A stretch of DNA of 64,000 nucleotides from a bacterium (lineage in GTDB: Bacteria > Patescibacteriota > Minisyncoccia > Ryanbacterales > GWA2-47-10b). Position 1 is the first letter of the stretch; the number at the start of each line of letters is the position of its first letter. The stretch covers positions 30,802 to 94,801 of the forward strand of contig JAQBTR010000002.1 of the NCBI GenBank assembly GCA_027624915.1. Direction: 5' to 3'. The translations under genes and the position numbers were made by a program. Below, piece by piece: positions 1 to 64,000 of this stretch. The notes below the pieces were generated by a model that did not search any database, was not told where the DNA came from, and was given only the letters and a program-made list of their open reading frames with translations.

Positions 1-28
1 GTTTTCAACCAAAAATTCGAAACTAATC

Positions 29-922
29 ATGGGACACCTTTCAGACAAAGAAGTTAAAACTCTAGAGGAAAAAGCGAATGATATTCGTATTTCACTTATA
101 GAGTCACTTATCGAGGCAAAATCAGGACATTCTGCAGGACCCTTGGGGATGGCAGATATTTTTACAGCTTTTTATTTTCATATTTTAAAACACGATCCCA
201 AAAAACCAGACTGGCCAGAACGAGATAGATTAATTTTATCTAACGGTCATATTTGTCCAGTGTTGTATGCAACAATGGCCCATTCCGGTTACTTCCCGGT
301 TGAGGAACTAAAGACCCTTCGTAAGTTTGGGTCGCGATTACAAGGACATCCACATAGAGAAAAGCTTCCAGGTCTTGAGACTTCATCTGGCCCACTAGGT
401 TCTGGGTTGTCACAGGCTGTTGGTATGGCACTTGCTGACCGCATGGATAAGAAAGAAAAGAGCAACTTCTTCTATTGTTTTATGGGTGATGGCGAACTAA
501 ATGCTGGACAGGTTTGGGAAGCTATGATGCTTGCTGGAAAAGAACGCCTTTGGAATCTTATCTCAGTAATAGATCGTAACAATATTCAAATCGATGGATT
601 TACAGAGGATATTATGCCGCTTGAGCCTCTTCGCGAAAAATTTGAATCATTTGGGTGGCACGTACTCGATATTGATGGACATAATTTTGAGGCCATTGTT
701 GATGCCGTAGAGCAAGGAAAGGCCATTTATGAAAAACCAACGATGATTATTGCACACACTATTCCGGGCAAGGGTATCGATTTTATGGAGCGACGTTTTG
801 AGTGGCATGGTAATCCACCAGGAAAGGGTATAGATGATAGAGTTTCAAAAGATAAACAGGGGGAAGTCGCCCTAAAAGAATTGCGTACACTAGGAGGTAA
901 AATTAGAAGCGAGCATGAATGA
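29..922 (+). CDS. transketolase, N-terminal (TPP-binding) subunit of a split transketolase
   Basis: N-terminal transketolase motifs (GHSAGPLGMADIF, TPP-binding region); the C-terminal subunit gene follows. Confidence 0.85.
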   Translation: MGHLSDKEVKTLEEKANDIRISLIESLIEAKSGHSAGPLGMADIFTAFYFHILKHDPKKPDWPERDRLILSNGHICPVLYATMAHSGYFPVEELKTLRKFGSRLQGHPHREKLPGLETSSGPLGSGLSQAVGMALADRMDKKEKSNFFYCFMGDGELNAGQVWEAMMLAGKERLWNLISVIDRNNIQIDGFTEDIMPLEPLREKFESFGWHVLDIDGHNFEAIVDAVEQGKAIYEKPTMIIAHTIPGKGIDFMERRFEWHGNPPGKGIDDRVSKDKQGEVALKELRTLGGKIRSEHE

Positions 923-1133
923 TCCATTTATTACAATAAATCCAAATACAAATAAGCGAGAGTTTACACTTGTAGCATTGGGTGCTGTCATACTTGTTAT
1001 TACAGGTATTATTGTTTGGCAGTGGATTGTAACTATAAATGAGATTGAGGCAATTACCGAGGGTGAGCTTAATCGCTACAGCAATTTTTTACCGCAACAG
1101 GGATTAGATGATATCAAAGATTTAGAATTATGA
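915..1133 (+). CDS. small hypothetical membrane protein between the transketolase subunit genes
   Basis: 72-aa ORF with one hydrophobic helix; overlaps both neighbours (ATGAATGA / ATGA), suggesting translational coupling. Confidence 0.35.
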   Translation: MNDPFITINPNTNKREFTLVALGAVILVITGIIVWQWIVTINEIEAITEGELNRYSNFLPQQGLDDIKDLEL

Positions 1134-2122
1134 TACCAAAAGACGCAAAACTTGTAGAACATCTTTTTGACCTAGAAAAGATTGAACAGGCCCCAACTCG
1201 TAATGGATATGGAGACGGTCTTGTTGCGGCCGCAGACGAAAACGACCAAGTGGTTGCGCTCTGTGCAGACCTTACCGAATCTACAAAGACAAATTTGTTT
1301 CGAGATAAATATCCAAACAGATTCGTAGAGGTTGGTATTGGTGAACAAAACATGGCATCAGTTGCGTCAGGTATGGCGGCAATGGGTAAGATTCCATATA
1401 TAGCCTCATATGCCATGTTTAGTCCGGGTCGTTCTTGGGAGCAGGTACGAACCACAATTTGTTATAACAATCAAAATGTAAAAATAGTTGGTGCACACTC
1501 TGGTATTTCTGTAGGGCCTGATGGCGCCACACATCAAGCTATAGAAGACATAGCTATTATGCGCGTTTTGCCAAACATGACTGTTATATCACCCTGTGAT
1601 TCCGTTGAGGCTCAAAAAGCCACTGTGGCTGCCGCAAAACATAAAGGGCCAGTATATATTCGTTTTCATAGAGAGAAGACACCAATATTTACTAGTGAAG
1701 ACACCCCATTTGAAATAGGAAAGGCTGTTATATTTTATGACCCCAAGGAAGTTACTGTTGCGGTAATCGCAACGGGTCCAATTGGCCACAATGCTTTGTT
1801 GGCGGCAAAAAATCTTGAGGAGAAAGGCATTGGAGTACGCGTAATAAATTGTCCTACGATAAAGCCGCTCGATGAAAAAATAATATTGAAGGCTGCAAAA
1901 GATGCTGGGGCAGTTGTTGTTGTTGAAGAACATCAAGCACATGGCGGGCTCGGTTCAGCTGTCGCTGAGTTATTAGCTGAAAATTATCCTGTTCCTATGG
2001 AATTTGTTGGAGTAAAAGATCGTTTTGGTGAATCAGGTCAGCTTGATGAATTATTTGAGGCATTTGGGCTTACAGTTTCAGATATAGAGAAAGCCATTAC
2101 TAGTGTCATAGATCGCAAATAG
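1130..2122 (+). CDS. transketolase, C-terminal (pyrimidine-binding) subunit
   Basis: pyrimidine-binding and C-terminal transketolase domain similarity (EVGIGEQNMASVASGMA...). Confidence 0.85.
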   Translation: MIPKDAKLVEHLFDLEKIEQAPTRNGYGDGLVAAADENDQVVALCADLTESTKTNLFRDKYPNRFVEVGIGEQNMASVASGMAAMGKIPYIASYAMFSPGRSWEQVRTTICYNNQNVKIVGAHSGISVGPDGATHQAIEDIAIMRVLPNMTVISPCDSVEAQKATVAAAKHKGPVYIRFHREKTPIFTSEDTPFEIGKAVIFYDPKEVTVAVIATGPIGHNALLAAKNLEEKGIGVRVINCPTIKPLDEKIILKAAKDAGAVVVVEEHQAHGGLGSAVAELLAENYPVPMEFVGVKDRFGESGQLDELFEAFGLTVSDIEKAITSVIDRK

Positions 2123-2173
2123 TCTCCACAAGGTCTCGTCGCTCGATATTAGTCAATATGTACGTATACAATC

Positions 2174-2479
2174 ATGAATAATCTACTCATCGCTAGCATA
2201 ATTGATTTCTTGGGATTTATTATCTCGCTTTTTGCTATTTATATTGTTGCTGATAGTTCATCTCTGCTAGTCCCACCTATACGTAGAGGAGTTCTCAATT
2301 TTATTTGGGGGCTTGGTTTTATGGGCGTGGCATTTTTTTGGAGAGTAATAAGGTTCTTTTTGCCAGCATACTATTCATTTGTAGGAGATAGCTTTATTTT
2401 GTCGTTGAGCGTACTTTTGTTGCTCGTTGCCGCTTGGGATCTATTTAGAATTAAGAAAATAAATGATCATGCAGTTTGA
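2174..2479 (+). CDS. hypothetical small membrane protein
   Basis: ORF with 2-3 predicted TM helices; no recognisable family. Confidence 0.35.
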   Translation: MNNLLIASIIDFLGFIISLFAIYIVADSSSLLVPPIRRGVLNFIWGLGFMGVAFFWRVIRFFLPAYYSFVGDSFILSLSVLLLLVAAWDLFRIKKINDHAV

Positions 2480-3464
2480 TTTTGTAGGAATTGGGGATGT
2501 TGTGACAGACGCTTTTATCAAATTGGCCGATGACAATGCCGAGGTTATTAAGGGTGTTCACCAAAAGATATGTTTGAACCATCCTGATAAGATTCCTTTT
2601 GAAAGGGCTGTTGTGGTCAAGGGTGTCGGGAATGCGGCTAATGCGTGCGTGTCTGCTTCTCGTCTTGGTTTGGCAGCGGCTTTTGTGAGCAATGTTGGCG
2701 AAGACACTTTAGGCCAAGAAATGATTCAACATTTTAAAGATGAGGGTGTTAATGCCGACAATATTATTGTTAATAAAAATAAAACTTCAAACAACCACTA
2801 TGTTCTTTGGTATAAAACAGATCGAACAATTTTAATTCATCATGAAAAGTATGTATATCACTTACCATCTTTTGAAGAACCACCAAAGTGGTTTTACTTT
2901 AGTTCCATTGGTGAAGATGCGGTTGACTTTCATGATGTTGTTTCCGAATATATTGAGCAAAATCCTGAAACAAAGCTTGCGTTTCAGCCCGGTACATTTC
3001 AGATTAGGCTCGGGCCAAAAAAACTTGCTCGCATTTATAAAAATACTGAAGTCTTTTTTTGTAATAGAGAAGAGGCAATGGAAATAACAGGAATTGAAGA
3101 CCGTGAGATTGAGGGGCTTGTGCGTGCAATGCATTCATATGGACCTAGGATGGTGATTTTGACTGATGGTCCGGATGGAGCATACGCATCTGATGGTAAG
3201 CAAATATTCTTTTTGCCTCAATATCCTGATCCAGTCCCACCCCTTGAGAGGACGGGTGCTGGTGATTCGTTTTCCTCTACAGTTATTTCGTCACTAGCAC
3301 TTGGTAATTCACTCAAGACGGCTCTCATGTGGGGTCCTGTGAATTCGATGTCTGTCGTACAACACATTGGTGCGCAAGAAGGATTGTTACGGAGAACAAA
3401 GCTTGAGCAGTATTTGGAGGCCGCACCACCTGATTATAAGTCAACTATATATAAGAAACTCTAA
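2463..3464 (+). CDS. PfkB-family carbohydrate kinase (ribokinase/fructokinase-like)
   Basis: PfkB signature GAGDSF near C-terminus; N-terminal GxG motif. Confidence 0.75.
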   Translation: MIMQFDFVGIGDVVTDAFIKLADDNAEVIKGVHQKICLNHPDKIPFERAVVVKGVGNAANACVSASRLGLAAAFVSNVGEDTLGQEMIQHFKDEGVNADNIIVNKNKTSNNHYVLWYKTDRTILIHHEKYVYHLPSFEEPPKWFYFSSIGEDAVDFHDVVSEYIEQNPETKLAFQPGTFQIRLGPKKLARIYKNTEVFFCNREEAMEITGIEDREIEGLVRAMHSYGPRMVILTDGPDGAYASDGKQIFFLPQYPDPVPPLERTGAGDSFSSTVISSLALGNSLKTALMWGPVNSMSVVQHIGAQEGLLRRTKLEQYLEAAPPDYKSTIYKKL

Positions 3465-4330
3465 TGCTAAGTTTAAAAGAAGTACTAACAAATGCTACTC
3501 GCGAGCGCTGGGCGGTTCCGCATTTTAATTTTGCAAACTCATCAATGCTTGAAGCCCTAGTAGAGGCGGCAGTTGAAGCACGCTCACCACTTCTTGTTGG
3601 AACATCTGAATCAGAAAGAGATTTTATTGGCATTGAACAATGCGTGGCACTCGTAAAGAGTTATAGAGACGAACATGATATGCCAATCTATTTGAATGCA
3701 GATCACACATATTCTGTAGAAAAAGCAAAAGAAGCAATTGATGCAGGCTACGATTCTATCCATATTGATCTATCGAAGGAATCATTTGAAGACAACCTAA
3801 GGGGTACAAAAGAGGTTGTTGAATATGCAAAAAATAAAAACCCTGAGATCTCTGTTGAGGGAGAGATTGGGTATTTGGTAACAGACTCCTCCACTATCTA
3901 CAAAGACGTTATTGATGTTCCTAAGGAGAGTCTTGCAAAGCCCGATGAGGCAAAAAGATTTGTAGATGAGACGGGAGTAAATCGTCTGGCACCAGCAGTG
4001 GGAAGTATCCATGGTATTGCCGCTAACAAGCCACACTTAGATTTTGAGCTTATCTCTACACTACGAGGTTTACTTGGCGATACGGCATTTGTGCTTCATG
4101 GTGGATCTGGCGTAACTCAAGATGAAATGAAGAAAGCGGTACAAAGTGGCATTTCGAACGTTCATATTAGTACAGACCTACGAGTAGCTTTTGTGGATAA
4201 GCTTAGGGAAGAGTTGGAGAAACACAAGGATGAGTACAGGGTGTATAAGCTTTTAAAGCCTGAAATAGAAGAGGTAAAAAAGGTTGCTCTTTACAACATA
4301 GAACTTTTTGGTAGTAGGAATAAACTCTAA
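3464..4330 (+). CDS. fba: class II fructose-bisphosphate aldolase
   Basis: class II FBA motifs (VPHFNF, NADH..., HGGSG). Confidence 0.85.
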   Translation: MLSLKEVLTNATRERWAVPHFNFANSSMLEALVEAAVEARSPLLVGTSESERDFIGIEQCVALVKSYRDEHDMPIYLNADHTYSVEKAKEAIDAGYDSIHIDLSKESFEDNLRGTKEVVEYAKNKNPEISVEGEIGYLVTDSSTIYKDVIDVPKESLAKPDEAKRFVDETGVNRLAPAVGSIHGIAANKPHLDFELISTLRGLLGDTAFVLHGGSGVTQDEMKKAVQSGISNVHISTDLRVAFVDKLREELEKHKDEYRVYKLLKPEIEEVKKVALYNIELFGSRNKL

Positions 4331-4435
4331 ATTACGAAACTCACTTCTACTACGACATTGCTGTCCTGCGAACGACAGTGAGCAGTTGACAGCAAGAAGT
4401 GCTCTTGTGGTGCGAACCCGTTTCGTAATTTAGAG
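4325..4435. promoter_or_regulatory. highly structured intergenic element: 16-bp perfect inverted repeat enclosing nested and mutually exclusive hairpins
   Basis: ctctaaattacgaaac (4325-4340) pairs with gtttcgtaatttagag (4420-4435); inner pairs cacttct/agaagtg and tgctgtc/gacagca; gacag occurs twice, giving alternative pairings. Confidence 0.4.
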
Positions 4436-4459
4436 TAAAAAAGTGTAATATAAAAACAT

Positions 4460-5443
4460 ATGGTTACTAAAATATTTGTTACGCGCAAGATTCCAGACGC
4501 AGGGATAGAAATGCTTAAGGCTCCAGGCTATGAGGTGAAGGTAAGCGATAAGGATGGTGTTTTGACGAAGGATGAATTAATCGCCGAGTTAAAAACAGGA
4601 GAGTATAATGCTGTCCTATGTCTTTTGACTGACAAAATTGATACAGAAGTCTTGGATGCAGCTGGTCCTAAATGTAAGATTTTTGCTAATTATGCAGTTG
4701 GGTATGATAACATTGATGTCGAGGAGGCTCGCAAGCGAGATATTTTTGTATCAAACACACCAGGCGTACTAACTGAAACCGTTGCTGAATATACAATCTC
4801 ACTTATGTTGTCACTTGTGAGACGCATCCCAGAGGCTGATAAATTTGTTCGCGCTGGCGAATATCATGGTTGGGCGCCAATGCTTTTAATGGGGTCTGGA
4901 CTGGCTGGCAAAACATTGGGTGTTGTAGGGTTGGGGCGTATTGGTGCTCGAGTAGCACATCATGCTGTCCGAGGGTTTGATATGAAGGTTATTTACTATG
5001 ATGTAAATAGAAATGCTGATTTTGAAAAAGAATACAATGCAGGATATCGTGCTGATGTAGATCACGTTCTTACAGATGCTGATTTTGTCAGTATTCATGT
5101 GCCACTACTTGATTCCACAAAGCACCTTATTAATGATGCTAGACTTCAGCTTATGAAGAATTCTGCCTATCTGATAAATACATCGCGTGGTCCAGTAGTC
5201 GAGGAGGCGGCACTTGGTCGCGCATTAAAAGCTGGAACGATAAGGGGTGCTGCGATTGATGTATTTGAGTTTGAGCCAAAAATTGACTCCTTACTAACCG
5301 AGTTAGATAACATTGTTTTGACACCGCACATAGCATCTGCCACAGAGGAAACACGTGGCAAGATGTCAGAGCTCGCAGCGCAGAACATATTGGAGGCTTT
5401 GAGTGGGAATATCCCTCCAAACGTCATCCAAGCTCAGGGCTAG
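4460..5443 (+). CDS. D-isomer-specific 2-hydroxyacid dehydrogenase (glyoxylate/hydroxypyruvate reductase-like)
   Basis: NAD-binding GLGRIGARVA motif; overall D-2-hydroxyacid dehydrogenase family similarity. Confidence 0.8.
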   Translation: MVTKIFVTRKIPDAGIEMLKAPGYEVKVSDKDGVLTKDELIAELKTGEYNAVLCLLTDKIDTEVLDAAGPKCKIFANYAVGYDNIDVEEARKRDIFVSNTPGVLTETVAEYTISLMLSLVRRIPEADKFVRAGEYHGWAPMLLMGSGLAGKTLGVVGLGRIGARVAHHAVRGFDMKVIYYDVNRNADFEKEYNAGYRADVDHVLTDADFVSIHVPLLDSTKHLINDARLQLMKNSAYLINTSRGPVVEEAALGRALKAGTIRGAAIDVFEFEPKIDSLLTELDNIVLTPHIASATEETRGKMSELAAQNILEALSGNIPPNVIQAQG

Positions 5444-5467
5444 ATTTTTTGGCCAGTTCTGGTATAC

Positions 5468-6175
5468 TTGGTCATTATGGAACAACTTTTGGCAGAAAAA
5501 AGAGAAGTATTCGGAAAGCAACTTTCGGGGCTCCGCGCCTCTGGGCGTGTTCCTGCTATCGTATATGGAGCAGGCTCTAAAGAGTCACTATCTCTATCAG
5601 TAGTATCAGGAGATTTTGTTCGCCTTTGGAAAAAGGCTGGCGAGTCTACAATCCTTTCTCTATCCATTGATGGCGATGGAAAAAAGAACGTTTTGATTCA
5701 CGATGTGGCAATGGATCCAGTTACTCAAAAGCCACTTCATGTAGATTTCTACGAGGTGTCTAAAGACCACAAGCTTAAGGTTAATGTGCCATTTGTATTT
5801 GATGGTGAGTCGCGTGCGGTAAAAGAGCTTGGAGGTATGCTTGAGAAGGTACTTCACGATGCAGAGGTTGAAGCATTCCCTGACAAGTTACCACATGAAC
5901 TTATTATAGATATTTCTAAAATTGCAACGTTTGATGACCACATTACACTTGGCGATATCAAAATGCCTGAGGGCGCTACTCTTACGGGTGAGCCCGAAAG
6001 TTTGGTTGCAAAAGTTAACCCTCCTCGAACACAAGAAGAGCTTGATGCTGAACTCGCAGAAACTACTGATGCAAGTCTTGATGATATTGAAGTTGAAGAG
6101 AAGGGCAAGCAAGATGATGATGAGTCTGAAGGATCTGATGAGTCCTCTGAGGGTTCAAAAGAAAAGAGTGAATAA
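5468..6175 (+). CDS. rplY: ribosomal protein bL25 (general stress protein Ctc form) with acidic C-terminal tail
   Basis: L25/Ctc N-terminal and beta-barrel region similarity; Asp/Glu-rich tail. Confidence 0.8.
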   Translation: MVIMEQLLAEKREVFGKQLSGLRASGRVPAIVYGAGSKESLSLSVVSGDFVRLWKKAGESTILSLSIDGDGKKNVLIHDVAMDPVTQKPLHVDFYEVSKDHKLKVNVPFVFDGESRAVKELGGMLEKVLHDAEVEAFPDKLPHELIIDISKIATFDDHITLGDIKMPEGATLTGEPESLVAKVNPPRTQEELDAELAETTDASLDDIEVEEKGKQDDDESEGSDESSEGSKEKSE

Positions 6176-7490
6176 AATCCTAGCAGGTGTATTAACCTTG
6201 TTAGGCCCGGTGCTGTTGTTTTCAGCGTTGGTGTTTTTTGCTCACGCACAGTCTCTTTCACAGCAGGTAATTGACCATAGAGCCGAACTTAAGCGACGTC
6301 TTGATGGTATAGAGACGGAGATTGGTGGGTGGCAAAAACTTATTACAGAGAAACAAAACGAAGCTGAAAGTTTTGAACGAGATATAGCAATTTTGGATGC
6401 AAAAATCAGTAAGGCAAAATTACAGATTCGAGCTTTTGATATTGAAGTGGAGCGTCTTCAGGGGAGAATAAACGATAAGGAAGGCACCATTGATGAAATT
6501 TTAGCAAAAGTAGAGAGGGAGAAACTTTCGCTTGCAGAGGCATTGCGTAAGATGTGGGAGTATGACGATACGTCAGTAATTGAAGCGATGTTTGCGCATG
6601 ACTCTATTTCAGATTATTTTGGGGATATTGATACTATCGATGTAGTTCAGCGAAGTCTACAGCAATCATTTGAAGAATTATATTCAACAAAAACCCAGGA
6701 GGAGGTTGCGCGTGACCAATATGTTGGGCAACGTACAGAGGCACAAGAATTAAGGTATGTCCAGGAACTTGAACGTCAAGATTTACAAAAAAATGAAAAC
6801 GAACGACAATCTTTATTGGATGCGACACGAGGCAAAGAGTCAGAATATACAAAGATTAAAAATCGTAGGCAACAAGATGCCGCCGCCATTAGGAGTCAAC
6901 TTTTCTTGTTGCAAGGTTCTCCTGCGATTCCTTTTGAGAGAGCAGTAGCATTGGCTGAAAGAGCATCTCAAAAGACTGGAGTTCGTGTGGCATTTGCCCT
7001 TGGTATAATTGCACAAGAATCAGAACTTGGTAAAAATATAGGACAGTGTAACTTGCCTGAGGACCCACCAAAATATAAGTGGTATAATATCATGAAGCCA
7101 ACCCGGGATAAGGAGCCATATCTAGCTATTACAAGTAGTCTCGGTCTCGATCCAGATCTAATGCCGCTTTCGTGTCCACTGTCTGTTGGTTGGGGAGGTG
7201 CGATGGGTCCTGCGCAATTTATCCCCTCTACTTGGATTTTATATGTCGACCGTATTGGTAGAGCAACAGGTCATGTTCCTCCCAACCCGTGGGAGCCAGA
7301 GGACGCATTTATGGCCTCTTCTCTATTTTTGTCTGACTTGGGCGCTGACAAGCGTGACGGTGAGTTTGAGGCGGCAGCTCGCTACTTTGCCGGAGGAAAC
7401 TGGAATGGGTCTCTTGGAAGGACTTATGCAAATCAAGTACTTTCTAAAGTAGAGACGTATCAGCGTCAAATTGATATAATTTCAAGGTGA
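6168..7490 (+). CDS. membrane-anchored coiled-coil protein with C-terminal MltB-like lytic transglycosylase domain
   Basis: N-terminal TM helix, long coiled-coil region, C-terminal GWGGAMGPAQFIPSTW motif typical of MltB-family lytic transglycosylases; start trimmed to in-frame GTG at 6168 (the track ORF from 5922 overlaps rplY). Confidence 0.6.
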   Translation: MNKILAGVLTLLGPVLLFSALVFFAHAQSLSQQVIDHRAELKRRLDGIETEIGGWQKLITEKQNEAESFERDIAILDAKISKAKLQIRAFDIEVERLQGRINDKEGTIDEILAKVEREKLSLAEALRKMWEYDDTSVIEAMFAHDSISDYFGDIDTIDVVQRSLQQSFEELYSTKTQEEVARDQYVGQRTEAQELRYVQELERQDLQKNENERQSLLDATRGKESEYTKIKNRRQQDAAAIRSQLFLLQGSPAIPFERAVALAERASQKTGVRVAFALGIIAQESELGKNIGQCNLPEDPPKYKWYNIMKPTRDKEPYLAITSSLGLDPDLMPLSCPLSVGWGGAMGPAQFIPSTWILYVDRIGRATGHVPPNPWEPEDAFMASSLFLSDLGADKRDGEFEAAARYFAGGNWNGSLGRTYANQVLSKVETYQRQIDIISR

Positions 7491-7569
7491 AGAGGGTACC
7501 CTGGGGTACAAGGTGAAGAGGGTACCCTGGGGTACAAGGTGAAGAGGGTACCCTGGGGTACAAGGTGAA
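7484..7569. repeat. tandem direct repeat, 26-bp unit x3.3 (aaggtgaagagggtaccctggggtac), each unit with the palindrome GGGTACCC
   Basis: three perfect contiguous copies plus a partial one read directly from the sequence; overlaps the stop codon of the upstream gene. Confidence 0.85.
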
Positions 7570-7603
7570 TTCTGTGAATCAGAATGGGGTATAAGGTAAC
7601 ATT

Positions 7604-7888
7604 ATGACGAAGCATATACATTGGGGAATAGTTCTTGTTTTTATATACTTACTAGCTATAGTTGGTTTGTTTATTTACGCGCTTAGTTGTGATGGATTTT
7701 TGTGTGGTCTGCTTGTTGTGTGGGCGGCGGCTCCATGGTCAATACTAGCTGCCTACACAGAGATAGAAGGGAACGCCCTATCAGGCGCTCTACTCTTTTT
7801 TGGTGGAATTGTTATAAATATTTTTATTCTCTACTTTACAGGTAAGCTGCTTTCTAAAAAAAAAGTTGCTTCCCCTCAAGATGAGTGA
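7604..7888 (+). CDS. hypothetical small membrane protein
   Basis: 94-aa ORF with 3 predicted TM helices. Confidence 0.4.
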   Translation: MTKHIHWGIVLVFIYLLAIVGLFIYALSCDGFLCGLLVVWAAAPWSILAAYTEIEGNALSGALLFFGGIVINIFILYFTGKLLSKKKVASPQDE

Positions 7889-7916
7889 TAGTTTGCATAT
7901 AGAATAAGGGGTAAGC

Positions 7917-8360
7917 ATGGACTGGCCGACGTATGATGACCGGCCCATAGCCGGCTCTCTTTTGCACAGTATTCATCTGCATCTAGCAGAGCTAGAAACA
8001 CTTCTACGCCAAGTAACATTTAATTATGATGATGGTGTCTACCGTTTCTATCATGGTAGTGCCAAGGTGTTTTTTCTACAGTTTGATACAGAAAAAATGA
8101 TTGAGAGATTTTGTACTCTTTTTATTGTTCCACTCAATAAAGATTTACTAACCATTGTTGAAGATGGAACTGGATTTAAGTGGCGTCTCGGTGTCCAATT
8201 TACTCTCGATGATACACGTCGAGTGGTTGAGGCATTTTTGCATGCCAAATATTTTCTTGAGATGTTGGTGATGTCAGGCAAAGGCATTATTGGGCCACTT
8301 CCTCCGGCAACCATGCCAGCTCACTGGGCATCTGTTCTTTATCTCTATAATTTGCGTTAA
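7917..8360 (+). CDS. hypothetical protein
   Basis: 147-aa ORF with coding-like composition; no family recognised. Confidence 0.4.
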   Translation: MDWPTYDDRPIAGSLLHSIHLHLAELETLLRQVTFNYDDGVYRFYHGSAKVFFLQFDTEKMIERFCTLFIVPLNKDLLTIVEDGTGFKWRLGVQFTLDDTRRVVEAFLHAKYFLEMLVMSGKGIIGPLPPATMPAHWASVLYLYNLR

Positions 8361-8388
8361 AAAAACCACCCCAACGGGGTGTTTTTTA
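8360..8388. terminator. bidirectional rho-independent terminator
   Basis: aaaaaaCCACCCCaacGGGGTGtttttt hairpin with A-run and T-run between convergent genes. Confidence 0.6.
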
Positions 8389-9123
8389 TTTCTTCTTTTT
8401 TTCGTCCGCCACCTTCCGAAAGGCTTTTATGATGGGGGAGAGGTCTCCTTCAAGAATTTTATCTATATTATGAAACTTTTTTCCAATACGATGATCTGTG
8501 ATTCTATCTTGCATAAAATTATAGGTTCGGATTTTTTCTGAGCGGTCTTGAGTTCCAATTTGCATACGGCGGTCATCTTGTACAGAACCCGCAGCCCCTT
8601 CCTGATTAAGTTCGTGTAGTTTAGAACGTAGGATTTCCATAGCCTTTTCTCGGTTGGCAAGCTGTGTCCGTTCTGAACGAGAGTTGATCACAATACCAGT
8701 TGGCTTATGGGTAAGACGAACAGCAGATTCTACTTTGTTTACGTTTTGGCCTCCAGGGCCTCCAGCTCGAGAGAAGGACACCTCGATTTCGTCTGGGCGA
8801 ATTTCTACTTCTTTTGCCTCTACAATTTTAAGAATAGCAACAGATGCGGTTGAAGTATGAACGCGTCCTGATTTTTCAGTTTTTGGTACGCGTTGGATAC
8901 GATGTACGCCACTTTCTTGTTTGAGAGATTCATATACATCCTCACCCTTAAATTCAACAACAGCTTCTTTTATTCCACCGACTTCACTTTCTGATTCATC
9001 CACAACTCGATAGCCCCAGTTTTTTTTGCCAGCAAATTTTATGTACATGTTCTCAAGCTCTTGTGCAAAGAGAGCGGCCTCATTGCCGCCAGCACCAGCG
9101 CGAATTTCTACAACTACTTTCAT
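8386..9123 (-). CDS. prfA: class I peptide chain release factor (RF1-like PKT motif, GGQ) lacking the N-terminal domain 1
   Basis: GGQ motif, RVPKTE (PxT-type) codon-recognition motif and the conserved EIRAGAGG start of domain 2; only 245 aa, with an in-frame stop 6 codons upstream of the ATG. Confidence 0.75.
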
Positions 9124-9138
9124 ATGAGGCGCGCGAAG

Positions 9139-9381
9139 TTATTTACGAGCTCGTTTGTTTCGTTTTTGGGATACAGGCGCAGCCTTAGATGCGCGCTTCT
9201 TAAACTTATCAACGCGTCCTGCAGCATCTATAAGCTTTTCTTTTCCTGTATAGAATGGGTGACAGTTGCCACAGATTTCCACCTCAATGTCTTTTTTTGT
9301 ACTACCAATATGCATGACGTTGCCGCATGCACATTGAATTTTCGCATCTGCGAAATATTGTGGGTGAATCTCTTTTTTCAT
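9139..9381 (-). CDS. rpmE: ribosomal protein bL31
   Basis: L31 family similarity with CxxC...C zinc-binding residues. Confidence 0.85.
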
Positions 9382-9667
9382 AGGATTAAGGAATTGTTCC
9401 CAAGCTCGCTTTTGTAAGTAAAATATTCAGAGTTTGAGCGAGACGAAGAGAAAATTTTGAAGTTAATACTGGAAGTATTGCTGATACATTTTCTCAAGGT
9501 CGTAGCTAAAGCCTGGAGGTTTTGGTAGAAATGGAGTTTGTGAACAGTTCCATTAAAGGTCATAATACCACCAAATATCATCATATGCAACACCTTAGAA
9601 GTATTATGACTTGTAAACCCATATTCTTGCCAATTTGGGCTCGATTCGGTATACTAGCCCAATTGTT

Positions 9668-10405
9668 ATGAATACAACAGAAATTCCTGAAATTAAGGCA
9701 AACCCAGCGACAGAGGGGCTCTATAAGGCAGGAGTCCAGTTTGGATACTCTAAGTCTCGACGTCACCCACGTATGCGTGATTTTGTTGCGGGTGTTAAGA
9801 ATAATATTGAGGTATTTCAGCTTGATAGGGTTAAGGAAAAGATCGATGAGGCTCTAGAGTTTATAGAATCCCTCGGTGAGATGAAGGCACCAATTCTGTG
9901 GGTTGGAACAAAGCCGGCTGCCGCCCTTGCTATAAAAGAGGTAGCAGATGCTCTTGGTCATCCTTATGTAAATATACGATGGCTCGGAGGAACTCTTACA
10001 AACAACAAGAATATTAGAGGCCGTGTTACATACTGGCAGGACCTTATCTCAAAACAAAAATCAGGTGAGCTTGGTAAGTATACAAAAGCAGAGCAAGTAA
10101 GACTTCAGAAAGAGAGTGACCGATTGGCTCGCTCATTTGAAGGCCTCGTTAATCTCCAGGCAATCCCAAAGGCCATGTTTGTTATAGACTCTAAAGAAGA
10201 GGATATAGCAGTGCATGAGGCTGGCAACAAAAAGATTCCAGTAGTTGCTCTTATGAATACAGATTGTGATCCAAAGAAAGTTAAGCACGCAATTCCTGGT
10301 AACGATAATGCATCAAAGAGTATTAGGTACATTCTGGAACTAGCACAAACGGCATATATTAAAGGTACAAAAAACGCTAAAACAACAGATGACGGAAAAA
10401 ATTAG
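9668..10405 (+). CDS. rpsB: ribosomal protein uS2
   Basis: S2 signature region (HPYVNIRWLGGTLTN); TATACT -10-like box upstream of the ATG at 9668. Confidence 0.9.
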   Translation: MNTTEIPEIKANPATEGLYKAGVQFGYSKSRRHPRMRDFVAGVKNNIEVFQLDRVKEKIDEALEFIESLGEMKAPILWVGTKPAAALAIKEVADALGHPYVNIRWLGGTLTNNKNIRGRVTYWQDLISKQKSGELGKYTKAEQVRLQKESDRLARSFEGLVNLQAIPKAMFVIDSKEEDIAVHEAGNKKIPVVALMNTDCDPKKVKHAIPGNDNASKSIRYILELAQTAYIKGTKNAKTTDDGKN

Positions 10406-10847
10406 TACAGAGGCAATCAAGGTATTGCGCGATAAAACATTTGCATCTATTGCCATGGTACGAAAGGCTCTTATTGAGGCAGAGGGGGACGAAACAAAAG
10501 CGCTTGAGGTTTTGAAAAAACTTGGACATGAGGCAGCCGCCAAAAAAGGTGATAGAGACCTTGGAGCTGGGCGTGTTGGAGCGTATGTTCATTCTGGAGA
10601 CAGGGTGGGTGTGCTTGTAGAGGTTCGTTCAGAAACCGACTTTGTATCACGCAATGAGGCATTTGGTGAGCTTACACACAACTTGGCAATGCATATTGCA
10701 GCTATGAATCCACAGTCAGCAGAAGAGCTGTTGAGTCAGTCATTTGTTAAGGATCCTGCCGATACCATTTCAGACCTTGTCAAAAAGGCTTCCGCACAAT
10801 TTGGTGAAAACATCCAAATTGGACAGTTTGTTCGCTTTGAGATCTAG
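10389..10847 (+). CDS. tsf: elongation factor Ts (short form)
   Basis: UBA-like N-terminus and ETDFVSRNEAF motif; only 152 aa. Confidence 0.75.
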   Translation: MTEKISTEAIKVLRDKTFASIAMVRKALIEAEGDETKALEVLKKLGHEAAAKKGDRDLGAGRVGAYVHSGDRVGVLVEVRSETDFVSRNEAFGELTHNLAMHIAAMNPQSAEELLSQSFVKDPADTISDLVKKASAQFGENIQIGQFVRFEI

Positions 10848-10864
10848 ACCTATACTGTAGTCAT

Positions 10865-11287
10865 ATGGTAATTCCATTTACTATTCTTGGAGGGGCCCTC
10901 GTTCTCATGGCGGTTATTCCACTTAGGCATCTTTCTCGTGTACGAGGAACAGAAGAAGAATATTTGGGTAGCGGACACGACAATAGTATTGCGCGAGCAC
11001 CAATCGTTGCATATCTAGATCGTTTGGAACATTGGTATCGTTTTGCATTTAAGGATGTGTGTCTACGTAGTCTTGACCGAACGCTTCGTGCCCTAGAGTA
11101 TATGACAGGGCATATTGCAGGTCAGACGAAGAAAGCCCGTTTAATGCTTCAGGAGCATTTTAAGGTTATCCCGCGCGAGTCTATGTATTGGAAAAATATT
11201 CAAACGTGGAAGAAGAATGGGACAAATAACAACGGTGAGACAAAGAATGCACCGGTTGAGGATCAGGATCTTTCAAGCCACGAATAA
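10865..11287 (+). CDS. hypothetical protein with N-terminal TM helix
   Basis: 140-aa ORF; no family recognised. Confidence 0.4.
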   Translation: MVIPFTILGGALVLMAVIPLRHLSRVRGTEEEYLGSGHDNSIARAPIVAYLDRLEHWYRFAFKDVCLRSLDRTLRALEYMTGHIAGQTKKARLMLQEHFKVIPRESMYWKNIQTWKKNGTNNNGETKNAPVEDQDLSSHE

Positions 11288-11314
11288 GTACATAAACAAT
11301 AAGCTACTTTTAAT

Positions 11315-11359
11315 GCGATCTAAGCCAGCCCTCGATTAGACAAACCGCTCAATCAGAAG
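11315..11359. repeat. bipartite intergenic repeat copy A (cgatctaagccagc-N16-cgctcaatcagaag)
   Basis: same two 14-nt boxes with identical 16-nt spacing recur at 25701-25744. Confidence 0.6.
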
Positions 11360-11390
11360 CATAAAAGTATCTTATTGTTTATAATGATAG

Positions 11391-11465
11391 GCCAGTATAG
11401 CTCAGTGGTAGAGCAATGCTTTTGTAAAGCATAGGTCGTGGGTTCGAATCCCTCTGCTGGCTCCA
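11391..11465 (+). tRNA. tRNA-Thr (anticodon TGT), CCA encoded
   Basis: cloverleaf folded by hand: acceptor gccagta/tgctggc, anticodon loop tttgtaa, T-loop ttcgaat. Confidence 0.85.
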
Positions 11466-11466
11466 A

Positions 11467-11565
11467 GTTTGAAAAACAATTTCAAGTGAGAGGGATGAGA
11501 ACAGAGTGCTGTTAGCACTCTGCGGGGTTTGTGATAGGCAAACCGAATCCCTCTGCTGGCTCCAA
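11467..11565 (+). repeat. tRNA-downstream structured element ending in a 22-nt copy of the tRNA-Thr 3' end (cgaatccctctgctggctccaa)
   Basis: hairpin agagtgc-tgtta-gcactct, then a hairpin with loop tgatagg, then an exact duplicate of the tRNA 3' end; homologous to the element at 32838-32918. Confidence 0.55.
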
Positions 11566-11606
11566 ATAATAATACGCGGTTTTGTGTCGCGTATTATTAT
11601 TTTTGT
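11566..11606 (+). terminator. rho-independent terminator
   Basis: aataataatacgcg-gttttgtgt-cgcgtattattatt followed by a T-run. Confidence 0.65.
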
Positions 11607-11621
11607 TATACTGAACATAGC

Positions 11622-12893
11622 ATGAAGAAGAACCCGGTTGTTGTTATTTTGGGTGGCGGATACGCAGGGATTCGCGCAGCCTTAGATGTTCTGCGCAAAA
11701 CACGCGCAGATGTTATTTTGGTTGATGAAAAGACGTATCATGCATTACCGACACAGTTTTATGAGTTGGCAAGTGTATACCAAGAAGAGCCCGCACTTGA
11801 AACTCTCGAGCAAAAGAAAAAAAGGTTTCATAATCTTCTTGAGAGTGTTGCAATCCCATTTAAAACAATTTTTGGTGATAGTAATAGAATTGAATTTGTA
11901 CAAGGATCTGTGCGAGTTGTACGCCCCGATGAAAATGGAGTTTTATTGAGAGACGGTCGCAAGATTGATTTTGATTATCTTGTAGTTGCCATCGGTAGCA
12001 GAACAAATTATTTTGATATTCCACATCTTAAAGAAAATTCAATTGGGCTCAAGTCTCCCGAAGAAGCTTTGAATATTAGAAATAGAATAGATGAACTTTT
12101 TCGTAATAGTCCCAAGCATAAAAAAATTACTGTTGTCATTGGTGGGGGTGGTGTAACCGGTTGTGAATTTGCAGGAGAGGCTGTTTCGTATATGAAGAAG
12201 CTTGCCGAGCTACACCAGCATCCGATTGCCAATTGGTGTTGTTTGCTTATTGAGTCTGGAGATTCAATACTTGGTAATGCATCATTGTGGGTGCAAAAAA
12301 AAGCTCGTGCGCGCTTATCAAAACGTGGGGTTACAGTTCTTACAAAAAGTCCAATCAAAGACGTGTGGCCTGGTCTTTTACACCTTGGGGATGAAAAAAA
12401 GGCAGTTCATTTTGATTTGCTTGTCTGGACTGCTGGTGTAAAGGGTAAGTGTGAGGGCGAAATTTTAGAGCATACTAAGTTATCTGCAAAAAGTTGCATC
12501 CCCGTTGGTAAAAATTTATGTATACCCCCATGTGATAATGTTTTTGTTGTGGGGGATGTGGCAGCAACATTTGATCCCAAAACTGGAAAACCAACCCCCA
12601 TGACAGCGCAAAAGGCAGTGCATGATGGCACGTATGCGGCATATGCGATTGCAAGAAGGATTAAAAACAAAAAAGCAAAGCTGAAACCATATGTACATAA
12701 ACGCTCAGACTACATTTTTCCACTCGGAGGTAAATATGCGCTTCTTCAGACACGATGGTTACATGCAAAAGGATTTAAAATATGGCTTCTCAAATACTTT
12801 GTTTTGTTCAGGTATGTTCGCACCATATTGCCAACACATAAAGCCCTTTTATTTGTCATAAAAGGAGTACGTCTCTTTACAAAAAATGACTAA
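11622..12893 (+). CDS. FAD-dependent pyridine nucleotide-disulfide oxidoreductase, type II NADH dehydrogenase (NDH-2)-like
   Basis: two Rossmann GxGxxG motifs (ILGGGYAGI, VIGGGGVTGCEFAG); C-terminal amphipathic/hydrophobic region. Confidence 0.7.
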   Translation: MKKNPVVVILGGGYAGIRAALDVLRKTRADVILVDEKTYHALPTQFYELASVYQEEPALETLEQKKKRFHNLLESVAIPFKTIFGDSNRIEFVQGSVRVVRPDENGVLLRDGRKIDFDYLVVAIGSRTNYFDIPHLKENSIGLKSPEEALNIRNRIDELFRNSPKHKKITVVIGGGGVTGCEFAGEAVSYMKKLAELHQHPIANWCCLLIESGDSILGNASLWVQKKARARLSKRGVTVLTKSPIKDVWPGLLHLGDEKKAVHFDLLVWTAGVKGKCEGEILEHTKLSAKSCIPVGKNLCIPPCDNVFVVGDVAATFDPKTGKPTPMTAQKAVHDGTYAAYAIARRIKNKKAKLKPYVHKRSDYIFPLGGKYALLQTRWLHAKGFKIWLLKYFVLFRYVRTILPTHKALLFVIKGVRLFTKND

Positions 12894-12911
12894 ATGCCCT
12901 AGTATGGGAGC

Positions 12912-13427
12912 ATGTTAAAAATAGGAGAATTAGCCCCAGAGTTTAAGCTCGAGGGCTATCACAATGGGAAATTTAGGGACTACAACCTTAAACAATATAA
13001 GAAGAAGTGGCTTGTCATCTTTTTCTACCCTCTTGATTTTACATTTGTATGCCCAACTGAAATTAAGCAGTTTTCAAAGAAACATGATGAGTTTAAGAAG
13101 TTAAAAGCAGATGTTGTTGGTGTGTCAGTAGACTCGATTCATTCGCACAAGGCATGGGTTGAGGGGTCTTTGGGAAAGCTCAATTTTCCTTTACTTGCTG
13201 ACTTCCACAAGAAGATGGCAAGAGATTATGAAATATTACTTGATGATGAGGGAGTGGCACTTCGCGGTACGTTTATTATCGACCCATATGGAAAACTTCG
13301 TTACATGGTCGTATCTGACAATGATGTTGGACGCTCAGTAGACGAGACAATTCGAGTTCTCTCGGCACTCCAAACTGGAAAGCTTTGTCCAATTGAGTGG
13401 ACACCAGGTAAAAAGACGCTTAATTAA
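12912..13427 (+). CDS. peroxiredoxin (AhpC/TSA family, 2-Cys type)
   Basis: FFYPLDFTFVCPTE peroxidatic Cys motif and C-terminal resolving Cys (GKLCPIEW). Confidence 0.85.
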   Translation: MLKIGELAPEFKLEGYHNGKFRDYNLKQYKKKWLVIFFYPLDFTFVCPTEIKQFSKKHDEFKKLKADVVGVSVDSIHSHKAWVEGSLGKLNFPLLADFHKKMARDYEILLDDEGVALRGTFIIDPYGKLRYMVVSDNDVGRSVDETIRVLSALQTGKLCPIEWTPGKKTLN

Positions 13428-13430
13428 ACC

Positions 13431-13462
13431 TAAAAAACCGTTTAGCTTAGCGGTTTTTTGAC
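13431..13462 (+). terminator. rho-independent terminator
   Basis: aaaaaccg-tttagcttag-cggtttttt hairpin plus T-run. Confidence 0.6.
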
Positions 13463-13589
13463 GGCGACAAGACCTTGACACATATGCATAATATGTGTTA
13501 GGGTTCTTACAGAAATGGCGAGGCATTTGTTTCTCGTTATAAAGATAAGATTCCGTGACCCTACGGGTCCAGCGGAAAGGAGGACCGTA

Positions 13590-14054
13590 ATGAAGTACCT
13601 TCGAATCCCAGCGGCGATCGGGGTCGCAGTTCTGTTCACTGTTTTGGCTCTGGCTACGTCTGCACGCGCGGATGCGGATCAGGCCACGTTCGTGCCGTTC
13701 GAAGACGGCACGGGTGCTGTCGTGACCTCCGAAGGAGTTTACGGGGTCGACAAGAATCGTTCGGTGGATTCTTTCGCCTCGCTCGAAGACTCGTCACAGA
13801 ACGTGGCGATCCCGCGGTGCATGCGGTCGCGCACGGAGGCCGAGGCTGCGTGTCCCCAGTTTTTCACTTACGTGAAGCAGAACTGGTTCTGCTTCTACTG
13901 CGCGCTCTGCCAGATCCGCGCTGACAACGAAATCCTCTGTCGCGAGGAAGCCAAGCCATACATCCGTGCACGTTTCGGCATCCGTTCGTCTGGCGAAAGG
14001 GCATCATCGTCTGGTGCGATTCGCTCGGGAGGTCGGCGTCTCGGCCGGCGGTAG
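13590..14054 (+). CDS. small secreted Cys-containing protein encoded in a GC-rich (about 60% GC) island
   Basis: AAGGAGG RBS 7 nt upstream; signal peptide MKYLRIPAAIGVAVLFTVLALATSARA; GC-rich codon usage unlike the flanking DNA; own GC-rich terminator downstream. Confidence 0.55.
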   Translation: MKYLRIPAAIGVAVLFTVLALATSARADADQATFVPFEDGTGAVVTSEGVYGVDKNRSVDSFASLEDSSQNVAIPRCMRSRTEAEAACPQFFTYVKQNWFCFYCALCQIRADNEILCREEAKPYIRARFGIRSSGERASSSGAIRSGGRRLGRR

Positions 14055-14090
14055 CCAAAGCTTTGAGGGGGGGGCGAACCCCTCCCAGTC

Positions 14091-14130
14091 CAGCCCTGGA
14101 TGCGTGAGCATCCAGGGCTGTTTTCTTTTT
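14091..14130 (+). terminator. GC-rich rho-independent terminator ending the GC-rich island
   Basis: cagccctggatgc-gtga-gcatccagggctg followed by ttttcttttt. Confidence 0.7.
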
Positions 14131-14153
14131 CTATTGACTCAAAGTTTTAAAAC

Positions 14154-14169
14154 ATAGATAATCATCTAT
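14154..14169. promoter_or_regulatory. palindromic candidate operator (atagat-aatc-atctat) abutting the arsR-family start codon
   Basis: perfect 6-4-6 inverted repeat immediately 5' of the ATG at 14170; TTGACT -35-like box at 14133. Confidence 0.35.
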
Positions 14170-14448
14170 ATGTCAGTGAAAGAAAAGAATTGTGTATCGT
14201 GTTTTAAGATCTTGGCAGAACCAACACGTATTTCACTTATCAAATATTTACAATCTGGTTCATATAATGTCACCGAGATAACAAAATATTTGGGTGTAAC
14301 TCAGCCAACCGTTTCTCATCACTTAAAACTTCTTGATAAATTAGGAATGGTTACCAAAGAACCTCGTGGAAGAAAGGTTGTGTATGGTTATAACCAAGAT
14401 TATCCATGTCGTGGATGTGGAGTATTTACGCTTCCAATAAAAACATGA
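14170..14448 (+). CDS. ArsR/SmtB-family transcriptional regulator
   Basis: winged-HTH with typical ArsR region (ITKYLGVTQPTVSHHLKLLDKLGMV). Confidence 0.8.
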   Translation: MSVKEKNCVSCFKILAEPTRISLIKYLQSGSYNVTEITKYLGVTQPTVSHHLKLLDKLGMVTKEPRGRKVVYGYNQDYPCRGCGVFTLPIKT

Positions 14449-15707
14449 GCAAAGAGACTGAAATAAAAAGACGAGTATATTTAGATCATGCGGCAGCCAC
14501 TCCAATGGACTTGCGAGTAAAGGAAGCTATGGATTCATACATGACTGATGAATATGGAAATGCTGGCGGCTTGTATCGCGAGGGGCGTCGAGCAAAAGAC
14601 GGCATTGATCATGCGCGCAAAAGTCTTGCGCGTATTTTGAGTTGTCGTCCTGATGAAGTTGTTTTTACCTCTGGTGGTACCGAAGGAGATGTTCTGGCGA
14701 TTATCGGTACGGCGCGTGCCAATAAAGATCGTGGAAGTCATATAGTAACAACAACAATTGAACACCAAGCCGTCCTTGAATCATGTGAAGCTCTAGAAAA
14801 AGAAGGTTTTGAGGTGACCTATGTTGATGTTGAGCCAAATGGAGTTGTTGACCCTAAAAAGATTGAAAGCGCTTTACGTGATGATACTATTTTAGTTTCT
14901 GTTATGTATGCAAATAATGAAATAGGTACGATTCAACCCATTCGTAATATTGCAAAGATTTTGAAAGACAGAAAAATTATTTTTCATACTGATGCTTGTC
15001 AGGCATCCGAATACTTAGATTTAGACGTACAAAAACTTGGCGTAGATCTTCTTGTTTTGAACGGTTCCAAGGTGTATGGCCCAAAGGGTGTCGGTGCAGT
15101 ATTTGTTCGTAATGGGACTCGCGTGAGACCCATTCTTTTTGGTGGAGCACAAGAAGGTAAGCGGCGAGCGGGAACCGAGAATGTTCCGGGTATCGTGGGT
15201 CTTGGGCGCGCTTTAGAAATTGCCGATGAGATGAAAGTTAGAGAGGGTGCACGCCTCAGTGAACTTCGCGATTATCTGATAAGTAGAATAACGAAAGAGA
15301 TAAAGCGAACCATTTTGAATGGAGACGCAAAAGAGAGGCTTCCTAATAATGTTAATATTTCTATTCTTGATATAGAGGGGGAGGCTACTCTTTTATATCT
15401 TGATAATTACGGGATTGCTTGTTCTACGGGCTCTGCATGCACCTCGGAGAGTCTTGACCCGTCTCACGTGATTTTGGCGCTTGGTAAGCCATATGAGCAT
15501 GCACACGCATCTATTCGATTTACACTTGGGAGAGGTACTAAGAAAGAAGATTTGGATTATTTGATGGAATATCTACCGGGAGTTGTTACAACATTAAGAA
15601 AAATTTCACCAATAACAGTAGAAGAAGATGCAAAGGGTATGTCGCATCCTGAAGCATTTGCTGGAGAAAATATGAGAGTAAAAGCTAATTCTAAAAACTA
15701 TAAATAA
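14445..15707 (+). CDS. cysteine desulfurase (NifS/IscS family, PLP-dependent)
   Basis: class V aminotransferase motifs (FTSGGTE, HTDACQA, SKVYGPKG); start set at ATG 14445 overlapping the arsR stop (ATGA). Confidence 0.85.
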   Translation: MSKETEIKRRVYLDHAAATPMDLRVKEAMDSYMTDEYGNAGGLYREGRRAKDGIDHARKSLARILSCRPDEVVFTSGGTEGDVLAIIGTARANKDRGSHIVTTTIEHQAVLESCEALEKEGFEVTYVDVEPNGVVDPKKIESALRDDTILVSVMYANNEIGTIQPIRNIAKILKDRKIIFHTDACQASEYLDLDVQKLGVDLLVLNGSKVYGPKGVGAVFVRNGTRVRPILFGGAQEGKRRAGTENVPGIVGLGRALEIADEMKVREGARLSELRDYLISRITKEIKRTILNGDAKERLPNNVNISILDIEGEATLLYLDNYGIACSTGSACTSESLDPSHVILALGKPYEHAHASIRFTLGRGTKKEDLDYLMEYLPGVVTTLRKISPITVEEDAKGMSHPEAFAGENMRVKANSKNYK

Positions 15708-15708
15708 T

Positions 15709-16380
15709 ATGTCAGACAAAAAAGATTTAAAAGGAGCAGACATAGATGTCATCAATCAGTATACGGGTGAAAAATGGTATTACACAGATACTGTCAAAGA
15801 ACATTTTTTTAAACCACGCAATCTTTTACTTGATGCACCCGACGAGTCTAATTTTGATGCAAACGGTATGGTTGGTAGTCCAGCATGTGGAGATATGATG
15901 AATATGTGGATGAAGGTTGATCCTAAGACTGAGAAGATAAAAGATCTCAAGTGGAAAACTTTTGGCTGTGGTTCAGCGATTGCTGCAACCAGTATGTATT
16001 CGGTTATGCTCACAGAGGAAGGTGGTATGACCATAGAGAGCGCATTGAAGGTAAAGCCACAGCATATTATGATGAGATTAGGAGGACTCCCAAACCGAAA
16101 GATTCACTGCTCTGTACTTGCTGACAAGGCATTTCAGAAGACAGTAAATGATTACTTTCGAAAGACTGACCAGCACGACCGTATAATTACAGATGGTGCT
16201 CGTGTAGTAGACGAACGATTGAACATTACAGATAAAGATATAGAGGAGGCGGTGTTGGAGGGTGCGCAGACGCTTGAGGAGGTTCAGAAGAAATTAAAAG
16301 TAGGAGTTGGAATGTCGGAAGAGTCGGTTACCGATATCGAACAATTAATTAGATTTTATGCAGAAAAATATTATGGCTGA
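15709..16380 (+). CDS. NifU/IscU-like Fe-S cluster assembly scaffold with C-terminal extension
   Basis: three conserved scaffold Cys (SPACGDMMNMW, FGCGSAIA, HCSVLA). Confidence 0.8.
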   Translation: MSDKKDLKGADIDVINQYTGEKWYYTDTVKEHFFKPRNLLLDAPDESNFDANGMVGSPACGDMMNMWMKVDPKTEKIKDLKWKTFGCGSAIAATSMYSVMLTEEGGMTIESALKVKPQHIMMRLGGLPNRKIHCSVLADKAFQKTVNDYFRKTDQHDRIITDGARVVDERLNITDKDIEEAVLEGAQTLEEVQKKLKVGVGMSEESVTDIEQLIRFYAEKYYG

Positions 16381-16612
16381 AGAACAACAAGGACATAAAA
16401 TTGCTCGTATATATGTAGATAGAGATAAGTGTATTGGCGCTGCTTCATGTGTTGCTATTGCACCTGGCGTGTTTGAGCTTGATGATGAAAATAAGGCGGT
16501 TGTAAAAGATGAACAAGGAGCAGACGATGAAACTATTTTGCTTGCAGCACAATCATGCCCAACTCAAGCAATCGTATTATTCGACTCCGCAGGAAACCAG
16601 ATATTTCCATGA
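16373..16612 (+). CDS. small ferredoxin
   Basis: CIGAASC...CP cysteine pattern of single-cluster ferredoxins; start overlaps the nifU-like stop. Confidence 0.6.
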   Translation: MAEEQQGHKIARIYVDRDKCIGAASCVAIAPGVFELDDENKAVVKDEQGADDETILLAAQSCPTQAIVLFDSAGNQIFP

Positions 16613-16698
16613 ACGAAAACATTTTAGTTCGTAATATTGGCACAATGGCTCTTATATTAGCGGTATTACCCCTTGTGTTGTTCTAGACGTTTCCTTTC

Positions 16699-16899
16699 TT
16701 GTTGCTGGGTCTAGCAGTTGTAGGATTGGGGATAGACGAGGCGGCTAATATTTTTACTATAACTGGATGGGTTATGTTTATAGTAAGTATCATTTTAGGA
16801 GTTATTGGAATTATTAAAAAAAGAAATAGAGTTGCGGCTATTTTAGCTCTACTCATTATTGCCATTCAGCTTATACCCGCTTTTCTATATTTTACTTAA
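16699..16899 (+). CDS. hypothetical small membrane protein
   Basis: 66-aa two-TM ORF with TTG start; weak. Confidence 0.3.
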   Translation: MLLGLAVVGLGIDEAANIFTITGWVMFIVSIILGVIGIIKKRNRVAAILALLIIAIQLIPAFLYFT

Positions 16900-16910
16900 A
16901 CTAAATATTT

Positions 16911-17501
16911 ATGAAAGAAGTAAAAAAACTTAACTATACAAAATTAGATGGTATTTCAGAGAGGCAACTCTCTGAACACCATGATGTACTCTACAAAGGA
17001 TATGTAGACAAAATTAACTTTATCGATGGAGAGCTGTCAAAAATTGATCGAGAAAAAGCTAATGCAACTTTGAGCCAGCTTCGTTCGTTTAAATTAGGAG
17101 AGACGTTTGCGCTCAATGGGGTGAAGCTTCATGAAGGTTATTTTGACAACATGAAAGAGGGTGGAGAGGAGTGCGATGGTAAAATAAAAGAGCTCATAGA
17201 ACGGGACTTTGGTTCGATGGAGGCATGGGAGGAAGATTTTAAGGCAATTGGTTTGGCAGCTCGAGGGTGGGTCGTCCTAACCTATGATCTAGATGAAAAG
17301 AAACTACGAAATATCCTGTGTGACTCACATAATCAGGGTGGCGTGTGGAACGCATGTTCTTTGCTTGTAATGGATGTATATGAGCACGCATATTTTATAG
17401 ATTTCGCGACAGCACGAAAGAAATACATAGAAACATTTTTCAAGAATTTAAATTGGGCATATGTTAACGAACTCATCTCAAAATATAGAATCGAAGATTA
17501 A
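16911..17501 (+). CDS. Fe/Mn-family superoxide dismutase (divergent)
   Basis: C-terminal metal-ligand motif DVYEHAYF (DxWEHAYY-like) and N-terminal HH...Y region. Confidence 0.6.
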   Translation: MKEVKKLNYTKLDGISERQLSEHHDVLYKGYVDKINFIDGELSKIDREKANATLSQLRSFKLGETFALNGVKLHEGYFDNMKEGGEECDGKIKELIERDFGSMEAWEEDFKAIGLAARGWVVLTYDLDEKKLRNILCDSHNQGGVWNACSLLVMDVYEHAYFIDFATARKKYIETFFKNLNWAYVNELISKYRIED

Positions 17502-17709
17502 AGAACTTATTGAAACTCATGTAAAACCCATGGTGGCCCTACATCGTGGCAGTATTGAGTTTGTCTCTTTTGATGACGGCATTGTAAATGTCCGTTTAGT
17601 GGGCACATGCAAAGGATGTCCGCTTTCTCAGTTAACACTTAAGGCTGGAGTTGAAACAGTTTTGAGAGATAATTTGGAAGGAATCAGGGAAGTCCGTGCG
17701 GTCGAATAA
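17461..17709 (+). CDS. Nfu/NifU C-terminal domain Fe-S biogenesis protein
   Basis: GTCKGCPLS CxxC motif within an NifU C-terminal domain-like sequence; exact start uncertain (overlaps upstream gene). Confidence 0.6.
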   Translation: MLTNSSQNIESKIKELIETHVKPMVALHRGSIEFVSFDDGIVNVRLVGTCKGCPLSQLTLKAGVETVLRDNLEGIREVRAVE

Positions 17710-17751
17710 TCTTTACAAATCAACGGATTTAGGTTATATTAAAGAAAAGTA

Positions 17752-18972
17752 ATGGAAGACCTCAATAAATCACAACTTGTACTACTTTTTATTCTTGTAA
17801 GCGTTGTTGTCTCATTTACAACGGCTATTGTGACCGCAGCACTTTATGAACAAGCACCAGTTACCTCAATTGGACAGACAATACAGAGGGTTGTAGAAAG
17901 GGTGGTACCCATTGAGAAAGATAACACCAAAATAGTGTCCGAGGAGGATAAGATAGTACGGGTTGTAGAGGAGGTATCTCCGGCTGTAGTCAGTATTATT
18001 GCCTCAAAGGATCTTCCAGTCCTTGAGCAATGTATGGTGTCTCCATTTGGAGATGGTGACGTATTTCGTCAGTTTTTCCCCGAGCTTTTGGTTCCAAGAC
18101 TCTGTGAACGTGGAACTGAGCACAGACAAGTTTCATCTGGCTCTGGTTTTATTGTTGGGGAGGATGGACTTATAGTTACCAACCGTCACGTAGTAAAAGA
18201 TACAGAAGCTACCTACACAGCAATCCTAAATGACGGTCGCCAGTTTGAGGCGACAATTCTCGCACGAGACCCACTTGAGGATTTGGCACTGCTATCTATA
18301 GATGGAGACGGATTTTCACACTTAACTCTTGGAAATTCTAATGATGTTCGCGCTGGTCAAAGTGTCATTGCCATTGGTAATGCACTTGGAGAATTTAATA
18401 ATACAGTTTCCGTTGGAGTTGTTTCTGGTTTGCGCAGGACCATTGTTGCAGGGGGTGAAGAATTCCGTTCACTCATTCAGACAGATGCCGCTATTAATCC
18501 AGGAAATTCAGGTGGGCCACTTCTTAATCTTTCAGGACAGGTTATAGGTGTTAATACGGCCGTTGCATCAAATGCAGAAAATATTGGTTTTGCTCTACCA
18601 TCACGGATAGTCCAGAAAGATATATACGACTTAGAAAAACATGGTCGCATCGTCTACCCATACTTGGGTGTTAGGTACCGTATTCTGACGAATGAAGTTA
18701 AGGATGAACTTGGCCTACCTGTAAACTATGGAGCACTTATTGTAAGTGGAGAGAGTGGAGAGCAAGCCATATCACCTGGTTCACCGGCAGCCACATCTGG
18801 GATGAAGATTGGTGATATACTATTAGAGATAGCAAGTGAGCGCATCACACGCGATAATCCTCTTGCTGAGATTCTGCAAAAGAAGTCAATAGGTGAGAAT
18901 ATATCAATTAAGCTCCTCCGTGGAGATGAGGAAATAACAATACAACTAGCATTAGGAGAAAGAAAATTTTAA
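17752..18972 (+). CDS. htrA: HtrA/DegP-family serine protease with PDZ domain
   Basis: trypsin-like catalytic triad context (TNRHVV, DLALL, GNSGGPL) plus a C-terminal PDZ-like region; N-terminal TM anchor. Confidence 0.85.
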   Translation: MEDLNKSQLVLLFILVSVVVSFTTAIVTAALYEQAPVTSIGQTIQRVVERVVPIEKDNTKIVSEEDKIVRVVEEVSPAVVSIIASKDLPVLEQCMVSPFGDGDVFRQFFPELLVPRLCERGTEHRQVSSGSGFIVGEDGLIVTNRHVVKDTEATYTAILNDGRQFEATILARDPLEDLALLSIDGDGFSHLTLGNSNDVRAGQSVIAIGNALGEFNNTVSVGVVSGLRRTIVAGGEEFRSLIQTDAAINPGNSGGPLLNLSGQVIGVNTAVASNAENIGFALPSRIVQKDIYDLEKHGRIVYPYLGVRYRILTNEVKDELGLPVNYGALIVSGESGEQAISPGSPAATSGMKIGDILLEIASERITRDNPLAEILQKKSIGENISIKLLRGDEEITIQLALGERKF

Positions 18973-19104
18973 TTCACCCGCCAAAACTTTTAAGAATAAA
19001 AGGTCAACATGAAAACACATATTAACCAAACAATCAGAATTGCACACAAAGCAGAACAATGTAATACTGCGCTTTTAGCGATTCTTAAAAGTTTAGAAGG
19101 GTAA

Positions 19105-21819
19105 ATGCCACCATTTGGAAATAACAACGGTAATCATAGTAACCCATTCAACAACTTCACCATTAAGGCGCAGGAGTCACTTAAACGTGCTCATGATTTG
19201 GCGATTGAACGAGGACAGTCCTCTTTGGGCGCGCTACATCTTTTAGCATCTCTTTTGTTGCAAGAAGAAGGTGTGATTAGTGCCGTATTAGAACGTCTTG
19301 AGATAGATTATATTCAGTTTTCTGATATAGTTTTGGATATTTTGGACGAGCGCAAGGGGACATTCGTTTTAACACCAAATCAGCAGTTTTATCTTACTCC
19401 AGAACTTGCACGAATTATTGAAGCTGCACACAAGTCAGCTAACTTCTTGAAGGATGAATATATTTCAACAGAGCACTTGTTCCTCGGTCTCTTGGAGGTT
19501 CCATCAAAGGCAAAGGAGATTCTTGAAAAGTTTAAAATTGAACGCGAGGATGTATTAAAAGCTCTTCAATCAATTCGTGGTGCGCAACATGTAACTGATG
19601 AAAATCCAGAAGCTAAGTATCAGGTTCTTGAGAAGTATGCACGCAACCTAACTGATATGGCGCGCGAGGATAAGCTTGACCCCGTTATTGGAAGAGACGA
19701 AGAAATTCGACGCGTTGTGCAGGTTCTTTCTCGCCGAACCAAAAATAATCCAGTGCTTATAGGTGAAGCTGGTGTTGGTAAGACGGCCATTGTAGATGCT
19801 ATTGCTCAACGTATTGTTGCTGATGACGTTCCAGAAAGTTTACGTGGCAAAGAAGTCGTCTCATTGGATCTTGGTTCACTTGTTGCAGGTACAAAATATC
19901 GAGGTGAATTTGAAGAGCGACTCAAGGCAGTCATGAAAGAAATTCAACGATCCAATGGGCAAATTCTTTTGTTTATTGATGAGTTACATACTCTTGTTGG
20001 CGCGGGGGCGGCGGAAGGTGCAATGGATGCTTCAAACATGTTGAAACCAGCTCTTTCACGTGGTGAACTTCGAGTTGTTGGCGCCACTACCTTAAAGGAG
20101 TATCAAAAGTATATTGAAAAAGATCCAGCGCTCACGCGTCGGTTTCAGCCGGTGTATGTTGAAGAGCCAGCCGTTGAGGATGCGATTGCAATTCTTCGTG
20201 GTCTCAAGGAAAAATATGAACTTCATCATGGAATAAAAATTACCGATTCTGCTATTCGATATTCTGTAGAACTTTCACGACGGTATATCACAGATCGGTT
20301 TTTGCCAGATAAAGCTGTAGATCTCATGGATGAGGCGGCAAGTAGTTTGCGGTTGGATCTTGAAAGTATGCCAACAGATCTTGAGAGTGTGCGACGCAAT
20401 ATCATGAGACTTGAGATTGAAAAAGAAGCGATGAAAAAAGATGGTAAGTCTAATCGCTCAATGTCTAAGCTTAATAAAGAACTTGAAACTCTCAAGGAAG
20501 AGTGTGAGAGTTTGGAAGAAAAGTGGACAAATGAAAAGGAAACCATTATGCGTATTCGCGAAATAGGCAAGGATTTAGAACGGTTACGACAAGAATCTGA
20601 TACTGCGGAACGAGACGCCGATTATAGTAAGGTGGCGGAGATTCGTTACGGTCGTATTCCGACTCTTTCTCAGTCTTTGGATGGTGAAGAAAAACGACTT
20701 AAAAAACTTCAGAATGATCGTCGTATGATTAAAGAAGAGGTTGGTCCAGAAGAGATTGCACGAGTTGTTCAGCGATGGACTGGCATTCCTGTTGAACGAA
20801 TGCTTGAAGAAGAGTCAGCAAAGCTGATGGCAATGGAGGACGAGCTCAAAAAACGAGTTGTGGGTCAGGACGCAGCAATCAAAGAAATCTCAAGTGCAAT
20901 AAGGCGCTCTCGAGCTGGTATAAGCGAAGAAGATCGACCTATCGGCTCATTTATGTTTTTGGGCCCAACCGGTGTAGGTAAAACTGAACTAGCACGCACA
21001 TTGGCAGGTTTTCTATTTAACGATGAGAAATCACTTGTACATATTGATATGTCCGAGTACATGGAAAAACATTCTGTTTCTAAATTTATTGGTTCACCAC
21101 CAGGATATGTTGGACACGATGAAGGAGGACAGTTAACGGAAACCGTGCGACATCGACCATATTCGGTTTTGCTTTTTGACGAGATTGAAAAAGCACATCC
21201 AGAAGTATTTAATATAATGCTTCAAATTCTTGATAATGGACGATTGACCGATGCCAAAGGACGTCACGTAAACTTCAAAAATACAATAATAATCATGACT
21301 TCAAACATTGGTTCTGAACTTGTTTTTGAAATGGGCAAGGTTGGTTTTCAATTGCTCGAGGAAGACGCTGACCATAAGACAAAACAAACAGAACTTCAGG
21401 ATAAAATTCGTAAAGCACTTGAGCAACGATTTCGACCTGAGTTTTTAAACCGACTTGATGGAGTCGTGGTCTTTAATTCTCTTGGTGCGAGTGAGCTAAC
21501 ACATATTGTTGATATACAGATCGAACGTGTTCGTACAAGACTTGAGAAAAAAGGTATCTCTCTCTCACTGACCACACAGGCAAAAGAGCTTTTGGTTAAG
21601 CAGGGGAATAATAAGTTTTATGGCGCACGACCACTGAAGCGGACCATCCAAAAAGAGCTCTTAAATCCCTTGGCAGAAATGCTTGTCAGTGGTAAGATGC
21701 GTGATGGCGCTACGATTACCATCGGTGTGCTTGATGGTAAATTCGTTTTTAAAACAAAACCAGCACGTAAAGTTGTATCACGTACAAAGACAAAGAAGCG
21801 TGTGATAAGCGCCAAATAA
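19105..21819 (+). CDS. clpB: ATP-dependent chaperone ClpB
   Basis: two AAA+ modules ([16 protein letters not shown] Walker A) with a long coiled-coil middle domain. Confidence 0.9.
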
Positions 21820-21823
21820 ACGC

Positions 21824-21844
21824 GCGAGTGGCGGGGTGGAAATC
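21824..21844 (+). repeat. partial duplicate of the 5' part of tRNA-Tyr
   Basis: gcgagtggcggggtggaaatc matches the tRNA-Tyr 5' region gcgagtggcggagtggacaatc (20/22). Confidence 0.5.
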
Positions 21845-21868
21845 AGGATATAAAGATATTATATACAT

Positions 21869-21954
21869 GGGCGAGTGGCGGAGTGGACAATCGCAGCAGA
21901 CTGTAAATCTGCCGGCTACGGCCTACAGGGGTTCGAATCCCTTCTCGCCCACCA
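21869..21954 (+). tRNA. tRNA-Tyr (anticodon GTA), long variable arm, CCA encoded
   Basis: acceptor gggcgag/ctcgccc, anticodon loop ctgtaaa, variable arm ggctacggcctac. Confidence 0.85.
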
Positions 21955-22027
21955 AAGTTGTAAGCAAAGCTTGCAACGTCTTCACTCGGGATGAGACAAT
22001 ATGCCAGCACATTTCTATTCCTCACTC

Positions 22028-22103
22028 GCCGTTGTAGCTCAGTTGGTAGAGCATTCCCATGGTAAGGGAAAGGTCACCGGTTCAATCCCGGTCAACGGCT
22101 CCA
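22028..22103 (+). tRNA. tRNA-Thr (anticodon GGT), CCA encoded
   Basis: acceptor gccgttg/caacggc, anticodon loop atggtaa, T-loop ttcaatc. Confidence 0.85.
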
Positions 22104-22146
22104 CCTACATATTTACAAATACTTAGTTTTATAGTACCATCCTCCC

Positions 22147-22305
22147 ATGCCACAACCGAATCTAATCAGACTCAAATGTAGCGAATGCAAGCGATATAAT
22201 TACTATGCGCACAAGAATATTCGGCGTGTAGAAAAAAAACTTGAACTCAAAAAGCACTGTAAGTGGTGCAAGACACATACTTCTCACAAAGAAAATAAGA
22301 AGTGA
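22147..22305 (+). CDS. rpmG: ribosomal protein bL33 (52 aa; not in the ORF track)
   Basis: MPQPNLIRLKCSECKRYNYYAHKNIRRVEKKLELKKHCKWCKTHTSHKE - L33 CxxC...CxxC zinc ribbon. Confidence 0.8.
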   Translation: MPQPNLIRLKCSECKRYNYYAHKNIRRVEKKLELKKHCKWCKTHTSHKENKK

Positions 22306-22336
22306 AAAAAGGAGCCCTCAAGAGGGCTCTTTTGGT
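22306..22336. terminator. bidirectional terminator
   Basis: aaaaaaggAGCCCTCaagaGAGGGCTcttttggttt between convergent genes. Confidence 0.65.
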
Positions 22337-22897
22337 TTATTGTTTCTGGTTATTCTCAGCTTCTTCGGCTCTTAGCTTGCGCTCAAGGTCAAGCAGAAGT
22401 GATAGCTCATATCGATCACGCTGATGATCTGGATCTGGAGCTTCCATCTCTCCCCGTAGAAATTCTAGGACGAGTTGCGTACAGATTTCAGAAATTTTTT
22501 CTGGCTCTATTGTGATGCCGGCTTTCTCTAGACTAGCACGATGCTCGACAAGAAATATTTGTAATTCTTCTTCATGACGCTTGAGCACTTCATCTCCATC
22601 TACAATGAAGTTTTCAATGGCGGCATGGTCTTCCGGACTCAGTGGAATCTCATCATGAGTTTCTGCAGGGTCGTCATGACGGAAAATTGATGCAAACGAT
22701 AGAAACTTATTACCTCCAGGTCCCTCTTCGTGTTGTTCAGCTCTTTGCTCTTCAAACGCCCCTCTTGGAGAGAGGCGATTGATACGCCTGGATAGACCAA
22801 GAAGTAACTCTTCAGTCTGAGTCATCTCTCTTTCCTCCATTAGGTCTTCAGGTTGTTCCGGCCCTTCCCTCATGTTTGAATTCATTGTAACTCTCAA
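22337..22897 (-). CDS. hypothetical acidic protein
   Basis: 186-aa Glu/Asp-rich ORF divergent from two HTH genes; no family recognised. Confidence 0.5.
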   Translation of the reverse strand: MRVTMNSNMREGPEQPEDLMEEREMTQTEELLLGLSRRINRLSPRGAFEEQRAEQHEEGPGGNKFLSFASIFRHDDPAETHDEIPLSPEDHAAIENFIVDGDEVLKRHEEELQIFLVEHRASLEKAGITIEPEKISEICTQLVLEFLRGEMEAPDPDHQRDRYELSLLLDLERKLRAEEAENNQKQ

Positions 22898-22936
22898 TTT
22901 TTATATTGCAATAGGAGTCGACTAATCTGTCAAAGT

Positions 22937-23227
22937 GTGGTACGGATGTGTGTGGAGGTGTACACCATGAATGGTGGAGCCATAATCGATATGTCACCTA
23001 ACAGGCCGATTGGTATCGATGCCGCATATTGTACAGGTCAGCTACAAGATGTTATTGCCGATCCTAAGGCCTTTTCAGAAGAACTCGGTCTATCTCTATC
23101 AGCTGTCTATAACTACTTAAATGGACGTATTCCAACATTGGATGTAATGTTTCGTATTGCGCAATTTTGTGATCGACCGATTGAGTCTTTTTTGGTCCGC
23201 CAACCCAGAGATGGAGGTACAGGTTAG
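22937..23227 (+). CDS. XRE-family helix-turn-helix protein (paralog 1)
   Basis: HTH_XRE-like region LGLSLSAVYNYLNGRIPTLDVMFRIAQFC. Confidence 0.55.
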   Translation: MVRMCVEVYTMNGGAIIDMSPNRPIGIDAAYCTGQLQDVIADPKAFSEELGLSLSAVYNYLNGRIPTLDVMFRIAQFCDRPIESFLVRQPRDGGTG

Positions 23228-23229
23228 TA

Positions 23230-23610
23230 ATGAATGCTACGGGATCTGCTTTCATTCGCAACGAGACGGTTTCATTCGCTATCGATACTAGATATCTGGC
23301 CGATAGAATGCGGGAAGTTGTCAGAGACGAACCAAAAGCGTTCGCCTATGGTACAGGTATTTCACTTTCAGCGGTTTACAACTACATGAATGGGCGAGTC
23401 CCAACAACTGATGTTCTTTTTCGAATCGCAAAATACACTCGTCGTCCAATGGAATGGTTCCTTGATCCAGAATTTGAAGAAGAACCCACTAAGACCAAAG
23501 TAAGTAATGGGCACGAGAGCAATATGGAACGCTTTCCGTTTTCTTCGTCAGATCGGCCAACGCTGGTACAGTCTGACTCACAAGGCAGACAATATTGGGA
23601 GACTCAGTGA
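23230..23610 (+). CDS. XRE-family helix-turn-helix protein (paralog 2, with C-terminal extension)
   Basis: GISLSAVYNYMNGRVPTTDVLFRIAKYT, clearly paralogous to the upstream ORF. Confidence 0.55.
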   Translation: MNATGSAFIRNETVSFAIDTRYLADRMREVVRDEPKAFAYGTGISLSAVYNYMNGRVPTTDVLFRIAKYTRRPMEWFLDPEFEEEPTKTKVSNGHESNMERFPFSSSDRPTLVQSDSQGRQYWETQ

Positions 23611-23675
23611 CCTCACATATGAGGTCTTTTTTTATACTCAAAATAAAGTATAATGTCGGGTACTATAAGAAATAT

Positions 23676-23790
23676 GGGGGTATAAGCTCAATGGGTTTAA
23701 GCTCCGGGGGAGCTTTAACGGGAAATGTAGTGAGTTTACGAACGTAAAGCATTTCCCCAGGTCGCGTGATAGGCGCGACCTGCTGGTCAT
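23676..23790 (+). ncRNA. candidate structured RNA element 5' of tRNA-Trp (copy 1 of a two-member family)
   Basis: three consecutive hairpins; homologous to 32545-32660 with a compensatory change in hairpin 1, a shared core acgggaaat..atttcc, and the hairpin ggtcgcg-tgatRgg-cgcgac. Confidence 0.4.
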
Positions 23791-23806
23791 AGTACTATGG
23801 AAATAT

Positions 23807-23880
23807 GGGAGATTAGTTAAGTGGTATAACATCGGTCTCCAAAACCGAGGTCGGGGGTTCAATTCCCTCATCTCCCGCCA
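23807..23880 (+). tRNA. tRNA-Trp (anticodon CCA), CCA encoded
   Basis: acceptor gggagat/atctccc, anticodon loop ctccaaa, T-loop ttcaatt. Confidence 0.85.
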
Positions 23881-23884
23881 AAAC

Positions 23885-24244
23885 ATGGATACAGAAAAAC
23901 AAAAATATACATGGCAAGAGTTTGATGAGGATGTGAACTTACTTGCAGAAAAAATAAAAGCCACCAATAAAAAATTTGATGGCATTTATGGTATCCCAAG
24001 AGGAGGTCTACCAATAGCTGTAGCATTATCTCATCGACTTGATTTACCCATGCTTATGGGTGGTGCCAACGAAAAAACACTCGTTGTTGATGACATCGCG
24101 GATTCTGGCTCGACACTAAAGCCATATAGAGATAGAAAATCAACGATTGTTACAGTTTTTTATCACCCCTCAAGTACTACAGAGCCAAATATATGGCTTA
24201 GAAATAAGGAACAGAAGTGGATTGTGTTTCCATGGGAGTCGTAA
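23885..24244 (+). CDS. gpt: xanthine-guanine phosphoribosyltransferase-like PRTase (short)
   Basis: PRPP-binding LVVDDIADSGSTL; overall resemblance to Gpt (RGGLPIA..., C-terminal WIVFPWE). Confidence 0.65.
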   Translation: MDTEKQKYTWQEFDEDVNLLAEKIKATNKKFDGIYGIPRGGLPIAVALSHRLDLPMLMGGANEKTLVVDDIADSGSTLKPYRDRKSTIVTVFYHPSSTTEPNIWLRNKEQKWIVFPWES

Positions 24245-24258
24245 TAGAATAAGCTCCG

Positions 24259-25671
24259 ATGATACGTGATGGACTTACATTCAATGATGTACTCTTGGTT
24301 CCAAAAAAGTCTGAGGTTTTTTCAAGAAAGGATATTGATACCAAGGCGTACTTAACACGACTCGTATCTATACATGTACCAATTGTCAGTGCAAACATGG
24401 ATTCTGTTACAGAATTTCAAATGGCACGAGCAATGGCAGAAAACGGTGGAATTGGAATAATCCATCGTTTTTTGTCTATTGAAGATCAGGTAGAGGAGGT
24501 TGCAAAAGTAAAGCGCGCAGAAAATACTGTCATCGAGGATCCGTACACCGTTCACCCTGATTACACTCTTTTTGATGCAAGGCGTTTTATGGAGAGCAAG
24601 TCCATATCTGGTGCCATTGTTGTAGATGACAAAAAGAAACTTGTTGGTATTATTACATCGCGAGATTTGCTTTTTGAACAAGACGACAGGAAACTTGTTA
24701 AGAATGTAATGACTCAAAAGGTGATTACAGGTGAGCCACGAATCTCACTCGATAAGGCAATTGATCTTTTGCATACTCATAGAATTGAAAAACTGCCACT
24801 CGTAACTAAAGCCGGAACATTACGAGGGCTTATTACACTTAAGGATGTTTTAAAGCGGATAAAGTATCCTCATTCTTCTAAGGATAAAAAGGGGAGACTC
24901 ATGGTGGGAGCTGCTGTTGGTGTTAAGGATGATACTTTAAAACGTACTGATGCTCTGTTACGTGCAGGGGTAGATATTATTGTTGTAGATATAGCACATG
25001 GACACAATACGCGAGCGATTACTACAACCAAGCAGATAAAAAGAAAGTTTGGTAAAAAATGTCAACTTATCGCAGGAAATGTTGCAACGCCACGTGCTGC
25101 TGAAGACTTAATAAAAGCAGGCGCTGATGGAATTAAGGTTGGCATTGGGCCAGGGGCGGCGTGTACCACGCGTATAGTAACCGGTGTTGGAGTCCCACAA
25201 CTGACAGCAATACAAGACGTTATTTCAGTGACGAAGAAGTTAAAGATTCCAATCATAGCTGATGGTGGTATTGGTAATTCGGGAGATTTTGCCAAGGCAA
25301 TAGCAGCTGGTGCACAAACAGCAATGATAGGTAGTTTGCTCGCAGGATGTGAAGAATCTCCAGGTGAATACGTTATGGAAAATGGTTCCGCATACAAACA
25401 CTACCGAGGCATGGCGAGCTATGAGGCGAGCTCTGAAAAGGTTCGTATTGATGGCGGTGGCAAAGATGGTTTTTGGCGAGCACCAGAGGGTAGGTCCGGC
25501 AAAGTTCCATACCGTGGTAAAACCTCAGGTGTTTTAAATGATCTCATGGCAGGATTGCGTAGCAGCATGAGCTATCTTGGTGCACATAATTTAAGTGAGT
25601 TTTCAAAAAACGCAGAGTTCATAAAAATGTCTCCATCTGGCATGAAAGAGTCAGATACGCGTCTTGACTAG
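24259..25671 (+). CDS. guaB: IMP dehydrogenase with CBS pair
   Basis: IMPDH catalytic loop GIGPGAACTTR, CBS domains, 470 aa. Confidence 0.85.
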   Translation: MIRDGLTFNDVLLVPKKSEVFSRKDIDTKAYLTRLVSIHVPIVSANMDSVTEFQMARAMAENGGIGIIHRFLSIEDQVEEVAKVKRAENTVIEDPYTVHPDYTLFDARRFMESKSISGAIVVDDKKKLVGIITSRDLLFEQDDRKLVKNVMTQKVITGEPRISLDKAIDLLHTHRIEKLPLVTKAGTLRGLITLKDVLKRIKYPHSSKDKKGRLMVGAAVGVKDDTLKRTDALLRAGVDIIVVDIAHGHNTRAITTTKQIKRKFGKKCQLIAGNVATPRAAEDLIKAGADGIKVGIGPGAACTTRIVTGVGVPQLTAIQDVISVTKKLKIPIIADGGIGNSGDFAKAIAAGAQTAMIGSLLAGCEESPGEYVMENGSAYKHYRGMASYEASSEKVRIDGGGKDGFWRAPEGRSGKVPYRGKTSGVLNDLMAGLRSSMSYLGAHNLSEFSKNAEFIKMSPSGMKESDTRLD

Positions 25672-25700
25672 CCACAAAAAAACAAAATTCCTGTTCCATA

Positions 25701-25744
25701 CGATCTAAGCCAGCTAGCAATGTTTCGGGACGCTCAATCAGAAG
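25701..25744. repeat. bipartite intergenic repeat copy B (cgatctaagccagc-N16-cgctcaatcagaag)
   Basis: identical boxes and spacing to 11316-11359. Confidence 0.6.
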
Positions 25745-25853
25745 TATGAACACAAATTTTGTTTTTTTGTAGTTAGCAAACGCTTGACTAGATACATATT
25801 TTAAGTTAATTTACTTGCGGACAAGGAGGTACTTATGGCACATAATTCCTGGA

Positions 25854-26147
25854 ATGAACATCGTATATCGTATTCGGGACCTACGCTCACGTCTTAATTT
25901 TACTCAAAAAGAGATAACTCCTTTACTTGGAATTATGCGTTGTACTTTTAATCGATGGGAGAATGGTCACTCGGATCCTCTACCCTTCAACTGTATTACA
26001 ATTTACAATCTTGCCAGCCCACCCGCTGAAGATGCTACACATGGTAATGGTAGAATGCCAGCTTATCTCGATGCAGGGCCACACTTCCCTGTAGATGGAG
26101 AAGTTTTCTATCCTCGAGAAAGTGAACTCGCCACAAATACAGGATAG
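25854..26147 (+). CDS. XRE-family HTH transcriptional regulator
   Basis: IRDLRSRLNFTQKEITPLLGIMRCTFNRWENGHSDP matches the HTH_XRE pattern; start set at internal ATG, the track ORF begins at a TTG. Confidence 0.5.
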   Translation: MNIVYRIRDLRSRLNFTQKEITPLLGIMRCTFNRWENGHSDPLPFNCITIYNLASPPAEDATHGNGRMPAYLDAGPHFPVDGEVFYPRESELATNTG

Positions 26148-26281
26148 CAAGATGATTCCTGCTTGCGCGTTAAGTGGTCATCAGCGAGCTCTCAATATGC
26201 AAATTTTGATTGCAGCCATGGTGAAAGCATTAGCCCAAAATTCAAGCGAAGTACAATATTCAAAGAGACGAAATAAGTAGT

Positions 26282-26308
26282 ACCTGCCCACACGGGCAGG
26301 TTTTTTGT
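26282..26308 (+). terminator. rho-independent terminator
   Basis: cctgcccacacgggcagg + tttttt. Confidence 0.6.
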
Positions 26309-26321
26309 TACAATCAAAATC

Positions 26322-29030
26322 ATGAGAAAGCAGTCAGTATGGTTTGATGCAGTTCCAGACTCTCGTACATATGAAGCGTTACAAGGAGATGCTACATCCG
26401 ATATCGTTATTATTGGTGGCGGAATCGTTGGTGTTGTGGCCGCTTGGCATTGTCGCAAGCTTGGACTAACCGTTTCTCTTGTCGAGAAGAATCATATAGG
26501 TACAGGGGATACGGGGCTTACTACTGGTTTTTTAACTCGTGTACCAGATACATCTTTGGTCGAATTAAAGGACACACACGGAGAGGATTTTGTTCATAAA
26601 TTATATAAAGCTTCGGGGGATGCACAAAAAGAACTTTTTGATTTAATTAGCTCTGAGTCTATTGATTGCGACTTTATAAAAGCTAAGAGTTATTACGGAG
26701 CTTATGAGGCTGGGAGCAAAGAGCTTGCCGAAGAATTTATTCCACTTGATGATGCGGATCCATATGCCGAATTGATACAAAGTCAGGCTCCATTTGCAGA
26801 AGCGATTGAATTTGAGGGAGAGGGACGATTTCACTCAAGAAAATTTTTGCTTGGACTTCTAAAAAAGATGAGAGGAGAGGGTTTTTCTGTATTTGAAGAA
26901 TCAGAGGTCGAATCTATACATATCGAGGAGGGTGTACTTATTAAGACAAGTGATGGTTCAATAAAGGCAAAAAAGCTGATTAATACAACTGGATTGCCCC
27001 CAGAATATTTTAGTGAACTTCAACCACTTTTTAGACAAAAAATTACATACGTAACAGCTGCCAAGTTTTTAAAACAGCCATTGCCGTTTAACCTCTATTG
27101 GGATACTGGAGACCCATATTTTTATTTTAGATTAATCGACGAGACAACAATGATTGTTGGTGGGTCTGATCATGATGTCGGTAAAGCAAAAGGAAATGAG
27201 ATTGATTTGATTAAGAACTTTATTAAAAAGACTTTTGGCGATCAACATGAAATAACGCATGAATGGTCTGGAAGTCTTTTTGAAACCAAGGACGGTCTCC
27301 CGTATATTTTTGAGCACCCACACCATAAGGGAAGGGCTTATATAGCATGTGGTTTTGGTGGCAATGGACTTGTGTTTGGGTTTTTAGCAGGTAAGTTGCT
27401 TTCATTACTAGTATCAGACAGTGAAGCTCCAAACAAAGATTTATTTTTACCATTAAGAACTGGTGAAAAAATTGGTGAACCAAAAAAAATCTCAAGAGAA
27501 ACAGGTCAAAAATCTTTTGTGAAGGTTGCCAAGGCGAGTGATGTTGTGGAGGGTAAGCCATTTGGTGTTGAAGCTGGCGGTATGAAGCTTGCACTCTTTA
27601 GAATTGGCGAGAATGTCTATGCATTTAATAACTCATGCTCACATGCAGGAGGCTCTCTTTGCGATGGAGAGATAGAAGGTAAGATTGTAACCTGTCCTTT
27701 GCATGCAGCACAATTTGATGTAACCACAGGAAGTGTTGAGGGACCACCAGCTGTTAGACCACAGACCATGTATCAAGCTCGTATACAGGGTGAGGACATA
27801 GAAGTAGAAGTTCCTGCAGGTGAGGAGCCTAAACCGGGTTTAAGCAAAATAAAACCAAGGCGTATGACACATTGGGCATCACTTTTCAAATTTGCTCTTG
27901 GTGCATTTGGATTTTTTGTTTTTGAATTTGCGCTTCAATACTTTTGGCTAACAAAGGGAGAACTAGGAGGCTCTCTTGTGAGATCATTTGCGCTTTCAGG
28001 TGCTACGTTAATAGGTGCGGCACTCCTTTCGAGCGTTGTCTTTAGAATTTTTCCAAAGACTGCGCGGCTCTGGCGACAGAGACGCTACTTAGGAGTTTCT
28101 GGTTTTGTGTTTGCACTATTTCATGCATTATCCGTGTACTATTACTTTTTTAACTGGGAAATCCAATACGTTTATTACAGCTTAAATCCCATCGAGAATC
28201 CCATAGTATTTGGTTCTATTGCGCTCTCAATATTTATGGTACTTGCACTTACTTCTACCGATTGGGCTGTACAGAAATTGACTCCAAGGGTATGGAAGTT
28301 TATACATCGTTTTGTGTACGTAGGTTTTTTGGCAAGTGTCTTTCATTTCATTACAATTAATCCAGAGCTTTTGCAGAACCCACCGGGGTATCTGCTGCTC
28401 CTAATTACGATCCTCGCGATTATTGGTCATCTTTATTTATTTATAAAAACAATTATGAAAAAAGGATTTAACACAATTGGTGCATTAGTAGGCACTGTCA
28501 TTATTGTTGGCGCTGTCATTGTTGGATACTTGGTATACCGAGATACTTTTGCTCCAGTACCAGCGAAAGAGATGGGTGAAGCAAGTGAGGGGATGGATTT
28601 AGAGGACTCTGTAAAAGAAATGAAGGAGTTTATGGAAAAGAATCCGCCGGATGCTGATGTTATGACAAAGCCAGTTCTTGAAGACCAAGGATTTGAAGGG
28701 ACTATGTCACGTTCAGGAACATTTCAAAATGTAAATTATATGACAAGTGGCGGGGCAACGCTTGAGAAGAGAGGTGATGGGCATTTTGTTGTATTTGGAG
28801 ATGATTTTGAAACGCCAAACGGTCCAGATTTGCAAATATACTTAACAAAAAATCTTACAACAACAAATCGAGGAGATATTAAGGACGGGATTATTTTGGG
28901 AAAATTAAAAAGTACAAAAGGAAAGCAAGTATACAAAATTCCATCAGGCACAAATATAGAAGAATTTAATTCTGTCTCAATTCATTGCCGAGCCTTCAAT
29001 GTTCCGTGGAGCTACGCGCCACTCAGGTAG
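26322..29030 (+). CDS. multi-domain redox protein: FAD-dependent oxidoreductase + Rieske [2Fe-2S] + His-containing polytopic TM domain (ferric-reductase-like) + C-terminal DM13-like domain
   Basis: N-terminal GGGIVGV Rossmann/DAO-like region; Rieske CSH...CPLH boxes; 6-7 TM helices with conserved His (FHALS, IHRF...FHFI, GHLY); C-terminal ~110 aa resembling the DM13 electron-transfer domain. Confidence 0.7.
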   Translation: MRKQSVWFDAVPDSRTYEALQGDATSDIVIIGGGIVGVVAAWHCRKLGLTVSLVEKNHIGTGDTGLTTGFLTRVPDTSLVELKDTHGEDFVHKLYKASGDAQKELFDLISSESIDCDFIKAKSYYGAYEAGSKELAEEFIPLDDADPYAELIQSQAPFAEAIEFEGEGRFHSRKFLLGLLKKMRGEGFSVFEESEVESIHIEEGVLIKTSDGSIKAKKLINTTGLPPEYFSELQPLFRQKITYVTAAKFLKQPLPFNLYWDTGDPYFYFRLIDETTMIVGGSDHDVGKAKGNEIDLIKNFIKKTFGDQHEITHEWSGSLFETKDGLPYIFEHPHHKGRAYIACGFGGNGLVFGFLAGKLLSLLVSDSEAPNKDLFLPLRTGEKIGEPKKISRETGQKSFVKVAKASDVVEGKPFGVEAGGMKLALFRIGENVYAFNNSCSHAGGSLCDGEIEGKIVTCPLHAAQFDVTTGSVEGPPAVRPQTMYQARIQGEDIEVEVPAGEEPKPGLSKIKPRRMTHWASLFKFALGAFGFFVFEFALQYFWLTKGELGGSLVRSFALSGATLIGAALLSSVVFRIFPKTARLWRQRRYLGVSGFVFALFHALSVYYYFFNWEIQYVYYSLNPIENPIVFGSIALSIFMVLALTSTDWAVQKLTPRVWKFIHRFVYVGFLASVFHFITINPELLQNPPGYLLLLITILAIIGHLYLFIKTIMKKGFNTIGALVGTVIIVGAVIVGYLVYRDTFAPVPAKEMGEASEGMDLEDSVKEMKEFMEKNPPDADVMTKPVLEDQGFEGTMSRSGTFQNVNYMTSGGATLEKRGDGHFVVFGDDFETPNGPDLQIYLTKNLTTTNRGDIKDGIILGKLKSTKGKQVYKIPSGTNIEEFNSVSIHCRAFNVPWSYAPLR

Positions 29031-29169
29031 ATCCCATGAAAAACACATGTGGATAAAAATGCAGTATTTTGTCTGAGGTGGGTTTTCTCCCTTAAAATAA
29101 GGGAGTTTTCTCTTGTTAAGAAACAAATAAAAATGTGTGTCAATCTATTCCATATCTCCTTGAAGGGAT

Positions 29170-31806
29170 ATGATGAGCTTAGAGTTATTAAACAAACAGA
29201 GGAGGGCCAGAATGGCTCGCTCAAATAGGAAGACACCAAAACGAAACCCACGCATACCGTGGTCTAGTTTTTCCAAGAAATTTGTAGATCGACTTTGCCG
29301 AATGGCAACCCAGGATGAAATCCTGGATGCTGTCGCGAAAGAATGTGGCACACGTCCCACATGGAACACGACAAGCGCATATTTTTCTCGTTCTGGATTA
29401 AAGCCTAAAGTTTTTGAAGTACTTCATGTTGCTGATCGTCTTGACGGCAAGCAACAAGAGAATTTTAGAAAACTTTGGACAAGTGATGCTTCCATTTCTG
29501 ATGTGGAAGAAGTATTTCCTGGCATAAAGAGAGATGATCTCCGTCGTATTGCTCAAAGGCTTAAAGTAAAGAGGGGTTCTCGTAAGGAGCAGGACACAGC
29601 GTTCGATGAAGTTATTTCACCTTTGTCGCCAGAAGAGGCACTCGCTGAGATGACGTTGCCAGAGCGTGAATGGGACGACCCACTTCAACTAGAGATGATG
29701 CCAGGCGCATGGGCTGATCGTGCCGTTCGAATCGGACTTATGTCCGGTATCGCATATGGCAATGATGGCATGCGTGGTGGTCTCATTAATCTTGCGATGG
29801 AACTTCTTCGTGATGAGGGTATCCGCCTCATCATCAATAATGCACACGTTGTCGATGGTAAGAGTGTTGTCGGTCAAGTGGCCGAACGCACCGTTGAACT
29901 TCGAGAGGAGTCTCGCGGGCGCCGTGCCACAAGGGCTGGTAGAGAAAGATATCCCGCACTTACTCAGGCTTCGCTACGCGATAAGGCTGCAGAAGATGTT
30001 GTGCAGGCAGTAGCCAGAGACCTTTCTTCACTCATACCCCAAATTCTCCGTCCTTTACCGATGCGCGAGAAAGGACGAATTCCATTTGTAAAGATGTATA
30101 CGCTCACGACTCCAGATACCCTATCTCTCTATGATGGAAAGTATGGAGAATCTATTGCGGAAGAATTGCAACATATTCGTGACGACATCATCTTGTATGG
30201 TGCTGGTGGGGACTGGATCTATATCAGAGATTTTGATATCAAGATTGGTATTTTGAATCCCAGCAGATCTCGACTTCCTGGTAAGTACCAGAGTACAGCC
30301 GGTGAAAAAGAGATTGATGAGAAAGAACGCCAGACATCTCAAGACTTCCCAGATCTTTGGATTGTGAATCCGTTTGCAGCAGCTGTATTTCAGCCGGCAG
30401 GCATTCGCGCACGTCCATACATCATGGGACCAGCACTTCGTCGTTTGGAAGAAGTCCACACGGCCGAGAATCAGGCTGGTATCATGATTCTGGAGTATAG
30501 ACCAAATAGACAGAAGATTGTTCGTAACTATTCGTTTAGAGATTTGATTAGAGCTGAGCTTAAGACGATTGTTACTCCGCGTGGCGCAACCAAGACGCAA
30601 AAACGTATTGTTGCGACAATCGGTGAGCACGGCGCTCTTCCTATTGGTACTCTCGAAGACCGTATGCCAGGAGTGAGTCGTGCAACGATTGAACGAGAGA
30701 TTTCTGGTCTTGTAAGCTCTACAGGCAAGCTTTCTACTCGTAAGACATGGCCTGGATTGGTTTTCGATTCGAGGTCAAAGAGATACTACTTCGATGACGA
30801 GTGGATCCAGCGAAAGTTAAGATATCGTTGGCCTAAGGACTTGGTTAGTGACCGTATGCTCTTCTTCGGATGTTTGCATGCTGGGTACACAACGACAGAC
30901 TACGAGCACTTCGTAAAGGAGTACCCTCGTATCATGCTCGAGTATGGTGTTGATCATCTCTTCGGACTTGGCGACATGATCGCTGGTCTAAAGCATGGTC
31001 TTGCATGTTCCGGCGAAGTATTCGGTGGGATGAATTATACCGAGCAAGAGGTTTTTGCCGCAGAACTCGTTGCAACGGTTTTGTTCAAAACCTTCAGGGC
31101 TCGTTTGGAGGTCAAGAGAGGCAAGAAGTCCTTGTCTGACCTTTCTTCCGAAGAGCTGTCGAACCTACTTTCTGATAGCCTCGTTCACTTCCACTATATT
31201 CATGGTAATCATGATTTGTGGCAGGAATATGACGGGCAAATTCCTCTTCAGCAGTTCAACGATGTGTTGGTGAGACTCTTGCATGATGAGACTCTCAAGA
31301 TGTTGATAGAGGAGCGAGCTCCTGCTATCGATCTTTTTGAGATTTTGGCTTCAAAAACTTCTTTCTATTCTGATTTTGCTGGAGTTGCCGAATTGCCGTC
31401 TGGCATCAGGGTGTCAATGCAACATCCTCAGATGGGTCGCGCTCAAACGACAACCTTGCGTGCCCAGCATGCAATGGGAACTCGCGGCGCACAAATCTCA
31501 GCTCTTGCTAACTTCCATGCGTCTGCCACTGTCGCCCAGTGGACTTCTGATCTCGGTCAGTGTGTAGCCATGCAGGCGGGGACGCAGGTCATCTATACGC
31601 GCTTCGAGCGTCGTAAGATGAAAAAAGAAGTTGATTTCGGCCCGCTCTATCTCCATGTCCAGTCCAAGGGTGGACGAATTTATATAGATGAACGAGCGGC
31701 GTTTAATGAAAGTATTTTAAAAGTAGCTCTTAATAAGAAACACGATTCTGAAGGCCTTAAGCGAAAGCTTGGTCTACTCCGACATCCGGATCTTATTGTT
31801 AGGTGA
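29170..31806 (+). CDS. large hypothetical protein (878 aa) with C-terminal calcineurin-like metallophosphoesterase motifs, on a higher-GC island
   Basis: GCLHAG / GDMIAG / IHGNHDLW resemble phosphoesterase motifs I-III (the motif I Asp is replaced by Cys); basic N-terminus; GC about 48-55% against 40% background. Confidence 0.55.
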   Translation: MMSLELLNKQRRARMARSNRKTPKRNPRIPWSSFSKKFVDRLCRMATQDEILDAVAKECGTRPTWNTTSAYFSRSGLKPKVFEVLHVADRLDGKQQENFRKLWTSDASISDVEEVFPGIKRDDLRRIAQRLKVKRGSRKEQDTAFDEVISPLSPEEALAEMTLPEREWDDPLQLEMMPGAWADRAVRIGLMSGIAYGNDGMRGGLINLAMELLRDEGIRLIINNAHVVDGKSVVGQVAERTVELREESRGRRATRAGRERYPALTQASLRDKAAEDVVQAVARDLSSLIPQILRPLPMREKGRIPFVKMYTLTTPDTLSLYDGKYGESIAEELQHIRDDIILYGAGGDWIYIRDFDIKIGILNPSRSRLPGKYQSTAGEKEIDEKERQTSQDFPDLWIVNPFAAAVFQPAGIRARPYIMGPALRRLEEVHTAENQAGIMILEYRPNRQKIVRNYSFRDLIRAELKTIVTPRGATKTQKRIVATIGEHGALPIGTLEDRMPGVSRATIEREISGLVSSTGKLSTRKTWPGLVFDSRSKRYYFDDEWIQRKLRYRWPKDLVSDRMLFFGCLHAGYTTTDYEHFVKEYPRIMLEYGVDHLFGLGDMIAGLKHGLACSGEVFGGMNYTEQEVFAAELVATVLFKTFRARLEVKRGKKSLSDLSSEELSNLLSDSLVHFHYIHGNHDLWQEYDGQIPLQQFNDVLVRLLHDETLKMLIEERAPAIDLFEILASKTSFYSDFAGVAELPSGIRVSMQHPQMGRAQTTTLRAQHAMGTRGAQISALANFHASATVAQWTSDLGQCVAMQAGTQVIYTRFERRKMKKEVDFGPLYLHVQSKGGRIYIDERAAFNESILKVALNKKHDSEGLKRKLGLLRHPDLIVR

Positions 31807-31836
31807 TGCTAAAGCATCACCTTTTTTGTTAGTGTT
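31802..31836 (+). terminator. rho-independent terminator
   Basis: ggtgatgctaaagcatcacc + tttttt. Confidence 0.65.
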
Positions 31837-31866
31837 GCTATAAGATACAAAAAAATACACCAGCTT

Positions 31867-32427
31867 TCACTGGTGTTCCCGTTTTATCTGGGCACGCATG
31901 CGTGCCATGATTCTTTGACTTGTTTTTTGGCCCTCTGCGTCTGTTTTTTGTGGGTAACGGATAGCTATATAGTTGACCAACAAAGAATCAAGCAGCTCAT
32001 CATCTGATGAATGTTTAAGGGGATTCAAGATGATGGTGTGTCTAAGAAGGTCGTACGTGGCCTCGCCTTTATAATCTCTCATGCAAATCACTCTAAAGTT
32101 GTTTCGAATAAGAAATTTCAATTGTGGGACCGCATTCTCTAGTGAGAGTGTATCCCACCAAAACTCACCATCCTGTGCCATAATGCGCTGAACTCCTTTT
32201 TTGATTGGCTTATGGTTACATCGCCATCCAGGATGTATGACATGAAGATACTCATGAATGAATGTATCCCACATTTCTTCAGAATTGCTGTGTTTCCTCG
32301 GGTCAATGATTACTGTTTTAGTATCTTCATCACAGAGACCCCATGCATGACCACCATTTTTTTCAGGGTACAGTTTGTCGTATTCTACAGACCATCCTTT
32401 GTTCATCAGCGCTTGAAGGCGCTTCAT
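31867..32427 (-). CDS. SprT-like (HExxH) zinc metalloprotease domain protein
   Basis: GLCDEDTKTVIID...FIHEYLHVIH matches the SprT-like/WLM pattern; start set at ATG 32427 with a GGGAGG RBS, the track ORF is longer. Confidence 0.55.
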   Translation of the reverse strand: MKRLQALMNKGWSVEYDKLYPEKNGGHAWGLCDEDTKTVIIDPRKHSNSEEMWDTFIHEYLHVIHPGWRCNHKPIKKGVQRIMAQDGEFWWDTLSLENAVPQLKFLIRNNFRVICMRDYKGEATYDLLRHTIILNPLKHSSDDELLDSLLVNYIAIRYPQKTDAEGQKTSQRIMARMRAQIKREHQ

Positions 32428-32544
32428 AACAGGCCTCCCTTGGCTTTTACAGTCTATACATATGCAAACATATTTTCTTTGCTTATCCAAGGGGTAGAAA
32501 TGCATAACTATTTGTGTTATAGTTGGCGCTACAATAAAAAATAG

Positions 32545-32660
32545 GGAGGAGTGGCTGAGTGGGTCACAGGTCTGGGAGAGCTGTGACGGGAAATATAGCG
32601 AGCTTGTCGAGCGTATAGTATTTCCTCGGGTCGCGTGATGGGCGCGACGACTAGCGCACA
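32545..32660 (+). ncRNA. candidate structured RNA element 5' of tRNA-Ser (copy 2 of the family); begins with an 18-nt duplicate of the tRNA-Ser 5' end
   Basis: ggaggagtggctgagtgg is identical to the tRNA-Ser start; then hairpin gtcacag...ctgtgac, core acgggaaatatag...tatttcc, hairpin gggtcgcg-tgatggg-cgcgac. Confidence 0.4.
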
Positions 32661-32701
32661 AAGTACGTAATGCTTTTCCGGAACAATTTAGATATACATA
32701 T

Positions 32702-32788
32702 GGAGGAGTGGCTGAGTGGTTGAAGGCGGCAGTCTTGAAAACTGTTAAGGGTGAAAGCCCTTCGTGAGTTCGAATCTCACCTCCTCCG
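32702..32788 (+). tRNA. tRNA-Ser (anticodon TGA), type II, CCA not encoded
   Basis: acceptor ggaggag/ctcctcc, anticodon loop cttgaaa, variable-arm hairpin aagggtgaaagcccttc. Confidence 0.85.
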
Positions 32789-32795
32789 CATCAAA

Positions 32796-32830
32796 ACAAA
32801 TGGGATACCTTGCGTATCCTTTTTTTGTTT
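32796..32830 (+). terminator. rho-independent terminator after tRNA-Ser
   Basis: tgggatac-cttgc-gtatcc + ttttttt. Confidence 0.55.
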
Positions 32831-32837
32831 TGAGATA

Positions 32838-32918
32838 GGGAAGGGATTCGAACCGGAATGCTAAACGCATTCCGCGGGTTGTCTGATAAGAGGCAACCGA
32901 ATCCCACCTTCTCCGCCA
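32838..32918 (+). repeat. tRNA-downstream structured element (copy 2 of the family seen at 11467-11565) ending in a tRNA 3'-end-like ...ccgaatcccaccttctccgcca
   Basis: hairpin ggaatgc-taaac-gcattcc, then gcgggttgtc-tgataag-aggcaacc, then gaatccc + acceptor-like 3' strand + CCA; parallel architecture to 11503-11565. Confidence 0.5.
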
Positions 32919-33062
32919 AAAAACGAAATCGGATTTTAGAGCCGAAATTGGGTCGACGCTTCGCGCCGACCCAGATTTGCGTTCAGAAACCCTTTTCGAA
33001 AAATTGCGGTGTGTATTGAACGAAGTTCGAATGTATTTTGAGTTGAAGTTTTAGAATAATTT

Positions 33063-33335
33063 TTGACACGAATTAACTCTGGGCGTAGGCTATCCAGTAG
33101 ACGAAGCGGAGACCATATGTCTAGAGACGGAGCATACTATGTTCAATTTGAGCTTGGGCGATTGAGTGGCGACATGAATACTCACACGCTTTTGATCCCG
33201 CTGCAGGCGGCTACCAACGAAGATGCGGTTAGAGAAGGTCAAAGAATGTTCATGGAACATAGAGATTTAGGACAGAGTAATCCATCCTTTAGGGTTTTTC
33301 ACCTCATACATGAAGAAAGAGCAGAAGAGAAATGA
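33063..33335 (+). CDS. hypothetical protein
   Basis: ORF only; start uncertain. Confidence 0.35.
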   Translation: MTRINSGRRLSSRRSGDHMSRDGAYYVQFELGRLSGDMNTHTLLIPLQAATNEDAVREGQRMFMEHRDLGQSNPSFRVFHLIHEERAEEK

Positions 33336-33553
33336 CGACGGAAATCCTAGAAGAGGCCTTGTGTCGTGTTACGTGCCAAAAAGGAACTACACGAACGTTT
33401 TGGATAGGATTTCCTTTAGATATGTTTCCAAAACCATCAGCAATAGAGATGGGTAGGCGTCTACTTCCCGCTGAAGATCTAGGATGCATTTCTTGTATTT
33501 TGCACGAATCGTGTGGAGAGCCGATAGACGTTAAATTAACACTCATGGGTTAA
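33332..33553 (+). CDS. hypothetical small Cys-containing protein
   Basis: ORF overlapping the upstream stop (ATGA); terminator hairpin follows. Confidence 0.35.
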   Translation: MTTEILEEALCRVTCQKGTTRTFWIGFPLDMFPKPSAIEMGRRLLPAEDLGCISCILHESCGEPIDVKLTLMG

Positions 33554-33639
33554 TACAGTCGCCATGCATGGCGGCTTTTTTGTTTTTTATATACCCAGTA
33601 TGTCTTTCAAAAAAGTAGTGCTGGGTTTACAATGCTTTT

Positions 33640-34368
33640 ATGTTTTTGATTAGAAATATAAAAGTGAAAGGAACGATAAAGAAGGGACGAGGTGTTTTTG
33701 CAACATCAGACATCAAAGCCGGAACCGTAATAGGTGATTACTTAGGAACAATACTTCCAGAAAAAGAAGACGATTTATCTCGTGGTCTTTATAGTATGGC
33801 CTGGGGAGGAGATGATGATACGATTATTTTGGCTAACCCAGATAAAAATGGTATTCATTTGATTAATCACTCTTGCGTACCTAATACATGGATGCATCCA
33901 TATAATGGACGAACGGTTTATTTTGCGTTGCGAAAAATTTTTAAGGATGAAGAGTTAACTATCAACTATCTCATAGGTGAGCCCGACGAAGATTGTAAGC
34001 CTTGTGATGACGTGTGCCACTGTGGTGATATCTTTTGTCACGGAACCCAGCATTCCTCTGAATACTTAGTAGATGCGCATGAGAAATACGAGCGTCGTAT
34101 AATTAAAAAGCAACATATACCAAGACGTCCAAAGAGTGGAACACAATTAAAAAAACTATCACGTTATCCCAAGTCTATAAGCGATGATCCTGTTTTCGTT
34201 CTTTTTTCTAATAGAAAAAAATCTCCTGTAAAAATAGAAAACGATGAGTTTCCGCCAATCAAAACTTTGCGATGTCTCATTCGAGAAACGGGGAGGTCTT
34301 TAGAGTTTTCTAAGATTGGTCTTACTGTTGTTGGCATACGAGAGGGTCATGCTATTGTAAAGACATAG
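33640..34368 (+). CDS. SET-domain protein (putative protein lysine methyltransferase) with post-SET Cys cluster
   Basis: NHSCVPN and ELTINY SET motifs; CKPCDDVCHCGDIFCHG post-SET cysteines. Confidence 0.75.
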   Translation: MFLIRNIKVKGTIKKGRGVFATSDIKAGTVIGDYLGTILPEKEDDLSRGLYSMAWGGDDDTIILANPDKNGIHLINHSCVPNTWMHPYNGRTVYFALRKIFKDEELTINYLIGEPDEDCKPCDDVCHCGDIFCHGTQHSSEYLVDAHEKYERRIIKKQHIPRRPKSGTQLKKLSRYPKSISDDPVFVLFSNRKKSPVKIENDEFPPIKTLRCLIRETGRSLEFSKIGLTVVGIREGHAIVKT

Positions 34369-34373
34369 ACCAT

Positions 34374-36047
34374 ATGAAATATTTTCTTTCCGTTACTATT
34401 TTCCTAGTACTCCCCGTGTTTCTTTTTGCTCATGGAGGTGAGGAGCACGACCCTATCATAATGACTGTAACAGATGAAGGTTTTGCTCCTAGTCAGATTA
34501 CTGTCGTTGCAGGAGAAACGGTAACTTTTGAAAACGATGGAAAGGAGGATCACTGGCCTGCATCTGATGTTCACCCAACACATGAAGCATACTCCGCTCT
34601 TGATCCAAGACGACCAATCATTCCAAGAGCATCATGGAGCTTCACATTTGAAGAGGAGGGACAATATACAATACATGACCACTTATTCCCGGATTTTGGT
34701 GGTCTCATTACTGTAAAACCTGAGGGTACAGTTATTGTTCGAGATGGTTTACCAGAACAAAAAAATATAGAAGCTCCACCAGAAGAGAAAGAGCCAGGAT
34801 TTTTTGCACGTAAATGGGTCTCCATAAAAAGATTTTTAGGGTGGGTTTTTGGTAGAAACGATAATAATCAGGAGATAGATAAAACAGAAGAGACTCAAGA
34901 AAAGATATCAGATGAGGAGGTGGTTTTGATACAAGAGGTTCGTCAAGAGATTGATACTCATTTTACAGAGCCTACTACATACAATAAAGATTTTCTGTAC
35001 AAAAGTTTTGATTTAGGCTGTACAAGTTCTAATCACGGATGTATTAGTAATTCTGTAAAAGATTTAACACGAGACTATGGTCCTGTTGCTGCTGTTGAGT
35101 TACTCGAAATTATGGTTGCCGATGGTCGTGTTTCAAGATCAATTAATGACCATCAATTATCTCATGAGATTGGTAGAGAGGCCGCGCGTTCGTATGGAGT
35201 CAACAGCGAAGCATTTTTGTTATGCCCCATGTCAGCGTTTAATGGTGGGTGTCAGCACGGTTTCTTTGAATATGTTTTAGGTAGAACAGAGTCGACATCA
35301 CAGGCAGCAGATTTAATATGCAAATCACTCGGAGATACATACTCAAATAAATTTAAATTTTACTGTTACCATGGAGTTGGTCATGGGGTTATGATGCAAC
35401 AAGCATATGACTTACAGGCATCATTAGATACTTGTGATTCATTAGACGGGCTGTCCGCACAGGATGGTTGTTGGCAAGGAGTGTTTATGGAAAATACTAA
35501 TGCTGGTATGTCTGGTGAGGCACGCGCTGGACTATTTTCTCTAGAGGACCCTCTAGCACCATGTAATCAGGTTGAGGACAAGTATCGTAATGAATGCTAT
35601 CTAAATCACGCTGGTTATTTAATGAAGTTTTTTGGCAATGATATACGTCGTGGTGCGCATTCATGTCTGGAGGCTGGAGAATGGATTCCTTCATGTCTCC
35701 AAAGTCTTGGCCTCATGGTTACAAATCCTTCATGGCAAGGTGCACTACTCCCAGGAGCCGCTCAATTAGGTGAGGTACGTTCAGCATGGGAGCTTTGCCG
35801 TATGTTTCCAACTGATCACATAAGTCAGTGTGTACAGGGTGGTGTCGACAATATAATTAACTTTGATGAGTTTGATGTCGGTCGAGCTGATGAATTTTGT
35901 AGTATAATTGATACACAGGATCAAGAGTTGTGTTTTAGAGGGATAGGTCGTAATCTTAGAAACGATTCTATAAATCAACAACAAGTAACTGATGCGTGTA
36001 ATTTGTTATCAACACAAGAGAGTAGAGACTGGTGTCTTTTAAGATAA
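34374..36047 (+). CDS. secreted protein: N-terminal cupredoxin-like domain (Cys ligand replaced) + Cys-rich repeat region (paralog A)
   Basis: signal peptide; GFAPSQITVVAGETVTFENDG...HWPASDVHPTH...YTIHDHLFPDFGGLITV cupredoxin-like; then about 24 Cys in repeating C-x-HG / C-Y-H-G-V-G-H-G units. Confidence 0.6.
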   Translation: MKYFLSVTIFLVLPVFLFAHGGEEHDPIIMTVTDEGFAPSQITVVAGETVTFENDGKEDHWPASDVHPTHEAYSALDPRRPIIPRASWSFTFEEEGQYTIHDHLFPDFGGLITVKPEGTVIVRDGLPEQKNIEAPPEEKEPGFFARKWVSIKRFLGWVFGRNDNNQEIDKTEETQEKISDEEVVLIQEVRQEIDTHFTEPTTYNKDFLYKSFDLGCTSSNHGCISNSVKDLTRDYGPVAAVELLEIMVADGRVSRSINDHQLSHEIGREAARSYGVNSEAFLLCPMSAFNGGCQHGFFEYVLGRTESTSQAADLICKSLGDTYSNKFKFYCYHGVGHGVMMQQAYDLQASLDTCDSLDGLSAQDGCWQGVFMENTNAGMSGEARAGLFSLEDPLAPCNQVEDKYRNECYLNHAGYLMKFFGNDIRRGAHSCLEAGEWIPSCLQSLGLMVTNPSWQGALLPGAAQLGEVRSAWELCRMFPTDHISQCVQGGVDNIINFDEFDVGRADEFCSIIDTQDQELCFRGIGRNLRNDSINQQQVTDACNLLSTQESRDWCLLR

Positions 36048-36052
36048 ATACC

Positions 36053-37648
36053 ATGAAAAAAAATCTACTAACAATTTTACTTTTAATGTTTTTGACAACA
36101 GCTGGTGTTGTTTTTGCTCATGAATCAGATATAACGGATACCGTTGTTATTCATATGAGCAATGATGGTTTTAATCCAAAAGAGGTGATTATACAACGCG
36201 GAGAGAAGGTTGTTTTTGAAAATGTGGGAGAAGATGAACACTGGCCAGCTTCTAATATTCACCCAACGCATCGTGCCTATCCAAAATCTGACATTAGCGA
36301 TTGTGGTACAACAAATGAGCGATTTATGTTTGATGCATGTAAACCAATAAAACCAAATCAGACATACACATTTCAATTTGATGAACTTGGTGAATGGAGA
36401 TTTCATGACCATCTTAATGCGACCTTCAGCGGTCAAATACATGTAGTAGAAAATGGTGGAGCGCAAGAAGAAAAAGTGGAAGAAAAGAAGCCAGGAATTT
36501 TAAGACGTTTTTGGAACTGGTTAAAAGGTATTTTTAGTCGTAATGAAGTTGTTGATGATATACGAGAAGACATCATAGATAGGGAAGATGAAGATTCGGC
36601 ACTTTTAGATATAGAATATGAAGAAAAGAAATGGGTGTATAATCCCAACGTTGAAGTAGACTCAACTCTGATAGCAACAGATAAGGACGAACTGTTTTCA
36701 TATGTAAAAAAATACAGCCCCTCAAGGGCTCTTGAGCAGTTGTTTTCAATTGAAAGTCAGTTCGGCAACTGTCATGATAATGCTCACTATGTAGGAAGAT
36801 TTTCTTATGAGCTTTATGATTCTGAAGCATTCAGGCAGTGTGCAATGTTATGTCAGTCTGGTTGTTATCACGGTGCGGTAGAAGCATATTTTCGTGAGCA
36901 TGGGACATCAAATCTTGCGGACAACATAAATAAACTTTGTTCTGGTAATACAAATCCATTTATTGTTCATCAATGTCGTCATGGCGTGGGGCATGGATTA
37001 TTGGCATGGTCAGACTATGCATTATTTGATGCACTAGAGGATTGCAATCTTTTGCAGCAGGGAGAGGCACAGACCTCGTGCTATAGTGGTGTGTTTATGG
37101 AAAATATTGTACAAAGTATGGCATCCTTCTTAGAAATTGAAGGACACACAACACAATACTTAAGTGATGATCCTCACTACCCATGTAATATTGTTGATGC
37201 TCAATACAAGCCCACATGTTATTTCTTACAGACCGATCGCATGGTTGAGTTGTCCGGTGGAAATTTTGCTACAGTTGCTCAAAATTGTTCTGAGGTTGAG
37301 GATGTCTTTTCTCGTCGAATGTGTTTTGAAAGTATGGGACGAACTGTTGGGGGAAGAAATAGAAATAATCCACCAGGGGCTATTAGTACTTGTTACAATG
37401 CTAACCCCGGAACAGATAGACTCGGTTGTTTGATGGGGGCGGTACAGGATACATTCTGGGATCCATCAGGGCAAGACAATGCAATTAGTTTTTGCAAATT
37501 ACTTACACCAGAAGATGAGAAGGACACTTGCTATGGAATGATTTTTGGACGAGCGCCACAGGTTCTTACCAAAGAGGCTGACCACAGAGCTTTTTGTCAA
37601 AAAGCAGAAACTACCTACCAGGGTCGTTGTCTGGCATATATTAGATAA
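36053..37648 (+). CDS. secreted cupredoxin-like + Cys-rich repeat protein (paralog B)
   Basis: signal peptide MKKNLLTILLLMFLTTAGVVFA; same architecture as 34374-36047 (GFNPKEVIIQRGEKVVFENVGEDEHWPASNIHPTH; QCRHGVGHG). Confidence 0.6.
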   Translation: MKKNLLTILLLMFLTTAGVVFAHESDITDTVVIHMSNDGFNPKEVIIQRGEKVVFENVGEDEHWPASNIHPTHRAYPKSDISDCGTTNERFMFDACKPIKPNQTYTFQFDELGEWRFHDHLNATFSGQIHVVENGGAQEEKVEEKKPGILRRFWNWLKGIFSRNEVVDDIREDIIDREDEDSALLDIEYEEKKWVYNPNVEVDSTLIATDKDELFSYVKKYSPSRALEQLFSIESQFGNCHDNAHYVGRFSYELYDSEAFRQCAMLCQSGCYHGAVEAYFREHGTSNLADNINKLCSGNTNPFIVHQCRHGVGHGLLAWSDYALFDALEDCNLLQQGEAQTSCYSGVFMENIVQSMASFLEIEGHTTQYLSDDPHYPCNIVDAQYKPTCYFLQTDRMVELSGGNFATVAQNCSEVEDVFSRRMCFESMGRTVGGRNRNNPPGAISTCYNANPGTDRLGCLMGAVQDTFWDPSGQDNAISFCKLLTPEDEKDTCYGMIFGRAPQVLTKEADHRAFCQKAETTYQGRCLAYIR

Positions 37649-37649
37649 C

Positions 37650-38561
37650 ATGGAAATAACTCCTTATACGATAAACATGCGTCAGCTCATTGAAGACGCT
37701 ATACAAAACTTTGGTTACGCACCAGAACATAATGTGTACTGGTTTGAAAATGGTGCAGAGGACGAACAAAAGCCATACTTCGTTACATTTGATGATGGCG
37801 ACGGCATGTTCGCATATAAAGAAGATAATATTTGGTATACGCTATCAGATCCAATTGCCCCCAAAAAAGATTGTGCGAAAAGAATAAATGAGTTTGCAAG
37901 AAAAGTATTTGCTGATGCATCGATCGATAAAATTGTTGTTGAATATAATACTGAGATACGTAAGGAGCTTAGTACACTTTTGGCGCCAGAATATAAAGTA
38001 AAAGCAATTAATTACACATTAGTATGGCCAGTTACTGATATGTCGAAGTTCGACCCCGAACTACCCGGTAAAAAATGGAAGAGCATACGAAATGCAAGAA
38101 ACAGGTTTTATCGTGAACATGATGTTATCGTAAAAGATATAAAAGACGTTTCAAAAGATAATTTACATTCTGTAATTAATCGTTGGGAAGATGGCCGTGG
38201 ACAAGCAGACGGAAGTAGGGGGGACATCACATATTCTGATTCATTTCATTCGATGGTGGATTCTGGATTTCCGGGATGCGATGGCGCTCGAGCAATGTTT
38301 GTAGATGGGGCTGTTGTTGGATTTAATGCTGGATGGGTTATACCCAATTCAGAAACATATTATGGCGCTATAGGGCTCCATGATTATTCAGTTCAAGATT
38401 TGGGACAAATGCTGTATCTAGAAGATCTTGTGTGGATAAAAAAATGTGGATATCCAAAAACTGATATGGCCGGAGGTGAAAAGGAGCTTACAAGTTTTAA
38501 AAATCATTTTCATCCAGATTATTGGTACAAGACGCATGCATTTTCAATAGCACGCGCGTGA
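37650..38561 (+). CDS. FemAB/BioF2-like GNAT-fold protein (putative aminoacyl/acyl transferase), paralog 1
   Basis: C-terminal region resembles the FemAB-like acetyltransferase domain (...GFNAGWVIPNSETYYGAIGLHDY...AGGEKELTSFKNHF); 1-nt overlap with its paralog. Confidence 0.45.
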   Translation: MEITPYTINMRQLIEDAIQNFGYAPEHNVYWFENGAEDEQKPYFVTFDDGDGMFAYKEDNIWYTLSDPIAPKKDCAKRINEFARKVFADASIDKIVVEYNTEIRKELSTLLAPEYKVKAINYTLVWPVTDMSKFDPELPGKKWKSIRNARNRFYREHDVIVKDIKDVSKDNLHSVINRWEDGRGQADGSRGDITYSDSFHSMVDSGFPGCDGARAMFVDGAVVGFNAGWVIPNSETYYGAIGLHDYSVQDLGQMLYLEDLVWIKKCGYPKTDMAGGEKELTSFKNHFHPDYWYKTHAFSIARA

Positions 38562-39463
38562 TGATCACTCTTCAGCCCTATACAAAAGACACAAGATCTA
38601 TTGTACTCGATACAATACAAAAGTATGGATTTTCTCCTGAACATAATATTTTTGATTTTGAGAATGTAATAGATGATTATTCCGAAGCCTTTATTGGAGT
38701 CATTGATGATGAGTATATTGTTTTAACACAAGAAGACGATGAAAAAACATGGTGGGTATTTGCAGATCCCCTAGCCCCCCCAAAAAAACGTGGAATGGCT
38801 ATCGCACAATTCTTGGAGTATGTATTTTCTAAAGAAGATGCCAAGAGAGTAACGTGCGAACTCTTTTCTGCTACAAAAGATGAGTTATTAGACCACTTGC
38901 CTAAATACTTGGATATTGAGCCGCAAGAGAACACTCTTATAGGGCCAATCTTTGAACTCGAGCAATTTGATGAAAGTCTTGGTGGTCACCAATTAAAAAA
39001 AATTCGGAGTGTTGTCCGACAGTTTAATGAAAATGTTAAGATTGAGGCGCGTCCAGCACAGAATTCACCGCATGAGGATGCTATGGGTGTCATACACCGG
39101 TGGATCCATAACCGCACCTTTAAGGATGAGGTGTTTATCGAATACTATCAGAGATTTGTTGAGAGTAACTTTGAAGGAGCCGAAGAAACACGGGTGCTCT
39201 ATGTTAATAATAAACCCGTCGCACTGAATGGTGGTTGGCGTGTGCCAAATTCGGAGACATTTTATAATGCACTTTCACTCCATGATTATTCCTTAAGGGG
39301 TCTTGGTGAGATAATAATGGTTGAAGCACTCTCGTACTTAAAAAATAAAGGATATACGTATGCAGATTTTGGTGTTGGAGAAAAAAATCTAACCTCATTT
39401 AAACAAAAATTTTGTAAAAATAAACTTCAGACGGCATATGAGTTTTCAGTAGTAAAAAAATAA
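38561..39463 (+). CDS. FemAB/BioF2-like GNAT-fold protein, paralog 2
   Basis: collinear similarity to the upstream gene (PYT..., SPEHN..., NGGWRVPNSETFYNALSLHDYS..., FGVGEKNLTSFKQKF). Confidence 0.45.
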   Translation: MITLQPYTKDTRSIVLDTIQKYGFSPEHNIFDFENVIDDYSEAFIGVIDDEYIVLTQEDDEKTWWVFADPLAPPKKRGMAIAQFLEYVFSKEDAKRVTCELFSATKDELLDHLPKYLDIEPQENTLIGPIFELEQFDESLGGHQLKKIRSVVRQFNENVKIEARPAQNSPHEDAMGVIHRWIHNRTFKDEVFIEYYQRFVESNFEGAEETRVLYVNNKPVALNGGWRVPNSETFYNALSLHDYSLRGLGEIIMVEALSYLKNKGYTYADFGVGEKNLTSFKQKFCKNKLQTAYEFSVVKK

Positions 39464-39484
39464 TAAAAACAATATAATAAAAAA

Positions 39485-40792
39485 GTGGAGTCAAAAAACA
39501 GTAATGGTAGGAAAAAAATAAAAAAATTTCTTTTTGTTTCATCTTGGGGCATGATTGGTGACCTTGCTTGGCACATTCAAAGGGAGGGAGCTGAAGTTAG
39601 GTTTTATTTGGATTGTGAAGATGATGTTCTTGATGGTTTTTTGGATAAAGTTGAAGACTGGAAAGATCATAAGGATTGGGCCGACATTATCATTTTTGAT
39701 GAGGTTGGCTATGGATACGGTAAGATTGCCGATGCCTTACGAAAAGAAGGTAAGTTTGTCATTGGTGGAAGTGCATACACAGACAAACTAGAAGAAGACA
39801 GAGAATTTGGCCAAGCTGAAATGGAGTCGGTTGGGATGACGATTTTACCCCACTGGAACTTTAGTGATTTTGATGAGGCAATAAAATTTATACAAGAGAA
39901 TCCGGGACGTTATGTCTTTAAGCCATCTGGAGATATTTCTGGTAATGAAAAAGGGATTCTGTTCATTGGAGAGGAGGAAGATGGTAACGACATTATTGAA
40001 GTCCTCGAACATAACAAAAAAAGTTGGTCCAAGAAAATAAAAAACTTTGTGCTTCAAAAGTTTGCATCGGGCGTAGAAATTGCAGTTGGAGCCTTCTTTA
40101 ATGGAAATGATTTTGTGTATCCTGTAAATGTAAATTTTGAGCATAAGAAGTTGTTCCCTGGTGATATTGGTCCATATACCGGAGAGATGGGAACGCTTAT
40201 GTTTTGGTCAGAACCTAATAATCTTTTTAAGATGACGCTCGAAAAGATGCGCGAGAAATTAAAAGAATCGGGCTATGTTGGATATATAGATATAAACTGT
40301 ATAGCAAACTCGCGCGGTATTTACCCACTTGAATTCACGGCGCGTTTTGGCTATCCGACAATCAATATACAGATGGAGGGCGTCACTAGTTTGTGGTCAG
40401 AGTTTTTTTATTCACTATCACGTGGGGAGGGGTTTGACCTTAAAACAAAGCATGGATTCCAAGTTGGCGTAGTTGTTGCGGTTCCTCCATTCCCATACCA
40501 CGCTAAAGCAGAAGTAGAGATGTATAAGGACTTTTCTATTTTATTTAAACGACCTAATCTTGAGGGGATACACTTGGGGGAGGTAAAACTTGTTGATGGT
40601 GATTGGCATTTGGCAGGGACTACCGGGTACACGCTTATCGTGACAGGAGCTAACAGTACTGTTGAGGAGGCTCGTGAGCAGGCATACAAACGAGTACGCA
40701 ATATCATGCTGCAAAATATGTTCTATCGGACAGATATAGGGGAGAAGTGGTACCACGAGAGTGACCATTTGCAAACCTGGGGTATTCTTTGA
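39485..40792 (+). CDS. purD: ATP-grasp enzyme of the phosphoribosylamine-glycine ligase (PurD) family, divergent
   Basis: HKKLFPGDIGPYTGEMG (cf. PurD HKRVGDGDTGPNTGGMG), LEFTARFGYP, C-terminal YRTDIGEKW; no other pur genes in the window. Confidence 0.6.
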   Translation: MESKNSNGRKKIKKFLFVSSWGMIGDLAWHIQREGAEVRFYLDCEDDVLDGFLDKVEDWKDHKDWADIIIFDEVGYGYGKIADALRKEGKFVIGGSAYTDKLEEDREFGQAEMESVGMTILPHWNFSDFDEAIKFIQENPGRYVFKPSGDISGNEKGILFIGEEEDGNDIIEVLEHNKKSWSKKIKNFVLQKFASGVEIAVGAFFNGNDFVYPVNVNFEHKKLFPGDIGPYTGEMGTLMFWSEPNNLFKMTLEKMREKLKESGYVGYIDINCIANSRGIYPLEFTARFGYPTINIQMEGVTSLWSEFFYSLSRGEGFDLKTKHGFQVGVVVAVPPFPYHAKAEVEMYKDFSILFKRPNLEGIHLGEVKLVDGDWHLAGTTGYTLIVTGANSTVEEAREQAYKRVRNIMLQNMFYRTDIGEKWYHESDHLQTWGIL

Positions 40793-40793
40793 G

Positions 40794-41822
40794 ATGATGC
40801 CTACTATGCCACGCATAAACACAAAATATATATCTTCTCCAAGGCAGCAAATATTACTAGGAATCGTCTTAGTTCTGTTTTTTGTATTCGGTTTTGGTTT
40901 CGGTATTATTTTTCCACCACACCCAACAAGCACCATGCCGCTTATAATAAAACGCGGGACAAGCGCTGAATCTATTTCAAATCAATTGAAGGTAGAAAAT
41001 ATAATACGCTCTAGATTTTTGTTCGTGTGGGCTACTTATCTGGGCGGAATCCATGATGAGTTAGCAGCGGGCCGTTTTCTATTTGATGAATCTATATCTA
41101 CCTTTGGTGTTTTGAGGAGACTCACGCAACCTCAGGAAGAGCTCTCTGTTTTTATCCCAGAAGGTTCAACCATACGAGAGATAGAAATAATTCTAAGACA
41201 AAATAATATACCATCGGCAGAGTTTTTAGATTCACGCAGATATCCAAATGTATACAAAGAATTTCACCCGTTCCTAGAAGTTATTCCGGAAGGTCAAGAT
41301 CTTGAAGGATTTTTGTTTCCCGATACGTATAGATTCTATGAGTACTCTTCTCCCGAAGAAATAGTAGATACAATGCTTGATAATTTTGAGCTCAAGCTCA
41401 AACCATTTGTTAGTGATATCGATGCAAGTCCACACTCGTTGTATGAGATAATCACAATGGCATCAATCTTAGAAAAAGAAGTACCCTCGGCCGATGAAAA
41501 GGCTATTGTGTCAGGAATTATGTGGAAGAGAATAAGAGAGGGGATGCCACTTCAAGTAGATGCGACACTTTTTTATGAGTTAGGAAAAACAAGTAGGGAG
41601 CTTACCCAAAGTGATTTGAAAAATGAGACTCCATACAATACATATACCTATCAAGGTCTTCCACCAGGTCCAATTTCAAACCCAGGAGCAGAATCTATAG
41701 AGGCCACACTTAATCCAAAAGAGACCCCTTTCTATTTCTATCTTTCCGATAGGGATGGCAATACATATTTTTCACGAAACTTTGAAGAACACAAAGAGAA
41801 GAAATTTAAATACTTGCGCTAG
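40794..41822 (+). CDS. mltG: endolytic murein transglycosylase MltG (YceG family)
   Basis: N-terminal TM helix and the YceG signature TPYNTYTYQGLPPGPISNPG. Confidence 0.8.
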   Translation: MMPTMPRINTKYISSPRQQILLGIVLVLFFVFGFGFGIIFPPHPTSTMPLIIKRGTSAESISNQLKVENIIRSRFLFVWATYLGGIHDELAAGRFLFDESISTFGVLRRLTQPQEELSVFIPEGSTIREIEIILRQNNIPSAEFLDSRRYPNVYKEFHPFLEVIPEGQDLEGFLFPDTYRFYEYSSPEEIVDTMLDNFELKLKPFVSDIDASPHSLYEIITMASILEKEVPSADEKAIVSGIMWKRIREGMPLQVDATLFYELGKTSRELTQSDLKNETPYNTYTYQGLPPGPISNPGAESIEATLNPKETPFYFYLSDRDGNTYFSRNFEEHKEKKFKYLR

Positions 41823-41855
41823 TCACAGAACTTTTTTTGTGGTATAACTTTTGTC

Positions 41856-42881
41856 ATGTCACAAAAGAAAGTTTTTGTTGCTATGTCAGGTGGAGTGGAT
41901 AGCTCAGTATCAGCAGCCCTCCTAAAACAAGCCGGATATGACGTATACGGTGTATTTATGCAGGGTTGGGCCAACCCTAATTTTGATTGTGAGTGGAAAG
42001 AAGAAAGGCGAGATGCAGCTCGTGTTGCGGGCGTTCTTGATATACCATTTAAGGTTTTAGATTTTTCCAGAGATTATTATGAACATGTTGTTTCGTATTT
42101 GATCAGCGAGTACAAAGCTGGACGTACACCCAATCCAGATATTATGTGCAACAAAGAAATTAAGTTTGGCCTTTTTTATAGGTGGGTCATGGCTGAGGGT
42201 GCAGATTTTGTAGCCACAGGCCACTATATACAAAAAGAAGGTGACCATGTATTTGCAGGGGCCGACAGAGGAAAAGACCAGACGTATTTTTTGTGGACAC
42301 TTACAAAAGATATTATTGAACATTCGCTTTTTCCAATAGGGAGTTATCAAAAGTCTGAGGTAAGAATTCTTGCAGAAAAATTTAAATTGCCAGTTGCTGA
42401 CAAAAAAGATTCGCAAGGGGTTTGCTTCGTTGGAGAGGGTAGTATGGTTAATTTTTTGAAGGAGAATATTAAAGCAACAGCTGGAGATATAAAAACCATT
42501 GACGGCAATGTAATTGGTCATCATGAGGGAGTTGAGCTTTTTACCATAGGACAACGTCACGGCATTGGCACTCCTGGTGGCGGAGGTGTGTATTATGTCG
42601 CCGATAAAGATTTAAAAACTGGTGTTTTGACTGTTGCTCGCGGAGATGAAGATCCAATACTACAAAAAAGTAAAATCATGTACACAAATCCTAATTGGAT
42701 TCATGGGGTTTCTTTGCCGCTCGCATGCATGGCACGAATAAGATATAGACAAACTCTTTCATCCTGCACTGTATACGAAAATACTGTTGTGTTTGATGAG
42801 CCACAGAAAGCTGTCGCTCCAGGACAATCCATTGTTTTTTACAAAGATGACGAGATGCTTGGGGGCGCGATCATCAATTAA
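41856..42881 (+). CDS. mnmA: tRNA-specific 2-thiouridylase MnmA
   Basis: PP-loop SGGVDSS at N-terminus and overall MnmA similarity. Confidence 0.85.
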   Translation: MSQKKVFVAMSGGVDSSVSAALLKQAGYDVYGVFMQGWANPNFDCEWKEERRDAARVAGVLDIPFKVLDFSRDYYEHVVSYLISEYKAGRTPNPDIMCNKEIKFGLFYRWVMAEGADFVATGHYIQKEGDHVFAGADRGKDQTYFLWTLTKDIIEHSLFPIGSYQKSEVRILAEKFKLPVADKKDSQGVCFVGEGSMVNFLKENIKATAGDIKTIDGNVIGHHEGVELFTIGQRHGIGTPGGGGVYYVADKDLKTGVLTVARGDEDPILQKSKIMYTNPNWIHGVSLPLACMARIRYRQTLSSCTVYENTVVFDEPQKAVAPGQSIVFYKDDEMLGGAIIN

Positions 42882-42923
42882 AAAGCAGTTCTCAGTAATC
42901 ATCTTGTGTGATAAACTGCTCGC

Positions 42924-44687
42924 ATGACAGCACGCGAGATACGTACAAAATTTCTAGAATATTTTGAGAAAAACGGACACACCGTTGTGCCCTCAAGCTC
43001 TCTTTTGCCAGACGATCCGTCTGTTTTGTTGACGACAGCTGGCATGCAGCAATTTAAGTCGTATTATACACGTAGCGCCGACCCAATGCGTGATTTTAAA
43101 TCACTATCTACAGCATCTGCACAAAAATCCTTTCGTACATCTGATATTGACGAAGTTGGAGATGATACACATCTTACATTCTTTGAAATGTTGGGTAACT
43201 TTTCGTTTGGCGGATACTTCAAAAAAGAAGCGATTACTTTTGCACATGAGTTTATTACAAAAGAGCTCGGACTAGATATTTCGTACGTTACTATATTTGA
43301 GGGGTCTCGTACTGTGCCAAAAGATGAAGAATCACGAGAAATTTGGAAATCACTCGGTGTTTCAGATATACGCGAAGAAGGCATGGATGACGTTTTTTGG
43401 GGCCCTACGGGTAGTTCTGGACCCTGTGGACCCACAACAGAACTGTACTGTAAGAATGCAACGGGTGAAGACGTAGAGATTTGGAACATTGTATTTAATG
43501 AATTCTTTTATCCTGGTAGCCGCGAGGAATTACTTGGAGGCTCAACCTCCAAGTCTCTTGAGCCTCTGGAGTATCCGGGGGTTGATACAGGTATGGGACT
43601 CGAGCGACTAGCGATGGTTAGTCAACAGACAAAAAATATTTTTGAAATAGACTCGTTCCAGACACTTTTTAACTTACTCCCAGACGAGCTTGATGTGCGA
43701 ACAAAGCGCATAATTTCTGATCATTTGCGAGGAGGTGTATTTCTCTTGGCTGATGGTGTGCGACCATCGAATAAAGAGGCGGGCTACATATTACGTAGGT
43801 TGTTGCGTCGCGCGCTGGCATACGAAGAAATTAATAATTTAGAAGCGAGTCTTTTTGAGTCGATGCTATTGCAGGTTATTAATACAGAAGGTGAGTTTTA
43901 TACTGAATTAAAAAGTAATAAAAATGAAATAATAAATGAATACTGGTCCGAACGAGAGAGGTTTACCAAAACTCTGAAGCGCGGGCTCGGCGAGCTTAAT
44001 AAGCTCGAAAGTATTGATGCTGTCGGTGCTTTTCGTCTATACGAATCATTTGGGCTTCCTTTCGAAATCATCAAAGAAATTGGTGGAGAGGGCGCGCACG
44101 GACTATCACGAGAGCTTTTTGATAAAGAATTTGAAAAACACCAGAAGAAGTCTCGTGCAGGTGCCGAAAAGAAGTTTGGTGGTCATGGCCTCATTCTTAA
44201 TACTGGAGAGCTAAAAGCAAAAGACACCGAAGAATTAAAAAAAGTAACACGCTTGCATTCGGCTACACATCTTATGCAAGCTGCTTTGAGAAAAGTTCTT
44301 GGTGATAGCGTAGAACAACGAGGCTCTGATATAACTGTAGAGCGTACGAGATTTGATTTGAGTTTTGATAGAAAAATTACAAAAGAAGAGTTGCGGAGGG
44401 TTGAAGATATTGTAAATGATGTAGTTGAAAGAGATCTAACGGTCACAGAAGAAGAATTGTCCTTCGAAGAGGCTATACGTAGAGGTGCTTTGCATTTTTT
44501 CAAGGAAAAGTACCCAGAGCACGTAAGGGTATATTCTTTTATGGACAAGGATGGAAAACCATTTTCCATGGAGCTGTGTGGTGGACCTCACGTTACCCAC
44601 ACCCAAGAAATCGGGAAATTCCGTATAATAAAAGAAGAGGCGTCATCGGCCGGTGTACGTCGCGTGAGAGGTACGGTAGAACCATAA
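42924..44687 (+). CDS. alaS: alanyl-tRNA synthetase, short form (catalytic + tRNA-recognition + compact editing core; no C-Ala domain)
   Basis: class II AlaRS N-terminal motifs; editing-site HSATH and CGGPH motifs; only 587 aa. Confidence 0.75.
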   Translation: MTAREIRTKFLEYFEKNGHTVVPSSSLLPDDPSVLLTTAGMQQFKSYYTRSADPMRDFKSLSTASAQKSFRTSDIDEVGDDTHLTFFEMLGNFSFGGYFKKEAITFAHEFITKELGLDISYVTIFEGSRTVPKDEESREIWKSLGVSDIREEGMDDVFWGPTGSSGPCGPTTELYCKNATGEDVEIWNIVFNEFFYPGSREELLGGSTSKSLEPLEYPGVDTGMGLERLAMVSQQTKNIFEIDSFQTLFNLLPDELDVRTKRIISDHLRGGVFLLADGVRPSNKEAGYILRRLLRRALAYEEINNLEASLFESMLLQVINTEGEFYTELKSNKNEIINEYWSERERFTKTLKRGLGELNKLESIDAVGAFRLYESFGLPFEIIKEIGGEGAHGLSRELFDKEFEKHQKKSRAGAEKKFGGHGLILNTGELKAKDTEELKKVTRLHSATHLMQAALRKVLGDSVEQRGSDITVERTRFDLSFDRKITKEELRRVEDIVNDVVERDLTVTEEELSFEEAIRRGALHFFKEKYPEHVRVYSFMDKDGKPFSMELCGGPHVTHTQEIGKFRIIKEEASSAGVRRVRGTVEP

Positions 44688-44693
44688 GTATTA

Positions 44694-45848
44694 ATGTTTT
44701 TTAACCAAGCCCCAAAAGAAAAACTAGGCGTAGCTTTTGATATTGGTACGGCATCAGTCAGTGCTGTAGTTTTTGAGGTTAGTGCTGGTGGACGGCCAAA
44801 CATCTTAAAGATATTTAGGCGCTTCCACAAAATTTCAACTACAAGAGAGTCGGGACACTTTAGTAGAGCCACCCTTTCTCATATAAGTGATACTTTAGAA
44901 GATATTCGTAAATTAACAGTTGAACTAAAAAAGCCAACACCAGAAACATTTACGATTGGTCTCTCGGCAATTTTTTATTTAGGAAAAACAATACGTTTAA
45001 AAGAATCGTATAAGAGTCAAAAAAATCTTTCAGAAAAAGATGTAAATGGATTCCTAGATAGGGCCAAGGAAAAATTTTTGAAGGACCTTGGCAGAGATGA
45101 TGTTGTTGTTTTTGAGTCTTTGATTATGAAGGCGCTTCTAAATGGATATCCGGTTGAGCGTCCGATTGGCAAGGGAACTACTGAATTAGATTTATCTGTG
45201 CATTTGGCAGCGACCTCCAAAGAGTTTTATGACAAAGTCACAGAGATTATTAATACATTTCATAGAGGTGCCAAAATTAGATTATCCACGTTTCCAGTTG
45301 TATCGTGGTCACTAATGCGCGAACTCATAACTCCTGAGCACCAAGCTCTTCTTGTAGATATAGGGGGGGAGGTCACAGAGGTCACATTTCTAGCAGATGG
45401 CGTAATGACCGAGGTACTGACTCTTCCATTTGGTGTGTATAACATTTTGCTTCGCATCGCCGAATCTGAGAAAACAGATCCAGAGAATGCCCTTTCTCTT
45501 CTTATTCAATACACCTCCGGTAAGCTTTCTAAGGCTGCACAGGCTCGAATTCAAATAATTATTAAAAAAGAGATGAAAAACTGGGAACAAATTTTTGAAC
45601 GCGTGTGGCAAAGAGCAAGTCGTGATATCATGAGTAACATCAAGGTCTTTTTCCTTGGAGGCGGCGCACTTATCGAAGATATGAAAAATTCGGTTGTTCC
45701 ACCACTACTTCATCCAGAAATTGCTCGCGGCTTACACGCCGTTACTATTGCACCGGCGGCATTTCAGGATAAATTTGGTGCCTATAGCGGTCTCGAAGGT
45801 CCAGGAGATTTTGGCTTAGTAGCTTTAGTATTAAGTTCTCAGATATGA
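44694..45848 (+). CDS. actin-like ATPase domain protein (PilM/FtsA-like)
   Basis: N-terminal GVAFDIGTASVSAVVFE phosphate-1-like motif and C-terminal FFLGGGALIEDM; weak. Confidence 0.45.
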   Translation: MFFNQAPKEKLGVAFDIGTASVSAVVFEVSAGGRPNILKIFRRFHKISTTRESGHFSRATLSHISDTLEDIRKLTVELKKPTPETFTIGLSAIFYLGKTIRLKESYKSQKNLSEKDVNGFLDRAKEKFLKDLGRDDVVVFESLIMKALLNGYPVERPIGKGTTELDLSVHLAATSKEFYDKVTEIINTFHRGAKIRLSTFPVVSWSLMRELITPEHQALLVDIGGEVTEVTFLADGVMTEVLTLPFGVYNILLRIAESEKTDPENALSLLIQYTSGKLSKAAQARIQIIIKKEMKNWEQIFERVWQRASRDIMSNIKVFFLGGGALIEDMKNSVVPPLLHPEIARGLHAVTIAPAAFQDKFGAYSGLEGPGDFGLVALVLSSQI

Positions 45849-47242
45849 TTTTTTCACGCAAACCATCAGAAGAACCAATAGATCCACAAAATCATAAGCG
45901 GATTGTATCTGATATTCGTCCTGCATACGGAAAACTTCCTACTATGGCGAAGAGAACGGCTCAACCAACAACTAAACCACGGGAAATATTTAAACGTGGC
46001 CCGCAGCCGTCTGGTCCAAAAAACCCAGTTATAAGGACTCTTCCACCTAAATTACCTCAGCAGTCTGGAAAGTTACCGCCAGTACCTCCACATAAAATAC
46101 CTAAAGTAGTATTGCCTGACGGAGGGCCGGGTTTTAAGCTTACGCGTGCTAAGGCTCTAACATTTTTAACTCCAGTCGCTATTGTTATAGTTCTTGGTGG
46201 ATACTTTTTTTGGTCATCTTCACTTACCCTTGAGATAACTCCCAAGAAGACAGCATTTGAAATTCCATCTGATCTTAAGATTGAGTTACCGGCCGAAGCA
46301 TTTACTGCTTCCGTTACAAAACGCGGAGATGGCAAGAGTCTTGAGGAGGAGAGTTTTAGTGAAAAGGCGAGCGGAATACTTCTCGTATTTAATGACTTTA
46401 ATTCGCAGTCTCAAATTTTGGTAAAAAATACTCGGTTTGAGGCTCCAAATGGATTAATATATCGCTCGATGTCTCGTATTGTTGTTCCTGGTAAAGAGGG
46501 GGACGCACCTGGCGCCACAGAGGTTACAGTTGTTGCTAGTGAACCAGGGGACAAATACAATATTGGTCTGACCGACTTTACCATTCCTGGATTTGAGGGG
46601 AGTCCTAGATTTGCAGGCTTCTTTGCACGTTCCAAAACTGAACTCGTAGGAGGGAAGGCGGGGTTTGGTAAAATTGTTGGCGCGGATGAGGCAGAAGAAC
46701 TTTTGTCTCAATTGGAATCAGAAATGACAAACGAACTTCAAGACCAGCTAAGTTCTATTGTTCCCGACTCACATATATCATTTCCGGAGAGTTATGAGCC
46801 CTCCACTGCCGTCAGGATTACTGACCCTGCCGTTGGATCACCAGCAGACGAATTTTTTGCTGAGGTAAGGGGTGAAATTAAAACACTCGGTATTGATAAA
46901 GTTACATTTAGCGAGGAGTTGGCGGAGATGCTTTTCAAGGACCAGTATGCGGCCGGCGCTTACAGGTTGCGCGAAGATGACGGAATTAGAGTTTCTGATG
47001 TCCGTATGAATTTTGACCTAGGAACCGTGAGCCTGACAATGTCAGGAAAGGCCACTTTTGAGTGGTTATTCGATCAAGGTGACCTCCAAAATAAAGTGCT
47101 GGAAGCCGAAAATCATAAGGATTTAAAGGGTGTTTTTGACTCTTACCCCGGTATTTCAAGAGTAGAGCAGACTTTCAGACCGGCACTGTTAAAAAAGATT
47201 CCTAGCAGTCCAGATAGACTTATTATTGAAATAAAGTCTTAA
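45845..47242 (+). CDS. membrane-anchored hypothetical protein with Pro-rich cytoplasmic N-terminus and large extracytoplasmic domain
   Basis: single TM helix (LTFLTPVAIVIVLGGYFFW); overlaps the upstream gene (ATGA). Confidence 0.45.
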   Translation: MIFSRKPSEEPIDPQNHKRIVSDIRPAYGKLPTMAKRTAQPTTKPREIFKRGPQPSGPKNPVIRTLPPKLPQQSGKLPPVPPHKIPKVVLPDGGPGFKLTRAKALTFLTPVAIVIVLGGYFFWSSSLTLEITPKKTAFEIPSDLKIELPAEAFTASVTKRGDGKSLEEESFSEKASGILLVFNDFNSQSQILVKNTRFEAPNGLIYRSMSRIVVPGKEGDAPGATEVTVVASEPGDKYNIGLTDFTIPGFEGSPRFAGFFARSKTELVGGKAGFGKIVGADEAEELLSQLESEMTNELQDQLSSIVPDSHISFPESYEPSTAVRITDPAVGSPADEFFAEVRGEIKTLGIDKVTFSEELAEMLFKDQYAAGAYRLREDDGIRVSDVRMNFDLGTVSLTMSGKATFEWLFDQGDLQNKVLEAENHKDLKGVFDSYPGISRVEQTFRPALLKKIPSSPDRLIIEIKS

Positions 47243-47290
47243 AATGTTGACATTTATGGATATATTCGTTACCATGCCCTACATATTCCT

Positions 47291-47521
47291 ATGCAAGACA
47301 GTAAAGGCAAAGACGACAAATCTGTAAAGGAGGGCTCAGTTTTAGAGGCCTTCAAGGGAGGTCTTTTCCGAGTTAAGATTGATGGCTCGGATGAGGAGGT
47401 TCAAGCAAACCTCGCAGGTAAAATGCGCCTTCACTATATACGCGTTCTCGTAGGAGATCGCGTGCAAGTTGAGTTCACGCCCTACGATAAAAATCGTGGA
47501 CGTATCATTCGACGACTTTGA
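47291..47521 (+). CDS. infA: translation initiation factor IF-1
   Basis: S1-like IF-1 sequence (GKMRLHYIRVLVGDRVQVEFTPYD). Confidence 0.8.
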   Translation: MQDSKGKDDKSVKEGSVLEAFKGGLFRVKIDGSDEEVQANLAGKMRLHYIRVLVGDRVQVEFTPYDKNRGRIIRRL

Positions 47522-47552
47522 TCCAGCGGACTAGTCCGTAACTATATACGTA

Positions 47553-47666
47553 ATGAAAGTACGCGCATCAGTAAAAAAAATTTGCAATCACTGCAAACTA
47601 GTAAAGCGCAATCGGCGCCTTTTTGTTATTTGTAAGGTTGCTAAGCATAAACAACGACAAGGATAA
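47553..47666 (+). CDS. rpmJ: ribosomal protein bL36 (37 aa; not in the ORF track)
   Basis: [37 protein letters not shown]. Confidence 0.8.
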
Positions 47667-47671
47667 ATTTT

Positions 47672-48058
47672 ATGGTACGAATTGCGGGAGTTAACATCCC
47701 AGATGAAAAAAAAGTAAACATCTCACTAACATATGTGTACGGTATTGGTCGTACTCGTTCGGATGAGATTTTGAAGAAAGCAAACATTACATCAGAAAAG
47801 CGCGCCAAAGAACTTACACAGGATGAGATGGCACGCTTGCGCGAAATCATTGAAAGGGATTACTCAGTAGAAGGCTCATTGCGACGAGAGATCACACTTA
47901 ACGTAAAGCGTCTTAAGGACGTGAGCTCATACCGTGGTAGTCGTCATGCACGTTCACTTCCACTTCGTGGTCAACGAACAAAGACAAATTCTCGAACCCG
48001 ACGTGGTAACAAGCGAGTAACTATGGGTTCAGGACGTAAGAAACTCGATAAGAAATAA
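47672..48058 (+). CDS. rpsM: ribosomal protein uS13
   Basis: MVRIAGVNIPDEKKVNISLTYVYGIG S13 signature. Confidence 0.9.
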   Translation: MVRIAGVNIPDEKKVNISLTYVYGIGRTRSDEILKKANITSEKRAKELTQDEMARLREIIERDYSVEGSLRREITLNVKRLKDVSSYRGSRHARSLPLRGQRTKTNSRTRRGNKRVTMGSGRKKLDKK

Positions 48059-48063
48059 TTCCT

Positions 48064-48495
48064 ATGGGAAAGAAACGCATTATCAAAAAGACAGAGGCCC
48101 CACGCGAGGGAACACCAGCTTCCCGAACGCGTACTTCAAGCCGTAAAAAGCTTGCACGTGGCTTTGTGTATATCAAATCTACATACAACAACACACTCAT
48201 TACACTTACAGATGAATTTGGTAATGCATTTGCTCAGAACTCTAGTGGTGGCTCAGGGTTTTCCGGTTCAAAAAAGGGTACTCCATATGCCGCTTCCAAA
48301 GCAGCTGATCTTCTTTCAGAACGAGCACGAGATATGGGAGTTGCTGACATTGACCTACGAGTAAAAGGAACTGGACCAGGACGAGAGGCAGCACTCCGAG
48401 TATTTGGAAACAAGGGTTTTAATATTACTTCCATTAAAGACTTAACACCGATGCCTCATGGTTTTATGAAGGCTCGCAAACCTAGACGAGTATAA
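48064..48495 (+). CDS. rpsK: ribosomal protein uS11
   Basis: S11 family similarity. Confidence 0.9.
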   Translation: MGKKRIIKKTEAPREGTPASRTRTSSRKKLARGFVYIKSTYNNTLITLTDEFGNAFAQNSSGGSGFSGSKKGTPYAASKAADLLSERARDMGVADIDLRVKGTGPGREAALRVFGNKGFNITSIKDLTPMPHGFMKARKPRRV

Positions 48496-48497
48496 AT

Positions 48498-49106
48498 ATG
48501 CGAATTTCTTGTAAAAAATGTAGACGACTTGGCACAACGGTCTGTGGACGTGAGAAATGTGCTATTCGTCGTAAGCCATACCCGCCTGGCATGCAGGGAA
48601 AGAATCGACGTCGACGTCGAGATGTTTCTGAATTTGCAAAACAGCTTCGCGAAAAGCAGGTTGTTCGTCACTCGTATGGTATTTCAGAGAGGCAGTTCCG
48701 AGGTTATGTAACCAAGGCTTTGGCAGGACACGGTGGTGATGTGGCTAAGAAGTTAACCGAATCACTTGAAATGCGACTTGATAACGTTGTATTTCGTCTC
48801 GGATTTGCAAGTAGTAGGTCTGGCGCTCGACAATTGGTTGCTCACGGACACATTTCTGTTAATGGACGCAAAGTACACACACCATCTTACAAAGTGAAAG
48901 AAGGACAAAGTATTATCGTAAACGAAAATTCACGCAGTAAGGGGGTGTTTAAAAATCAAGATATCGTATTGAAGAAGCACGAAACACCACCATGGCTTTT
49001 GCTTGAGCCAGCAAAATGGGAGGGTAACGTGACCTCTTTACCAAAAGTCGAAGATATGGTACGATTATACAATATTAAATCAATTATTGAGTACTACTCT
49101 CGTTAG
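48498..49106 (+). CDS. rpsD: ribosomal protein uS4 (with N-terminal zinc-finger cysteines)
   Basis: S4 domain and CKKCRRLGTTVCGREKC. Confidence 0.9.
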   Translation: MRISCKKCRRLGTTVCGREKCAIRRKPYPPGMQGKNRRRRRDVSEFAKQLREKQVVRHSYGISERQFRGYVTKALAGHGGDVAKKLTESLEMRLDNVVFRLGFASSRSGARQLVAHGHISVNGRKVHTPSYKVKEGQSIIVNENSRSKGVFKNQDIVLKKHETPPWLLLEPAKWEGNVTSLPKVEDMVRLYNIKSIIEYYSR

Positions 49107-49135
49107 TCGGTAGTACCGAATTTTAGTGTTTCCAT

Positions 49136-50101
49136 ATGAATTACACGATACTTTTGCCATCTCGTCCCTACATAGAGCGCGAAAAAGAGAATAGCGCTGA
49201 TATTGTTATTGACGGATTGCACCCAGGGTACGGTGTCACGCTCGGTAATGCGCTACGCCGTGTATTATTCTCTTCTCTTCCGGGAGCCGCTGTAACGCGC
49301 GTTAAGATTAAGGGTGTGAACCACGAGTTCTCAACTATTCCAGGTGTTCTAGAAGACGTTCTCTTGATTCTTCTTAACATCAAACAGCTTCGTTTCCGTG
49401 TACATACAGACGGTCCAGAGGTAGTCTCATTTGAGGCAAAGGGTGAGGGAGAGATTAAGGCTAGTGATATTAAGACTTCATCAAACTTAGAAATTGTAAA
49501 CAAAAAACAACACATCGCAACAATCACAAAGAAGGGCACTGACTTTTCAGTAGAACTTACTGTTGAGCGTGGTGTTGGTTACCGATCAAAAGAAAATATT
49601 GAGACAGAACGATTGGAGGCGGGTTCTATCGTGTTAGATTCAATCTTTACTCCAATCCGAAAGGTTAGCTATCAAGTAACAAACATGCGTGTTGGTACTG
49701 ATACTAACTACAACAAGCTTACTTTTTCTATTGAGACAGATGGTTCTATATCACCTGCAGAGGCGTTTAGCCAGTCGGTTGAGGTATTGATGAGTCAGCT
49801 AGGTGAACTTAAAGAATTTGGAAAGAAAGAAGAGTATGTAGCAGAAGAACTGGCTGCAGAACGAGAAGCTCCAACAGAGGAATCAAATGGAGGTGAGGAG
49901 TATTTGAAGATTCCAATCGAGGATGTAAAATTTTCAAGTCACACACTCAATGCACTTACACGCGCAGGACTCAACACAGTTGGTGACTTGTCTGACAAAT
50001 CAGAAAAAGATCTTAAACTTATCGACGGTATCGGAGACAAGGCTGTACAAGAGATTCACCGTGAGCTTGGAAACTTCGGTATTATGTTACCCAAAGAATA
50101 A
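49136..50101 (+). CDS. rpoA: DNA-directed RNA polymerase subunit alpha
   Basis: alpha NTD and CTD similarity. Confidence 0.9.
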   Translation: MNYTILLPSRPYIEREKENSADIVIDGLHPGYGVTLGNALRRVLFSSLPGAAVTRVKIKGVNHEFSTIPGVLEDVLLILLNIKQLRFRVHTDGPEVVSFEAKGEGEIKASDIKTSSNLEIVNKKQHIATITKKGTDFSVELTVERGVGYRSKENIETERLEAGSIVLDSIFTPIRKVSYQVTNMRVGTDTNYNKLTFSIETDGSISPAEAFSQSVEVLMSQLGELKEFGKKEEYVAEELAAEREAPTEESNGGEEYLKIPIEDVKFSSHTLNALTRAGLNTVGDLSDKSEKDLKLIDGIGDKAVQEIHRELGNFGIMLPKE

Positions 50102-50103
50102 TT

Positions 50104-50454
50104 ATGCGACACCGAAATAAGGGAAGAATTTTACAGAGAAAGAAGGGGCCACGTGTAGCGTTGCTCCGCTCCCTTTTGCGTTCGCTTATTTTGCACAAGG
50201 CTATTGTGACAACGACTGCTCGTGCAAAGGAAATTCGACCTAGGGTTGAAAAGCTTGTAACACGTGCTAAAACAGGTACGCTTGCTAACCACCGTTATAT
50301 AACAGGTGAGATTGGACTTGAGGCCGCAAAGAAACTTCGTGACGATATTGCTCCAAACTCAAAAGATCGAAAAGGTGGATATACTCGGATTGTTAAGCAC
50401 GGTGTTCGTAAGTCGGACGCGGCACAGCAGTCACATATTAGCTTTGTAGATTAA
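50104..50454 (+). CDS. rplQ: ribosomal protein bL17
   Basis: L17 family similarity. Confidence 0.9.
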   Translation: MRHRNKGRILQRKKGPRVALLRSLLRSLILHKAIVTTTARAKEIRPRVEKLVTRAKTGTLANHRYITGEIGLEAAKKLRDDIAPNSKDRKGGYTRIVKHGVRKSDAAQQSHISFVD

Positions 50455-50459
50455 TTATC

Positions 50460-50822
50460 ATGTCACAAGAACCAGTAATCTTAGATGCAAGAGGAAAGTC
50501 ATTAGGACGAGTTGCTAGCGAAGCGGCTGGTATTTTACGTGGTAAGACAAATGTAAACTTTGAGTTCCACACATTACCAGAAGAACGAGTTGTTATTACA
50601 AATGCCTCACGTATTCGTGTTACTGGTTCAAAAATGAAAGACGAGAAGCATGAGCGATATTCTGGTTATCCCGGTGGATTAAAAGAGATTCCGTATGAGA
50701 GATCTTTTAAAAAAGATCCTGCAAAATTTGTAGCCAACTCTGTTGCGGGCATGATTCCACGTAACCGATTAAAAAAAGAAATTCTTAAGCACCTAACTGT
50801 ATATGCCAACAACCAAGAGTAA
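50460..50822 (+). CDS. rplM: ribosomal protein uL13
   Basis: L13 family similarity. Confidence 0.9.
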   Translation: MSQEPVILDARGKSLGRVASEAAGILRGKTNVNFEFHTLPEERVVITNASRIRVTGSKMKDEKHERYSGYPGGLKEIPYERSFKKDPAKFVANSVAGMIPRNRLKKEILKHLTVYANNQE

Positions 50823-51222
50823 AACTAAGAAAGCTGAAAAGTATATTGAGGCCGTTGGGCGACGTAAGACGTCTGTTGCTCGTGTCCGAATCACACCAAA
50901 CGGTGAGGGGATTGTTGTAAACGATAAGCCTTACAAAGAGTATTTTCCAACTGAGGCAATGCAAAAGATTGCAGAAGACGCCTTTCGTAAGACTCGTCCA
51001 GAAACACGATTTTCAGTTTCAGCTCATCTAAGCGGTGGAGGTATCCACTCACAGGTTGAGGCCTTGCGCCACGGTATTTCACGAGCACTTAACGAATTTG
51101 ATGGTGATCTTCGCCCTCCTCTAAAACGGGCAGGTTTCCTCAAACGAGACCCACGAATGAAAGAGCGTCGTAAGTTCGGCCTCAAAAAAGCCCGTCGAGC
51201 ACCACAGTGGAGTAAACGATAA
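50803..51222 (+). CDS. rpsI: ribosomal protein uS9
   Basis: S9 family with C-terminal ...KKARRAPQWSKR. Confidence 0.9.
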   Translation: MPTTKSKTKKAEKYIEAVGRRKTSVARVRITPNGEGIVVNDKPYKEYFPTEAMQKIAEDAFRKTRPETRFSVSAHLSGGGIHSQVEALRHGISRALNEFDGDLRPPLKRAGFLKRDPRMKERRKFGLKKARRAPQWSKR

Positions 51223-51231
51223 ATCAAAAAA

Positions 51232-51262
51232 ATTACCGACATTAAGTCGGTAATTTTTTTTG
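51232..51262 (+). terminator. rho-independent terminator after rpsI
   Basis: attaccgac-atta-agtcggtaat + tttttttt. Confidence 0.65.
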
Positions 51263-51303
51263 TGGACATGGTAAGAATTGAACCCATCATAAATTGGTTA
51301 TTT

Positions 51304-51334
51304 TTCAACGGCTCATTTTTGAGCCGTTGAAAAT
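51304..51334. repeat. palindromic repeated element, copy 1 (ttcaacggctca-ttttt-tgagccgttgaaaat), core of a roughly 75-nt repeat
   Basis: near-identical copy at 57712-57742; flanking similarity extends both sides. Confidence 0.7.
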
Positions 51335-51352
51335 AGCTTAAATAAGCCATAA

Positions 51353-51391
51353 TTAGCACTCTTGACATGAGAGTGCTAAATTTTATATACT
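51353..51391 (+). promoter_or_regulatory. CIRCE operator (TTAGCACTC-N9-GAGTGCTAA) overlapping a TTGACA-N18-TATACT promoter for the hrcA operon
   Basis: perfect match to the CIRCE consensus at 51353-51379, with the -35 TTGACA inside the spacer, 7 nt upstream of the hrcA ATG region. Confidence 0.85.
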
Positions 51392-51397
51392 CTAATT

Positions 51398-52051
51398 ATG
51401 ATCGATGAGCGCAAGGATCATGTACTAGAATTACTGGTCCGCGAATATATAAAAAATGCCGAACCGGTTTCTTCTGGCACGATAGCCGAGAGACTGTCAG
51501 TAAGCCCTGCGACAATACGTAATACTCTGACAGAGCTAACCGATGAAGGCTATATCGAGCAAGCACATACTTCTGGTGGCCGAATCCCAAAAGATAGAGC
51601 GTATCGATTCTTTGTAAATCGATTACTCCTTAATCAACAGGAGCGTGCAAAAGAGTCACTTAAGAAAACTATTCGAGAGGTAGAGACTCTGCAGCATATG
51701 CTAGCTCGTCACGTACATGTTCTATCGCGATTTGGTGAACTAATGCCGATAGGATTTGATGAAATGTTCGGAGAACCGGAGTTTAGGGAGCCTTCGTTTG
51801 TACGAGAGCTTGGACGGTTTCTGGATGAATTTGAACATTATCGAGCATACTATGAACAAGATCTTGAGCCCAACTCGTTTGACGTCTTGATAGGAGAAGA
51901 AAATAATATTCAGCCAATGATACATATGAGCATTGTAGTTGCGAAGGATGGGGATGGAGAGCTATTTTTTGCAGTCGGCCCAACCCGTATGCGGTATGAT
52001 AAAATTATTAACACAATGAAGTTATGGAACAAGATACCCAAGAAGAAGTAA
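51398..52051 (+). CDS. hrcA: heat-inducible transcription repressor HrcA (short form)
   Basis: N-terminal winged-helix region (EPVSSGTIAERL..SPATIRNTLTELTDEGYIEQAHTSGGRIP) typical of HrcA; 217 aa. Confidence 0.75.
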   Translation: MIDERKDHVLELLVREYIKNAEPVSSGTIAERLSVSPATIRNTLTELTDEGYIEQAHTSGGRIPKDRAYRFFVNRLLLNQQERAKESLKKTIREVETLQHMLARHVHVLSRFGELMPIGFDEMFGEPEFREPSFVRELGRFLDEFEHYRAYYEQDLEPNSFDVLIGEENNIQPMIHMSIVVAKDGDGELFFAVGPTRMRYDKIINTMKLWNKIPKKK

Positions 52052-52515
52052 ATAATGACGAGTCTGAATTTGATACATGCCAAGCTGAGCGTGACGAATA
52101 TCTAGACGGATGGAAGCGCGCTAAGGCTGACTACCTCAATCTTGAAAAGAGTTTAGAAACACGAGTAACATCAGCGAAGAATAACGCCGAGGTGAAGATA
52201 CTCAAAGATTTTCTTGAGCTAGCTGATGCTTTTGACCAAGCATTTCTGATAGACCCTCCAGATTCTCCATGGGTGGAGGGAATTAAACAGACAAGAGAGA
52301 AGTTACATGCTACTCTCGCCAAATGTGGAGTTGTTGCAATCGGGACCGATGGACAGAAATTTGACCCCAATCAACATGAGGCCGTCGAAGTAGTTGATAC
52401 AGAGGAAGAAGACAAAGACGATGACATTATTGAGGAGGTTCAAGGGGGATATGCAATAAAAGATAGAATATTACGACCAAGTCGAGTGAAGGTAGCTAAA
52501 TATAAACAAGAATAA
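52024..52515 (+). CDS. grpE: nucleotide exchange factor GrpE
   Basis: GrpE family similarity; operon context. Confidence 0.85.
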   Translation: MEQDTQEEVNNDESEFDTCQAERDEYLDGWKRAKADYLNLEKSLETRVTSAKNNAEVKILKDFLELADAFDQAFLIDPPDSPWVEGIKQTREKLHATLAKCGVVAIGTDGQKFDPNQHEAVEVVDTEEEDKDDDIIEEVQGGYAIKDRILRPSRVKVAKYKQE

Positions 52516-52533
52516 TAAATACTAGGAAATATT

Positions 52534-54459
52534 ATGGGAAAAATTTTAGGAATTGACTTAGGAACAACCAACTCAGCAATGGCTGTTGTTGAGGGAGGTT
52601 CTCCACGCATTATCGAAAACAAAGAAGGAAATCGAACCATGCCATCTATGGTTGCTGTTTCAAAATCTAACGAAAGACTCGTTGGTCTTTTGGCAAAACG
52701 CCAAGCAGTAACAAATCCAACAGGAACTATTTTTTCGGCTAAGCGTCTTATTGGACGTAAGTTCAAGGATGCAGAAGTACAACGCGACAAAGCTTTACTT
52801 CCATATGAGATAAAAGAATCTACCAATGGTGGTGTTGAAATCAAGGTGGGTGGGGAGTGGAAACGACCGGAAGAGATCTCCGCAATGATTCTTGGAAAAA
52901 TGAAGGCTGACGCCGAAGAGAAACTCGGTGGTCCCGTAACTGACGCTATTATTACTGTTCCTGCTTACTTTGACGACTCACAGCGACAAGCAACTAAGAA
53001 CGCTGGTGAAATCGCAGGATTCAATGTTAAACGAATAATTAATGAGCCTACCGCCGCTGCTTTAGCTTATGGATTTAACACGAAGAAAGATGAAAAGATT
53101 GTAGTCTATGACTTTGGTGGTGGAACATTTGATGTTTCAGTTCTTGAAATAGCAGAAGACACAATCGAGGTAAAATCTACTGGAGGTGATACTCACCTTG
53201 GAGGCGACGATTTTGATCAAAAGATCATCGAATGGATTGTAAAAGAATATAAGAGTCAATCAGCAATTGACATATCAAAAGACACACTAGCACTCCAACG
53301 ACTTAAAGAAGCTGCTGAGAAGGCAAAGCACGAGCTATCAAGCACTGTTGAGCACGAAATTAACATTCCGTTTATTACCTCAAACGCAGATGGCCCACAA
53401 CACCTTCTTTTGAAGTTGTCTCGAGCTAAGTTTGAAGAGCTTGTTGCAGAATACATAACAAAGTCTATTAAGGTGACTGAATCTGTTGTTAAGGACGCTG
53501 GTTTTACCGTAAACGATATCAATGAAGTTATCTTGGTTGGTGGGCAAACACGAATGCCAGCAATCAAAGAAGCTGTTAAGAAATTGTTTGGTAAAGAACC
53601 AAACCTTTCAATTAACCCAGACGAGGTTGTAGCATCGGGTGCTGCTGTCCAGGGTGGTATTTTGCAAGGTGACGTTAAGGACATTTTACTTTTGGACGTA
53701 ACTCCACTTTCACTTGGTTTGGAAACTCTTGGTGGTGTGTTCACAAAACTTATTGAAAAGAACACAACTATTCCAACATCAAAGAGTCAGGTGTTTTCAA
53801 CAGCGGCAGATAGCCAGCCATCAGTAGAAATTCATGTACTCCAGGGCGTTCGAGAAATGGCAACTGACAGTAAAACTCTTGGACGATTTATTCTTGACGG
53901 TATTCCACCAGCACCACGTGGTATGCCACAAGTTGAAGTCAGTTTTGACATCGATGCGAACGGTATCCTTTCGGTAAAGGCGAAAGACAAGGGGACAGGA
54001 AAGGAACAATCTGTTCGTATTGAAGCATCAAGTGGTCTTTCTAAAGAAGATATCGAAAAGATGAAAACTGATGCTGAAGCACATGCAGCAGACGACAAGA
54101 AGAAAAAAGATATGGCGGAAGCCAAAAACATGGGGGATGCTGTCATCTATACAACAGAAAAAGCTATGGCCGACGCTGGAGATAAGGTTCCACAGGAATT
54201 GAAGAACGAAATTACAAAGGCAAAAGACCCTCTACAAGAGGCTCTTAAAACAGAAGATCTAGACAAAATAAAATCTGCAACCGAAGACTATTCTAAGATT
54301 GCCCAAAAACTTGGTGAACATGTATACAAACAAGAACAGGAGGCACCAGCAAAAGCTGGTACTACAGAACAGAAGGGTGATAATCCAGCAGATAATGCCA
54401 AGGAGGTTGAACACGAGGAGATAAAAGACGATAATAAGGGTAATGAAAGCGGTTCATAA
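52534..54459 (+). CDS. dnaK: molecular chaperone DnaK (Hsp70)
   Basis: Hsp70 signatures ([18 protein letters not shown], etc.). Confidence 0.95.
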
Positions 54460-55369
54460 AGAACTTGTAATTTTATCCTCACTTTTACTCTTTTCTCTCA
54501 TCTTTTGGCTGTCGCTTGCGACATTTTTGCCAACTGCTTCGCGCGACTCACTAACTCTTTTATGGAGCGCTGTAATCTCAGCATTTGTAATGATGGTATT
54601 GTGGTCTCTGATTGTAATTCTTGTTGAGAGTACGATACCGTTTCTTATCGTGTGGGCGTTATCTGCATATGTTGGTGTTATATGGTTTACCACGCCAGTG
54701 TTTATAGTTGGCGCAACCTTGCTCTTTTTGGCAGGAGTCGTTGGTTTCTATCGTACAAAATCTCAAGTACAAAAAACACTTGGTAGTGGACTCGTACGGC
54801 CCATACGGCGTGCGCTTCCTCTCATGGTGACATTTTTTGTCATTACGATTGCAATAGCTGGCTATGTTAAGGTTCCACGCAATGCACTTGTGATTAAAAA
54901 GTTAGTCCCCGAATACACATTTACAAAACTCCTCGGTTATATGCAACCAACAATCCGTGCATTTGACGGAGCATTTAAGGCTGATCGAACATTAACTGAA
55001 TACCTAAAGATAAAAACGGAGCGTGCAATTGACGCAGATATTACAGATGAACAACTTGCGATTCTTGTTGCAGAGTCCAAGGCAAGAACAGGAAAGCTTT
55101 TTTCTATAACCATCGATGAAAATGCGACATTGTCACATACAATGTATCAAGCAGGAACTGCTTTTCTTCAGAAAAAATTTGATATCTATGAGCAAATTAT
55201 TCCAATTACAATCGCTGTAAGTCTCTTCTTTACGTTACGTATCGCGGGACTTATTCTTTCTTGGCTAGCCATTATTATAGCTATCATGGCATTGCGATTA
55301 CTCCACCGATTTGCTATAGTCGAGCTGCGAGCAATTCCAGCTACAATCACCGCATATTCCTTCCCCTAG
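54443..55369 (+). CDS. hypothetical polytopic membrane protein inserted between dnaK and dnaJ
   Basis: 308-aa ORF with multiple TM helices, overlapping the dnaK stop. Confidence 0.45.
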
Positions 55370-55495
55370 AGCTAAAACATCCTGAGTTTCGACTGCGACT
55401 TGTCAAAAAAATCCCGCCAATACCTTTGGCATTAAGCTAAGATTTTCTTGACGGCGTCTCGCACGAAATCAGAATATTTTTAATCTAAATATATT

Positions 55496-56545
55496 ATGAA
55501 AGACTATTATGACGTGCTCGGCATAGCCCGAAACGCCTCAAAAGATGAAATAAAAAAGGCATATCGTAAGCTCGCTCATCAATTCCATCCCGATAAAAAG
55601 GGTGGGGACGAAGCTAAGTTTAAAGAAGTAAACGAGGCCTACCAAATTCTTTCAGATGATGGTAAGCGAGCACAGTATGATCAATTTGGACGAACAGGAC
55701 CTAGTGCGGGACCTGGTGGTTTTGATTTTGGAAACTTTCAAGGATTTGAAGATGTCGATATGGGTGATATCTTTGAGACATTTTTTGGTGGACGAGGAGG
55801 TCAGGGTGGCAGAAAACGTCAAAAACGAGGACGTGATATTTCTATAGATATTGAGATTCCTTTCCAAGAAGCTGTATTTGGTTCGGAGCGACGTGTTTTG
55901 ATACGAAAATTTGCTACATGTGATACGTGTTCGGGTACTGGTAAGGCGGATGGAGCAAAAGAAGTTGCCTGTGAGCAGTGTCGCGGAGCAGGAACTGTTA
56001 GGGATACAAAGCAATCATTTTTTGGAACATTTACACAAGTAGTAGAATGTTCGGCGTGTGGTGGCAGAGGTAACATTCCAGATAAAAAATGTAAGCATTG
56101 TAATGGGGATGAGGTAGCTGTTAAAAGTGAAGAAATCCATGTTATTATCCCGCAGGGTATTGAAAATGGAGAAGTGATTAGAATCGCTGGCCAAGGCGAA
56201 GCAACACGAGGAGGTGAAACGGGGGATCTGTATGCAAAGGTTCATGTTCTTGCGCATTCGGTATTTAAACGCCTAGGACACGACTTAACCATGAAGTTAG
56301 ATGTTCCACTTTCAGAAGCTCTTCTTGGCGGAGAAAGAGTAATAAATACACTTGAAAATCCACTCAAGGTAAAGATTCCTCAAGGCGTCTCCGATGGAGA
56401 AGTTCTCAAAGTACGAGGGAAAGGAATACCGCGAGAAGATGGTTCTCGCGGAGATTTGCTCATTTCGGTTATAATAAAGATGCCAAAGAAACTCTCATCG
56501 AATGTGAAGGCTCTCATTGAAGAACTTAAAAAAGAAGGGTACTAG
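55496..56545 (+). CDS. dnaJ: molecular chaperone DnaJ
   Basis: J-domain (HPD), G/F region, four CxxCxGxG zinc-finger repeats. Confidence 0.9.
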
Positions 56546-56590
56546 AGTGTTGGATTTGAAAGCCATTTCCTTTGCCTCTATACTAAATAT

Positions 56591-57106
56591 ATGGATTTCG
56601 ATTTAGCAGCAAATATTGCTCAAATAACTAGCGCCGTTGGTAACCCAGCGCTTGATATAGTTATCATTGTCTTTTTCTTGGCTGCCGGTTTTATTGCAGG
56701 ATCTTTTCAGGGGAGAAATAAGCTCATATCATTCGCACTCGCAAATTATATTACTCTTGCGCTTCAACCCATCATTATAGGACTTTTAAATGCTTACGGA
56801 CTTTTATTTACTCTTTATCGAGATCTAAGTATTTATTTGTTAATGCTTATTGTAGTCTATATGGTACTTGAGCGGACGATCTTTGAGCACGTTAGACTTA
56901 ATGTGTTGAGCTGGTGGAAATCATTTATAACAAGTTTTTCTGTAGTTGGATTTTTTGTCGCAGGCCTCTTGAATATCATGTCATTTCGGGGTATTATTGA
57001 GCTCTCACCAATTACCATTAGTTTGTTTGCGGGACCAACCGCATACTTATTTTGGGCATTGGTACCGCTTGCGGCATTTGCGTACATTGCACCCAAACAC
57101 TACTAA
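56591..57106 (+). CDS. hypothetical polytopic membrane protein
   Basis: 171-aa ORF with 5 predicted TM helices. Confidence 0.4.
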   Translation: MDFDLAANIAQITSAVGNPALDIVIIVFFLAAGFIAGSFQGRNKLISFALANYITLALQPIIIGLLNAYGLLFTLYRDLSIYLLMLIVVYMVLERTIFEHVRLNVLSWWKSFITSFSVVGFFVAGLLNIMSFRGIIELSPITISLFAGPTAYLFWALVPLAAFAYIAPKHY

Positions 57107-57126
57107 AATTTTATATCCGCCAACTT

Positions 57127-57160
57127 CGACGTTTTAGTCGGAGTCCCGACTAAAACGTCG
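57127..57160 (+). terminator. long perfect hairpin (15-bp stem), terminator-like
   Basis: cgacgttttagtcgg-agtc-ccgactaaaacgtcg. Confidence 0.5.
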
Positions 57161-57217
57161 GGATAGTCGGCAACGGTGTTTTCTATCCGCCCATTGCATA
57201 GACGTAGTGAACTTTGT

Positions 57218-57280
57218 CCGCCTGTAGCTCAGTCGGTGGAGGTGAGTCTTCTGGGAGAAGACGAACCACTTTTAAGGGGA
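57218..57280 (+). pseudogene. degenerate tRNA-Lys-like copy (first 22+ nt identical to tRNA-Lys, hairpin inserted between D-arm and anticodon loop)
   Basis: ccgcctgtagctcagtcggtggag + hairpin gtcttct-ggg-agaagac + ccacttttaagggga. Confidence 0.5.
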
Positions 57281-57321
57281 TTTGAAAATTTAATATAAAC
57301 TCGGATTATCGTTAGCAAAGT

Positions 57322-57394
57322 CCGCCTGTAGCTCAGTCGGTAGAGCAGCTCCCTTTTAAGGAGATGGTCGTAGGTTCGATTCCTACCAGGCGGA
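57322..57394 (+). tRNA. tRNA-Lys (anticodon TTT), CCA not encoded
   Basis: acceptor ccgcctg/caggcgg, D-arm gctcagtcggtagagc, anticodon loop cttttaa, T-loop ttcgatt. Confidence 0.8.
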
Positions 57395-57404
57395 CTTTGA
57401 ATGG

Positions 57405-57436
57405 GATAATCCGAGTTCGATTCCTACCAGGCGGAC
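57405..57436 (+). repeat. inverted repeat (gataatccgag, partner ctcggattatc at 57300-57310) followed by a 22-nt duplicate of the tRNA-Lys 3' end
   Basis: gttcgattcctaccaggcggac is identical to the tRNA-Lys T-arm/acceptor 3' region; 11-bp IR brackets the intact tRNA. Confidence 0.55.
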
Positions 57437-57454
57437 AAAATTCAGTACACTAAA

Positions 57455-57533
57455 ACTCAGTCGGTGGAGAATAGGAGACATAGCAGGTCTCCTATTCCAC
57501 TTTTAAGAAGCTAGCCGTAGGTTCAGGGCGGAC
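57455..57533 (+). pseudogene. second degenerate tRNA-Lys-like copy with inserted hairpin
   Basis: actcagtcggtggag + hairpin aataggagac-atagcag-gtctcctatt + ccacttttaagaag...ccgtaggttcagggcggac. Confidence 0.5.
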
Positions 57534-57711
57534 GGGGTGATATGGTCAAAAAAAGTGCTATTGTGGTTCTGAAGTACAAAAGGAGCTGAAATGGACATAG
57601 TATATGATATGCTTAGAATGATCGGTACGGTAGACTACCCTGGTAAAAAGTAATTAAATAGCAACAACTTTCAGAACCTCTTTTCTGGTGGTTAGAACTT
57701 TTATGTGAAAA

Positions 57712-57742
57712 TTCAACGGCTCATATATGAGCCGTTGAAAAT
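57712..57742. repeat. palindromic repeated element, copy 2 (ttcaacggctca-tatat-tgagccgttgaaaat)
   Basis: matches 51304-51334 except the loop; flanks also similar. Confidence 0.7.
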
Positions 57743-57752
57743 GAGCATGAGT

Positions 57753-57796
57753 AAAGCCCCGGGGCGCGAATGCCGCCGGGGCTTTGTGGTTTTGGG
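57753..57796. terminator. GC-rich hairpin terminator at the edge of the second GC-rich island
   Basis: aaagccccggggcgcgaatgccgccggggctttgtggtttt. Confidence 0.55.
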
Positions 57797-57815
57797 TCCG
57801 TAGGTTCACAGACCT

Positions 57816-57917
57816 CTAGAAGATGAAGAATGGAAGTACGATGGAGATCACGGAGAGTATGATGAGGCCAATGACAGCAGCCGTCATCTCTTCTCGCCCC
57901 TCTCGGTCTCTATTCAT
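57816..57917 (-). CDS. small hydrophobic peptide (33 aa), candidate
   Basis: MNRDREGREEMTAAVIGLIILSVISIVLPFFIF, one TM helix; lies in the GC-richer patch; below the ORF-track size cutoff. Confidence 0.3.
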   Translation of the reverse strand: MNRDREGREEMTAAVIGLIILSVISIVLPFFIF

Positions 57918-57932
57918 TACTTCTCCTTGTCG

Positions 57933-58046
57933 TCAGTGAAGACCGCTGATGCTACTCACGAACTTGAAAAGTCCGTAGCAGACGGTCGAAAAACAGATCG
58001 TGATCACCCACATCATTCTCCGCATTTCTTTCTCTTCTCTGCTCAT
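57933..58046 (-). CDS. small hydrophobic peptide (37 aa), candidate
   Basis: MSREEKEMRRMMWVITICFSTVCYGLFKFVSSISGLH, one TM helix; tandem with the previous one. Confidence 0.3.
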   Translation of the reverse strand: MSREEKEMRRMMWVITICFSTVCYGLFKFVSSISGLH

Positions 58047-58375
58047 GTGCACCTACCTCCGTTGTCGTTTCGAAGCACACAAGAAACCTCTCCACAGGAG
58101 ATCTTGATTTCGTAGACCTTCCTGTCGGCATGATTTACATGCCACGAAATGACGCTCGGAACTTCTCCCGGTAGCGCATCTCTAATTTCGTCTACCTTAG
58201 CAGAGTACGAAGACTCTCTATTCCAGATGAGCTCCTCGGCCCGTCGAAGTCGAGGTGCCGCCACCCAGTTGATCAGATTGTGGCACGCGACTCGGCTTGA
58301 ACGAACGTCGCCTAGATAGTCCAAAGCGAACCAAAGGCACATGAGAGCAACTGCAATGACTACAACCTTCTTCAT
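58043..58375 (-). CDS. small secreted protein (111 aa) encoded in a GC-richer patch
   Basis: start set at ATG 58375 with a GGAGGA RBS; signal peptide MKKVVVIAVALMCLWFAL; the 5' part of the longer track ORF is AT-rich and looks non-coding. Confidence 0.5.
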   Translation of the reverse strand: MKKVVVIAVALMCLWFALDYLGDVRSSRVACHNLINWVAAPRLRRAEELIWNRESSYSAKVDEIRDALPGEVPSVISWHVNHADRKVYEIKISCGEVSCVLRNDNGGRCT

Positions 58376-58676
58376 TCTTCCTCCAGTTGTGAACATGACT
58401 ACCATGGTCACGTGATTTGTACGGTTTGGGACTATTATACTACTTTTAAGGTATTTGTCAATCCTAAAACTAAGGTTGCTGTACAATATCATTTCCACTG
58501 CATTTCCCATTATTTTGGCTACATCCCAATAAAAATTTCTCTCCAATACCCAAGGCATTAAGTTCAAAATTTTTAGCTGTGACTCGCTCAAAATAATGAA
58601 AATTCACAAGGAAAGCATCTGGTACAACAAGCTCTGTACCTACCAAGCATTTTGAGCTTTTGTTAATCTCTACTTA

Positions 58677-59798
58677 ATGCGAAAAAATAACCTGCGAACT
58701 TGGGTAGAGGTAGACACTAAGGCCCTCGAAAAAAATTATCGTATCTTTCGGAGACTCACGGGTCGCAAAACAGCCTTGATGGCAGTTGCTAAGTCCAACG
58801 CGTATGGCCATTCTCTTCATGATTTTGCGCGAGTCATGCAAAAGTTTGGCGTGGATTGGATTGGGGCCGACTCTATAACAGAAGCTATAGCGCTACGCGA
58901 AGCAAAGATAAAGAAGCCGTTACTTGTGTTGGGCCATACCTTGCCTTTGAGATATAAAGAAGCTGCCGAAAATAATATCAGTGTTACTGTCTCCACACAC
59001 GAAGCGTTAGATGCAATCGTAAAGAAAACATTTTCTAAACCACTAAAGATCCACCTCAAAATAGACACGGGTATGTCGAGACAGGGGTTTTTTGTAGAAG
59101 ACTTGCCAGAAGTATTTGCAGAGCTCTCTCACAAGAAAGACAAAATAAAATTTGAAGGCATCTATACGCATTTTGCAGCTGCCAAAAACCCATCCTTTCC
59201 TTTTGATACACACAAACAGCTTGAGGTTTTTGACCGTGCCCTTAAGGCGGCCGAATTTGCTGGATTTAAAAATCTGATACGACATGCGGCCGCCACATCC
59301 GGCCTCATCGTGTTTCCAGAATCGAAGTTTGATATGGCACGTGTGGGGATTGGTATGTATGGTCTGTGGCCATCACGCGAAGTCGAAGCTGCTTTTTCTG
59401 ACCGAATAAAATTACAACCAGCTCTTACTTGGAAGGCTATTATTGGCGAGACCAAGACTCTCACAAAAGGAAGTGGCGTTGGGTACGACTTCACCGAAAA
59501 AGTTCAAAATGATATGCGCGTAGCCATTATTCCTATTGGGTATTGGCATGGATACCCACGAAAACTTTCAAGTATAGGCAGGGTAATAATAAAAGGTGGA
59601 GTAGCTCGCGTTGTTGGGCGTGTTTCAATGGACATGATTGTTGTCGATATTAGTGGTGTACCAAGCACTAAGGTGGGGGACGAGGTGATATTACTTGGAA
59701 AGGGCTTTTCGGCTGATGATTTTGCACTACTTTCTGATACAATAAACTATGAAGCGGTAACACAAATTAATCCTTTGATCCACCGCTTCTATAATTGA
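58677..59798 (+). CDS. alr: alanine racemase (PLP-dependent)
   Basis: PLP-lysine motif VAKSNAYGHS and alanine racemase N- and C-domain similarity. Confidence 0.85.
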   Translation: MRKNNLRTWVEVDTKALEKNYRIFRRLTGRKTALMAVAKSNAYGHSLHDFARVMQKFGVDWIGADSITEAIALREAKIKKPLLVLGHTLPLRYKEAAENNISVTVSTHEALDAIVKKTFSKPLKIHLKIDTGMSRQGFFVEDLPEVFAELSHKKDKIKFEGIYTHFAAAKNPSFPFDTHKQLEVFDRALKAAEFAGFKNLIRHAAATSGLIVFPESKFDMARVGIGMYGLWPSREVEAAFSDRIKLQPALTWKAIIGETKTLTKGSGVGYDFTEKVQNDMRVAIIPIGYWHGYPRKLSSIGRVIIKGGVARVVGRVSMDMIVVDISGVPSTKVGDEVILLGKGFSADDFALLSDTINYEAVTQINPLIHRFYN

Positions 59799-59884
59799 AA
59801 GTGAGGAGCGAATGAAAGTTTACTTTCATATCGTCCGAACGCATCAATTATATATTTATATACATATAATCTATACAAACATTT

Positions 59885-60164
59885 GTGGAAACAAAACAAT
59901 TTCAAAAACGTGTTGAGGATTTTGTATGTGAAAGGTGTGGCAATAAAATGACAGGTACTGGTTATACGAATCACTGCTCATGTAGATGAGAACCCCGGTG
60001 ATCGAGAGTCTCTATGTCACGGAATGATGGAACCCACAAGTGTCGACAAAAAAGGTGATGAGTACGTAATACAACATGTATGCAAGACATGCGGAAAAAT
60101 TATAAACAACAAGTCTGTACCCAACGACAATTTCGATATCATAATAGAGTTATCAAATAAATGA
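59885..60164 (+). pseudogene. possible frameshifted small zinc-ribbon protein gene
   Basis: frame 1 gives ...FVCERCGNKMTGTGYTNHCSCR*; after an apparent +1 shift near 59975-59990 the other frame continues ...CHGMMEP...HVCKTCGKII... to a stop at 60162. Confidence 0.25.
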
Positions 60165-60177
60165 GCTTAACAAAGGC

Positions 60178-60984
60178 GTGAGTATATTTTTAAAGGAGAT
60201 CCTTTACAACGGGCATTTACAATCGCTGGGAGTTGCTGGCCTTGTGTATATTTCTGGTGTCTATCTTTCAGTTGAGACACCGTTCATCGTCTATCTTTTG
60301 GTGTACAGTCTATTTCAGCTTATCTACAGGTTCGATGCTTTTTATGGAATGGCGCGTGATGAGTTAACTAACCATGCTCGTGTCGGATACTTGGGGTCGC
60401 ACAAAAGTTGGGCATACTCTGGTTTTTCCCTGTTCTTTATAATTTTTGTAAGTATTCTTGTGGTATCAAATGCGGGTACGATTTTGATATCTCTAGCGGT
60501 TCTTACGGCAGGAATCCTCTATCCGGTTATATTTAAAGACCTATCAAAATATATACCTCTTTTTAAGGATATATATGTATCAAGCGTGTTTGCCTTTTTT
60601 ACCATATTTCCTTTTATTGCCCTTGATATACCACTAAAAACATCTCTTGATATAAAATTACTGGCTTTGTTTGTTTTTCTTGAGTCTATGATTATGCAAA
60701 GCCTCTTAGATTTAAAAGACCTGGAGGGTGATTCACGCGATGAGTTAAAAACATTACCTGTATTACTTGGGTTTAACCGAACAGTTTTTGTGCTCACTCT
60801 TGCAAGCGTTGTCGTCCTACTCTTTTTTGGACTCACTCCACTACTTGTATTAGCAGTACCGGCACTCGTACTTAATCTTTTGTCAATTTATTTGATTACC
60901 AGTCAAAGGCGTTTTGGGTACACAGTAGCCGCATTTAAATTTATTGTTTTGGCTAGCTTATTTCTCTGGGCTCAATTCGTATGA
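60178..60984 (+). CDS. UbiA-family-like polytopic membrane prenyltransferase (tentative)
   Basis: 7-8 TM helices; Asp-rich motifs FDAFYGMARDELTN and DLKDLEGDSRDELKTLP resemble the two UbiA motifs. Confidence 0.45.
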   Translation: MSIFLKEILYNGHLQSLGVAGLVYISGVYLSVETPFIVYLLVYSLFQLIYRFDAFYGMARDELTNHARVGYLGSHKSWAYSGFSLFFIIFVSILVVSNAGTILISLAVLTAGILYPVIFKDLSKYIPLFKDIYVSSVFAFFTIFPFIALDIPLKTSLDIKLLALFVFLESMIMQSLLDLKDLEGDSRDELKTLPVLLGFNRTVFVLTLASVVVLLFFGLTPLLVLAVPALVLNLLSIYLITSQRRFGYTVAAFKFIVLASLFLWAQFV

Positions 60985-62627
60985 TGTCTTTTTTTGAAAT
61001 AGGAACTGTAAACTTGCCGTTTTTTAACCAACTTGCCGTTTTAGTTATTAATATTGTTGGAATTTCACTAGTTCTTACAGTTGTTAACCACTTGTCATTT
61101 AGGGAGCGCATTACAAAGCTATTTATAGGCCTTGGTATTTTGATGCTGACCTGGATTGATTTTGCATACCTTGCGCGTTTAATTGGAGACAACAGTCTCT
61201 ACTGGTCAGAACTTTTCTTGCGAATTGCATGGATTGTGACGCCCCTTTTCTTTGCTTTCGTCTATTTGATAACAATTGACATACTCGGCCGTACAAAGCA
61301 GTACAGCTATCTAAATAACGGAGTAATATTTATTGGGCTCTCACTTAGCGTAGTAACTGCATTTACTGACGTAATAGTTTCAGGTGTGCAATTCTCCAGT
61401 GGTAACCTAGACATTCTTTACGGAGACGGATTTTATGTTTTTTTGGGAGCTATCCTTTTTATCATAATCGCAACCCTTATTCCGCTTTTTAGAGCGGATG
61501 TAGCACCAGACAGAAAAAATCGTGTGAGAGCGTTTGTGACAGGCATCGTGATATTTTATGTTGCCAACTTCATCTTTAATATCTTGCTCCCAGCGTTTTT
61601 GAACATTACACACCTATATTTCTTTGGCGACTATTCTCTGGTCTTTGTGGTTGGGCTCACAAGCTATGCGATACTCAAATATCAATTCTTAAATATTCGT
61701 GTAATTGGTACCGAACTCATTACGCTTACTCTTTGGCTCACTCTTTTTGTTCGAGCTCTTACTTCAGAAAATACACAGGATGGAATTATCAACACCAGTA
61801 TTTTGGTACTTGCTGTTATCCTTGGAATTTTACTTATCCGATCTGTTTTGGATGAGGTAAAAACACGTGAACGTATGCAAAAACTTGCACTGGACTTAGA
61901 TGTTGCAAACCACGATTTGAAACGCCTTGATCAAGCAAAGTCTGATTTTATTTCAATCGCCTCACACCAGTTGAGGACACCCCTGTCTATCATCAAGGGG
62001 TATATTTCGATGATTAGAGAGGGAACCTTTGGTGAATATGGGGAGTCGCTAAAAGACCCTATACATAAAGTATATGTATCAACAGAGCGATTGATAACAC
62101 TTGTAAGTGACCTTTTAGATTTGTCTCGTATGGAGCGAGGAAAAATGCAGTATAGTTTTCAAATTGTAAACATCATGGATGTCTTGGAGGGTCTTGTTAG
62201 TGACTTCGAGATTGTTGCTCGAGACAAGGGCCTTCAATTTATCTGGCGACCAGAGGACGTTACTTCAAAAATAAAGGGTGATCCAAATAAACTAAGGCAG
62301 GTTGTCCTCAACCTTATTGATAACGCAGTAAAATATACACGCGTTGGTAGCGTTACAGTAAAACTTTGGGAAGAAAAAGATTTTATAAAATTCTCTGTAA
62401 CAGATACAGGTCCTGGGCTGACCGAAGAAGAGGCAAATAAACTTTTTAAAAAGTTTATTCGTGGCCCAGAAGAATCCAAAGGACATACTGAAGGACTCGG
62501 ACTCGGACTGTATGTTGCTCGTTTGATAACAGAGGCACATGGTGGTGGTCTTTCGGTGACATCTCCTGGAAAGGGTCAAGGAGCGACCTTCATGCTCAGC
62601 CTTCCGACATACACCAGCTCCGATTAA
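60981..62627 (+). CDS. sensor histidine kinase with N-terminal 7-TM sensor domain
   Basis: H-box HQLRTPLS, N-box LIDNAVKYT, G1 DTGPGL, G2 GLGLGLYV; N-terminal polytopic membrane domain. Confidence 0.8.
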   Translation: MMSFFEIGTVNLPFFNQLAVLVINIVGISLVLTVVNHLSFRERITKLFIGLGILMLTWIDFAYLARLIGDNSLYWSELFLRIAWIVTPLFFAFVYLITIDILGRTKQYSYLNNGVIFIGLSLSVVTAFTDVIVSGVQFSSGNLDILYGDGFYVFLGAILFIIIATLIPLFRADVAPDRKNRVRAFVTGIVIFYVANFIFNILLPAFLNITHLYFFGDYSLVFVVGLTSYAILKYQFLNIRVIGTELITLTLWLTLFVRALTSENTQDGIINTSILVLAVILGILLIRSVLDEVKTRERMQKLALDLDVANHDLKRLDQAKSDFISIASHQLRTPLSIIKGYISMIREGTFGEYGESLKDPIHKVYVSTERLITLVSDLLDLSRMERGKMQYSFQIVNIMDVLEGLVSDFEIVARDKGLQFIWRPEDVTSKIKGDPNKLRQVVLNLIDNAVKYTRVGSVTVKLWEEKDFIKFSVTDTGPGLTEEEANKLFKKFIRGPEESKGHTEGLGLGLYVARLITEAHGGGLSVTSPGKGQGATFMLSLPTYTSSD

Positions 62628-62671
62628 TCGGTATACCAAAAAGAAGGCACTTTTGCTATGATGAGCTTATT

Positions 62672-64000
62672 ATGGCTCGAATTGCACTAGCAGATTGCCC
62701 AGATAAGGCGGGCAAAAAAGTAGAAGTGTCTGGATGGATTGATATTCGTCGAGACCATGGAAAACTTATATTTGTTGATTTGCGTGACGAAAGCGGGATT
62801 ATTCAGGCTGTAGTTACACCAAAACAAGAAGAAGCCCACAAAATAGCTGCCGAAATTCGTCCAGAGTGGGTGGTAACCCTAAGAGGGCTTATCAAGGAAC
62901 GACCAGAGGGTATGCGAAATAAAAACATACCAACAGGGAGTATCGAATTAGAAGTTCACGAGATTGAAGTGCTCAATGAGGCTGAAACTCCTCCATTTGA
63001 GATTTCAGGGGATGCGTATGACATATCCGAAGAAGTTCGGTTGCAATATAGATATATAGACTTAAGACGAGCGCGGTTACAAAAAAACCTTCGATTACGA
63101 TCAGATTTCTCACATAAGGTAAGACAGTATTTGCATGGCGAGGGCTTTACCGAAATCGAAACACCAAATTTTACCAAATCCACACCCGAGGGTTCACGGG
63201 ACTTTTTGGTACCCTCACGAATGCAACCGGGGCACTTTTATGCGCTCCCACAAAGCCCTCAGCAGTATAAACAACTTCTCATGTCGAGTGGCTTTGAAAA
63301 GTACTTTCAGTTAGCTCGATGTTTTAGAGATGAGGACCTCCGTGCTGACCGTTCGTTTGAACATACACAAGTTGATATGGAAATGAGTTTTGTAACTCGC
63401 GAACAAATAATGAAAGTTGTCGAAGATATGTACACTTCGGTCTGTGAAGACATGGGATACAAGATTAAAGAAAAACCTTTTCCTGTATTTACATACGCTG
63501 AGGCCATAAAAAAACACGGTGCTGACAAATTTGACCTCCGCGAAAACGAAAAAGAAAGTGGGATTCTCGCTTTTGCTTGGGTGATAGATTTTCCACTCTT
63601 CGAAAAGACTGATGACGACACGTGGACGTACAGCCACAATCCGTTTACTGGCCCAAAGCCAGAAGATGAAGAAAAATTAGCATCTGGAAAAGATATAGAA
63701 AAAATTATCTCACAGCAGTGCGACCTCGTTTGTAATGGCCATGAAGTTGGAGGTGGTGGAATACGAATTAATAAAGCTGAATTATTACAGAAGGTTTTTG
63801 AAATAATTGGACACTCACCAGAAAAAGTAGATGAGCAATTCGGTCACATACTCACAGCATTTAAACATGGTGCGCCACCAGAGGGTGGTATGGGGTTAGG
63901 TCTTGATAGAATGGTTGCGATTCTTGCGGGTGAGGTCTCACTGCGTGAAGTTCAGGCTTTTCCAACTACGTCAGGTGGACGAACTGCAGTTATGGAGGCT
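62672..64000 (+). CDS. aspS: aspartyl-tRNA synthetase (3'-truncated by the window end)
   Basis: N-terminal OB anticodon-binding domain and class II motifs (FRDEDLRADR, GGGGIRINK..., GLGLDRMV); not in the track because it runs off the end. Confidence 0.85.
   Translation, partial: MARIALADCPDKAGKKVEVSGWIDIRRDHGKLIFVDLRDESGIIQAVVTPKQEEAHKIAAEIRPEWVVTLRGLIKERPEGMRNKNIPTGSIELEVHEIEVLNEAETPPFEISGDAYDISEEVRLQYRYIDLRRARLQKNLRLRSDFSHKVRQYLHGEGFTEIETPNFTKSTPEGSRDFLVPSRMQPGHFYALPQSPQQYKQLLMSSGFEKYFQLARCFRDEDLRADRSFEHTQVDMEMSFVTREQIMKVVEDMYTSVCEDMGYKIKEKPFPVFTYAEAIKKHGADKFDLRENEKESGILAFAWVIDFPLFEKTDDDTWTYSHNPFTGPKPEDEEKLASGKDIEKIISQQCDLVCNGHEVGGGGIRINKAELLQKVFEIIGHSPEKVDEQFGHILTAFKHGAPPEGGMGLGLDRMVAILAGEVSLREVQAFPTTSGGRTAVMEA

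Follow-up and report, generated by a model that had tools for sequence, protein, structure and literature searches.

The window analysed here, a 64,000-nt stretch of one contig, lies in a cellular context, with ClpB, IMPDH, ribosomal proteins, RpoA and DnaK/DnaJ encoded on the contig, and comes from an uncultured Parcubacteria-like bacterium. ARAGORN identifies six true tRNA genes, two of which, tRNA-Trp(CCA) and tRNA-Ser(TGA), are directly preceded by homologous elements, copies A and B (Table 1); the description of these as a related pair in a previous sequence-only reading holds for both position and homology, the MAFFT alignment giving a mean column identity of 81% including flanks. A covariance model derived from the pair scored A at 139.8 bits and B at 144.1 bits. 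These are its sole strong matches in the window; the search proposed in that reading nevertheless extends the family, since the third-best match is a module that follows tRNA-Thr. An assembly artefact is ruled out by an independent Logan contig from run SRR2027830, in which A together with tRNA-Trp is found at 100% identity.

Table 1. Modules, their parts and adjoining tRNA features in the window, with the evidence for each.
Feature	Positions	Strand	Evidence
3'-type module after tRNA-Thr(TGT)	11489..11565	+	third-best covariance model match; three-way junction, z -3.9
17-nt copy (94%) of tRNA-Tyr 5' end, 45 nt upstream of gene, core-less	21824..21840	+	repeat search
Distal copy of tRNA-Trp promoter/leader and first GGG (GTACTATAAGAAATATGGG)	23660..23678	+	sequence, alignment, direct repeat D3
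Copy A, 5'-type module upstream of tRNA-Trp	23676..23795	+	covariance model, folding, independent assembly
A hairpin 1, 25 nt, apex TCCGGGGGA	23695..23719	+	inverted repeat I2; 3 compensatory pairs relative to B
A long hairpin (stem 2), GGGAAATG...CATTTCCC, inner GTT/AAC stem	23720..23757	+	consensus fold and covariation analysis
A hairpin 3, CAGGTCGCG-TGATAGG-CGCGACCTG	23758..23782	+	motif and repeat analysis
tRNA-Trp(CCA), gene preceded by A	23807..23880	+	ARAGORN; Rfam, 70 bits
Distal sense copy of tRNA-Ser 5' end, positions -4 to +18 (F5)	32541..32562	+	repeat alignment
Copy B, 5'-type module upstream of tRNA-Ser	32544..32666	+	covariance model, folding
B hairpin 1, 25 nt, apex TCTGGGAGA	32563..32587	+	consensus fold, repeat analysis
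B long hairpin (stem 2)	32588..32626	+	consensus fold, covariation analysis
B hairpin 3, GTCGCG-TGATGGG-CGCGAC	32630..32648	+	pattern search
Antisense copy of tRNA-Ser positions 7-16 (ACTAGCGCAC)	32650..32659	+	MFE and centroid structures; sequence
tRNA-Ser(TGA); terminator at 32802-32826	32702..32789	+	ARAGORN, Rfam, terminator scan
3'-type module past tRNA-Ser terminator	32843..32918	+	sequence; three-way junction, -34.5 kcal/mol, z -5.7
22-26 nt copy of tRNA-Lys 5' end, then hairpin 1, upstream of tRNA-Lys	57216..57266	+	repeat analysis
Exact 22-nt copy of tRNA-Lys 3' end, 19 nt downstream of gene, core-less	57415..57436	+	repeat search

Copies A and B are structured elements, selected for pairing. 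Both fold as three hairpins, and the RNAalifold consensus contains 31 pairs in four helices, of which five differ between A and B on both sides, two on one side (GC/GU and AU/GU) and none is broken, i.e. all 12 substitutions in paired columns retain pairing. This agrees with the earlier proposal that the hairpin differences are compensatory, for n = 2 sequences. When the covariation was assessed by shuffling, 21 of 500 shuffles reached the observed value, two sequences imposing a floor of ~1/32 on such a test. The minimum free energies (MFE) are -47.8 kcal/mol for A (z -4.4) and -46.8 kcal/mol for B, which forms a four-way junction (z -3.5), both for the + strand, and the + strand of the modules folds 3-12 kcal/mol better than the - strand. 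A 20-nt pattern describing hairpin 3 occurs exactly twice in the window, against 0 expected.

The two copies differ in what they take from the neighbouring tRNA gene. In B, the copy of the tRNA-Ser 5' end is exact over 18 nt and 95% identical over 22 nt when four leader bases are included, and both the MFE and centroid structures pair 32551-32560 with 32650-32659, the antisense copy, to form helix P1 (9 Watson-Crick pairs, two bulges). At the A locus the duplication is limited to GTACTAT..GAAATATGGG, present at 23660-23678 and proximally at 23792-23809, so that the tRNA-derived start previously assigned to both elements stands for B, whilst A repeats only the promoter/leader and GGG. Copy A has no convincing P1, just a weak 7-bp helix of GTACTAT with ATAGTAC, and no true tRNA 5' fragment; its tRNA-like stretch GGGTATAAGCTC repeats the 5' arm of hairpin 1 within the element and is not a fragment of tRNA-Trp. 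No terminator was detected between A or B and the respective tRNA, and a scan for consensus promoters returned a + strand site only upstream of B.

The system to which A and B belong is modular, and they represent its 5' form; 3' forms adjoin tRNA genes both here and in related genomes. The sequence-only reading had regarded a lack of further copies as telling against a family; related modules are present on the 3' sides of tRNA-Thr and tRNA-Ser, and hairpin 1 recurs at tRNA-Lys. The tRNA-Thr module comprises, in order, the antisense segment AGAGGGATGAGAAC (inverted repeat I2, matching at 86% over 14 nt), a hairpin CAGAGTGC-TGTTA-GCACTCTG, CGG, a hairpin GGTTTG-TGATAGG-CAAACC and a copy of the tRNA-Thr 3' end, which is exact over 22 nt (11544-11565) and is followed by a strong terminator. 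The module beyond tRNA-Ser has the corresponding order of antisense T-loop/T-stem GGGATTCGAAC, hairpin CGGAATGC-TAAAC-GCATTCCG, CGG, hairpin GGTTGTC-TGATAAGA-GGCAACC and sense tRNA 3' end CGAATCCCACCTTCTCCGCCA. Common to A, B and both 3' modules is a core of long hairpin, NGG and a hairpin with a TGATRRG loop. Four such TGATRRG hairpins with stems of at least 6 bp occur at tRNA flanks in the 64 kb, each after NGG and with five of six stem pairs covarying; about 1 Mb of unrelated loci contained no TGATRRG loop on a stem of this length. Hairpin 1, by repeat and pattern search, occurs three times in the window, in every case directly after a tRNA 5' fragment; the third copy (57242-57266), again with apex TCTGGGAGA, lies upstream of tRNA-Lys and is followed by a decayed copy of the anticodon loop (57269-57281, 92% identity, repeat D2).

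Read outwards from the gene, the modules have a common order of tRNA end, promoter or terminator, antisense copy, hairpin core and distal sense copy. The distal sense copy is a direct copy of the terminal 17-22 nt of the tRNA with a few flanking bases, and two or three hairpins make up the core, their loops conserved and their stems covarying; the antisense and distal sense copies close helix P1, most clearly in B and the two downstream modules. This sense/antisense/sense layout around a hairpin core, which the sequence-only reading had missed, is the defining feature. Of the window's six tRNA genes, five have a duplicated end. Direct repeats of the kind expected of att duplications are seen at the tRNA-Ser 5' end (22 nt, 95%), the tRNA-Thr 3' end (22 nt) and tRNA-Lys (22-26 nt and 22 nt), and the core-less copies of the tRNA-Lys 3' end and tRNA-Tyr 5' end are read as relics. 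Copying took place at the DNA level, as follows from the flanking, non-mature bases that were duplicated along with the tRNA ends: positions -4 to -1 at Ser, -2 to -1 at Lys, and a single base past the CCA at Thr. Taken as a whole, the tRNA-Lys locus looks like an older tRNA-Lys that has been split, with a new, intact gene in between (repeats D1-D3, I1 and I2).

For comparison we used the two contigs with the closest ClpB (L022 and L031), in which ClpB-tRNA-Tyr synteny is kept and which came from a ClpB-based metagenome scan that otherwise reached mostly unrelated phyla, these serving mainly as a negative control. Downstream antisense copies of the T-arm accompany 9 of 16 tRNAs in these two contigs, compared with 0 of 12 in other loci, and about half of the nine also keep an exact sense copy of the 3' end. 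Both relatives have the same module design with cores other than the A/B type, and a terminator stands between the tRNA and their 3' modules. At tRNA-Trp and at tRNA-Tyr, the orthologous loci of L022 and L031 differ in their cores; tRNA-Trp, with its 5' module in the window, has 3' modules of two different types in the relatives, and tandem units are present at tRNA-Tyr of L031. One core type is found on different tRNAs at 87-94% identity across genomes, with invariant junction motifs beside one hypervariable helix, and is 94% identical between genomes as against ~80% for the tRNA-Tyr genes (an estimate by eye).

Database searches placed the modules in no described family. As the sequence-only reading had anticipated, A and B are neither tRNA cloverleaf nor tmRNA, SRP RNA or RNase P RNA, and the comparison with Rfam that it proposed returned no match at the modules, either at the gathering threshold across the window or at E<=10 for A, B and the tRNA-Thr module; ARAGORN likewise gave no tRNA or tmRNA for A or B, nor did RF00005 and RF00023 at E<=10. 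The units of the relatives were also without a match in Rfam. Searches for the A/B core beyond this genome, in viral, genome and metagenome contigs, at IMPDH loci and in L022 and L031, yielded no homologue. Specifically, the exact hairpin-3 pattern had 0 matches in viral contigs and nine in genome contigs, all attributed to chance in GC-rich genomes; a strict two-gap core pattern had 0 matches in metagenome contigs; and covariance model R1 had no match in the remainder of the source contig or in either L022 or L031, while its one, weak match near the closest IMPDH relatives (10.7 bits, upstream of IMPDH) was judged spurious. Scans of viral sequences for the stem-2 motif and for core motifs of the relatives turned up nothing but matches judged to be chance, one (L102) on inspection and the others as R1-negative. 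Hammerhead and other small ribozymes, SRP RNA, 6S RNA, Y RNA/YrlA, T-box, retron msr/msd, group II intron domains and integron attC R-boxes were dropped by eye, as were the template and variable repeats of a diversity-generating retroelement, since the copy differences are not confined to adenines. A retroelement primer-binding site was rejected because a CCA complement is missing and because flanking bases from outside the tRNA were duplicated too.

The gene context was equally without a mobilising enzyme, there being no transposase, integrase or reverse transcriptase in or near the modules among called genes and Pfam matches in ~90 kb of contig, no TnpB, IscB, Cas or IS110-type gene in the same ~90 kb, and no ORF, recombinase gene or remnant in the inserts of 41-157 nt. 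The two ~186-aa ORFs that lie upstream of A and of B are not paralogues, and both lack a recombinase domain. No terminal inverted repeats of fixed sequence accompany the modules, whose only inverted repeats besides the hairpins are the copies of tRNA segments; a MITE was rejected on this ground and because the duplications are of 17-26 nt and differing content instead of a constant short target-site duplication. A phage-encoded small RNA of a tRNA region, a guess from tRNA density, was set aside because the contig is cellular and 50,697 phage records match tRNA-sized stretches only. The case for mobility is accordingly drawn from distribution only, as neither a recombinase, fixed terminal inverted repeats, empty-site polymorphism nor a free form was seen.

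The interpretation that we tentatively prefer, at somewhat less than even confidence, is that A, B and their counterparts are genome-specific, RtT-like duplicative modules at tRNA ends, selfish or near-neutral and co-transcribed with the tRNA. Among the options raised by the sequence-only reading, the end of a mobile element and a tRNA-leader structure come closest to this, and a self-contained ncRNA family of two copies is abandoned. In this model tRNA gene ends would gain modules, and modules would spread, through duplicative rearrangement or insertion of DNA; the sense/antisense/sense layout resembles a miniature tandem-inversion duplication, for which the D-loop or T-loop, together with the promoter or terminator palindromes, may serve as anchor points. 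Once in place they would behave as selfish or near-neutral repeats. Transcription of A and B might start at the distal promoter-like box and continue into the tRNA gene, producing a long structured leader in which P1 would fold first and so keep the antisense arm from invading the tRNA; RNase P could then free the module as a by-product RNA of ~120-150 nt. Hairpin pairing would be kept either because propagation needs it or because it makes the precursor fold harmlessly. The pattern of conservation in the relatives, set against the selfish part of this reading, suits a functional RNA or a protein-binding site equally well. Should the duplicative reading be right, the 40-year-old oddity of the tyrT repeats would be an instance of a general way in which tRNA ends gain structured, propagating modules, and the lineage, with many loci, several core types and clear turnover, would be a comparative data set in which to ask about the origin of the modules and the role of RtT-like RNA. 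It also carries a warning for annotation, as tRNA flanks in genomes like these abound in tRNA-fragment repeats that an annotator could take for pseudogenes, att sites or novel ncRNAs.

Of the alternatives, the strongest, which we regard as a real if unlikely possibility, is that A and B are functional ncRNAs linked to tRNAs, acting either as a cis leader or trailer that controls the adjacent tRNA, or in trans as a stable small RNA. Acting in cis, the antisense arm would pair with the tRNA or with the decoy copy in competition, and so affect tRNA folding or maturation; acting in trans, the RNA would borrow the mimicry of a tRNA end for its own processing, as proposed for E. coli RtT. The fully preserved pairing of A and B with its five double changes is what such a function would predict, as are the conserved loops and junctions (TGATRRG, NGG, YCYGGGRGR), the invariant junctions and hypervariable helix of a core 94% identical across the relatives' genomes, the energetic preference for the + strand and the duplicated promoter of A; in addition, RtT RNA is processed out of the tyrT operon and has been connected with stress responses (10.1101/2024.07.17.603846). 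However, orthologous tRNA loci of the relatives bear unrelated cores or none, the duplications at Tyr and Lys survive as core-less relics, and the A/B core has neither a homologue outside this genome nor a nameable target or partner. For control in cis, the terminator separating the tRNA from the 3' modules of the relatives is a further difficulty.

We consider it doubtful that the modules form a new class of element programmed by tRNA ends, either as a self-inserting folded strand or as a tRNA-specific riboregulator. In the first version a single strand of DNA or RNA, its closing helix recreating the duplex of the tRNA end, would direct insertion beside the cognate tRNA, in a manner likened to CTX phage attP(+) or integron attC, except that the stem is matched to the target; in the second, an antisense arm directed against the tRNA would be masked by the decoy copy and released on a signal. 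If either were true, E. coli RtT would be the first described member of a widespread class with 5' and 3' forms, greatly expanded in small-genome uncultured bacteria.

More doubtful again is a site-specific origin, in which the modules would be att-site duplication scars of integrase-mediated insertions into tRNA genes, the islands having since been deleted to ~100-160 nt, or else miniature non-autonomous derivatives mobilised in trans; copies of 3' ends would reflect the usual orientation, and copies of 5' ends with a new promoter the reversed one. The direct repeats do extend from the D-loop or T-loop (for Lys, the anticodon loop) to the end of the gene, as in a classic identity block, the real terminator at tRNA-Thr comes after the distal copy, tandem arrays of differing units occur at one tRNA, and the tRNA-Lys locus resembles an old gene split around an intact new one. 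Yet none of the inserts contains an integrase gene or pseudogene, with periods of 41-157 nt they are too short to synapse as circles, known att sites do not include the tRNA end in antisense, and the same core on the 5' and 3' ends of different tRNAs would require unusually relaxed site specificity.

Two further explanations can be dealt with briefly. It is very improbable that A and B are decayed tandem tRNA duplicates whose hairpins are remnants of arms, with neither selection nor mobility: B does mimic the order of a type II tRNA, from acceptor/D fragment through one hairpin and a long hairpin to a last hairpin whose loop has 7 nt, and the upstream Lys copy keeps its anticodon-loop remnant, but A and B resemble each other and, past the terminal fragment, bear no relation to the tRNAs that they precede, none of the substitutions in paired columns disrupts pairing, neither the tRNA model nor ARAGORN gives a signal, and in the 3' modules hairpin 3 lies 5' of a genuine T-loop remnant and hence is not a T arm. 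Least credible of all is that the modules are guide-type RNAs steering a nuclease or recombinase to tRNA genes, for although uncultured bacteria of this group carry compact RNA-guided systems and a scaffold plus a terminal segment of ~20 nt (17-22 nt) identical to a tRNA gene would suit either a 5' guide, as in IscB/Cas9-type RNAs, or a 3' guide, as in TnpB/Cas12-type RNAs, the ~90 kb of contig has no gene for such a partner, part of the "guide" is already paired in P1, and the scaffold matches no omega-RNA, crRNA or bridge RNA family in Rfam.

Several known systems share part of this architecture. CTX phage attP(+) and integron attC contain inverted target-like copies ~50-100 nt apart that fold into a target-mimicking duplex, and the order produced by integration (target, rest of the element, inverted copy, spacer, target) is that observed here; the analogy is geometric only, as the modules have no known recombinase, single-stranded replicon or excised form and their "rest" is a promoter or terminator. 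REPIN/REP and MITE-type repeats are similarly short, multi-copy, intergenic, hairpin-forming and genome-specific, with compensatory stems, but the modules copy their arms from the neighbouring tRNA, are strictly associated with tRNA ends and have no RAYT or transposase gene. Tandem inversion duplications, described in Salmonella, form by snap-back or template switching at quasi-palindromes; they likewise contain a segment in triplicate, its central copy inverted, with junctions at hairpins (here terminator and T-arm), whereas the segments here are of ~20 nt instead of kilobases, and such a mechanism does not account for a conserved hairpin core present in several copies and shared between loci and genomes. 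The tRNA-end repeats of integrative elements also duplicate from a loop to the gene end, keep an intact tRNA and can form successive arrays, differing in that the inserts here are of 40-160 nt, encode no recombinase, and carry, besides a conserved hairpin core, the target in antisense.

The closest likeness is to RtT RNA (Rfam RF00391, the poorly understood 178-bp repeats of the E. coli tyrT-tyrV operon), which is also a structured unit adjoining a tRNA gene in the same orientation, capable of tandem repetition, with the tRNA terminal segment repeated directly at the distal end (19 nt in E. coli, AATCCTTCCCCCACCACCA, every 178 nt), an antisense T-stem/T-loop paired with the sense copy (GGGGAAGGAU with AUCCUUCCCC in the E. 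coli consensus), two inner hairpins and a single-stranded acceptor-CCA tail. RtT and the tRNA-Thr module further have in common GGAU-GAGAA, a T-loop reverse complement with the same two-base change. The corresponding closing helix is formed by B (MFE and centroid) and by the Thr and Ser 3' modules, and only weakly by A. The core sequences, on the other hand, are unrelated, and the RF00391 model scores E. coli units at 133-137 bits against a gathering threshold of 45 bits, stays below that threshold throughout the window and finds nothing at E<=10 in A, B or the tRNA-Thr module. The position of RtT, 3' of a tRNA and with a copy of its 3' end, is shared by the sister modules at 11489-11565 (22 nt, 100%) and 32843-32918, whereas A and B lie on the 5' side and are the mirror image of RtT, using the 5' end and D-arm of the tRNA, a form of this architecture that to our knowledge has not been described before. 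RtT belongs to one E. coli operon, whereas modules of this design adjoin most of the tRNAs of the genome.

Reading the sequence in place confirmed the positions that a sequence-only reading had assigned to two elements upstream of tRNA-Trp and tRNA-Ser (copies A and B, respectively), and their homology was upheld, with a mean column identity of 81% across elements and flanks (MAFFT) and a 20-nt hairpin 3 string that occurs exactly twice in the window against zero expected. A covariance model built from the pair and run on the window with filters off scored them at 144 and 140 bits, all other matches being at or below 13 bits. RNAalifold identified 31 pairs in four helices, with double changes at five pairs, single-sided changes at two (GC/GU and AU/GU) and no pair broken; 21 of 500 shuffled controls reached the observed covariation, for which the use of two sequences sets a floor of approximately 1/32. 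Pairing falls from 100% to 40-53% when partners are slid by one to three columns, and the single-sequence folds of A and B are unusually stable (z -4.4 and -3.5). Neither copy matched any Rfam family even at E<=10, and ARAGORN and Rfam detected only the six real tRNAs, in keeping with the earlier view that neither element forms a tRNA cloverleaf or has recognisable features of tmRNA, SRP RNA or RNase P RNA. Since an independent Logan assembly (run SRR2027830) contains copy A and tRNA-Trp at 100% identity over 274 nt, we reject an assembly artefact as the source of this arrangement.

The proposal that each copy starts with the 5' end or leader of the downstream tRNA holds for B, the 5' part of which copies tRNA-Ser (22 nt at 95% if four leader bases are included), but not for the tRNA-looking stretch of A (GGGTATAAGCTC), which duplicates, within the element, the 5' arm of hairpin 1; of tRNA-Trp, A carries a duplicate of the promoter/leader and first GGG alone. 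Antisense sequence to tRNA-Ser positions 7-16 in copy B pairs with the distal copy in both minimum free energy and centroid folds (closing helix P1, nine pairs), and the antisense match in A is weak (7 bp).

The finding is real and more extensive than first claimed, a family of two copies proving too narrow: short-word BLAST with each tRNA as query on the window (confirmed by repeat analysis), the covariance model and a loop scan all gave further members. Five of the six tRNA genes in the window have a duplicated end, the tRNA-Trp leader duplication included, with 3' end copies for tRNA-Thr(TGT) and tRNA-Lys (each 22 nt, 100%) and 5' end copies for tRNA-Tyr (17 nt, 94%), tRNA-Ser (18 nt, 100%) and tRNA-Lys (22 nt, 100%). 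Because the duplicated segments reach past the mature tRNA (-4 to -1 for Ser, -2 to -1 for Lys, one base after CCA for Thr), the template for copying was DNA rather than mature tRNA. Hairpin 1 has a third copy (also 25 nt long, with a TCTGGGAGA apex) upstream of tRNA-Lys, again directly behind a tRNA 5' fragment, in a unit with no antisense match. This locus, where an intact gene is nested within a decayed one, can be read as an old tRNA-Lys whose halves flank the intact gene; their leader-trailer stems differ, and the older gene retains its 5' end, the hairpin 1 insertion, decayed remnants of the anticodon loop to either side and its 3' end.

The third-best match to the A/B model (E 0.05) lies downstream of tRNA-Thr(TGT), and a related module stands past the terminator of tRNA-Ser (Table). 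Scanning for a TGATRRG loop on stems of at least 5 bp returned these two 3' modules, A and B, plus a single wobble-rich coding-sequence site, and approximately 1 Mb of unrelated loci contained none with a stem of at least 6 bp. All four hairpins have G-C as their first stem pair; at each of the remaining five pairs both partners vary, and 24/24 stem cells remain paired. The hairpins that come before these in the two 3' modules are distinguished by two more compensatory pairs. The modules are under selection for pairing. Both 3' modules are predicted to form three-way junctions closed by antisense and sense tRNA segments (z -3.9 for Thr, -5.7 for Ser), with acceptor strand and CCA single-stranded, and these modelled folds establish a closing helix. 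The sense copy in the tRNA-Ser 3' module differs at four positions from the adjacent tRNA-Ser(TGA) 3' end, and its antisense partner has the matching change (GGGATT, not GAGATT); either the arm came from another tRNA-Ser isoacceptor or the two arms co-evolved. tRNA-Thr(TGT) itself contains a U-U mismatch at T-stem pair 50-64, yet the tRNA model gives it 72 bits.

B and the two 3' modules run from the tRNA end through promoter or terminator, antisense end copy and hairpin core to the distal sense copy, the 5' modules being the mirror image of the 3' modules. A and B are therefore composites, in which a distal copy of the tRNA end or leader is joined to hairpin 1, itself recurrent, and to the two-hairpin core that they share with the 3' modules.

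The window derives from a 90-kb metagenomic scaffold and encodes ClpB, IMPDH, ribosomal proteins, RpoA and HrcA-GrpE-DnaK-DnaJ; it is cellular, not viral. The closest IMPDH sequences are at most 68% identical, those that are named being labelled Parcubacteria, Lloydbacteria or Patescibacteria, and the ORFs flanking A and B are mutually unrelated. The interval from tRNA-Thr(GGT) to tRNA-Ser, which might be an island, holds several unannotated genes, among them genes for two XRE-type HTH proteins, for an 878-aa protein that lacks a Pfam match but has metallophosphoesterase-like motifs (GDxxAG...HGNHD) and, on the opposite strand, for a 187-aa protein with an HEYLH metallopeptidase motif.

Exact-pattern scans of viral, genome and metagenome collections returned nothing genuine for the A/B core, for which the searches yielded no homologue beyond this genome. 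Neither tRNAs nor matches were present in the loci surrounding the nearest IMPDH genes; a weak covariance match (10.7 bits) just upstream of IMPDH on a Lloydbacteria-like contig was rejected as a homologue, looking by eye like a terminator region. A ClpB-based metagenome scan gave 80 loci, mostly from unrelated bacteria, in which a scripted search looked up to 450 nt from every tRNA for its fragments in sense or antisense orientation. Two contigs with the closest ClpB (L022 and L031, 58-59% identity) were the only loci seen with tRNA-Tyr directly after ClpB. In these, 9/16 tRNAs have downstream of them a terminator plus 11-21 nt exactly antisense to the T-loop, T-stem or acceptor strand, a design found at 0/12 tRNAs in the other loci of the scan; approximately half of the nine also have an exact 12-19 nt sense 3'-end copy beyond a core of about 85-100 nt, and L031 tRNA-Leu(CAA) and tRNA-Cys have a diverged one (by eye). 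Two different units stand in tandem at L031 tRNA-Tyr and L022 tRNA-Leu(CAA). Within one genome the cores resemble each other more closely than they do across orthologous loci; the L031 Tyr-1 and Trp units have a common AAGCTT-loop hairpin (GCGGTGCCCAGAC and GTCGAGGGAGA), whereas the L022 units at those tRNAs differ. Another core of about 54 nt (GAGCCGGGGTCGAGAGTACTTAG...CTTAGTAACTCGTGACCG), absent from Rfam, is 87-94% identical between L022 (Trp) and L031 (Leu-CAA, Leu-TAA and Cys) and adjoins a hypervariable helix and a conserved internal loop (GGCGGAG/CGAGCC), with tRNA-specific arms. At tRNA-Trp, an orthologous locus in all three genomes, the module is 5' only in the window genome and 3' in L022 and L031, of a different type in each. 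The family clearly occupies multiple loci in multiple genomes, with turnover.

In the relatives an extra conserved hairpin (AGCAA...CYGC...TTGCG), with covarying inner pairs, interrupts the antisense arm precisely where acceptor strand and T-stem meet. There too, the tRNA 3' acceptor strand, the terminator and the antisense acceptor strand make up one long palindrome, perfect over arms that reach 27 nt; two L031 sites are listed in the Table. Directly after L031 tRNA-Leu(CAG), ARAGORN calls a 'tRNA-???' with a 2-base anticodon; because the 3' region of tRNA-Leu recurs in its 3' part as a 95% copy, it is another partial tRNA duplicate in this relative.

Table. Coordinates and composition of the modules and associated features
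Sequence	Position	Feature	Composition
Window	23676-23795 (+)	Copy A, upstream of tRNA-Trp	
Window	32544-32666 (+)	Copy B, upstream of tRNA-Ser	
Window	11391-11465	tRNA-Thr(TGT)	
Window	11489-11565 (+)	tRNA-Thr 3' module	AGAGGGATGAGAAC (T-loop/T-stem reverse complement, two changes); hairpin CAGAGTGC-TGTTA-GCACTCTG; CGG; hairpin GGTTTG-TGATAGG-CAAACC; 22-nt tRNA 3'-end copy, strong terminator only after it
Window	11489-11502	Altered antisense T-loop	GGAU-GAGAA
Window	32843-32918 (+)	tRNA-Ser(TGA) 3' module	GGGATTCGAAC; CGGAATGC-TAAAC-GCATTCCG; CGG; GGTTGTC-TGATAAGA-GGCAACC; CGAATCCCACCTTCTCCGCCA
Window	32898-32918	Sense 3'-end copy of that module	CGAATCCCACCTTCTCCGCCA
Window	22337-33553	Possible island	
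Window	57204-57448	tRNA-Lys locus	
Window	57298-57328 with 57387-57417	Leader-trailer stem, intact tRNA-Lys	31 nt
Window	57204-57224 with 57428-57448	Leader-trailer stem, older tRNA-Lys	21 nt
L022	15185-15237	Core	GAGCCGGGGTCGAGAGTACTTAG...CTTAGTAACTCGTGACCG
L031	18819-18872, 4212-4264, 4561-4583	Core	GAGCCGGGGTCGAGAGTACTTAG...CTTAGTAACTCGTGACCG
L031	12832-12877, 14913-14950	Palindromes	
L031	3655-3742	'tRNA-???'	
L011/L012	9874-10002	Rejected weak match	

The tRNA-sense strand folds 3-12 kcal/mol better than the opposite strand, and no terminator was found between A or B and their tRNA; a duplicated promoter/leader lies ahead of A, and a -10-like TACAAT and a consensus promoter-like site lie ahead of B. 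In our preferred mechanism A and B would be transcribed into the tRNA as long leaders, P1 would form co-transcriptionally and sequester the antisense arm, and RNase P would release the module, the family spreading by duplicative rearrangement or insertion at tRNA ends as a selfish or near-neutral element. Taken jointly these steps form a tentative proposal, to which we give slightly less than an even chance. The main rival, a truly functional RNA resembling the RtT repeats of E. coli (Rfam RF00391), is rather unlikely. The invariant junction motifs in the relatives argue for some sequence-specific constraint, and the turnover at orthologous loci argues for gain and loss or movement, against one vertically inherited RNA gene per locus. 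Any function and any mobility of the modules are putative.

The E. coli tyrT operon is followed by 178-bp repeats, each with the last 19 nt of tRNA-Tyr. In MG1655 the 19-mer AATCCTTCCCCCACCACCA recurs every 178 nt after tyrV, with one occurrence between tyrT and tyrV, and each repeat unit matches RtT at 133-137 bits. In the Rfam consensus GGGGAAGGAU pairs with AUCCUUCCCC, i.e. antisense T-stem/T-loop with the sense 3'-end copy, this closing helix enclosing inner hairpins and leaving CCACCACCA unpaired, which is the architecture of the window 3' modules. The core sequences, however, are unrelated, and the RtT model gave no match at E<=10 on the tRNA-Thr module, A or B, which rejects RtT membership for all three. 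Both the tRNA-Thr module and the RtT units of the E. coli locus (L108) have GGAU-GAGAA in place of GGAU-UCGAA, the T-loop reverse complement with the same two-base change, which in such distant bacteria may be convergent or coincidental. RtT RNA arises by processing of the tyrT transcript and has a suggested, unproven role in the stress or stringent response (10.1101/2024.07.17.603846).

Miniaturised integrase scars are a still less probable source: the att duplications made by tRNA-targeting integrases match in their direct repeats, yet they require a recombinase and have no antisense copy, and no integrase, transposase, reverse transcriptase or RNA-guided nuclease was present among the called genes of the contig (approximately 90 kb). 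Tandem inversion duplications have a similar sense/antisense/sense order but a very different scale and no shared core, and REPIN/MITE repeats are without tRNA-specific arms. Folded single-strand recombination sites (CTX attP(+), attC) have the same part order after integration, as an analogy only. Copies A and B are a 5'-sided form, with a new core, of the known and poorly understood RtT-like tRNA-end repeats, and the value of the finding, moderate to high, lies in a lineage that offers many comparable loci for this old unsolved feature.

Follow-up and report, generated by a model that had tools for sequence, protein, structure and literature searches.

Described Systems Related to the Locus

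Several described systems resemble parts of the protein analysed here. In the MsrPQ system, composed of E. coli MsrQ (YedZ) and the periplasmic molybdoenzyme MsrP, a cytoplasmic reductant passes electrons through a flavin and one haem b to an extracytoplasmic partner, and MsrQ is served by a separate donor, Fre. The eukaryotic STEAP1-4 proteins likewise have a single outer haem, an inner flavin site and an Arg on TM3. The replacement of the inner TM3 His by Arg is a signature of YedZ and STEAP (PMC3591440). In STEAP2-4, a cytoplasmic dehydrogenase of the F420/NADPH-type oxidoreductases is additionally fused at the N-terminus, and STEAPs have no extracellular domain. The NOX, DUOX and FRE proteins, including bacterial SpNOX and NOX5, hold two haems on four His and possess a C-terminal FAD/NADPH module. 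In the ‘MsrQ-like’ flavinylation-associated systems, found mostly in Actinobacteria, a modular PF01794 protein with NAD-binding or NuoF-like donors feeds an adjacently encoded extracytosolic redox protein of the ApbE-flavinylated, FMN-binding kind; the description of these systems makes no mention of DM13, Rieske or CPR (Méheust et al. 2021, PMC8238504).

On the donor side, the nearest described layout is that of the DAO-Rieske fusions of the B. subtilis YhfW type, which are soluble proteins whose function is not known (PMC7317962). They share their two-domain layout with the N-terminal 500 residues of the protein described below and, unlike it, have neither a membrane part nor a DM13 part. 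Since 2007, DM13 has been labelled an ‘electron transfer’ domain by association alone, the suspicion having been prompted by its association with DOMON. We know of no cofactor, activity, structure or partner of DM13.

The Gene and Its Surroundings

In the present study, a 64-kb stretch of DNA (the window) from an uncultivated, small-genome bacterium was analysed. Its closest homologues and its gene content suggest that the bacterium belongs to the CPR. The window contains a gene for a 902-aa protein, flanked by the following signals:

26322-29030, plus strand: fusion gene of 902 aa, DAO - Rieske - 7-TM ferric-reductase-like domain - DM13 (ORF, Pfam, identical MAG protein)
26282-26301, plus strand: GC-rich hairpin and T-run, 20 nt before the start codon (terminator scan)
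26310-26315, plus strand: TACAAT box 3' of this hairpin (read from the sequence)
29087-29105, plus strand: terminator-like hairpin and T-run, 57 nt past the stop codon (terminator scan)

The ORF starts with ATG and its ends lie exactly at 26322 and 29030. It is a real gene and not a chance ORF, because more than 100 homologues exist, including an identical protein in an NCBI MAG named ‘DM13 domain-containing protein [bacterium]’. The hairpin before the gene is probably the terminator of the upstream unit and may also have a role for the gene itself, and the hairpin after the gene suggests that it is monocistronic. Its neighbours in the window encode ClpB, an HTH protein, a phosphoribosyltransferase, IMP dehydrogenase and two ORFs without Pfam hits. 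An operon partner within the window was rejected, as no conserved partner occurs among these neighbours and terminator-like hairpins stand on both sides. An Rfam scan of the window found tRNAs only, with no riboswitch upstream of the gene.

The Pfam scan revealed four domains, DAO, Rieske, Ferric_reduct and DM13, each above its curated cut-off. The earlier note on this DNA had proposed the order FAD oxidoreductase, Rieske, transmembrane domain and DM13, and the scan bears out both the set and the order, including the Rieske and DM13 domains. Hydropathy and the positive-inside rule gave seven TM segments with the N-terminus inside and the C-terminus outside, and no signal peptide is present at the N-terminus in the sequence. 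The supposed location of the DAO and Rieske domains in the cytoplasm and of DM13 outside it is supported by the topology and by the lipoprotein signals of DM13 homologues.

The Donor Side

The N-terminal half of the protein includes two domains:

26400-27404, plus strand: cytoplasmic FAD-dependent oxidoreductase domain of the DAO family, aa 27-361 (Pfam DAO)
27516-27809, plus strand: Rieske [2Fe-2S] ferredoxin-type domain, aa 399-496 (Pfam Rieske)

The match to Pfam DAO (PF01266) covers residues 27-361 and profile positions 1-351 of 353 (E 1.1e-44). The GxGxxG motif at 32-37 (G32/G34/G37), E55 and the C-terminal GxxGxG (344-349) are all conserved. Among solved structures, glycine oxidase and the beta subunit of sarcosine oxidase / proline dehydrogenase are its closest relatives, and the best NCBIfam match, pipecolate oxidase, reaches 87 bits against a cut-off of 600.

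The Pfam Rieske match extends over residues 399-484 (E 5.9e-19), and Rieske_2 reaches residue 496. The CxH...CxxH ligands that had been read from the sequence are indeed present as C439/H441/C458/H461 and are invariant in 40 of 40 relatives. Box II reads C-P-L-H and is devoid of the disulfide-forming second Cys, and the best PDB relatives are the low-potential dioxygenase ferredoxins BphF, NDO ferredoxin and CarAc. Judged from these sequence features, the domain is of the low-potential, dioxygenase-ferredoxin type. YhfW-type fusions are represented by hundreds of sequences at 29-33% identity, with the CPR versions at 42-47%.

The Membrane Domain

The third module is represented by the following features:

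27873-28550, plus strand: seven-helix MsrQ/STEAP-type ferric-reductase domain, aa 518-743 (Pfam, MsrQ alignment, AF2 model)
28476-28550, plus strand: extra TM7, aa 719-743, which leads the chain to the outside

Pfam Ferric_reduct (PF01794) matches residues 581-672 with 42.8 bits (cut-off 28). The AF2 model of residues 505-745 comprises seven long helices (pLDDT 96, pTM 0.91), and the domain has the six-helix FRD fold similar to that of solved members. Six or seven helices had been expected; hydropathy and the model agree on seven and not six. The MsrQ/ferric-reductase character foreseen for this part of the protein is evident from Pfam and from an alignment to E. coli MsrQ with 29% identity over 150 aa (E 2e-7). 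In this alignment, R587/R588 correspond to R77/R78, H601 to H91, S645 to S135, W658 to W147, H662 to H151 and H675 to H164. In MsrQ, these positions ligate the haem or line the FMN pocket (PMC12525009). The 902-aa protein retains the haem ligands of MsrQ and all of its described FMN-pocket residues, and the residues aligned to these positions are invariant in 45 relatives. H601 (TM3) and H675 (TM5) are accordingly the predicted haem b ligands and the sole predicted haem pair, and R587, R588, L641, S645, W658 and H662 would form the inner flavin pocket. Binding of haem and flavin is predicted here purely from homology.

The conserved intramembrane His pairs of the earlier note were found in part. 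H601, H662 and H675 are invariant, and they provide only one haem pair; H703 on TM6 is replaced by Q or E in relatives, and a di-haem NOX-like domain using it was rejected on this ground. The third His, H662, lies on TM5, 13 residues before the predicted ligand H675, as in the MsrQ/STEAP subgroup. In contrast to NOX, DUOX and FRE, the protein has three conserved His and an Arg at the fourth position, an N-terminal DAO-Rieske part and no NADPH site, so that neither the four His nor the C-terminal FAD/NADPH module of that class is found. By these sequence signatures, the membrane domain is of the single-haem and flavin MsrQ/STEAP subtype, not of the two-haem NOX type.

The protein also differs from its nearest counterparts. 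It is not an MsrQ ortholog, scoring 35.4 bits against an NCBIfam equivalog cut-off of 130, and it is distinguished from MsrPQ by the seventh TM helix, by a fused DAO-Rieske donor instead of a separate Fre and by a DM13 partner instead of MsrP, in hosts without quinones. STEAP has Gln where the 902-aa protein has H662, and its donor domain is replaced here by DAO and Rieske. The four-domain protein also has an extracellular domain and is of bacterial origin, unlike STEAPs.

The DM13 Domain

The C-terminal part is extracytoplasmic:

28566-28640, plus strand: two extracytoplasmic linker helices, aa 749-757 and 760-773 (AF2 model, alignment)
28701-29024, plus strand: extracytoplasmic DM13 beta-barrel, aa about 794-901 (Pfam 801-901)

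Pfam DM13 (PF10517) matches residues 801-901 with 56.1 bits (cut-off 25). The linker-helix stretch is modelled with pLDDT 87-93; its M767 is invariant and M771 near-invariant, and the two helices are also kept in stand-alone DM13 lipoproteins. Stand-alone DM13 homologues are 47-63% identical, and 20 of 37 carry a strict lipobox, with seven more having a relaxed one; these lipoprotein signals place DM13 outside independently of the topology prediction. The conserved motifs of the domain are H888-C889, TPNGPD, YLTKN and FNVPWSYA. The hallmark C889 is present in 10 of 11 four-domain proteins, its equivalent is invariant in an alignment of 34 DM13 sequences, and it is retained by five of six distant DM13 copies. 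The His before it is not conserved in wider DM13 proteins; this invariant His and the two-helix N-terminal extension are what the subfamily of the 902-aa protein adds to other DM13 proteins.

No sequence match of DM13 to the PDB was found. The DM13 model (pLDDT 93.5) is closest to Cu,Zn-SOD-like beta-barrels, the nearest solved folds being the copper proteins SOD and CCS domain 2, by a Foldseek match that is not significant. A true Cu,Zn-SOD (six His and one Asp) and a cupredoxin were both rejected, as their ligand sets are absent. ApbE-type flavinylation was rejected as well: the segment ‘YMTSGxAx’ resembles the SGAT motif, and its acceptor position is variable (T/S/E/A/F/Y). This also sets the protein apart from the ‘MsrQ-like’ systems, as it has no FMN_bind match and its DM13 ‘TSGxAx’ is without a conserved Ser/Thr acceptor.

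The SOD-like shape bears on one alternative, a NOX/DUOX-like oxidase whose outer haem would make superoxide from O2 outside the cell, with DM13 converting or channelling it in the manner of the DUOX ectodomain, for host attack or signalling. The membrane domain shares its superfamily with NOX and DUOX, and CPR and DPANN organisms frequently live as episymbionts (PMC7507113). Nevertheless, the single-haem MsrQ/STEAP signature with Arg for the inner TM3 His lacks the four-His pattern, the 902-aa protein has no FAD_binding_8 or NAD_binding_6 match in Pfam and DM13 is devoid of SOD ligands. The repair genes found next to related loci (see below) also suit defence more than the generation of reactive oxygen species, and such an oxidase appears quite improbable.

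Insect Knickkopf/Skeletor and S. aureus SaeP also have Pfam DM13 domains with the hallmark Cys and are extracellular or surface lipoproteins, but they are combined with DOMON and DoxX, respectively, instead of FRD. SaeP is a lipoprotein of the cell surface that contains a DM13-like domain and acts in signalling together with a membrane partner (PMC7189620). By analogy, DM13 of the 902-aa protein might sense or take up outside electrons or serve as a SaeP-like signalling accessory, the flavoprotein being the output. This is extremely improbable: no kinase or regulator is linked, the partner of SaeP is a DoxX protein and not FRD, DAO-family enzymes oxidise substrates, and the characterised members of the FRD superfamily all move electrons outwards (PMC12525009; PMC8238504).

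Fused and Split Relatives

In the 902-aa protein, fusion has gone furthest within a modular system of CPR bacteria and DPANN archaea, in which a flavoprotein is followed by a Rieske protein, a 7-TM haem domain and a DM13 lipoprotein. The modules occur as adjacent genes, as partial fusions or entirely split, with an NAD(P)H-type reductase. The complete four-domain fusion is very rare: 1.84 billion representatives yielded three clusters of it at 50% identity, and the family is confined to CPR and DPANN. Searches of the literature for DM13 with ferric reductase, Rieske, CPR or DPANN, whose coverage did not include subscription journals, found no description of the architecture, and the suggestion that it was undescribed and uncommon therefore stands.

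In a Magasanikbacteria MAG, the three-domain gene is followed 50 nt downstream by a DM13 lipoprotein gene. The 7-TM domain lies directly upstream in all seven metagenome DM13 loci that have enough upstream sequence, and a stand-alone 7-TM gene adjoins a stand-alone DM13 gene in three of three cases examined. An archaeon encodes a complete FRD-DM13 protein of 399 aa, and a Rieske-FRD protein also exists. Aenigmarchaeota clusters comprise FRD, DM13, a Pyr_redox_2 reductase and a stand-alone Rieske ferredoxin 36-40% identical to the Rieske domain of the 902-aa protein. The functional linkage of the flavoprotein, Rieske, 7-TM and DM13 modules is supported by this gene fusion and fission. In a second family, DAO, a different two-haem FRD and Rieske are combined in a permuted order. 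A crude neighbour-joining tree, built to see whether the DM13 fusion had a single origin, was star-like and unresolved and scattered the four-domain forms among the three-domain ones.

No DM13 gene was found within the flank of 14 of the 21 species-representative loci of the three-domain protein, which indicates that the membrane domain can work without DM13. Three-domain forms without DM13 are also commoner than four-domain forms, as would suit an electron sink or EET device that dumps electrons from amino-acid oxidation on an external acceptor (O2, minerals or a host surface) and keeps the redox balance of fermentative, quinone-free cells. The donor is a substrate dehydrogenase and not an NAD(P)H oxidase, and the family is restricted to CPR and DPANN, which lack respiratory chains. 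It seems improbable that this is the main function, since multihaem cytochromes or other EET parts are not found nearby, the association with repair genes is left unexplained, and the split Aenigmarchaeota version appears to be NAD(P)H-fed via Pyr_redox_2, so that substrate disposal is not a common theme.

Gene Neighbourhoods

MsrA genes recur near relatives of the 902-aa protein. A cytoplasmic-type MsrA lies within the flank in five independent loci of about 33, against about 0.6 expected when kinship is ignored, and AlkD-like, NUDIX and DsbA-like genes also recur as neighbours in related loci. The 64-kb window contains no homologues of MsrA, AlkD-like, NUDIX, VTT or cyclophilin proteins, and neither the window nor about 100 related loci yielded an MsrP homologue at E<=0.01. 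The recurrence of MsrA and other repair genes hints at extracytoplasmic protection or repair, and the gene context leans towards these and away from the generation of reactive oxygen species.

Copper genes point in another direction. A three-domain homologue (L003/L004) is convergent with genes for a copper P-type ATPase, CopZ, an HMA-DsbD_2 protein and CsoR, which is consistent with a STEAP/FRE-like metalloreductase reducing extracellular Fe(III)/Cu(II) for uptake or detoxification, with DM13 binding the metal via H888-C889 and M767, M771 and M807. STEAPs reduce ferric and cupric ions (PMC3591440), the His-Cys and Met residues are conserved in the DM13 subfamily, and the solved folds nearest to DM13 are copper proteins. 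However, the copper genes occur in one lineage of loci only, and the neighbours include no recurrent metal-uptake gene such as Feo or VIT1. The metal ligands of SOD are missing from DM13, and the His beside the Cys is not a feature of wider DM13 proteins. Metal reduction is considered an unlikely alternative.

The Proposed Electron-Transfer Chain

It seems probable, with considerable room for doubt, that the 902-aa protein forms by itself a transmembrane electron-transfer chain directed outwards. In the cytoplasmic DAO domain, FAD would oxidise a small substrate, probably an amine or amino acid, and pass single electrons to the low-potential Rieske [2Fe-2S] domain fused to it, which may be kept at the inner membrane face by a linker of about 20 residues. 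Electrons would then enter the MsrQ/STEAP-type domain via the inner flavin pocket (R587/R588/S645/W658/H662) and cross the bilayer to one haem b between H601 and H675. From the haem they would reach the DM13 barrel, tethered outside by the seventh helix and the helical linker. DM13 may act as a dedicated external redox partner or adaptor, with H888-C889 as the candidate active or cofactor site. The logic would be that of MsrPQ with other end modules. The most likely purpose is the supply of reducing power for a protective or repair reaction at the surface of cells that have no quinone pool or respiratory chain; CPR and DPANN are reported to be without electron-transport chains and poor in oxidoreductases (PMC7507113).

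The analysis establishes the identity of the domains, the topology, the conservation of the cofactor residues and the linkage of the modules, whereas the binding of cofactors, the donor substrate, the chemistry of DM13 and the physiological role are inferred. The NOX/FRE-like logic suggested before is retained: we infer outward electron flow as the best reading, and the evidence of fusion and fission strengthens it. Several points count against the chain. The repair genes that recur elsewhere are missing from the window, no MsrP-like catalytic partner occurs there or in the related loci, and many three-domain loci have no DM13 nearby. To our knowledge, CPR and DPANN genomes are usually without haem synthesis, and haem would therefore need to be scavenged; outward export of electrons also opposes the membrane potential. 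Besides, DM13 has only one invariant His and one Cys and could be a passive adaptor.

A bolder version of the proposed chain, which we regard as unlikely, makes DM13 an unrecognised class of extracytoplasmic redox domain: an SOD-like barrel whose hallmark Cys, with His and Met residues, would hold a metal or serve as a redox thiol. It would be the dedicated terminal acceptor of a 7-TM MsrQ-like conduit and, with a flavoprotein and a Rieske carrier, would make up the sole membrane electron chain in many CPR and DPANN organisms, through which these quinone-free cells would drive a surface reaction from cytoplasmic amino-acid oxidation. If true, this reaction would be oxidant detoxification, repair of surface proteins or the hand-off of electrons to a host, and similar DM13 chemistry would be predicted in animal Knickkopf/Skeletor and staphylococcal SaeP.

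Fusion and strict gene adjacency weld DM13 to a haem conduit that is well understood and whose donor side is defined, so that a single recombinant protein would suffice to test the role of DM13 directly. To the NAD(P)H modules known as donors in the ferric-reductase superfamily, the protein adds a substrate dehydrogenase with a Rieske carrier. For CPR and DPANN, an electron wire from the cytoplasm to the surface would bear on how these organisms cope with oxidants, acquire metals and interact with their hosts.

Domain organisation and topology of the fusion protein

The single long open reading frame (ORF) under study starts with ATG and encodes a protein of 902 aa. The domain set proposed for it in the earlier note, an oxidoreductase (DAO), a Rieske domain, a membrane domain and DM13, was confirmed by a Pfam scan, in which the four domains do not overlap and each scores above its curated cut-off.

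26322-29030 (+), ORF encoding the 902-aa protein
Residues 27-361, DAO (E 1.1e-44)
Residues 399-484, Rieske (E 5.9e-19), with Rieske_2 extending to 496
Residues 581-672, Ferric_reduct (42.8 bits, cut-off 28)
Residues 801-901, DM13 (56.1 bits, cut-off 25)

NCBIfam offers no whole-length model for the protein, and its sub-threshold matches are to amine oxidases, dioxygenase ferredoxins, MsrQ and the MamZ C-terminus. A 100% identical protein, named 'DM13 domain-containing protein [bacterium]', comes from an NCBI MAG and is encoded on a roughly 90-kb metagenome scaffold in ENA.

The protein has no N-terminal signal sequence, and a Rossmann GxGxxG motif begins at residue 32. Hydropathy places seven membrane segments within residues 518-743, and the AF2 model of residues 505-745, made with 45 relatives as input, contains seven long helices (pLDDT 96, pTM 0.91), which settles an earlier estimate of six or seven in favour of the latter. 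The alternation of Lys/Arg-rich loops puts the N-terminus inside and the C-terminus outside, as had been supposed. Independent backing for an external DM13 comes from its nearest relatives, stand-alone proteins of 160-200 aa (47-63% identity) with N-terminal lipoprotein signal peptides. A strict lipobox pattern is matched by 20 of 37 such relatives and a relaxed one by 7 more; 4 of those without a match are pieces of fused forms.

The DAO domain retains the FAD-binding motifs and many invariant residues in the alignment of relatives. Among proteins of known structure it is closest to glycine oxidase and to the beta subunits of sarcosine oxidase and of archaeal proline dehydrogenase; a C-N bond dehydrogenase is its most likely identity. 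The Rieske ligands C439-x-H441 and C458-x-x-H461, in the CxH...CxxH form expected, are invariant in 40 of 40 relatives. Box II is devoid of the second cysteine typical of high-potential Rieske proteins, and the top PDB matches are low-potential ferredoxins from ring-hydroxylating dioxygenases. Many soluble proteins of about 500 aa consist of such a DAO-Rieske fusion, among them B. subtilis YhfW, the function of which is not known (PMC7317962).

At the other end, the model of residues 745-902 (34 sequences; pLDDT 93.5, pTM 0.87) has helices 749-757 and 760-773 packed against a beta-barrel. C889 is presumably the 'nearly absolutely conserved cysteine' of the domain's database entry. Remoter DM13 proteins keep this cysteine but not the histidine before it, H888. 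DM13 proteins at 31-38% identity have no ferric-reductase-type membrane domain (FRD) nearby. The only functional notes on DM13 found in the literature link it to DOMON in the Knickkopf proteins of insects or concern SaeP, a surface lipoprotein of S. aureus with a DM13-like domain. The DM13 of one 306-aa homologue (P0197), 65% identical to that of the window, is joined to an archaeal DUF7282 and not to an FRD.

Membrane domain

The membrane domain aligns with E. coli MG1655 MsrQ at 29% identity over 150 residues (BLASTP, E 2e-7), with R587/R588 paired with R77/R78, H601 with H91, S645 with S135, W658 with W147, H662 with H151 and H675 with H164. In MsrQ, the ligands of the single haem b are H91 and H164, and R77, R78, S135, W147 and H151 form a cytoplasm-facing FMN pocket; FMN is lost in the R77A or R78A mutants (PMC12525009). 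All residues aligned to these positions are invariant in the 45-sequence alignment. Across 33 relatives whose membrane domain is C-terminal, H601 (TM3) never varies, nor do H662 and H675, which lie 13 residues apart in TM5; H703 (TM6) is replaced by Q or E in relatives. Since the MsrQ-equivalent residues are aligned and invariant, the domain would carry one haem pair, H601/H675, and a flavin-pocket histidine, H662. Thus one of the intramembrane histidine pairs suggested earlier stands, along with the resemblance to MsrQ and ferric reductases; the second pair does not, because H662 is assigned to the predicted flavin pocket and H703 is not conserved.

Judged by these residues, the membrane domain is of the MsrQ/STEAP type, not the NOX type. 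It is a member of the MsrQ/STEAP branch of the FRD superfamily, yet not an MsrQ orthologue: its score is below the NCBIfam cut-off. Neither the window nor about 100 related loci yielded an MsrP homologue. An extra helix, TM7, brings the chain outside and is kept in three-domain (DAO-Rieske-7TM) relatives even where nothing follows it.

Distribution and modularity

A word-indexed search returned about 11 clusters of four-domain proteins (43-50% identity), about 45 three-domain proteins (720-790 aa) and a large number of two-domain DAO-Rieske proteins. Among the names of their sources are Magasanikbacteria, Ryanbacteria, 'Patescibacteria group', Micrarchaeota and Aenigmarchaeota. When 1.84 billion representatives at 50% identity were scanned exhaustively with HMMER, only three full-length four-domain representatives came up, along with about a dozen three-domain and about 15 permuted ones. 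The scan also found partial forms: FRD+DM13, Rieske+FRD and FRD alone, all verified by Pfam, and DAO alone. The canonical order was seen at 21 loci of GTDB species representatives, which bear the labels Kerfeldbacteria, Magasanikbacteria, Peribacteria, Saccharibacteria-labelled MAGs, Micrarchaeota/Bilamarchaeum and Aenigmatarchaeota. At 6 of these loci DM13 is part of the fusion and at 1 it is the product of the next gene; the flanks of the remaining 14 have none. Several TPA_asm records (L008, L009, L011, L015, L020 and others) carry the gene under the title 'uncultured Gammaproteobacteria bacterium'. These labels are doubtful and look like defaults or mis-assignments, because these sequences group with homologues from Peribacteria, Kerfeldbacteria and Magasanikbacteria. 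The system is confined to CPR bacteria and DPANN archaea.

The full fusion is very rare among the representatives scanned, and its parts recur as a modular system. In a Magasanikbacteria MAG (L001), a DM13 lipoprotein gene lies 50 nt downstream of a three-domain gene, in the same orientation. Each of the three stand-alone DM13 genes looked up adjoins a stand-alone 7-TM gene, and a 7-TM domain lies directly upstream in 7/7 close DM13-anchored metagenome loci with enough upstream sequence. Four of these seven have neither DAO nor Rieske nearby, one being a complete FRD-DM13 gene of 399 aa on archaeal contigs of 0.5-1 Mb. At one locus (L104) the 7-TM/DM13 pair is preceded by a DsbA-like protein. 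Two further arrangements were found.

L105 1914-7159 and L106 2110-7182, split chain on two Aenigmarchaeota contigs
L029-L046 and L068 (P0060, P0070, P0079, P0083), permuted sister family with the order DAO, 6-TM FRD, Rieske

The Aenigmarchaeota contigs encode, in order, a HesB/IscA-like protein, an unknown 137-aa protein, a 7-TM FRD, a DM13 lipoprotein, an O-methyltransferase and MsrA; divergently adjacent are a 76-aa ORF, a stand-alone Rieske ferredoxin (36-40% identity to the Rieske domain of the window) and a Pyr_redox_2 flavoprotein. This is a fully split form of the chain, in which an NAD(P)H-type reductase takes the place of DAO. The sister family, from Kerfeldbacteria, Andersenbacteria and other CPR MAGs, differs from the window protein in its FRD, which has six helices and four histidines, hence the two-haem type, and is too divergent for a tblastn match with the membrane domain of the window; both soluble domains remain cytoplasmic. 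In this family the same three functions have been put together independently.

Genomic context

A terminator scan placed the gene between two hairpins.

26282-26301, terminator-like hairpin upstream of the ORF
29087-29105, terminator-like hairpin downstream of the ORF

The upstream hairpin is a perfect, GC-rich 8-bp stem with a T-run and ends 20 nt 5' of the ATG (window 26282-26321). TACAAT lies at 26310-26315, 6 nt before the start codon, and no Shine-Dalgarno sequence is evident ahead of the ORF; the mRNA may be leaderless, from a promoter overlapping the upstream terminator. The neighbours are ClpB, an HTH protein, a phosphoribosyltransferase, IMP dehydrogenase and ORFs with no Pfam match. 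Other ORFs nearby are as follows.

29170-31806 (+), 878-aa ORF directly downstream, no Pfam match, beginning with a highly basic Arg/Lys-rich stretch
31867-32661 (-), 264-aa ORF, no Pfam match
33640-34368 (+), SET-domain protein (PF00856, E 6e-18)
34374-36047 (+) and 36032-37648 (+), tandem ORFs of 557 and 538 aa

SET domains are unusual in bacteria. The tandem ORFs, about 5 kb from the fusion gene, match Cupredoxin_1 weakly at the N-terminus, with 26.3 and 24.2 bits, respectively, falling just short of the Pfam cut-off of 27, and might be surface copper or redox proteins. Across the whole window (1-64000) almost every long ORF lies on the plus strand, with a positive GC skew throughout. Two genes (29-922 and 1130-2122) together make up transketolase, and alanyl-tRNA synthetase, at 587 aa, is short. 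The layout fits a small-genome CPR-like organism.

Neighbours were surveyed in about 33 independent related loci. Cytoplasmic-type MsrA occurs in 5, against a rough expectation of about 0.6, counts being uncorrected for shared ancestry; an AlkD-like DNA-alkylation repair enzyme and a VTT/DedA membrane protein occur in 5 each, NUDIX and cyclophilin in 3 each and a DsbA-like protein in 1. The window itself has none of them. By analogy with MsrPQ, the recurrent MsrA, AlkD-like, NUDIX and other neighbours lean towards oxidant protection or repair at the cell surface. A metalloreductase role is kept alive by the STEAP resemblance of the membrane domain, the His/Cys/Met pattern of DM13 and one homologue adjoining a copper-export cluster.

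L003 7234-12244 / L004 2465-7475, three-domain homologue P0016, convergent with a copper P-type ATPase

The P0016 gene overlaps that of the ATPase by about 10 nt; CopZ-like HMA proteins, an HMA-DsbD_2 protein and a CsoR-type repressor follow. Production of reactive oxygen species outside the cell is possible and the least supported of the three; protection or repair is the reading favoured here.

Proposed electron path and novelty

In the best-supported reading, a substrate would be oxidised at the FAD of DAO, from which single electrons would pass to the Rieske cluster, enter the membrane domain at its inner flavin pocket, reach haem b at H601/H675 and leave for DM13, or a DM13-bound acceptor, outside the cell. 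We infer the cofactor occupancy, and also an outward flow from the cytoplasm, the latter from every characterised superfamily member and the oxidative chemistry of DAO enzymes. The outward logic that the earlier note likened to NOX/FRE is thus retained by superfamily analogy, and its NOX type gives way to a single-haem MsrQ/STEAP pattern.

No description of the DAO-Rieske-7TM-DM13 architecture was found in the literature searched, in keeping with the earlier note's view of the domain order as seemingly undescribed. A review of the FRD superfamily lists fusions to Rieske, FMN, ferredoxin and DOMON domains, with neither DAO nor DM13 (PMC3591440), and a survey of extracytosolic 'MsrQ-like' systems gives FMN-binding partners and NAD-binding donors, with no DM13, Rieske or CPR (PMC8238504). 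What is new in the protein is its donor pair and its external module; the conduit itself is known. That it is confined to CPR and DPANN, groups without electron-transport chains (PMC7507113), adds to its interest.

Follow-up and report, generated by a model that had tools for sequence, protein, structure and literature searches.

The window analysed here, a 64,000-nt stretch of a Patescibacteria chromosome, carries a large gene whose product belongs to a hitherto undescribed family of metal-dependent, double-domain phosphoesterases, probably nucleases, whose taxonomically labelled members so far all come from Patescibacteria. The present analysis establishes the family membership of this protein, its invariant ligand set, its fold, its duplication, its conserved gene order, the lack of matches in mobile-element collections and its independence of the HExxH gene, and we further infer its catalytic activity, metal identity and nucleic-acid substrate. 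On balance, we lean towards a composite reading in which a vertically inherited gene of a new family, built by tandem duplication of a metallophosphoesterase (MPE) domain, most likely encodes a metal-dependent nucleic-acid phosphodiesterase, with the adjacent HExxH gene being unrelated to it.

Both open reading frames claimed in the preliminary description of this DNA are real (878 aa on the plus strand and 186 aa on the minus strand), and each is followed by an intrinsic terminator:

29170..31806, plus strand: large gene, tandem metallophosphoesterase-family protein (maximal ORF of 878 aa)
31801..31822, plus strand: intrinsic terminator of the large gene (9-bp stem, then a T-run)
31867..32427, minus strand: orphan HExxH protein, 186 aa (HEYLH at 32242-32256)
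31857..31876, minus strand: intrinsic terminator of the HExxH gene

The likely start of the large gene is the ATG at 29212, which is preceded by a better Shine-Dalgarno sequence (GGAGG) and gives a protein of 864 aa, identical to the GenBank model P0001 (MAG hypothetical protein O2794_01010). The large gene and the HExxH gene lie tail to tail, 60 nt apart, so that the pair is convergent, as the text of the preliminary description had it, and not divergent, as in its title. The HExxH gene had also been taken for the only neighbour, but a 902-aa DAO/Rieske/ferric-reductase/DM13 fusion gene sits 140 nt upstream of the large gene. Since it has its own terminator, the large gene is monocistronic. 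The higher GC content attributed to it is real, at 47.2% (GC3 42.5%) where genes average 41.6% (GC3 34.1%), although smaller than the 48-55% given before, 55% being reached only in single 300-nt windows within the gene. The modest excess is also seen in its orthologues and is a trait of the family.

The family was first revealed by an exhaustive HMMER search, which returned 157 representatives at E<=1e-3 and 115 at <=1e-30. A word-indexed homology search had recovered just one relative besides the protein itself, and a repeat with a 107-sequence profile returned the same two proteins. Family members are cytoplasmic proteins of ~650-920 aa, with 19-55% identity to the window protein and a mean column identity of 19%. 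Taxonomic labels are available for nine loci only, all of them from Patescibacteria (eight loci plus the near-identical L008-L010 lineage, counted once). The large protein had no match in Pfam, NCBIfam or PADLOC, and its PHROG match was insignificant (E 0.16). The Pfam profile PF00149 did not match it at E<=1, and matched 5 of 17 relatives weakly (best E 0.003). Sequence searches of the PDB with the protein, with a 2-sequence profile and with a 26-sequence profile of the catalytic domain gave no significant match.

The large protein is composed, in order, of a basic helical extension, a ligand-less duplicate of the phosphoesterase domain, a winged helix and the putative catalytic domain. Domain boundaries and active-site geometry were deduced from the secondary-structure string and alignments:

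29170..29619, plus strand: basic helical N-terminal extension, aa 1-150 (helices from the model)
29722..30564, plus strand: N-terminal phosphoesterase-like domain, aa ~185-465 (hhalign and model secondary structure)
30577..30729, plus strand: winged-helix (wHTH) domain, aa ~470-520
30844..31719, plus strand: calcineurin-like MPE domain, putatively catalytic, aa ~559-850
30871..30879, plus strand: motif I, Cys568-Leu-His570 (C and H invariant in 108 of 108 full-length members)
30970..30975, plus strand: motif II, Gly601-Asp602 (Asp602 the bridging Asp; both invariant)
31204..31215, plus strand: motif III, Gly679-Asn680-His681-Asp682 (G, N and H invariant)
31423..31425, plus strand: motif IV, His752, in HP (invariant in 108 of 108)
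31510..31518, plus strand: motif V, Asn781-Phe-His783 (N and H in 107 of 108 rows, the remaining row being a gap)

The motifs FFGCLHAG, GLGDMIAG and GNHD, including the Asp-to-Cys change in motif I, had been recognized from the single sequence, and they are real rather than chance resemblances, because their residues are invariant in the 107-108 full-length homologues on which all invariance counts are based. The canonical Asp of motif I is replaced throughout the family by the invariant Cys568, and in the GHxH of motif V the last His is kept while the first has become the invariant Asn781. Behind motif II, G606 is invariant and position 609 is H in 105 of 108 members; at position 682 in motif III, 84 of the 108 have D and 19 have C, and E463, which belongs to the inactive half, and E813 are also invariant across the family. 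Going by these alignments, the C-terminal copy appears to keep a complete but unusual binuclear-type site made up of Cys-x-His, Asp, Asn-His, His and Asn-x-His. The protein shares with the MPE superfamily the four-layer alpha/beta-beta/alpha sandwich fold and motifs II (GD), III (GNH[D/E]) and IV (His); it departs from it in having Cys-x-His instead of Asp-x-His in motif I and in falling below the gathering score of PF00149. A Cys-x-His motif I is known in Dbr1, which is itself still a member of the superfamily (PMC5113202). The Cys and Asn substitutions in the active site could alter metal content or chemistry.

Inactive MPEs have lost ligand residues, and the large protein could in principle be a non-catalytic scaffold, like the inactivated MPE domains of eukaryotic polymerase B-subunits or of Vps29. 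Against this, the seven ligand-type positions, like the general-acid His, are all strictly invariant among proteins with 19-55% identity to the window protein, which is the pattern expected from selection on catalysis, and we regard a scaffold role for the whole protein as very improbable. Such domains (Pol alpha/delta/epsilon B-subunits, Vps29) do offer a precedent, as ligand-less scaffolds, for what is proposed for the N-terminal half, with the difference that the large protein fuses an inactive copy to an apparently active one in a single chain.

Profile-profile alignment of the two halves with hhalign was colinear over 242-253 columns with a score of 26.5, compared with 3.9 +/- 2.5 (maximum 11.4) for 30 block-shuffled controls. 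A BLASTP comparison of the halves was not significant, and the duplication is visible only by profile-profile comparison with shuffled controls. In the predicted model, the N-terminal and catalytic domains have a parallel order of secondary-structure elements. The positions that correspond to metal ligands hold R/G, D/N, G, V/T, C/G and G/A in the N-terminal copy. The N-terminal domain is an anciently duplicated copy of the catalytic domain, and it is presumed to be inactive because the metal ligands are absent. The N-terminus preceding it is basic, as had been pointed out, with a net charge of +13 over residues 1-150. In the model, this extension looks like two three-helix HTH/Myb-like units, and one long-form family member has a weak match to Myb_DNA-binding (E 0.0018). 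Extensions of 100 aa or more are a minority feature, found in 20 of 107 members.

The most likely function of the large protein, in our view, would be that of a nucleic-acid phosphodiesterase. The family goes back to a tandem duplication of the calcineurin-like MPE fold, and the N-terminal copy, having lost every metal ligand, probably serves as a structural partner, forming a built-in pseudo-dimer. The winged helix and the basic extension may hold the nucleic-acid substrate, with His681 as the candidate general acid, and the protein would most likely act as an exo- or endonuclease of the DP1/Mre11 type in DNA or RNA maintenance. It is nevertheless distinct from the PolD DP1 exonuclease (3'-5') and from Mre11/SbcD, being only ~9-14% identical to them and without a sequence-level PDB match, and having Cys rather than Asp in motif I and Asn-x-His rather than His-x-His in motif V. 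In addition, its fused inactive duplicate takes the place of homodimerisation, and the family gene has no linked Rad50/SbcC or polymerase partner gene. The linked Rad50/SbcC ATPase and the capping domain that mark Mre11/SbcD are both missing. No SMC/Rad50-like ATPase adjoins the family gene in 13 distinct contexts, no polymerase subunit linked to it was found, and DNA-repair neighbours occur in only ~4 of the 13.

These contexts also contain no conserved operon partner that hints at the substrate. It is possible, though unlikely, that the protein is instead a phosphodiesterase or phosphatase of small molecules (cyclic nucleotides, dinucleoside polyphosphates or phosphomonoesters), in which case, with its winged helix, it might be a transcription regulator that processes its ligand. 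Among smaller relatives of the fold, the MJ0936/YfcE-type enzymes are single-domain proteins of ~165-185 aa with Asp-x-His in motif I, whereas the present family is four to five times larger and combines a domain duplication, a wHTH and helices inserted between motifs II and III.

The Cys of motif I brings Dbr1 into consideration, the only well-studied MPE clade with Cys-x-His in place of Asp-x-His, a feature that sets it apart from virtually all others; this Cys is essential in Dbr1, and the C11D variant retains only 7% activity (PMC5113202, PMC4176325). The large protein's family resembles Dbr1 in its invariant Cys-x-His and in the conserved general-acid His in the GNH of motif III. A bacterial analogue of Dbr1 would be a 2'-5' phosphodiesterase debranching lariats or other branched nucleic acids, for example the lariats of group II introns or msDNA-like branches. 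Patescibacteria are known for their intron-rich rRNA genes. However, the large protein matches Dbr1 closely neither in structure nor in sequence, and no Dbr1 chain in the PDB was found at E<=10 with the profile of the family's catalytic half. There is no evident lariat-recognition loop or helical C-terminal domain of the Dbr1 kind, the two differ at the first position of motif V, and Dbr1 belongs to eukaryotes, this family to Patescibacteria. Most likely, the motif I Cys of the family arose independently of Dbr1, and we consider debranching improbable as the function of the protein. If true, it would make the protein the first bacterial debranching enzyme, with an independent origin on a duplicated phosphoesterase scaffold.

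The genomic position of the large gene is conserved, and the following genes of the window serve as synteny anchors:

19105-21819, plus strand: ClpB, upstream anchor (same order in L003)
21869-21954, plus strand: tRNA-Tyr, upstream anchor (same order in L003)
22028-22103, plus strand: tRNA-Thr, upstream anchor (same order in L003)
23807-23880, plus strand: tRNA-Trp, upstream anchor (same order in L003)
24259..25671, plus strand: IMPDH (in L004 and L008-L010 the family gene follows it directly)
40761-41822, plus strand: YceG/MltG, downstream anchor (Pfam E 7e-76; colinear with L002 and L003)
41856-42881, plus strand: MnmA, downstream anchor (Pfam E 5e-71; colinear with L002 and L003)
42924-44687, plus strand: AlaRS, downstream anchor (Pfam E 2e-98; colinear with L002 and L003)

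Orthologues occupy the same syntenic slot in the related loci L002, L003, L004 and L008-L010. The order in L003 is ClpB, tRNA-Tyr, tRNA-Thr, tRNA-Trp, family gene, YceG, MnmA and AlaRS; in L008-L010 it is IMPDH, family gene and YceG, and in L004 IMPDH and family gene. The frame of ClpB, tRNA-Tyr/Thr/Trp, (IMPDH), family gene and YceG/MltG is common to Niyogibacteria, Paceibacterota and others, and in six lineages no more than 5 kb separates YceG from the family gene. A lead from positional analogy with RuvX/YqgF was also followed: RuvX was not among ten window ORFs tested, a result that is uninformative for the genome as a whole. The large gene is chromosomal and inherited vertically, given this colinear synteny, the labels confined to Patescibacteria, and the lack of matches in phage, plasmid and IMG/VR collections and in PADLOC.

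The preliminary description had instead proposed that the two genes make up a cargo module, mobile or defence-related (antirestriction), inserted beside a tRNA, and had named a conserved housekeeping family present at the same locus in all relatives as evidence to the contrary. Because the gene holds the same slot in other Patescibacteria, that contrary evidence is largely at hand, and for the large gene the cargo reading is already largely refuted. Several observations do fit it: a GC content 5-6 points over the window mean, a tRNA-Ser with two tRNA-derived fragments close by, the position of the HExxH gene within a 9-kb stretch missing in relatives, and a weak match of the HExxH protein to a phage family (PHROG_1233). 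Yet several lineages have the large gene in the same syntenic slot, its GC excess recurs as a family trait, and it is not missing from its slot in relatives as a genomic island would be. PADLOC gave no match at E<=1 for either protein. Relatives of the large protein were absent from the viral contigs of IMG/VR in an alignment-based scan and from phage and plasmid collections in tblastn searches, and Foldseek against BFVD retrieved only generic phage MPEs (9-16% identity). The ORFs scanned between 17.7 and 47.2 kb included neither an integrase nor a recombinase, and no att-like direct repeats bracketing the cargo were found.

What had been called a tRNA-Ser repeat cluster is really one tRNA gene with two short fragments:

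32545..32562, plus strand: fragment, 18 nt identical to the 5' end of tRNA-Ser (not a gene)
32702..32789, plus strand: tRNA-Ser(UGA), sole intact tRNA of this part (ARAGORN; Rfam tRNA 58 bits)
32898..32918, plus strand: fragment, tRNA-Ser-like 3' end copy (17/19) with CCA (not a gene)

Searches of the flanks for a second tRNA or other RNA gene with Rfam (E<=1) and relaxed ARAGORN gave low-scoring artefacts only. The fragments bracket ~100-140 nt each and do not enclose the protein genes.

The HExxH gene is a different matter. It lies, as does the tRNA-Ser, in the stretch of 31.9-40.8 kb that is absent relative to L002, L003 and L008, and this stretch does have the patchy distribution of a genomic island. 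The gene has a strong ribosome-binding site (AAGGGAGG), and its product consists of two tandem ~93-aa repeats (internal repeat E 2e-8), the first with HEYLH and the second degenerate (VNYIA). Among 5.8 billion proteins, it matched only itself; no homologue was present in any of the 15 related family loci, and neither the PDB nor phages gave a match. The SprT-like label that it had received lacks statistical support, with the HExxH motif present and no SprT-like Pfam match at E<=1; its best matches were DUF6782 (E 0.08) and PHROG_1233, of unknown function (E 2.3e-5). Its single-sequence AlphaFold model (pLDDT 44) is unusable for fold comparison. It resembles SprT, Wss1 and minimal HExxH zincins in carrying the motif on a predicted helix after a beta-hairpin and in its weak similarity to the putative metallopeptidase family DUF6782. 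It differs from them in having no identified third-ligand motif or zinc ribbon and in being an orphan tandem repeat with a degenerate second copy. It may be a small peptidase of the zincin type. A second 186-aa ORF on the minus strand of the window, at 22337-22897, was considered as a paralogue and rejected. The HExxH gene is a lineage-specific orphan in a variable, window-specific 9-kb insert and is not a partner of the large gene, since it is absent from the 15 loci and separately terminated. A joint cargo module is therefore extremely improbable. As a caution, a GC bump beside a tRNA does not suffice for inferring a mobile island.

A large fraction of bacterial diversity belongs to the Patescibacteria, whose lineage-specific proteins mostly lack annotation. 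A former 'hypothetical protein' is now a defined family of ~157 clusters, for which there is no Pfam or NCBIfam model, with a confident fold, a domain map, an invariant and uncommon putative catalytic signature (Cys-x-His ... Asn-x-His), a fused pseudo-dimer architecture and a conserved chromosomal place by YceG/MltG. The family provides a second, independent case of a putative Cys-for-Asp metal ligand, so far tied to Dbr1, which should be useful for understanding metal selectivity and chemistry in the MPE superfamily. It also gives biochemists something definite to assay in organisms whose toolkits for DNA and RNA maintenance are very small.

The large gene (29170–31806, forward strand, maximal ORF of 878 aa) lies in a window with 41.6% GC that carries nearly all its genes on the forward strand. 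Its protein returned nothing at E≤1 from Pfam, NCBIfam or PADLOC, and its sole match in PHROGs was insignificant (E 0.16). A word-indexed search of 5.8 billion proteins recovered only the protein itself and one relative (54% identical), and when 1.84 billion cluster representatives were searched exhaustively with HMMER, 157 proteins were found at E≤1e-3, 115 of them at E≤1e-30. Most members of this family are 650–720 aa long and align to query residues ~185–870; only 20 of the 107 aligned members have an N-terminal extension of 100 aa or more. Among 107–108 full-length members, 19–55% identical to the query, the residues E463, C568, H570, G601, D602, G606, G679, N680, H681, H752, N781, H783 and E813 (numbered on the 878-aa form) are invariant. 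The preliminary description had correctly recognized phosphoesterase motifs with Cys replacing Asp in motif I and, given the invariance of C568 across the family, this replacement is a defining family character rather than a local substitution. The relationship to metallophosphoesterases hardly shows in sequence comparisons: matches to the Pfam profile Metallophos were obtained in 5 of 17 family members (best E 0.003), to HTH_11 in 3 of 17 and to Myb_DNA-binding in 1 of 17, and no PDB chain matched the family profile. Fold and motifs II–IV place the family in the calcineurin-like superfamily, from which it differs in the motif I Cys, in the Asn-x-His of motif V and in scores below the Pfam thresholds. 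In one 646-aa member, P0010, a TAT-signal-like sequence (Pfam TAT_signal, E 5.6e-4) stands at the N-terminus where the inactive domain's first strands would be; the protein may be an exported variant, or its gene may have been miscalled.

An AlphaFold2 model of the large protein, based on a 107-sequence alignment, reached a mean pLDDT of 93 and a pTM of 0.83, and in it the order of secondary-structure elements in residues 185–455 parallels that in residues 559–845. Profile-profile comparison of the two halves was colinear across 242–253 columns with a score of 26.5, against 3.9 ± 2.5 (maximum 11.4) for 30 block-shuffled controls and 4.9 for the reversed profile. At the positions that align with the metal ligands, the N-terminal copy has R/G, D/N, G, V/T, C/G and G/A; judged by sequence, this metallophosphoesterase (MPE)-like copy is a ligand-less duplicate. 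We infer domain boundaries that place a basic helical extension (net charge +13) first, followed by the inactive MPE-like domain, a winged helix and the catalytic MPE domain.

The protein has an invariant set of ligand-type residues at the canonical MPE positions and a confidently modelled MPE fold; it also contains a winged helix and an inactive duplicate fused into the same chain. It is predicted to be a metal-dependent phosphodiesterase that would use His681 as the general acid, the role of the corresponding His in Mre11 and Dbr1. Its inactive copy would stand in for the second subunit found in dimeric MPE nucleases, and nucleic acid would be bound by the winged helix and the basic extension. 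The motif I Cys ligand is Dbr1-like; in Dbr1, Cys11 is essential and the C11D variant keeps 7% activity (PMC5113202). Taken as a whole, a nuclease-type role is the reading we lean towards, by a little. The main rival, a phosphodiesterase or phosphatase acting on small molecules, appears rather improbable, and the fold ranking did not separate nucleases from small-molecule enzymes.

Family genes were found at six loci in GTDB genomes, all of Patescibacteria (Parcubacteria, Niyogibacteria, Yanofskybacteria and two Saccharibacteria), and a further member, from Ca. Paceibacterota, shares only 33% identity with the query by HMMER and about 29% by tblastn. The window is colinear with a Niyogibacteria contig (L003) over a frame beginning with several genes and HtrA; the order common to both is HtrA, ClpB, tRNA-Tyr(gta), tRNA-Thr(ggt), tRNA-Trp(cca), family gene, YceG/MltG, MnmA and AlaRS. 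Other loci are arranged as follows.

Gene order around other family members
L002: family gene, then YceG
L004: IMPDH, then family gene
Paceibacterota member: Obg, IMPDH, family gene, YceG, rpsP, KH, trmD
Saccharibacteria contig: family gene, Lon, PCMT-YceG
L012: family gene, 151-aa ORF, ClpX, PCMT, YceG

Six independent lineages have YceG no more than 5 kb from the family gene. This linkage recurs in L002, L003, L007, the near-identical L008–L010, L012, L015 and the window (YceG at 40761–41822); the genes are neighbours in three lineages and at most five genes apart in three more, often with a Clp or Lon protease and PCMT in between. In many other bacteria, ruvX/yqgF is located upstream of mltG; the likeness is one of position alone, and the 10 window ORFs tested included no RuvX. 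The remaining contexts are ordinary housekeeping neighbourhoods, with DNA-repair genes (UvrD, PDDEXK, HhH-GPD, DnaQ-like exonuclease) occasionally nearby. In the Logan contig L011, four consecutive T4SS-pilin/TrbC genes (3158–4691) are directly upstream of a short-form family member. The family gene belongs to the chromosomal backbone, not to an island, and its vertical inheritance, like the identity and fold of its product, is much more firmly grounded than the assignment of a substrate.

The start of the large gene is more probably the ATG at 29212 than position 29170, since GGAGG precedes this ATG and the resulting product agrees with the 864-aa GenBank protein ('MAG: hypothetical protein O2794_01010 [bacterium]'). 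Its GC content (47.2%; GC3 42.5%) exceeds the means of the 42 window ORFs (41.6% and 34.1%) and is the highest among them save for one odd ORF; the elevation reported earlier is therefore real, although smaller than the 48–55% proposed. Family genes rank second in GC at L001 (of 14), L002 (of 13), L003 (of 15) and L007 (of 8), and have the highest GC3 of the locus in L002 and L003. Because the gene is GC-rich in other genomes too, its composition is intrinsic to the gene rather than a sign of recent import. GC and GC3 above those of neighbours were seen in independent genomes (L001–L003, L007 and the window) despite conserved synteny, and Arg content accounts for only part of the excess. The odd ORF (13515–14054, forward strand, 179 aa) has 58.9% GC and a GC3 of 66.7% within the 41.6% GC window; its product has a hydrophobic N-terminal segment and an Arg/Ser/Gly-rich tail. 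Pfam gave no match to it, nor did Rfam even at E≤1.

Relative to the conserved frame, the window has three added segments, at 22.1–23.8, 24.3–29.0 and 31.9–40.8 kb.

Features of the added segments
22104–23806: segment added between tRNA-Thr and tRNA-Trp relative to L003
22337–22897, reverse strand: very acidic 186-aa ORF, no Pfam match
23230–23610: HTH_3 protein, within the 22104–23806 segment
26322–29030, forward strand: 902-aa one-chain fusion of FAD oxidoreductase (DAO), Rieske 2Fe-2S, ferric-reductase-like transmembrane and DM13 domains
31900–40800: window-specific 9-kb insert between family gene and YceG, also containing a PurD-like gene
31867–32661, reverse strand: longest ORF form of the HExxH gene, convergent with the large gene, in the insert
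32702–32789: tRNA-Ser(UGA), single intact tRNA, in the insert
33640–34368: SET-domain protein, in the insert
34374–36047 and 36032–37648: two overlapping cupredoxin-like paralogues, in the insert
37545–38561 and 38522–39463: two LPG_synthase_C paralogues, in the insert

In the 24.3–29.0 kb segment, an HTH protein and the redox fusion are extra, and IMPDH belongs to the frame (L004, L008). The fusion, unusual in a small-genome bacterium, is missing at the corresponding position in L003, L004 and L008. The 9-kb insert has 37.7–40.4% GC, slightly below the window mean.

The large gene and the HExxH gene lie tail to tail across a 60-nt gap, each with its own hairpin and T-run terminator. The HExxH gene starts at ATG 32427, with AAGGGAGG in front, and encodes the 186-aa O2794_01015. 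No homologue other than itself was found among 5.8 billion proteins, no match in PDB or phage records, and none at the 15 loci bearing family members (best E 0.12). The best profile matches were DUF6782 (E 0.08) and PHROG_1233 (unknown function, E 2.3e-5); none was SprT-like, contrary to the first assignment. The protein consists of two tandem ~93-aa repeats, in register (E 2e-8), the first with an intact HEYLH and the second degenerate (VNYIA). This pattern of a live plus a dead copy resembles that of the neighbouring phosphoesterase, to which the protein is unrelated. A single-sequence model (pLDDT 44) was unusable; all it showed was a hairpin and, after it, the HExxH helix. The product is plausibly a putative small zincin-type peptidase, and its gene is no partner of the large gene.

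What had been described as a tRNA-Ser cluster is one tRNA with two fragments: 18 nt at 32545–32562, 157 nt upstream, that repeat its 5' end exactly, and a copy of its 3' end (17/19, with CCA) at 32898–32918, about 108 nt downstream. Paired with each other, the fragments could form an acceptor stem containing a single G-U; they may represent an older tRNA-Ser gene split by about 335 nt bearing the intact copy. No integrase was found near them.

The preliminary description had combined these elements into a mobile or defence module, a proposal left unsupported by the conserved synteny, with orthologues in the conserved frame in L003, L002, L004 and the Paceibacterota member. Family relatives were absent from IMG/VR and from phage or plasmid collections, no PADLOC defence model matched either protein, and BFVD yielded only generic phage MPEs at 9–16% identity. 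The large protein instead represents a new variant, restricted to one lineage, within a known enzyme superfamily, and its gene occupies a conserved chromosomal position. The protein is of interest mainly for its Dbr1-like Cys ligand, its tandem design of a dead and a live domain, and a distribution so far confined to Patescibacteria.
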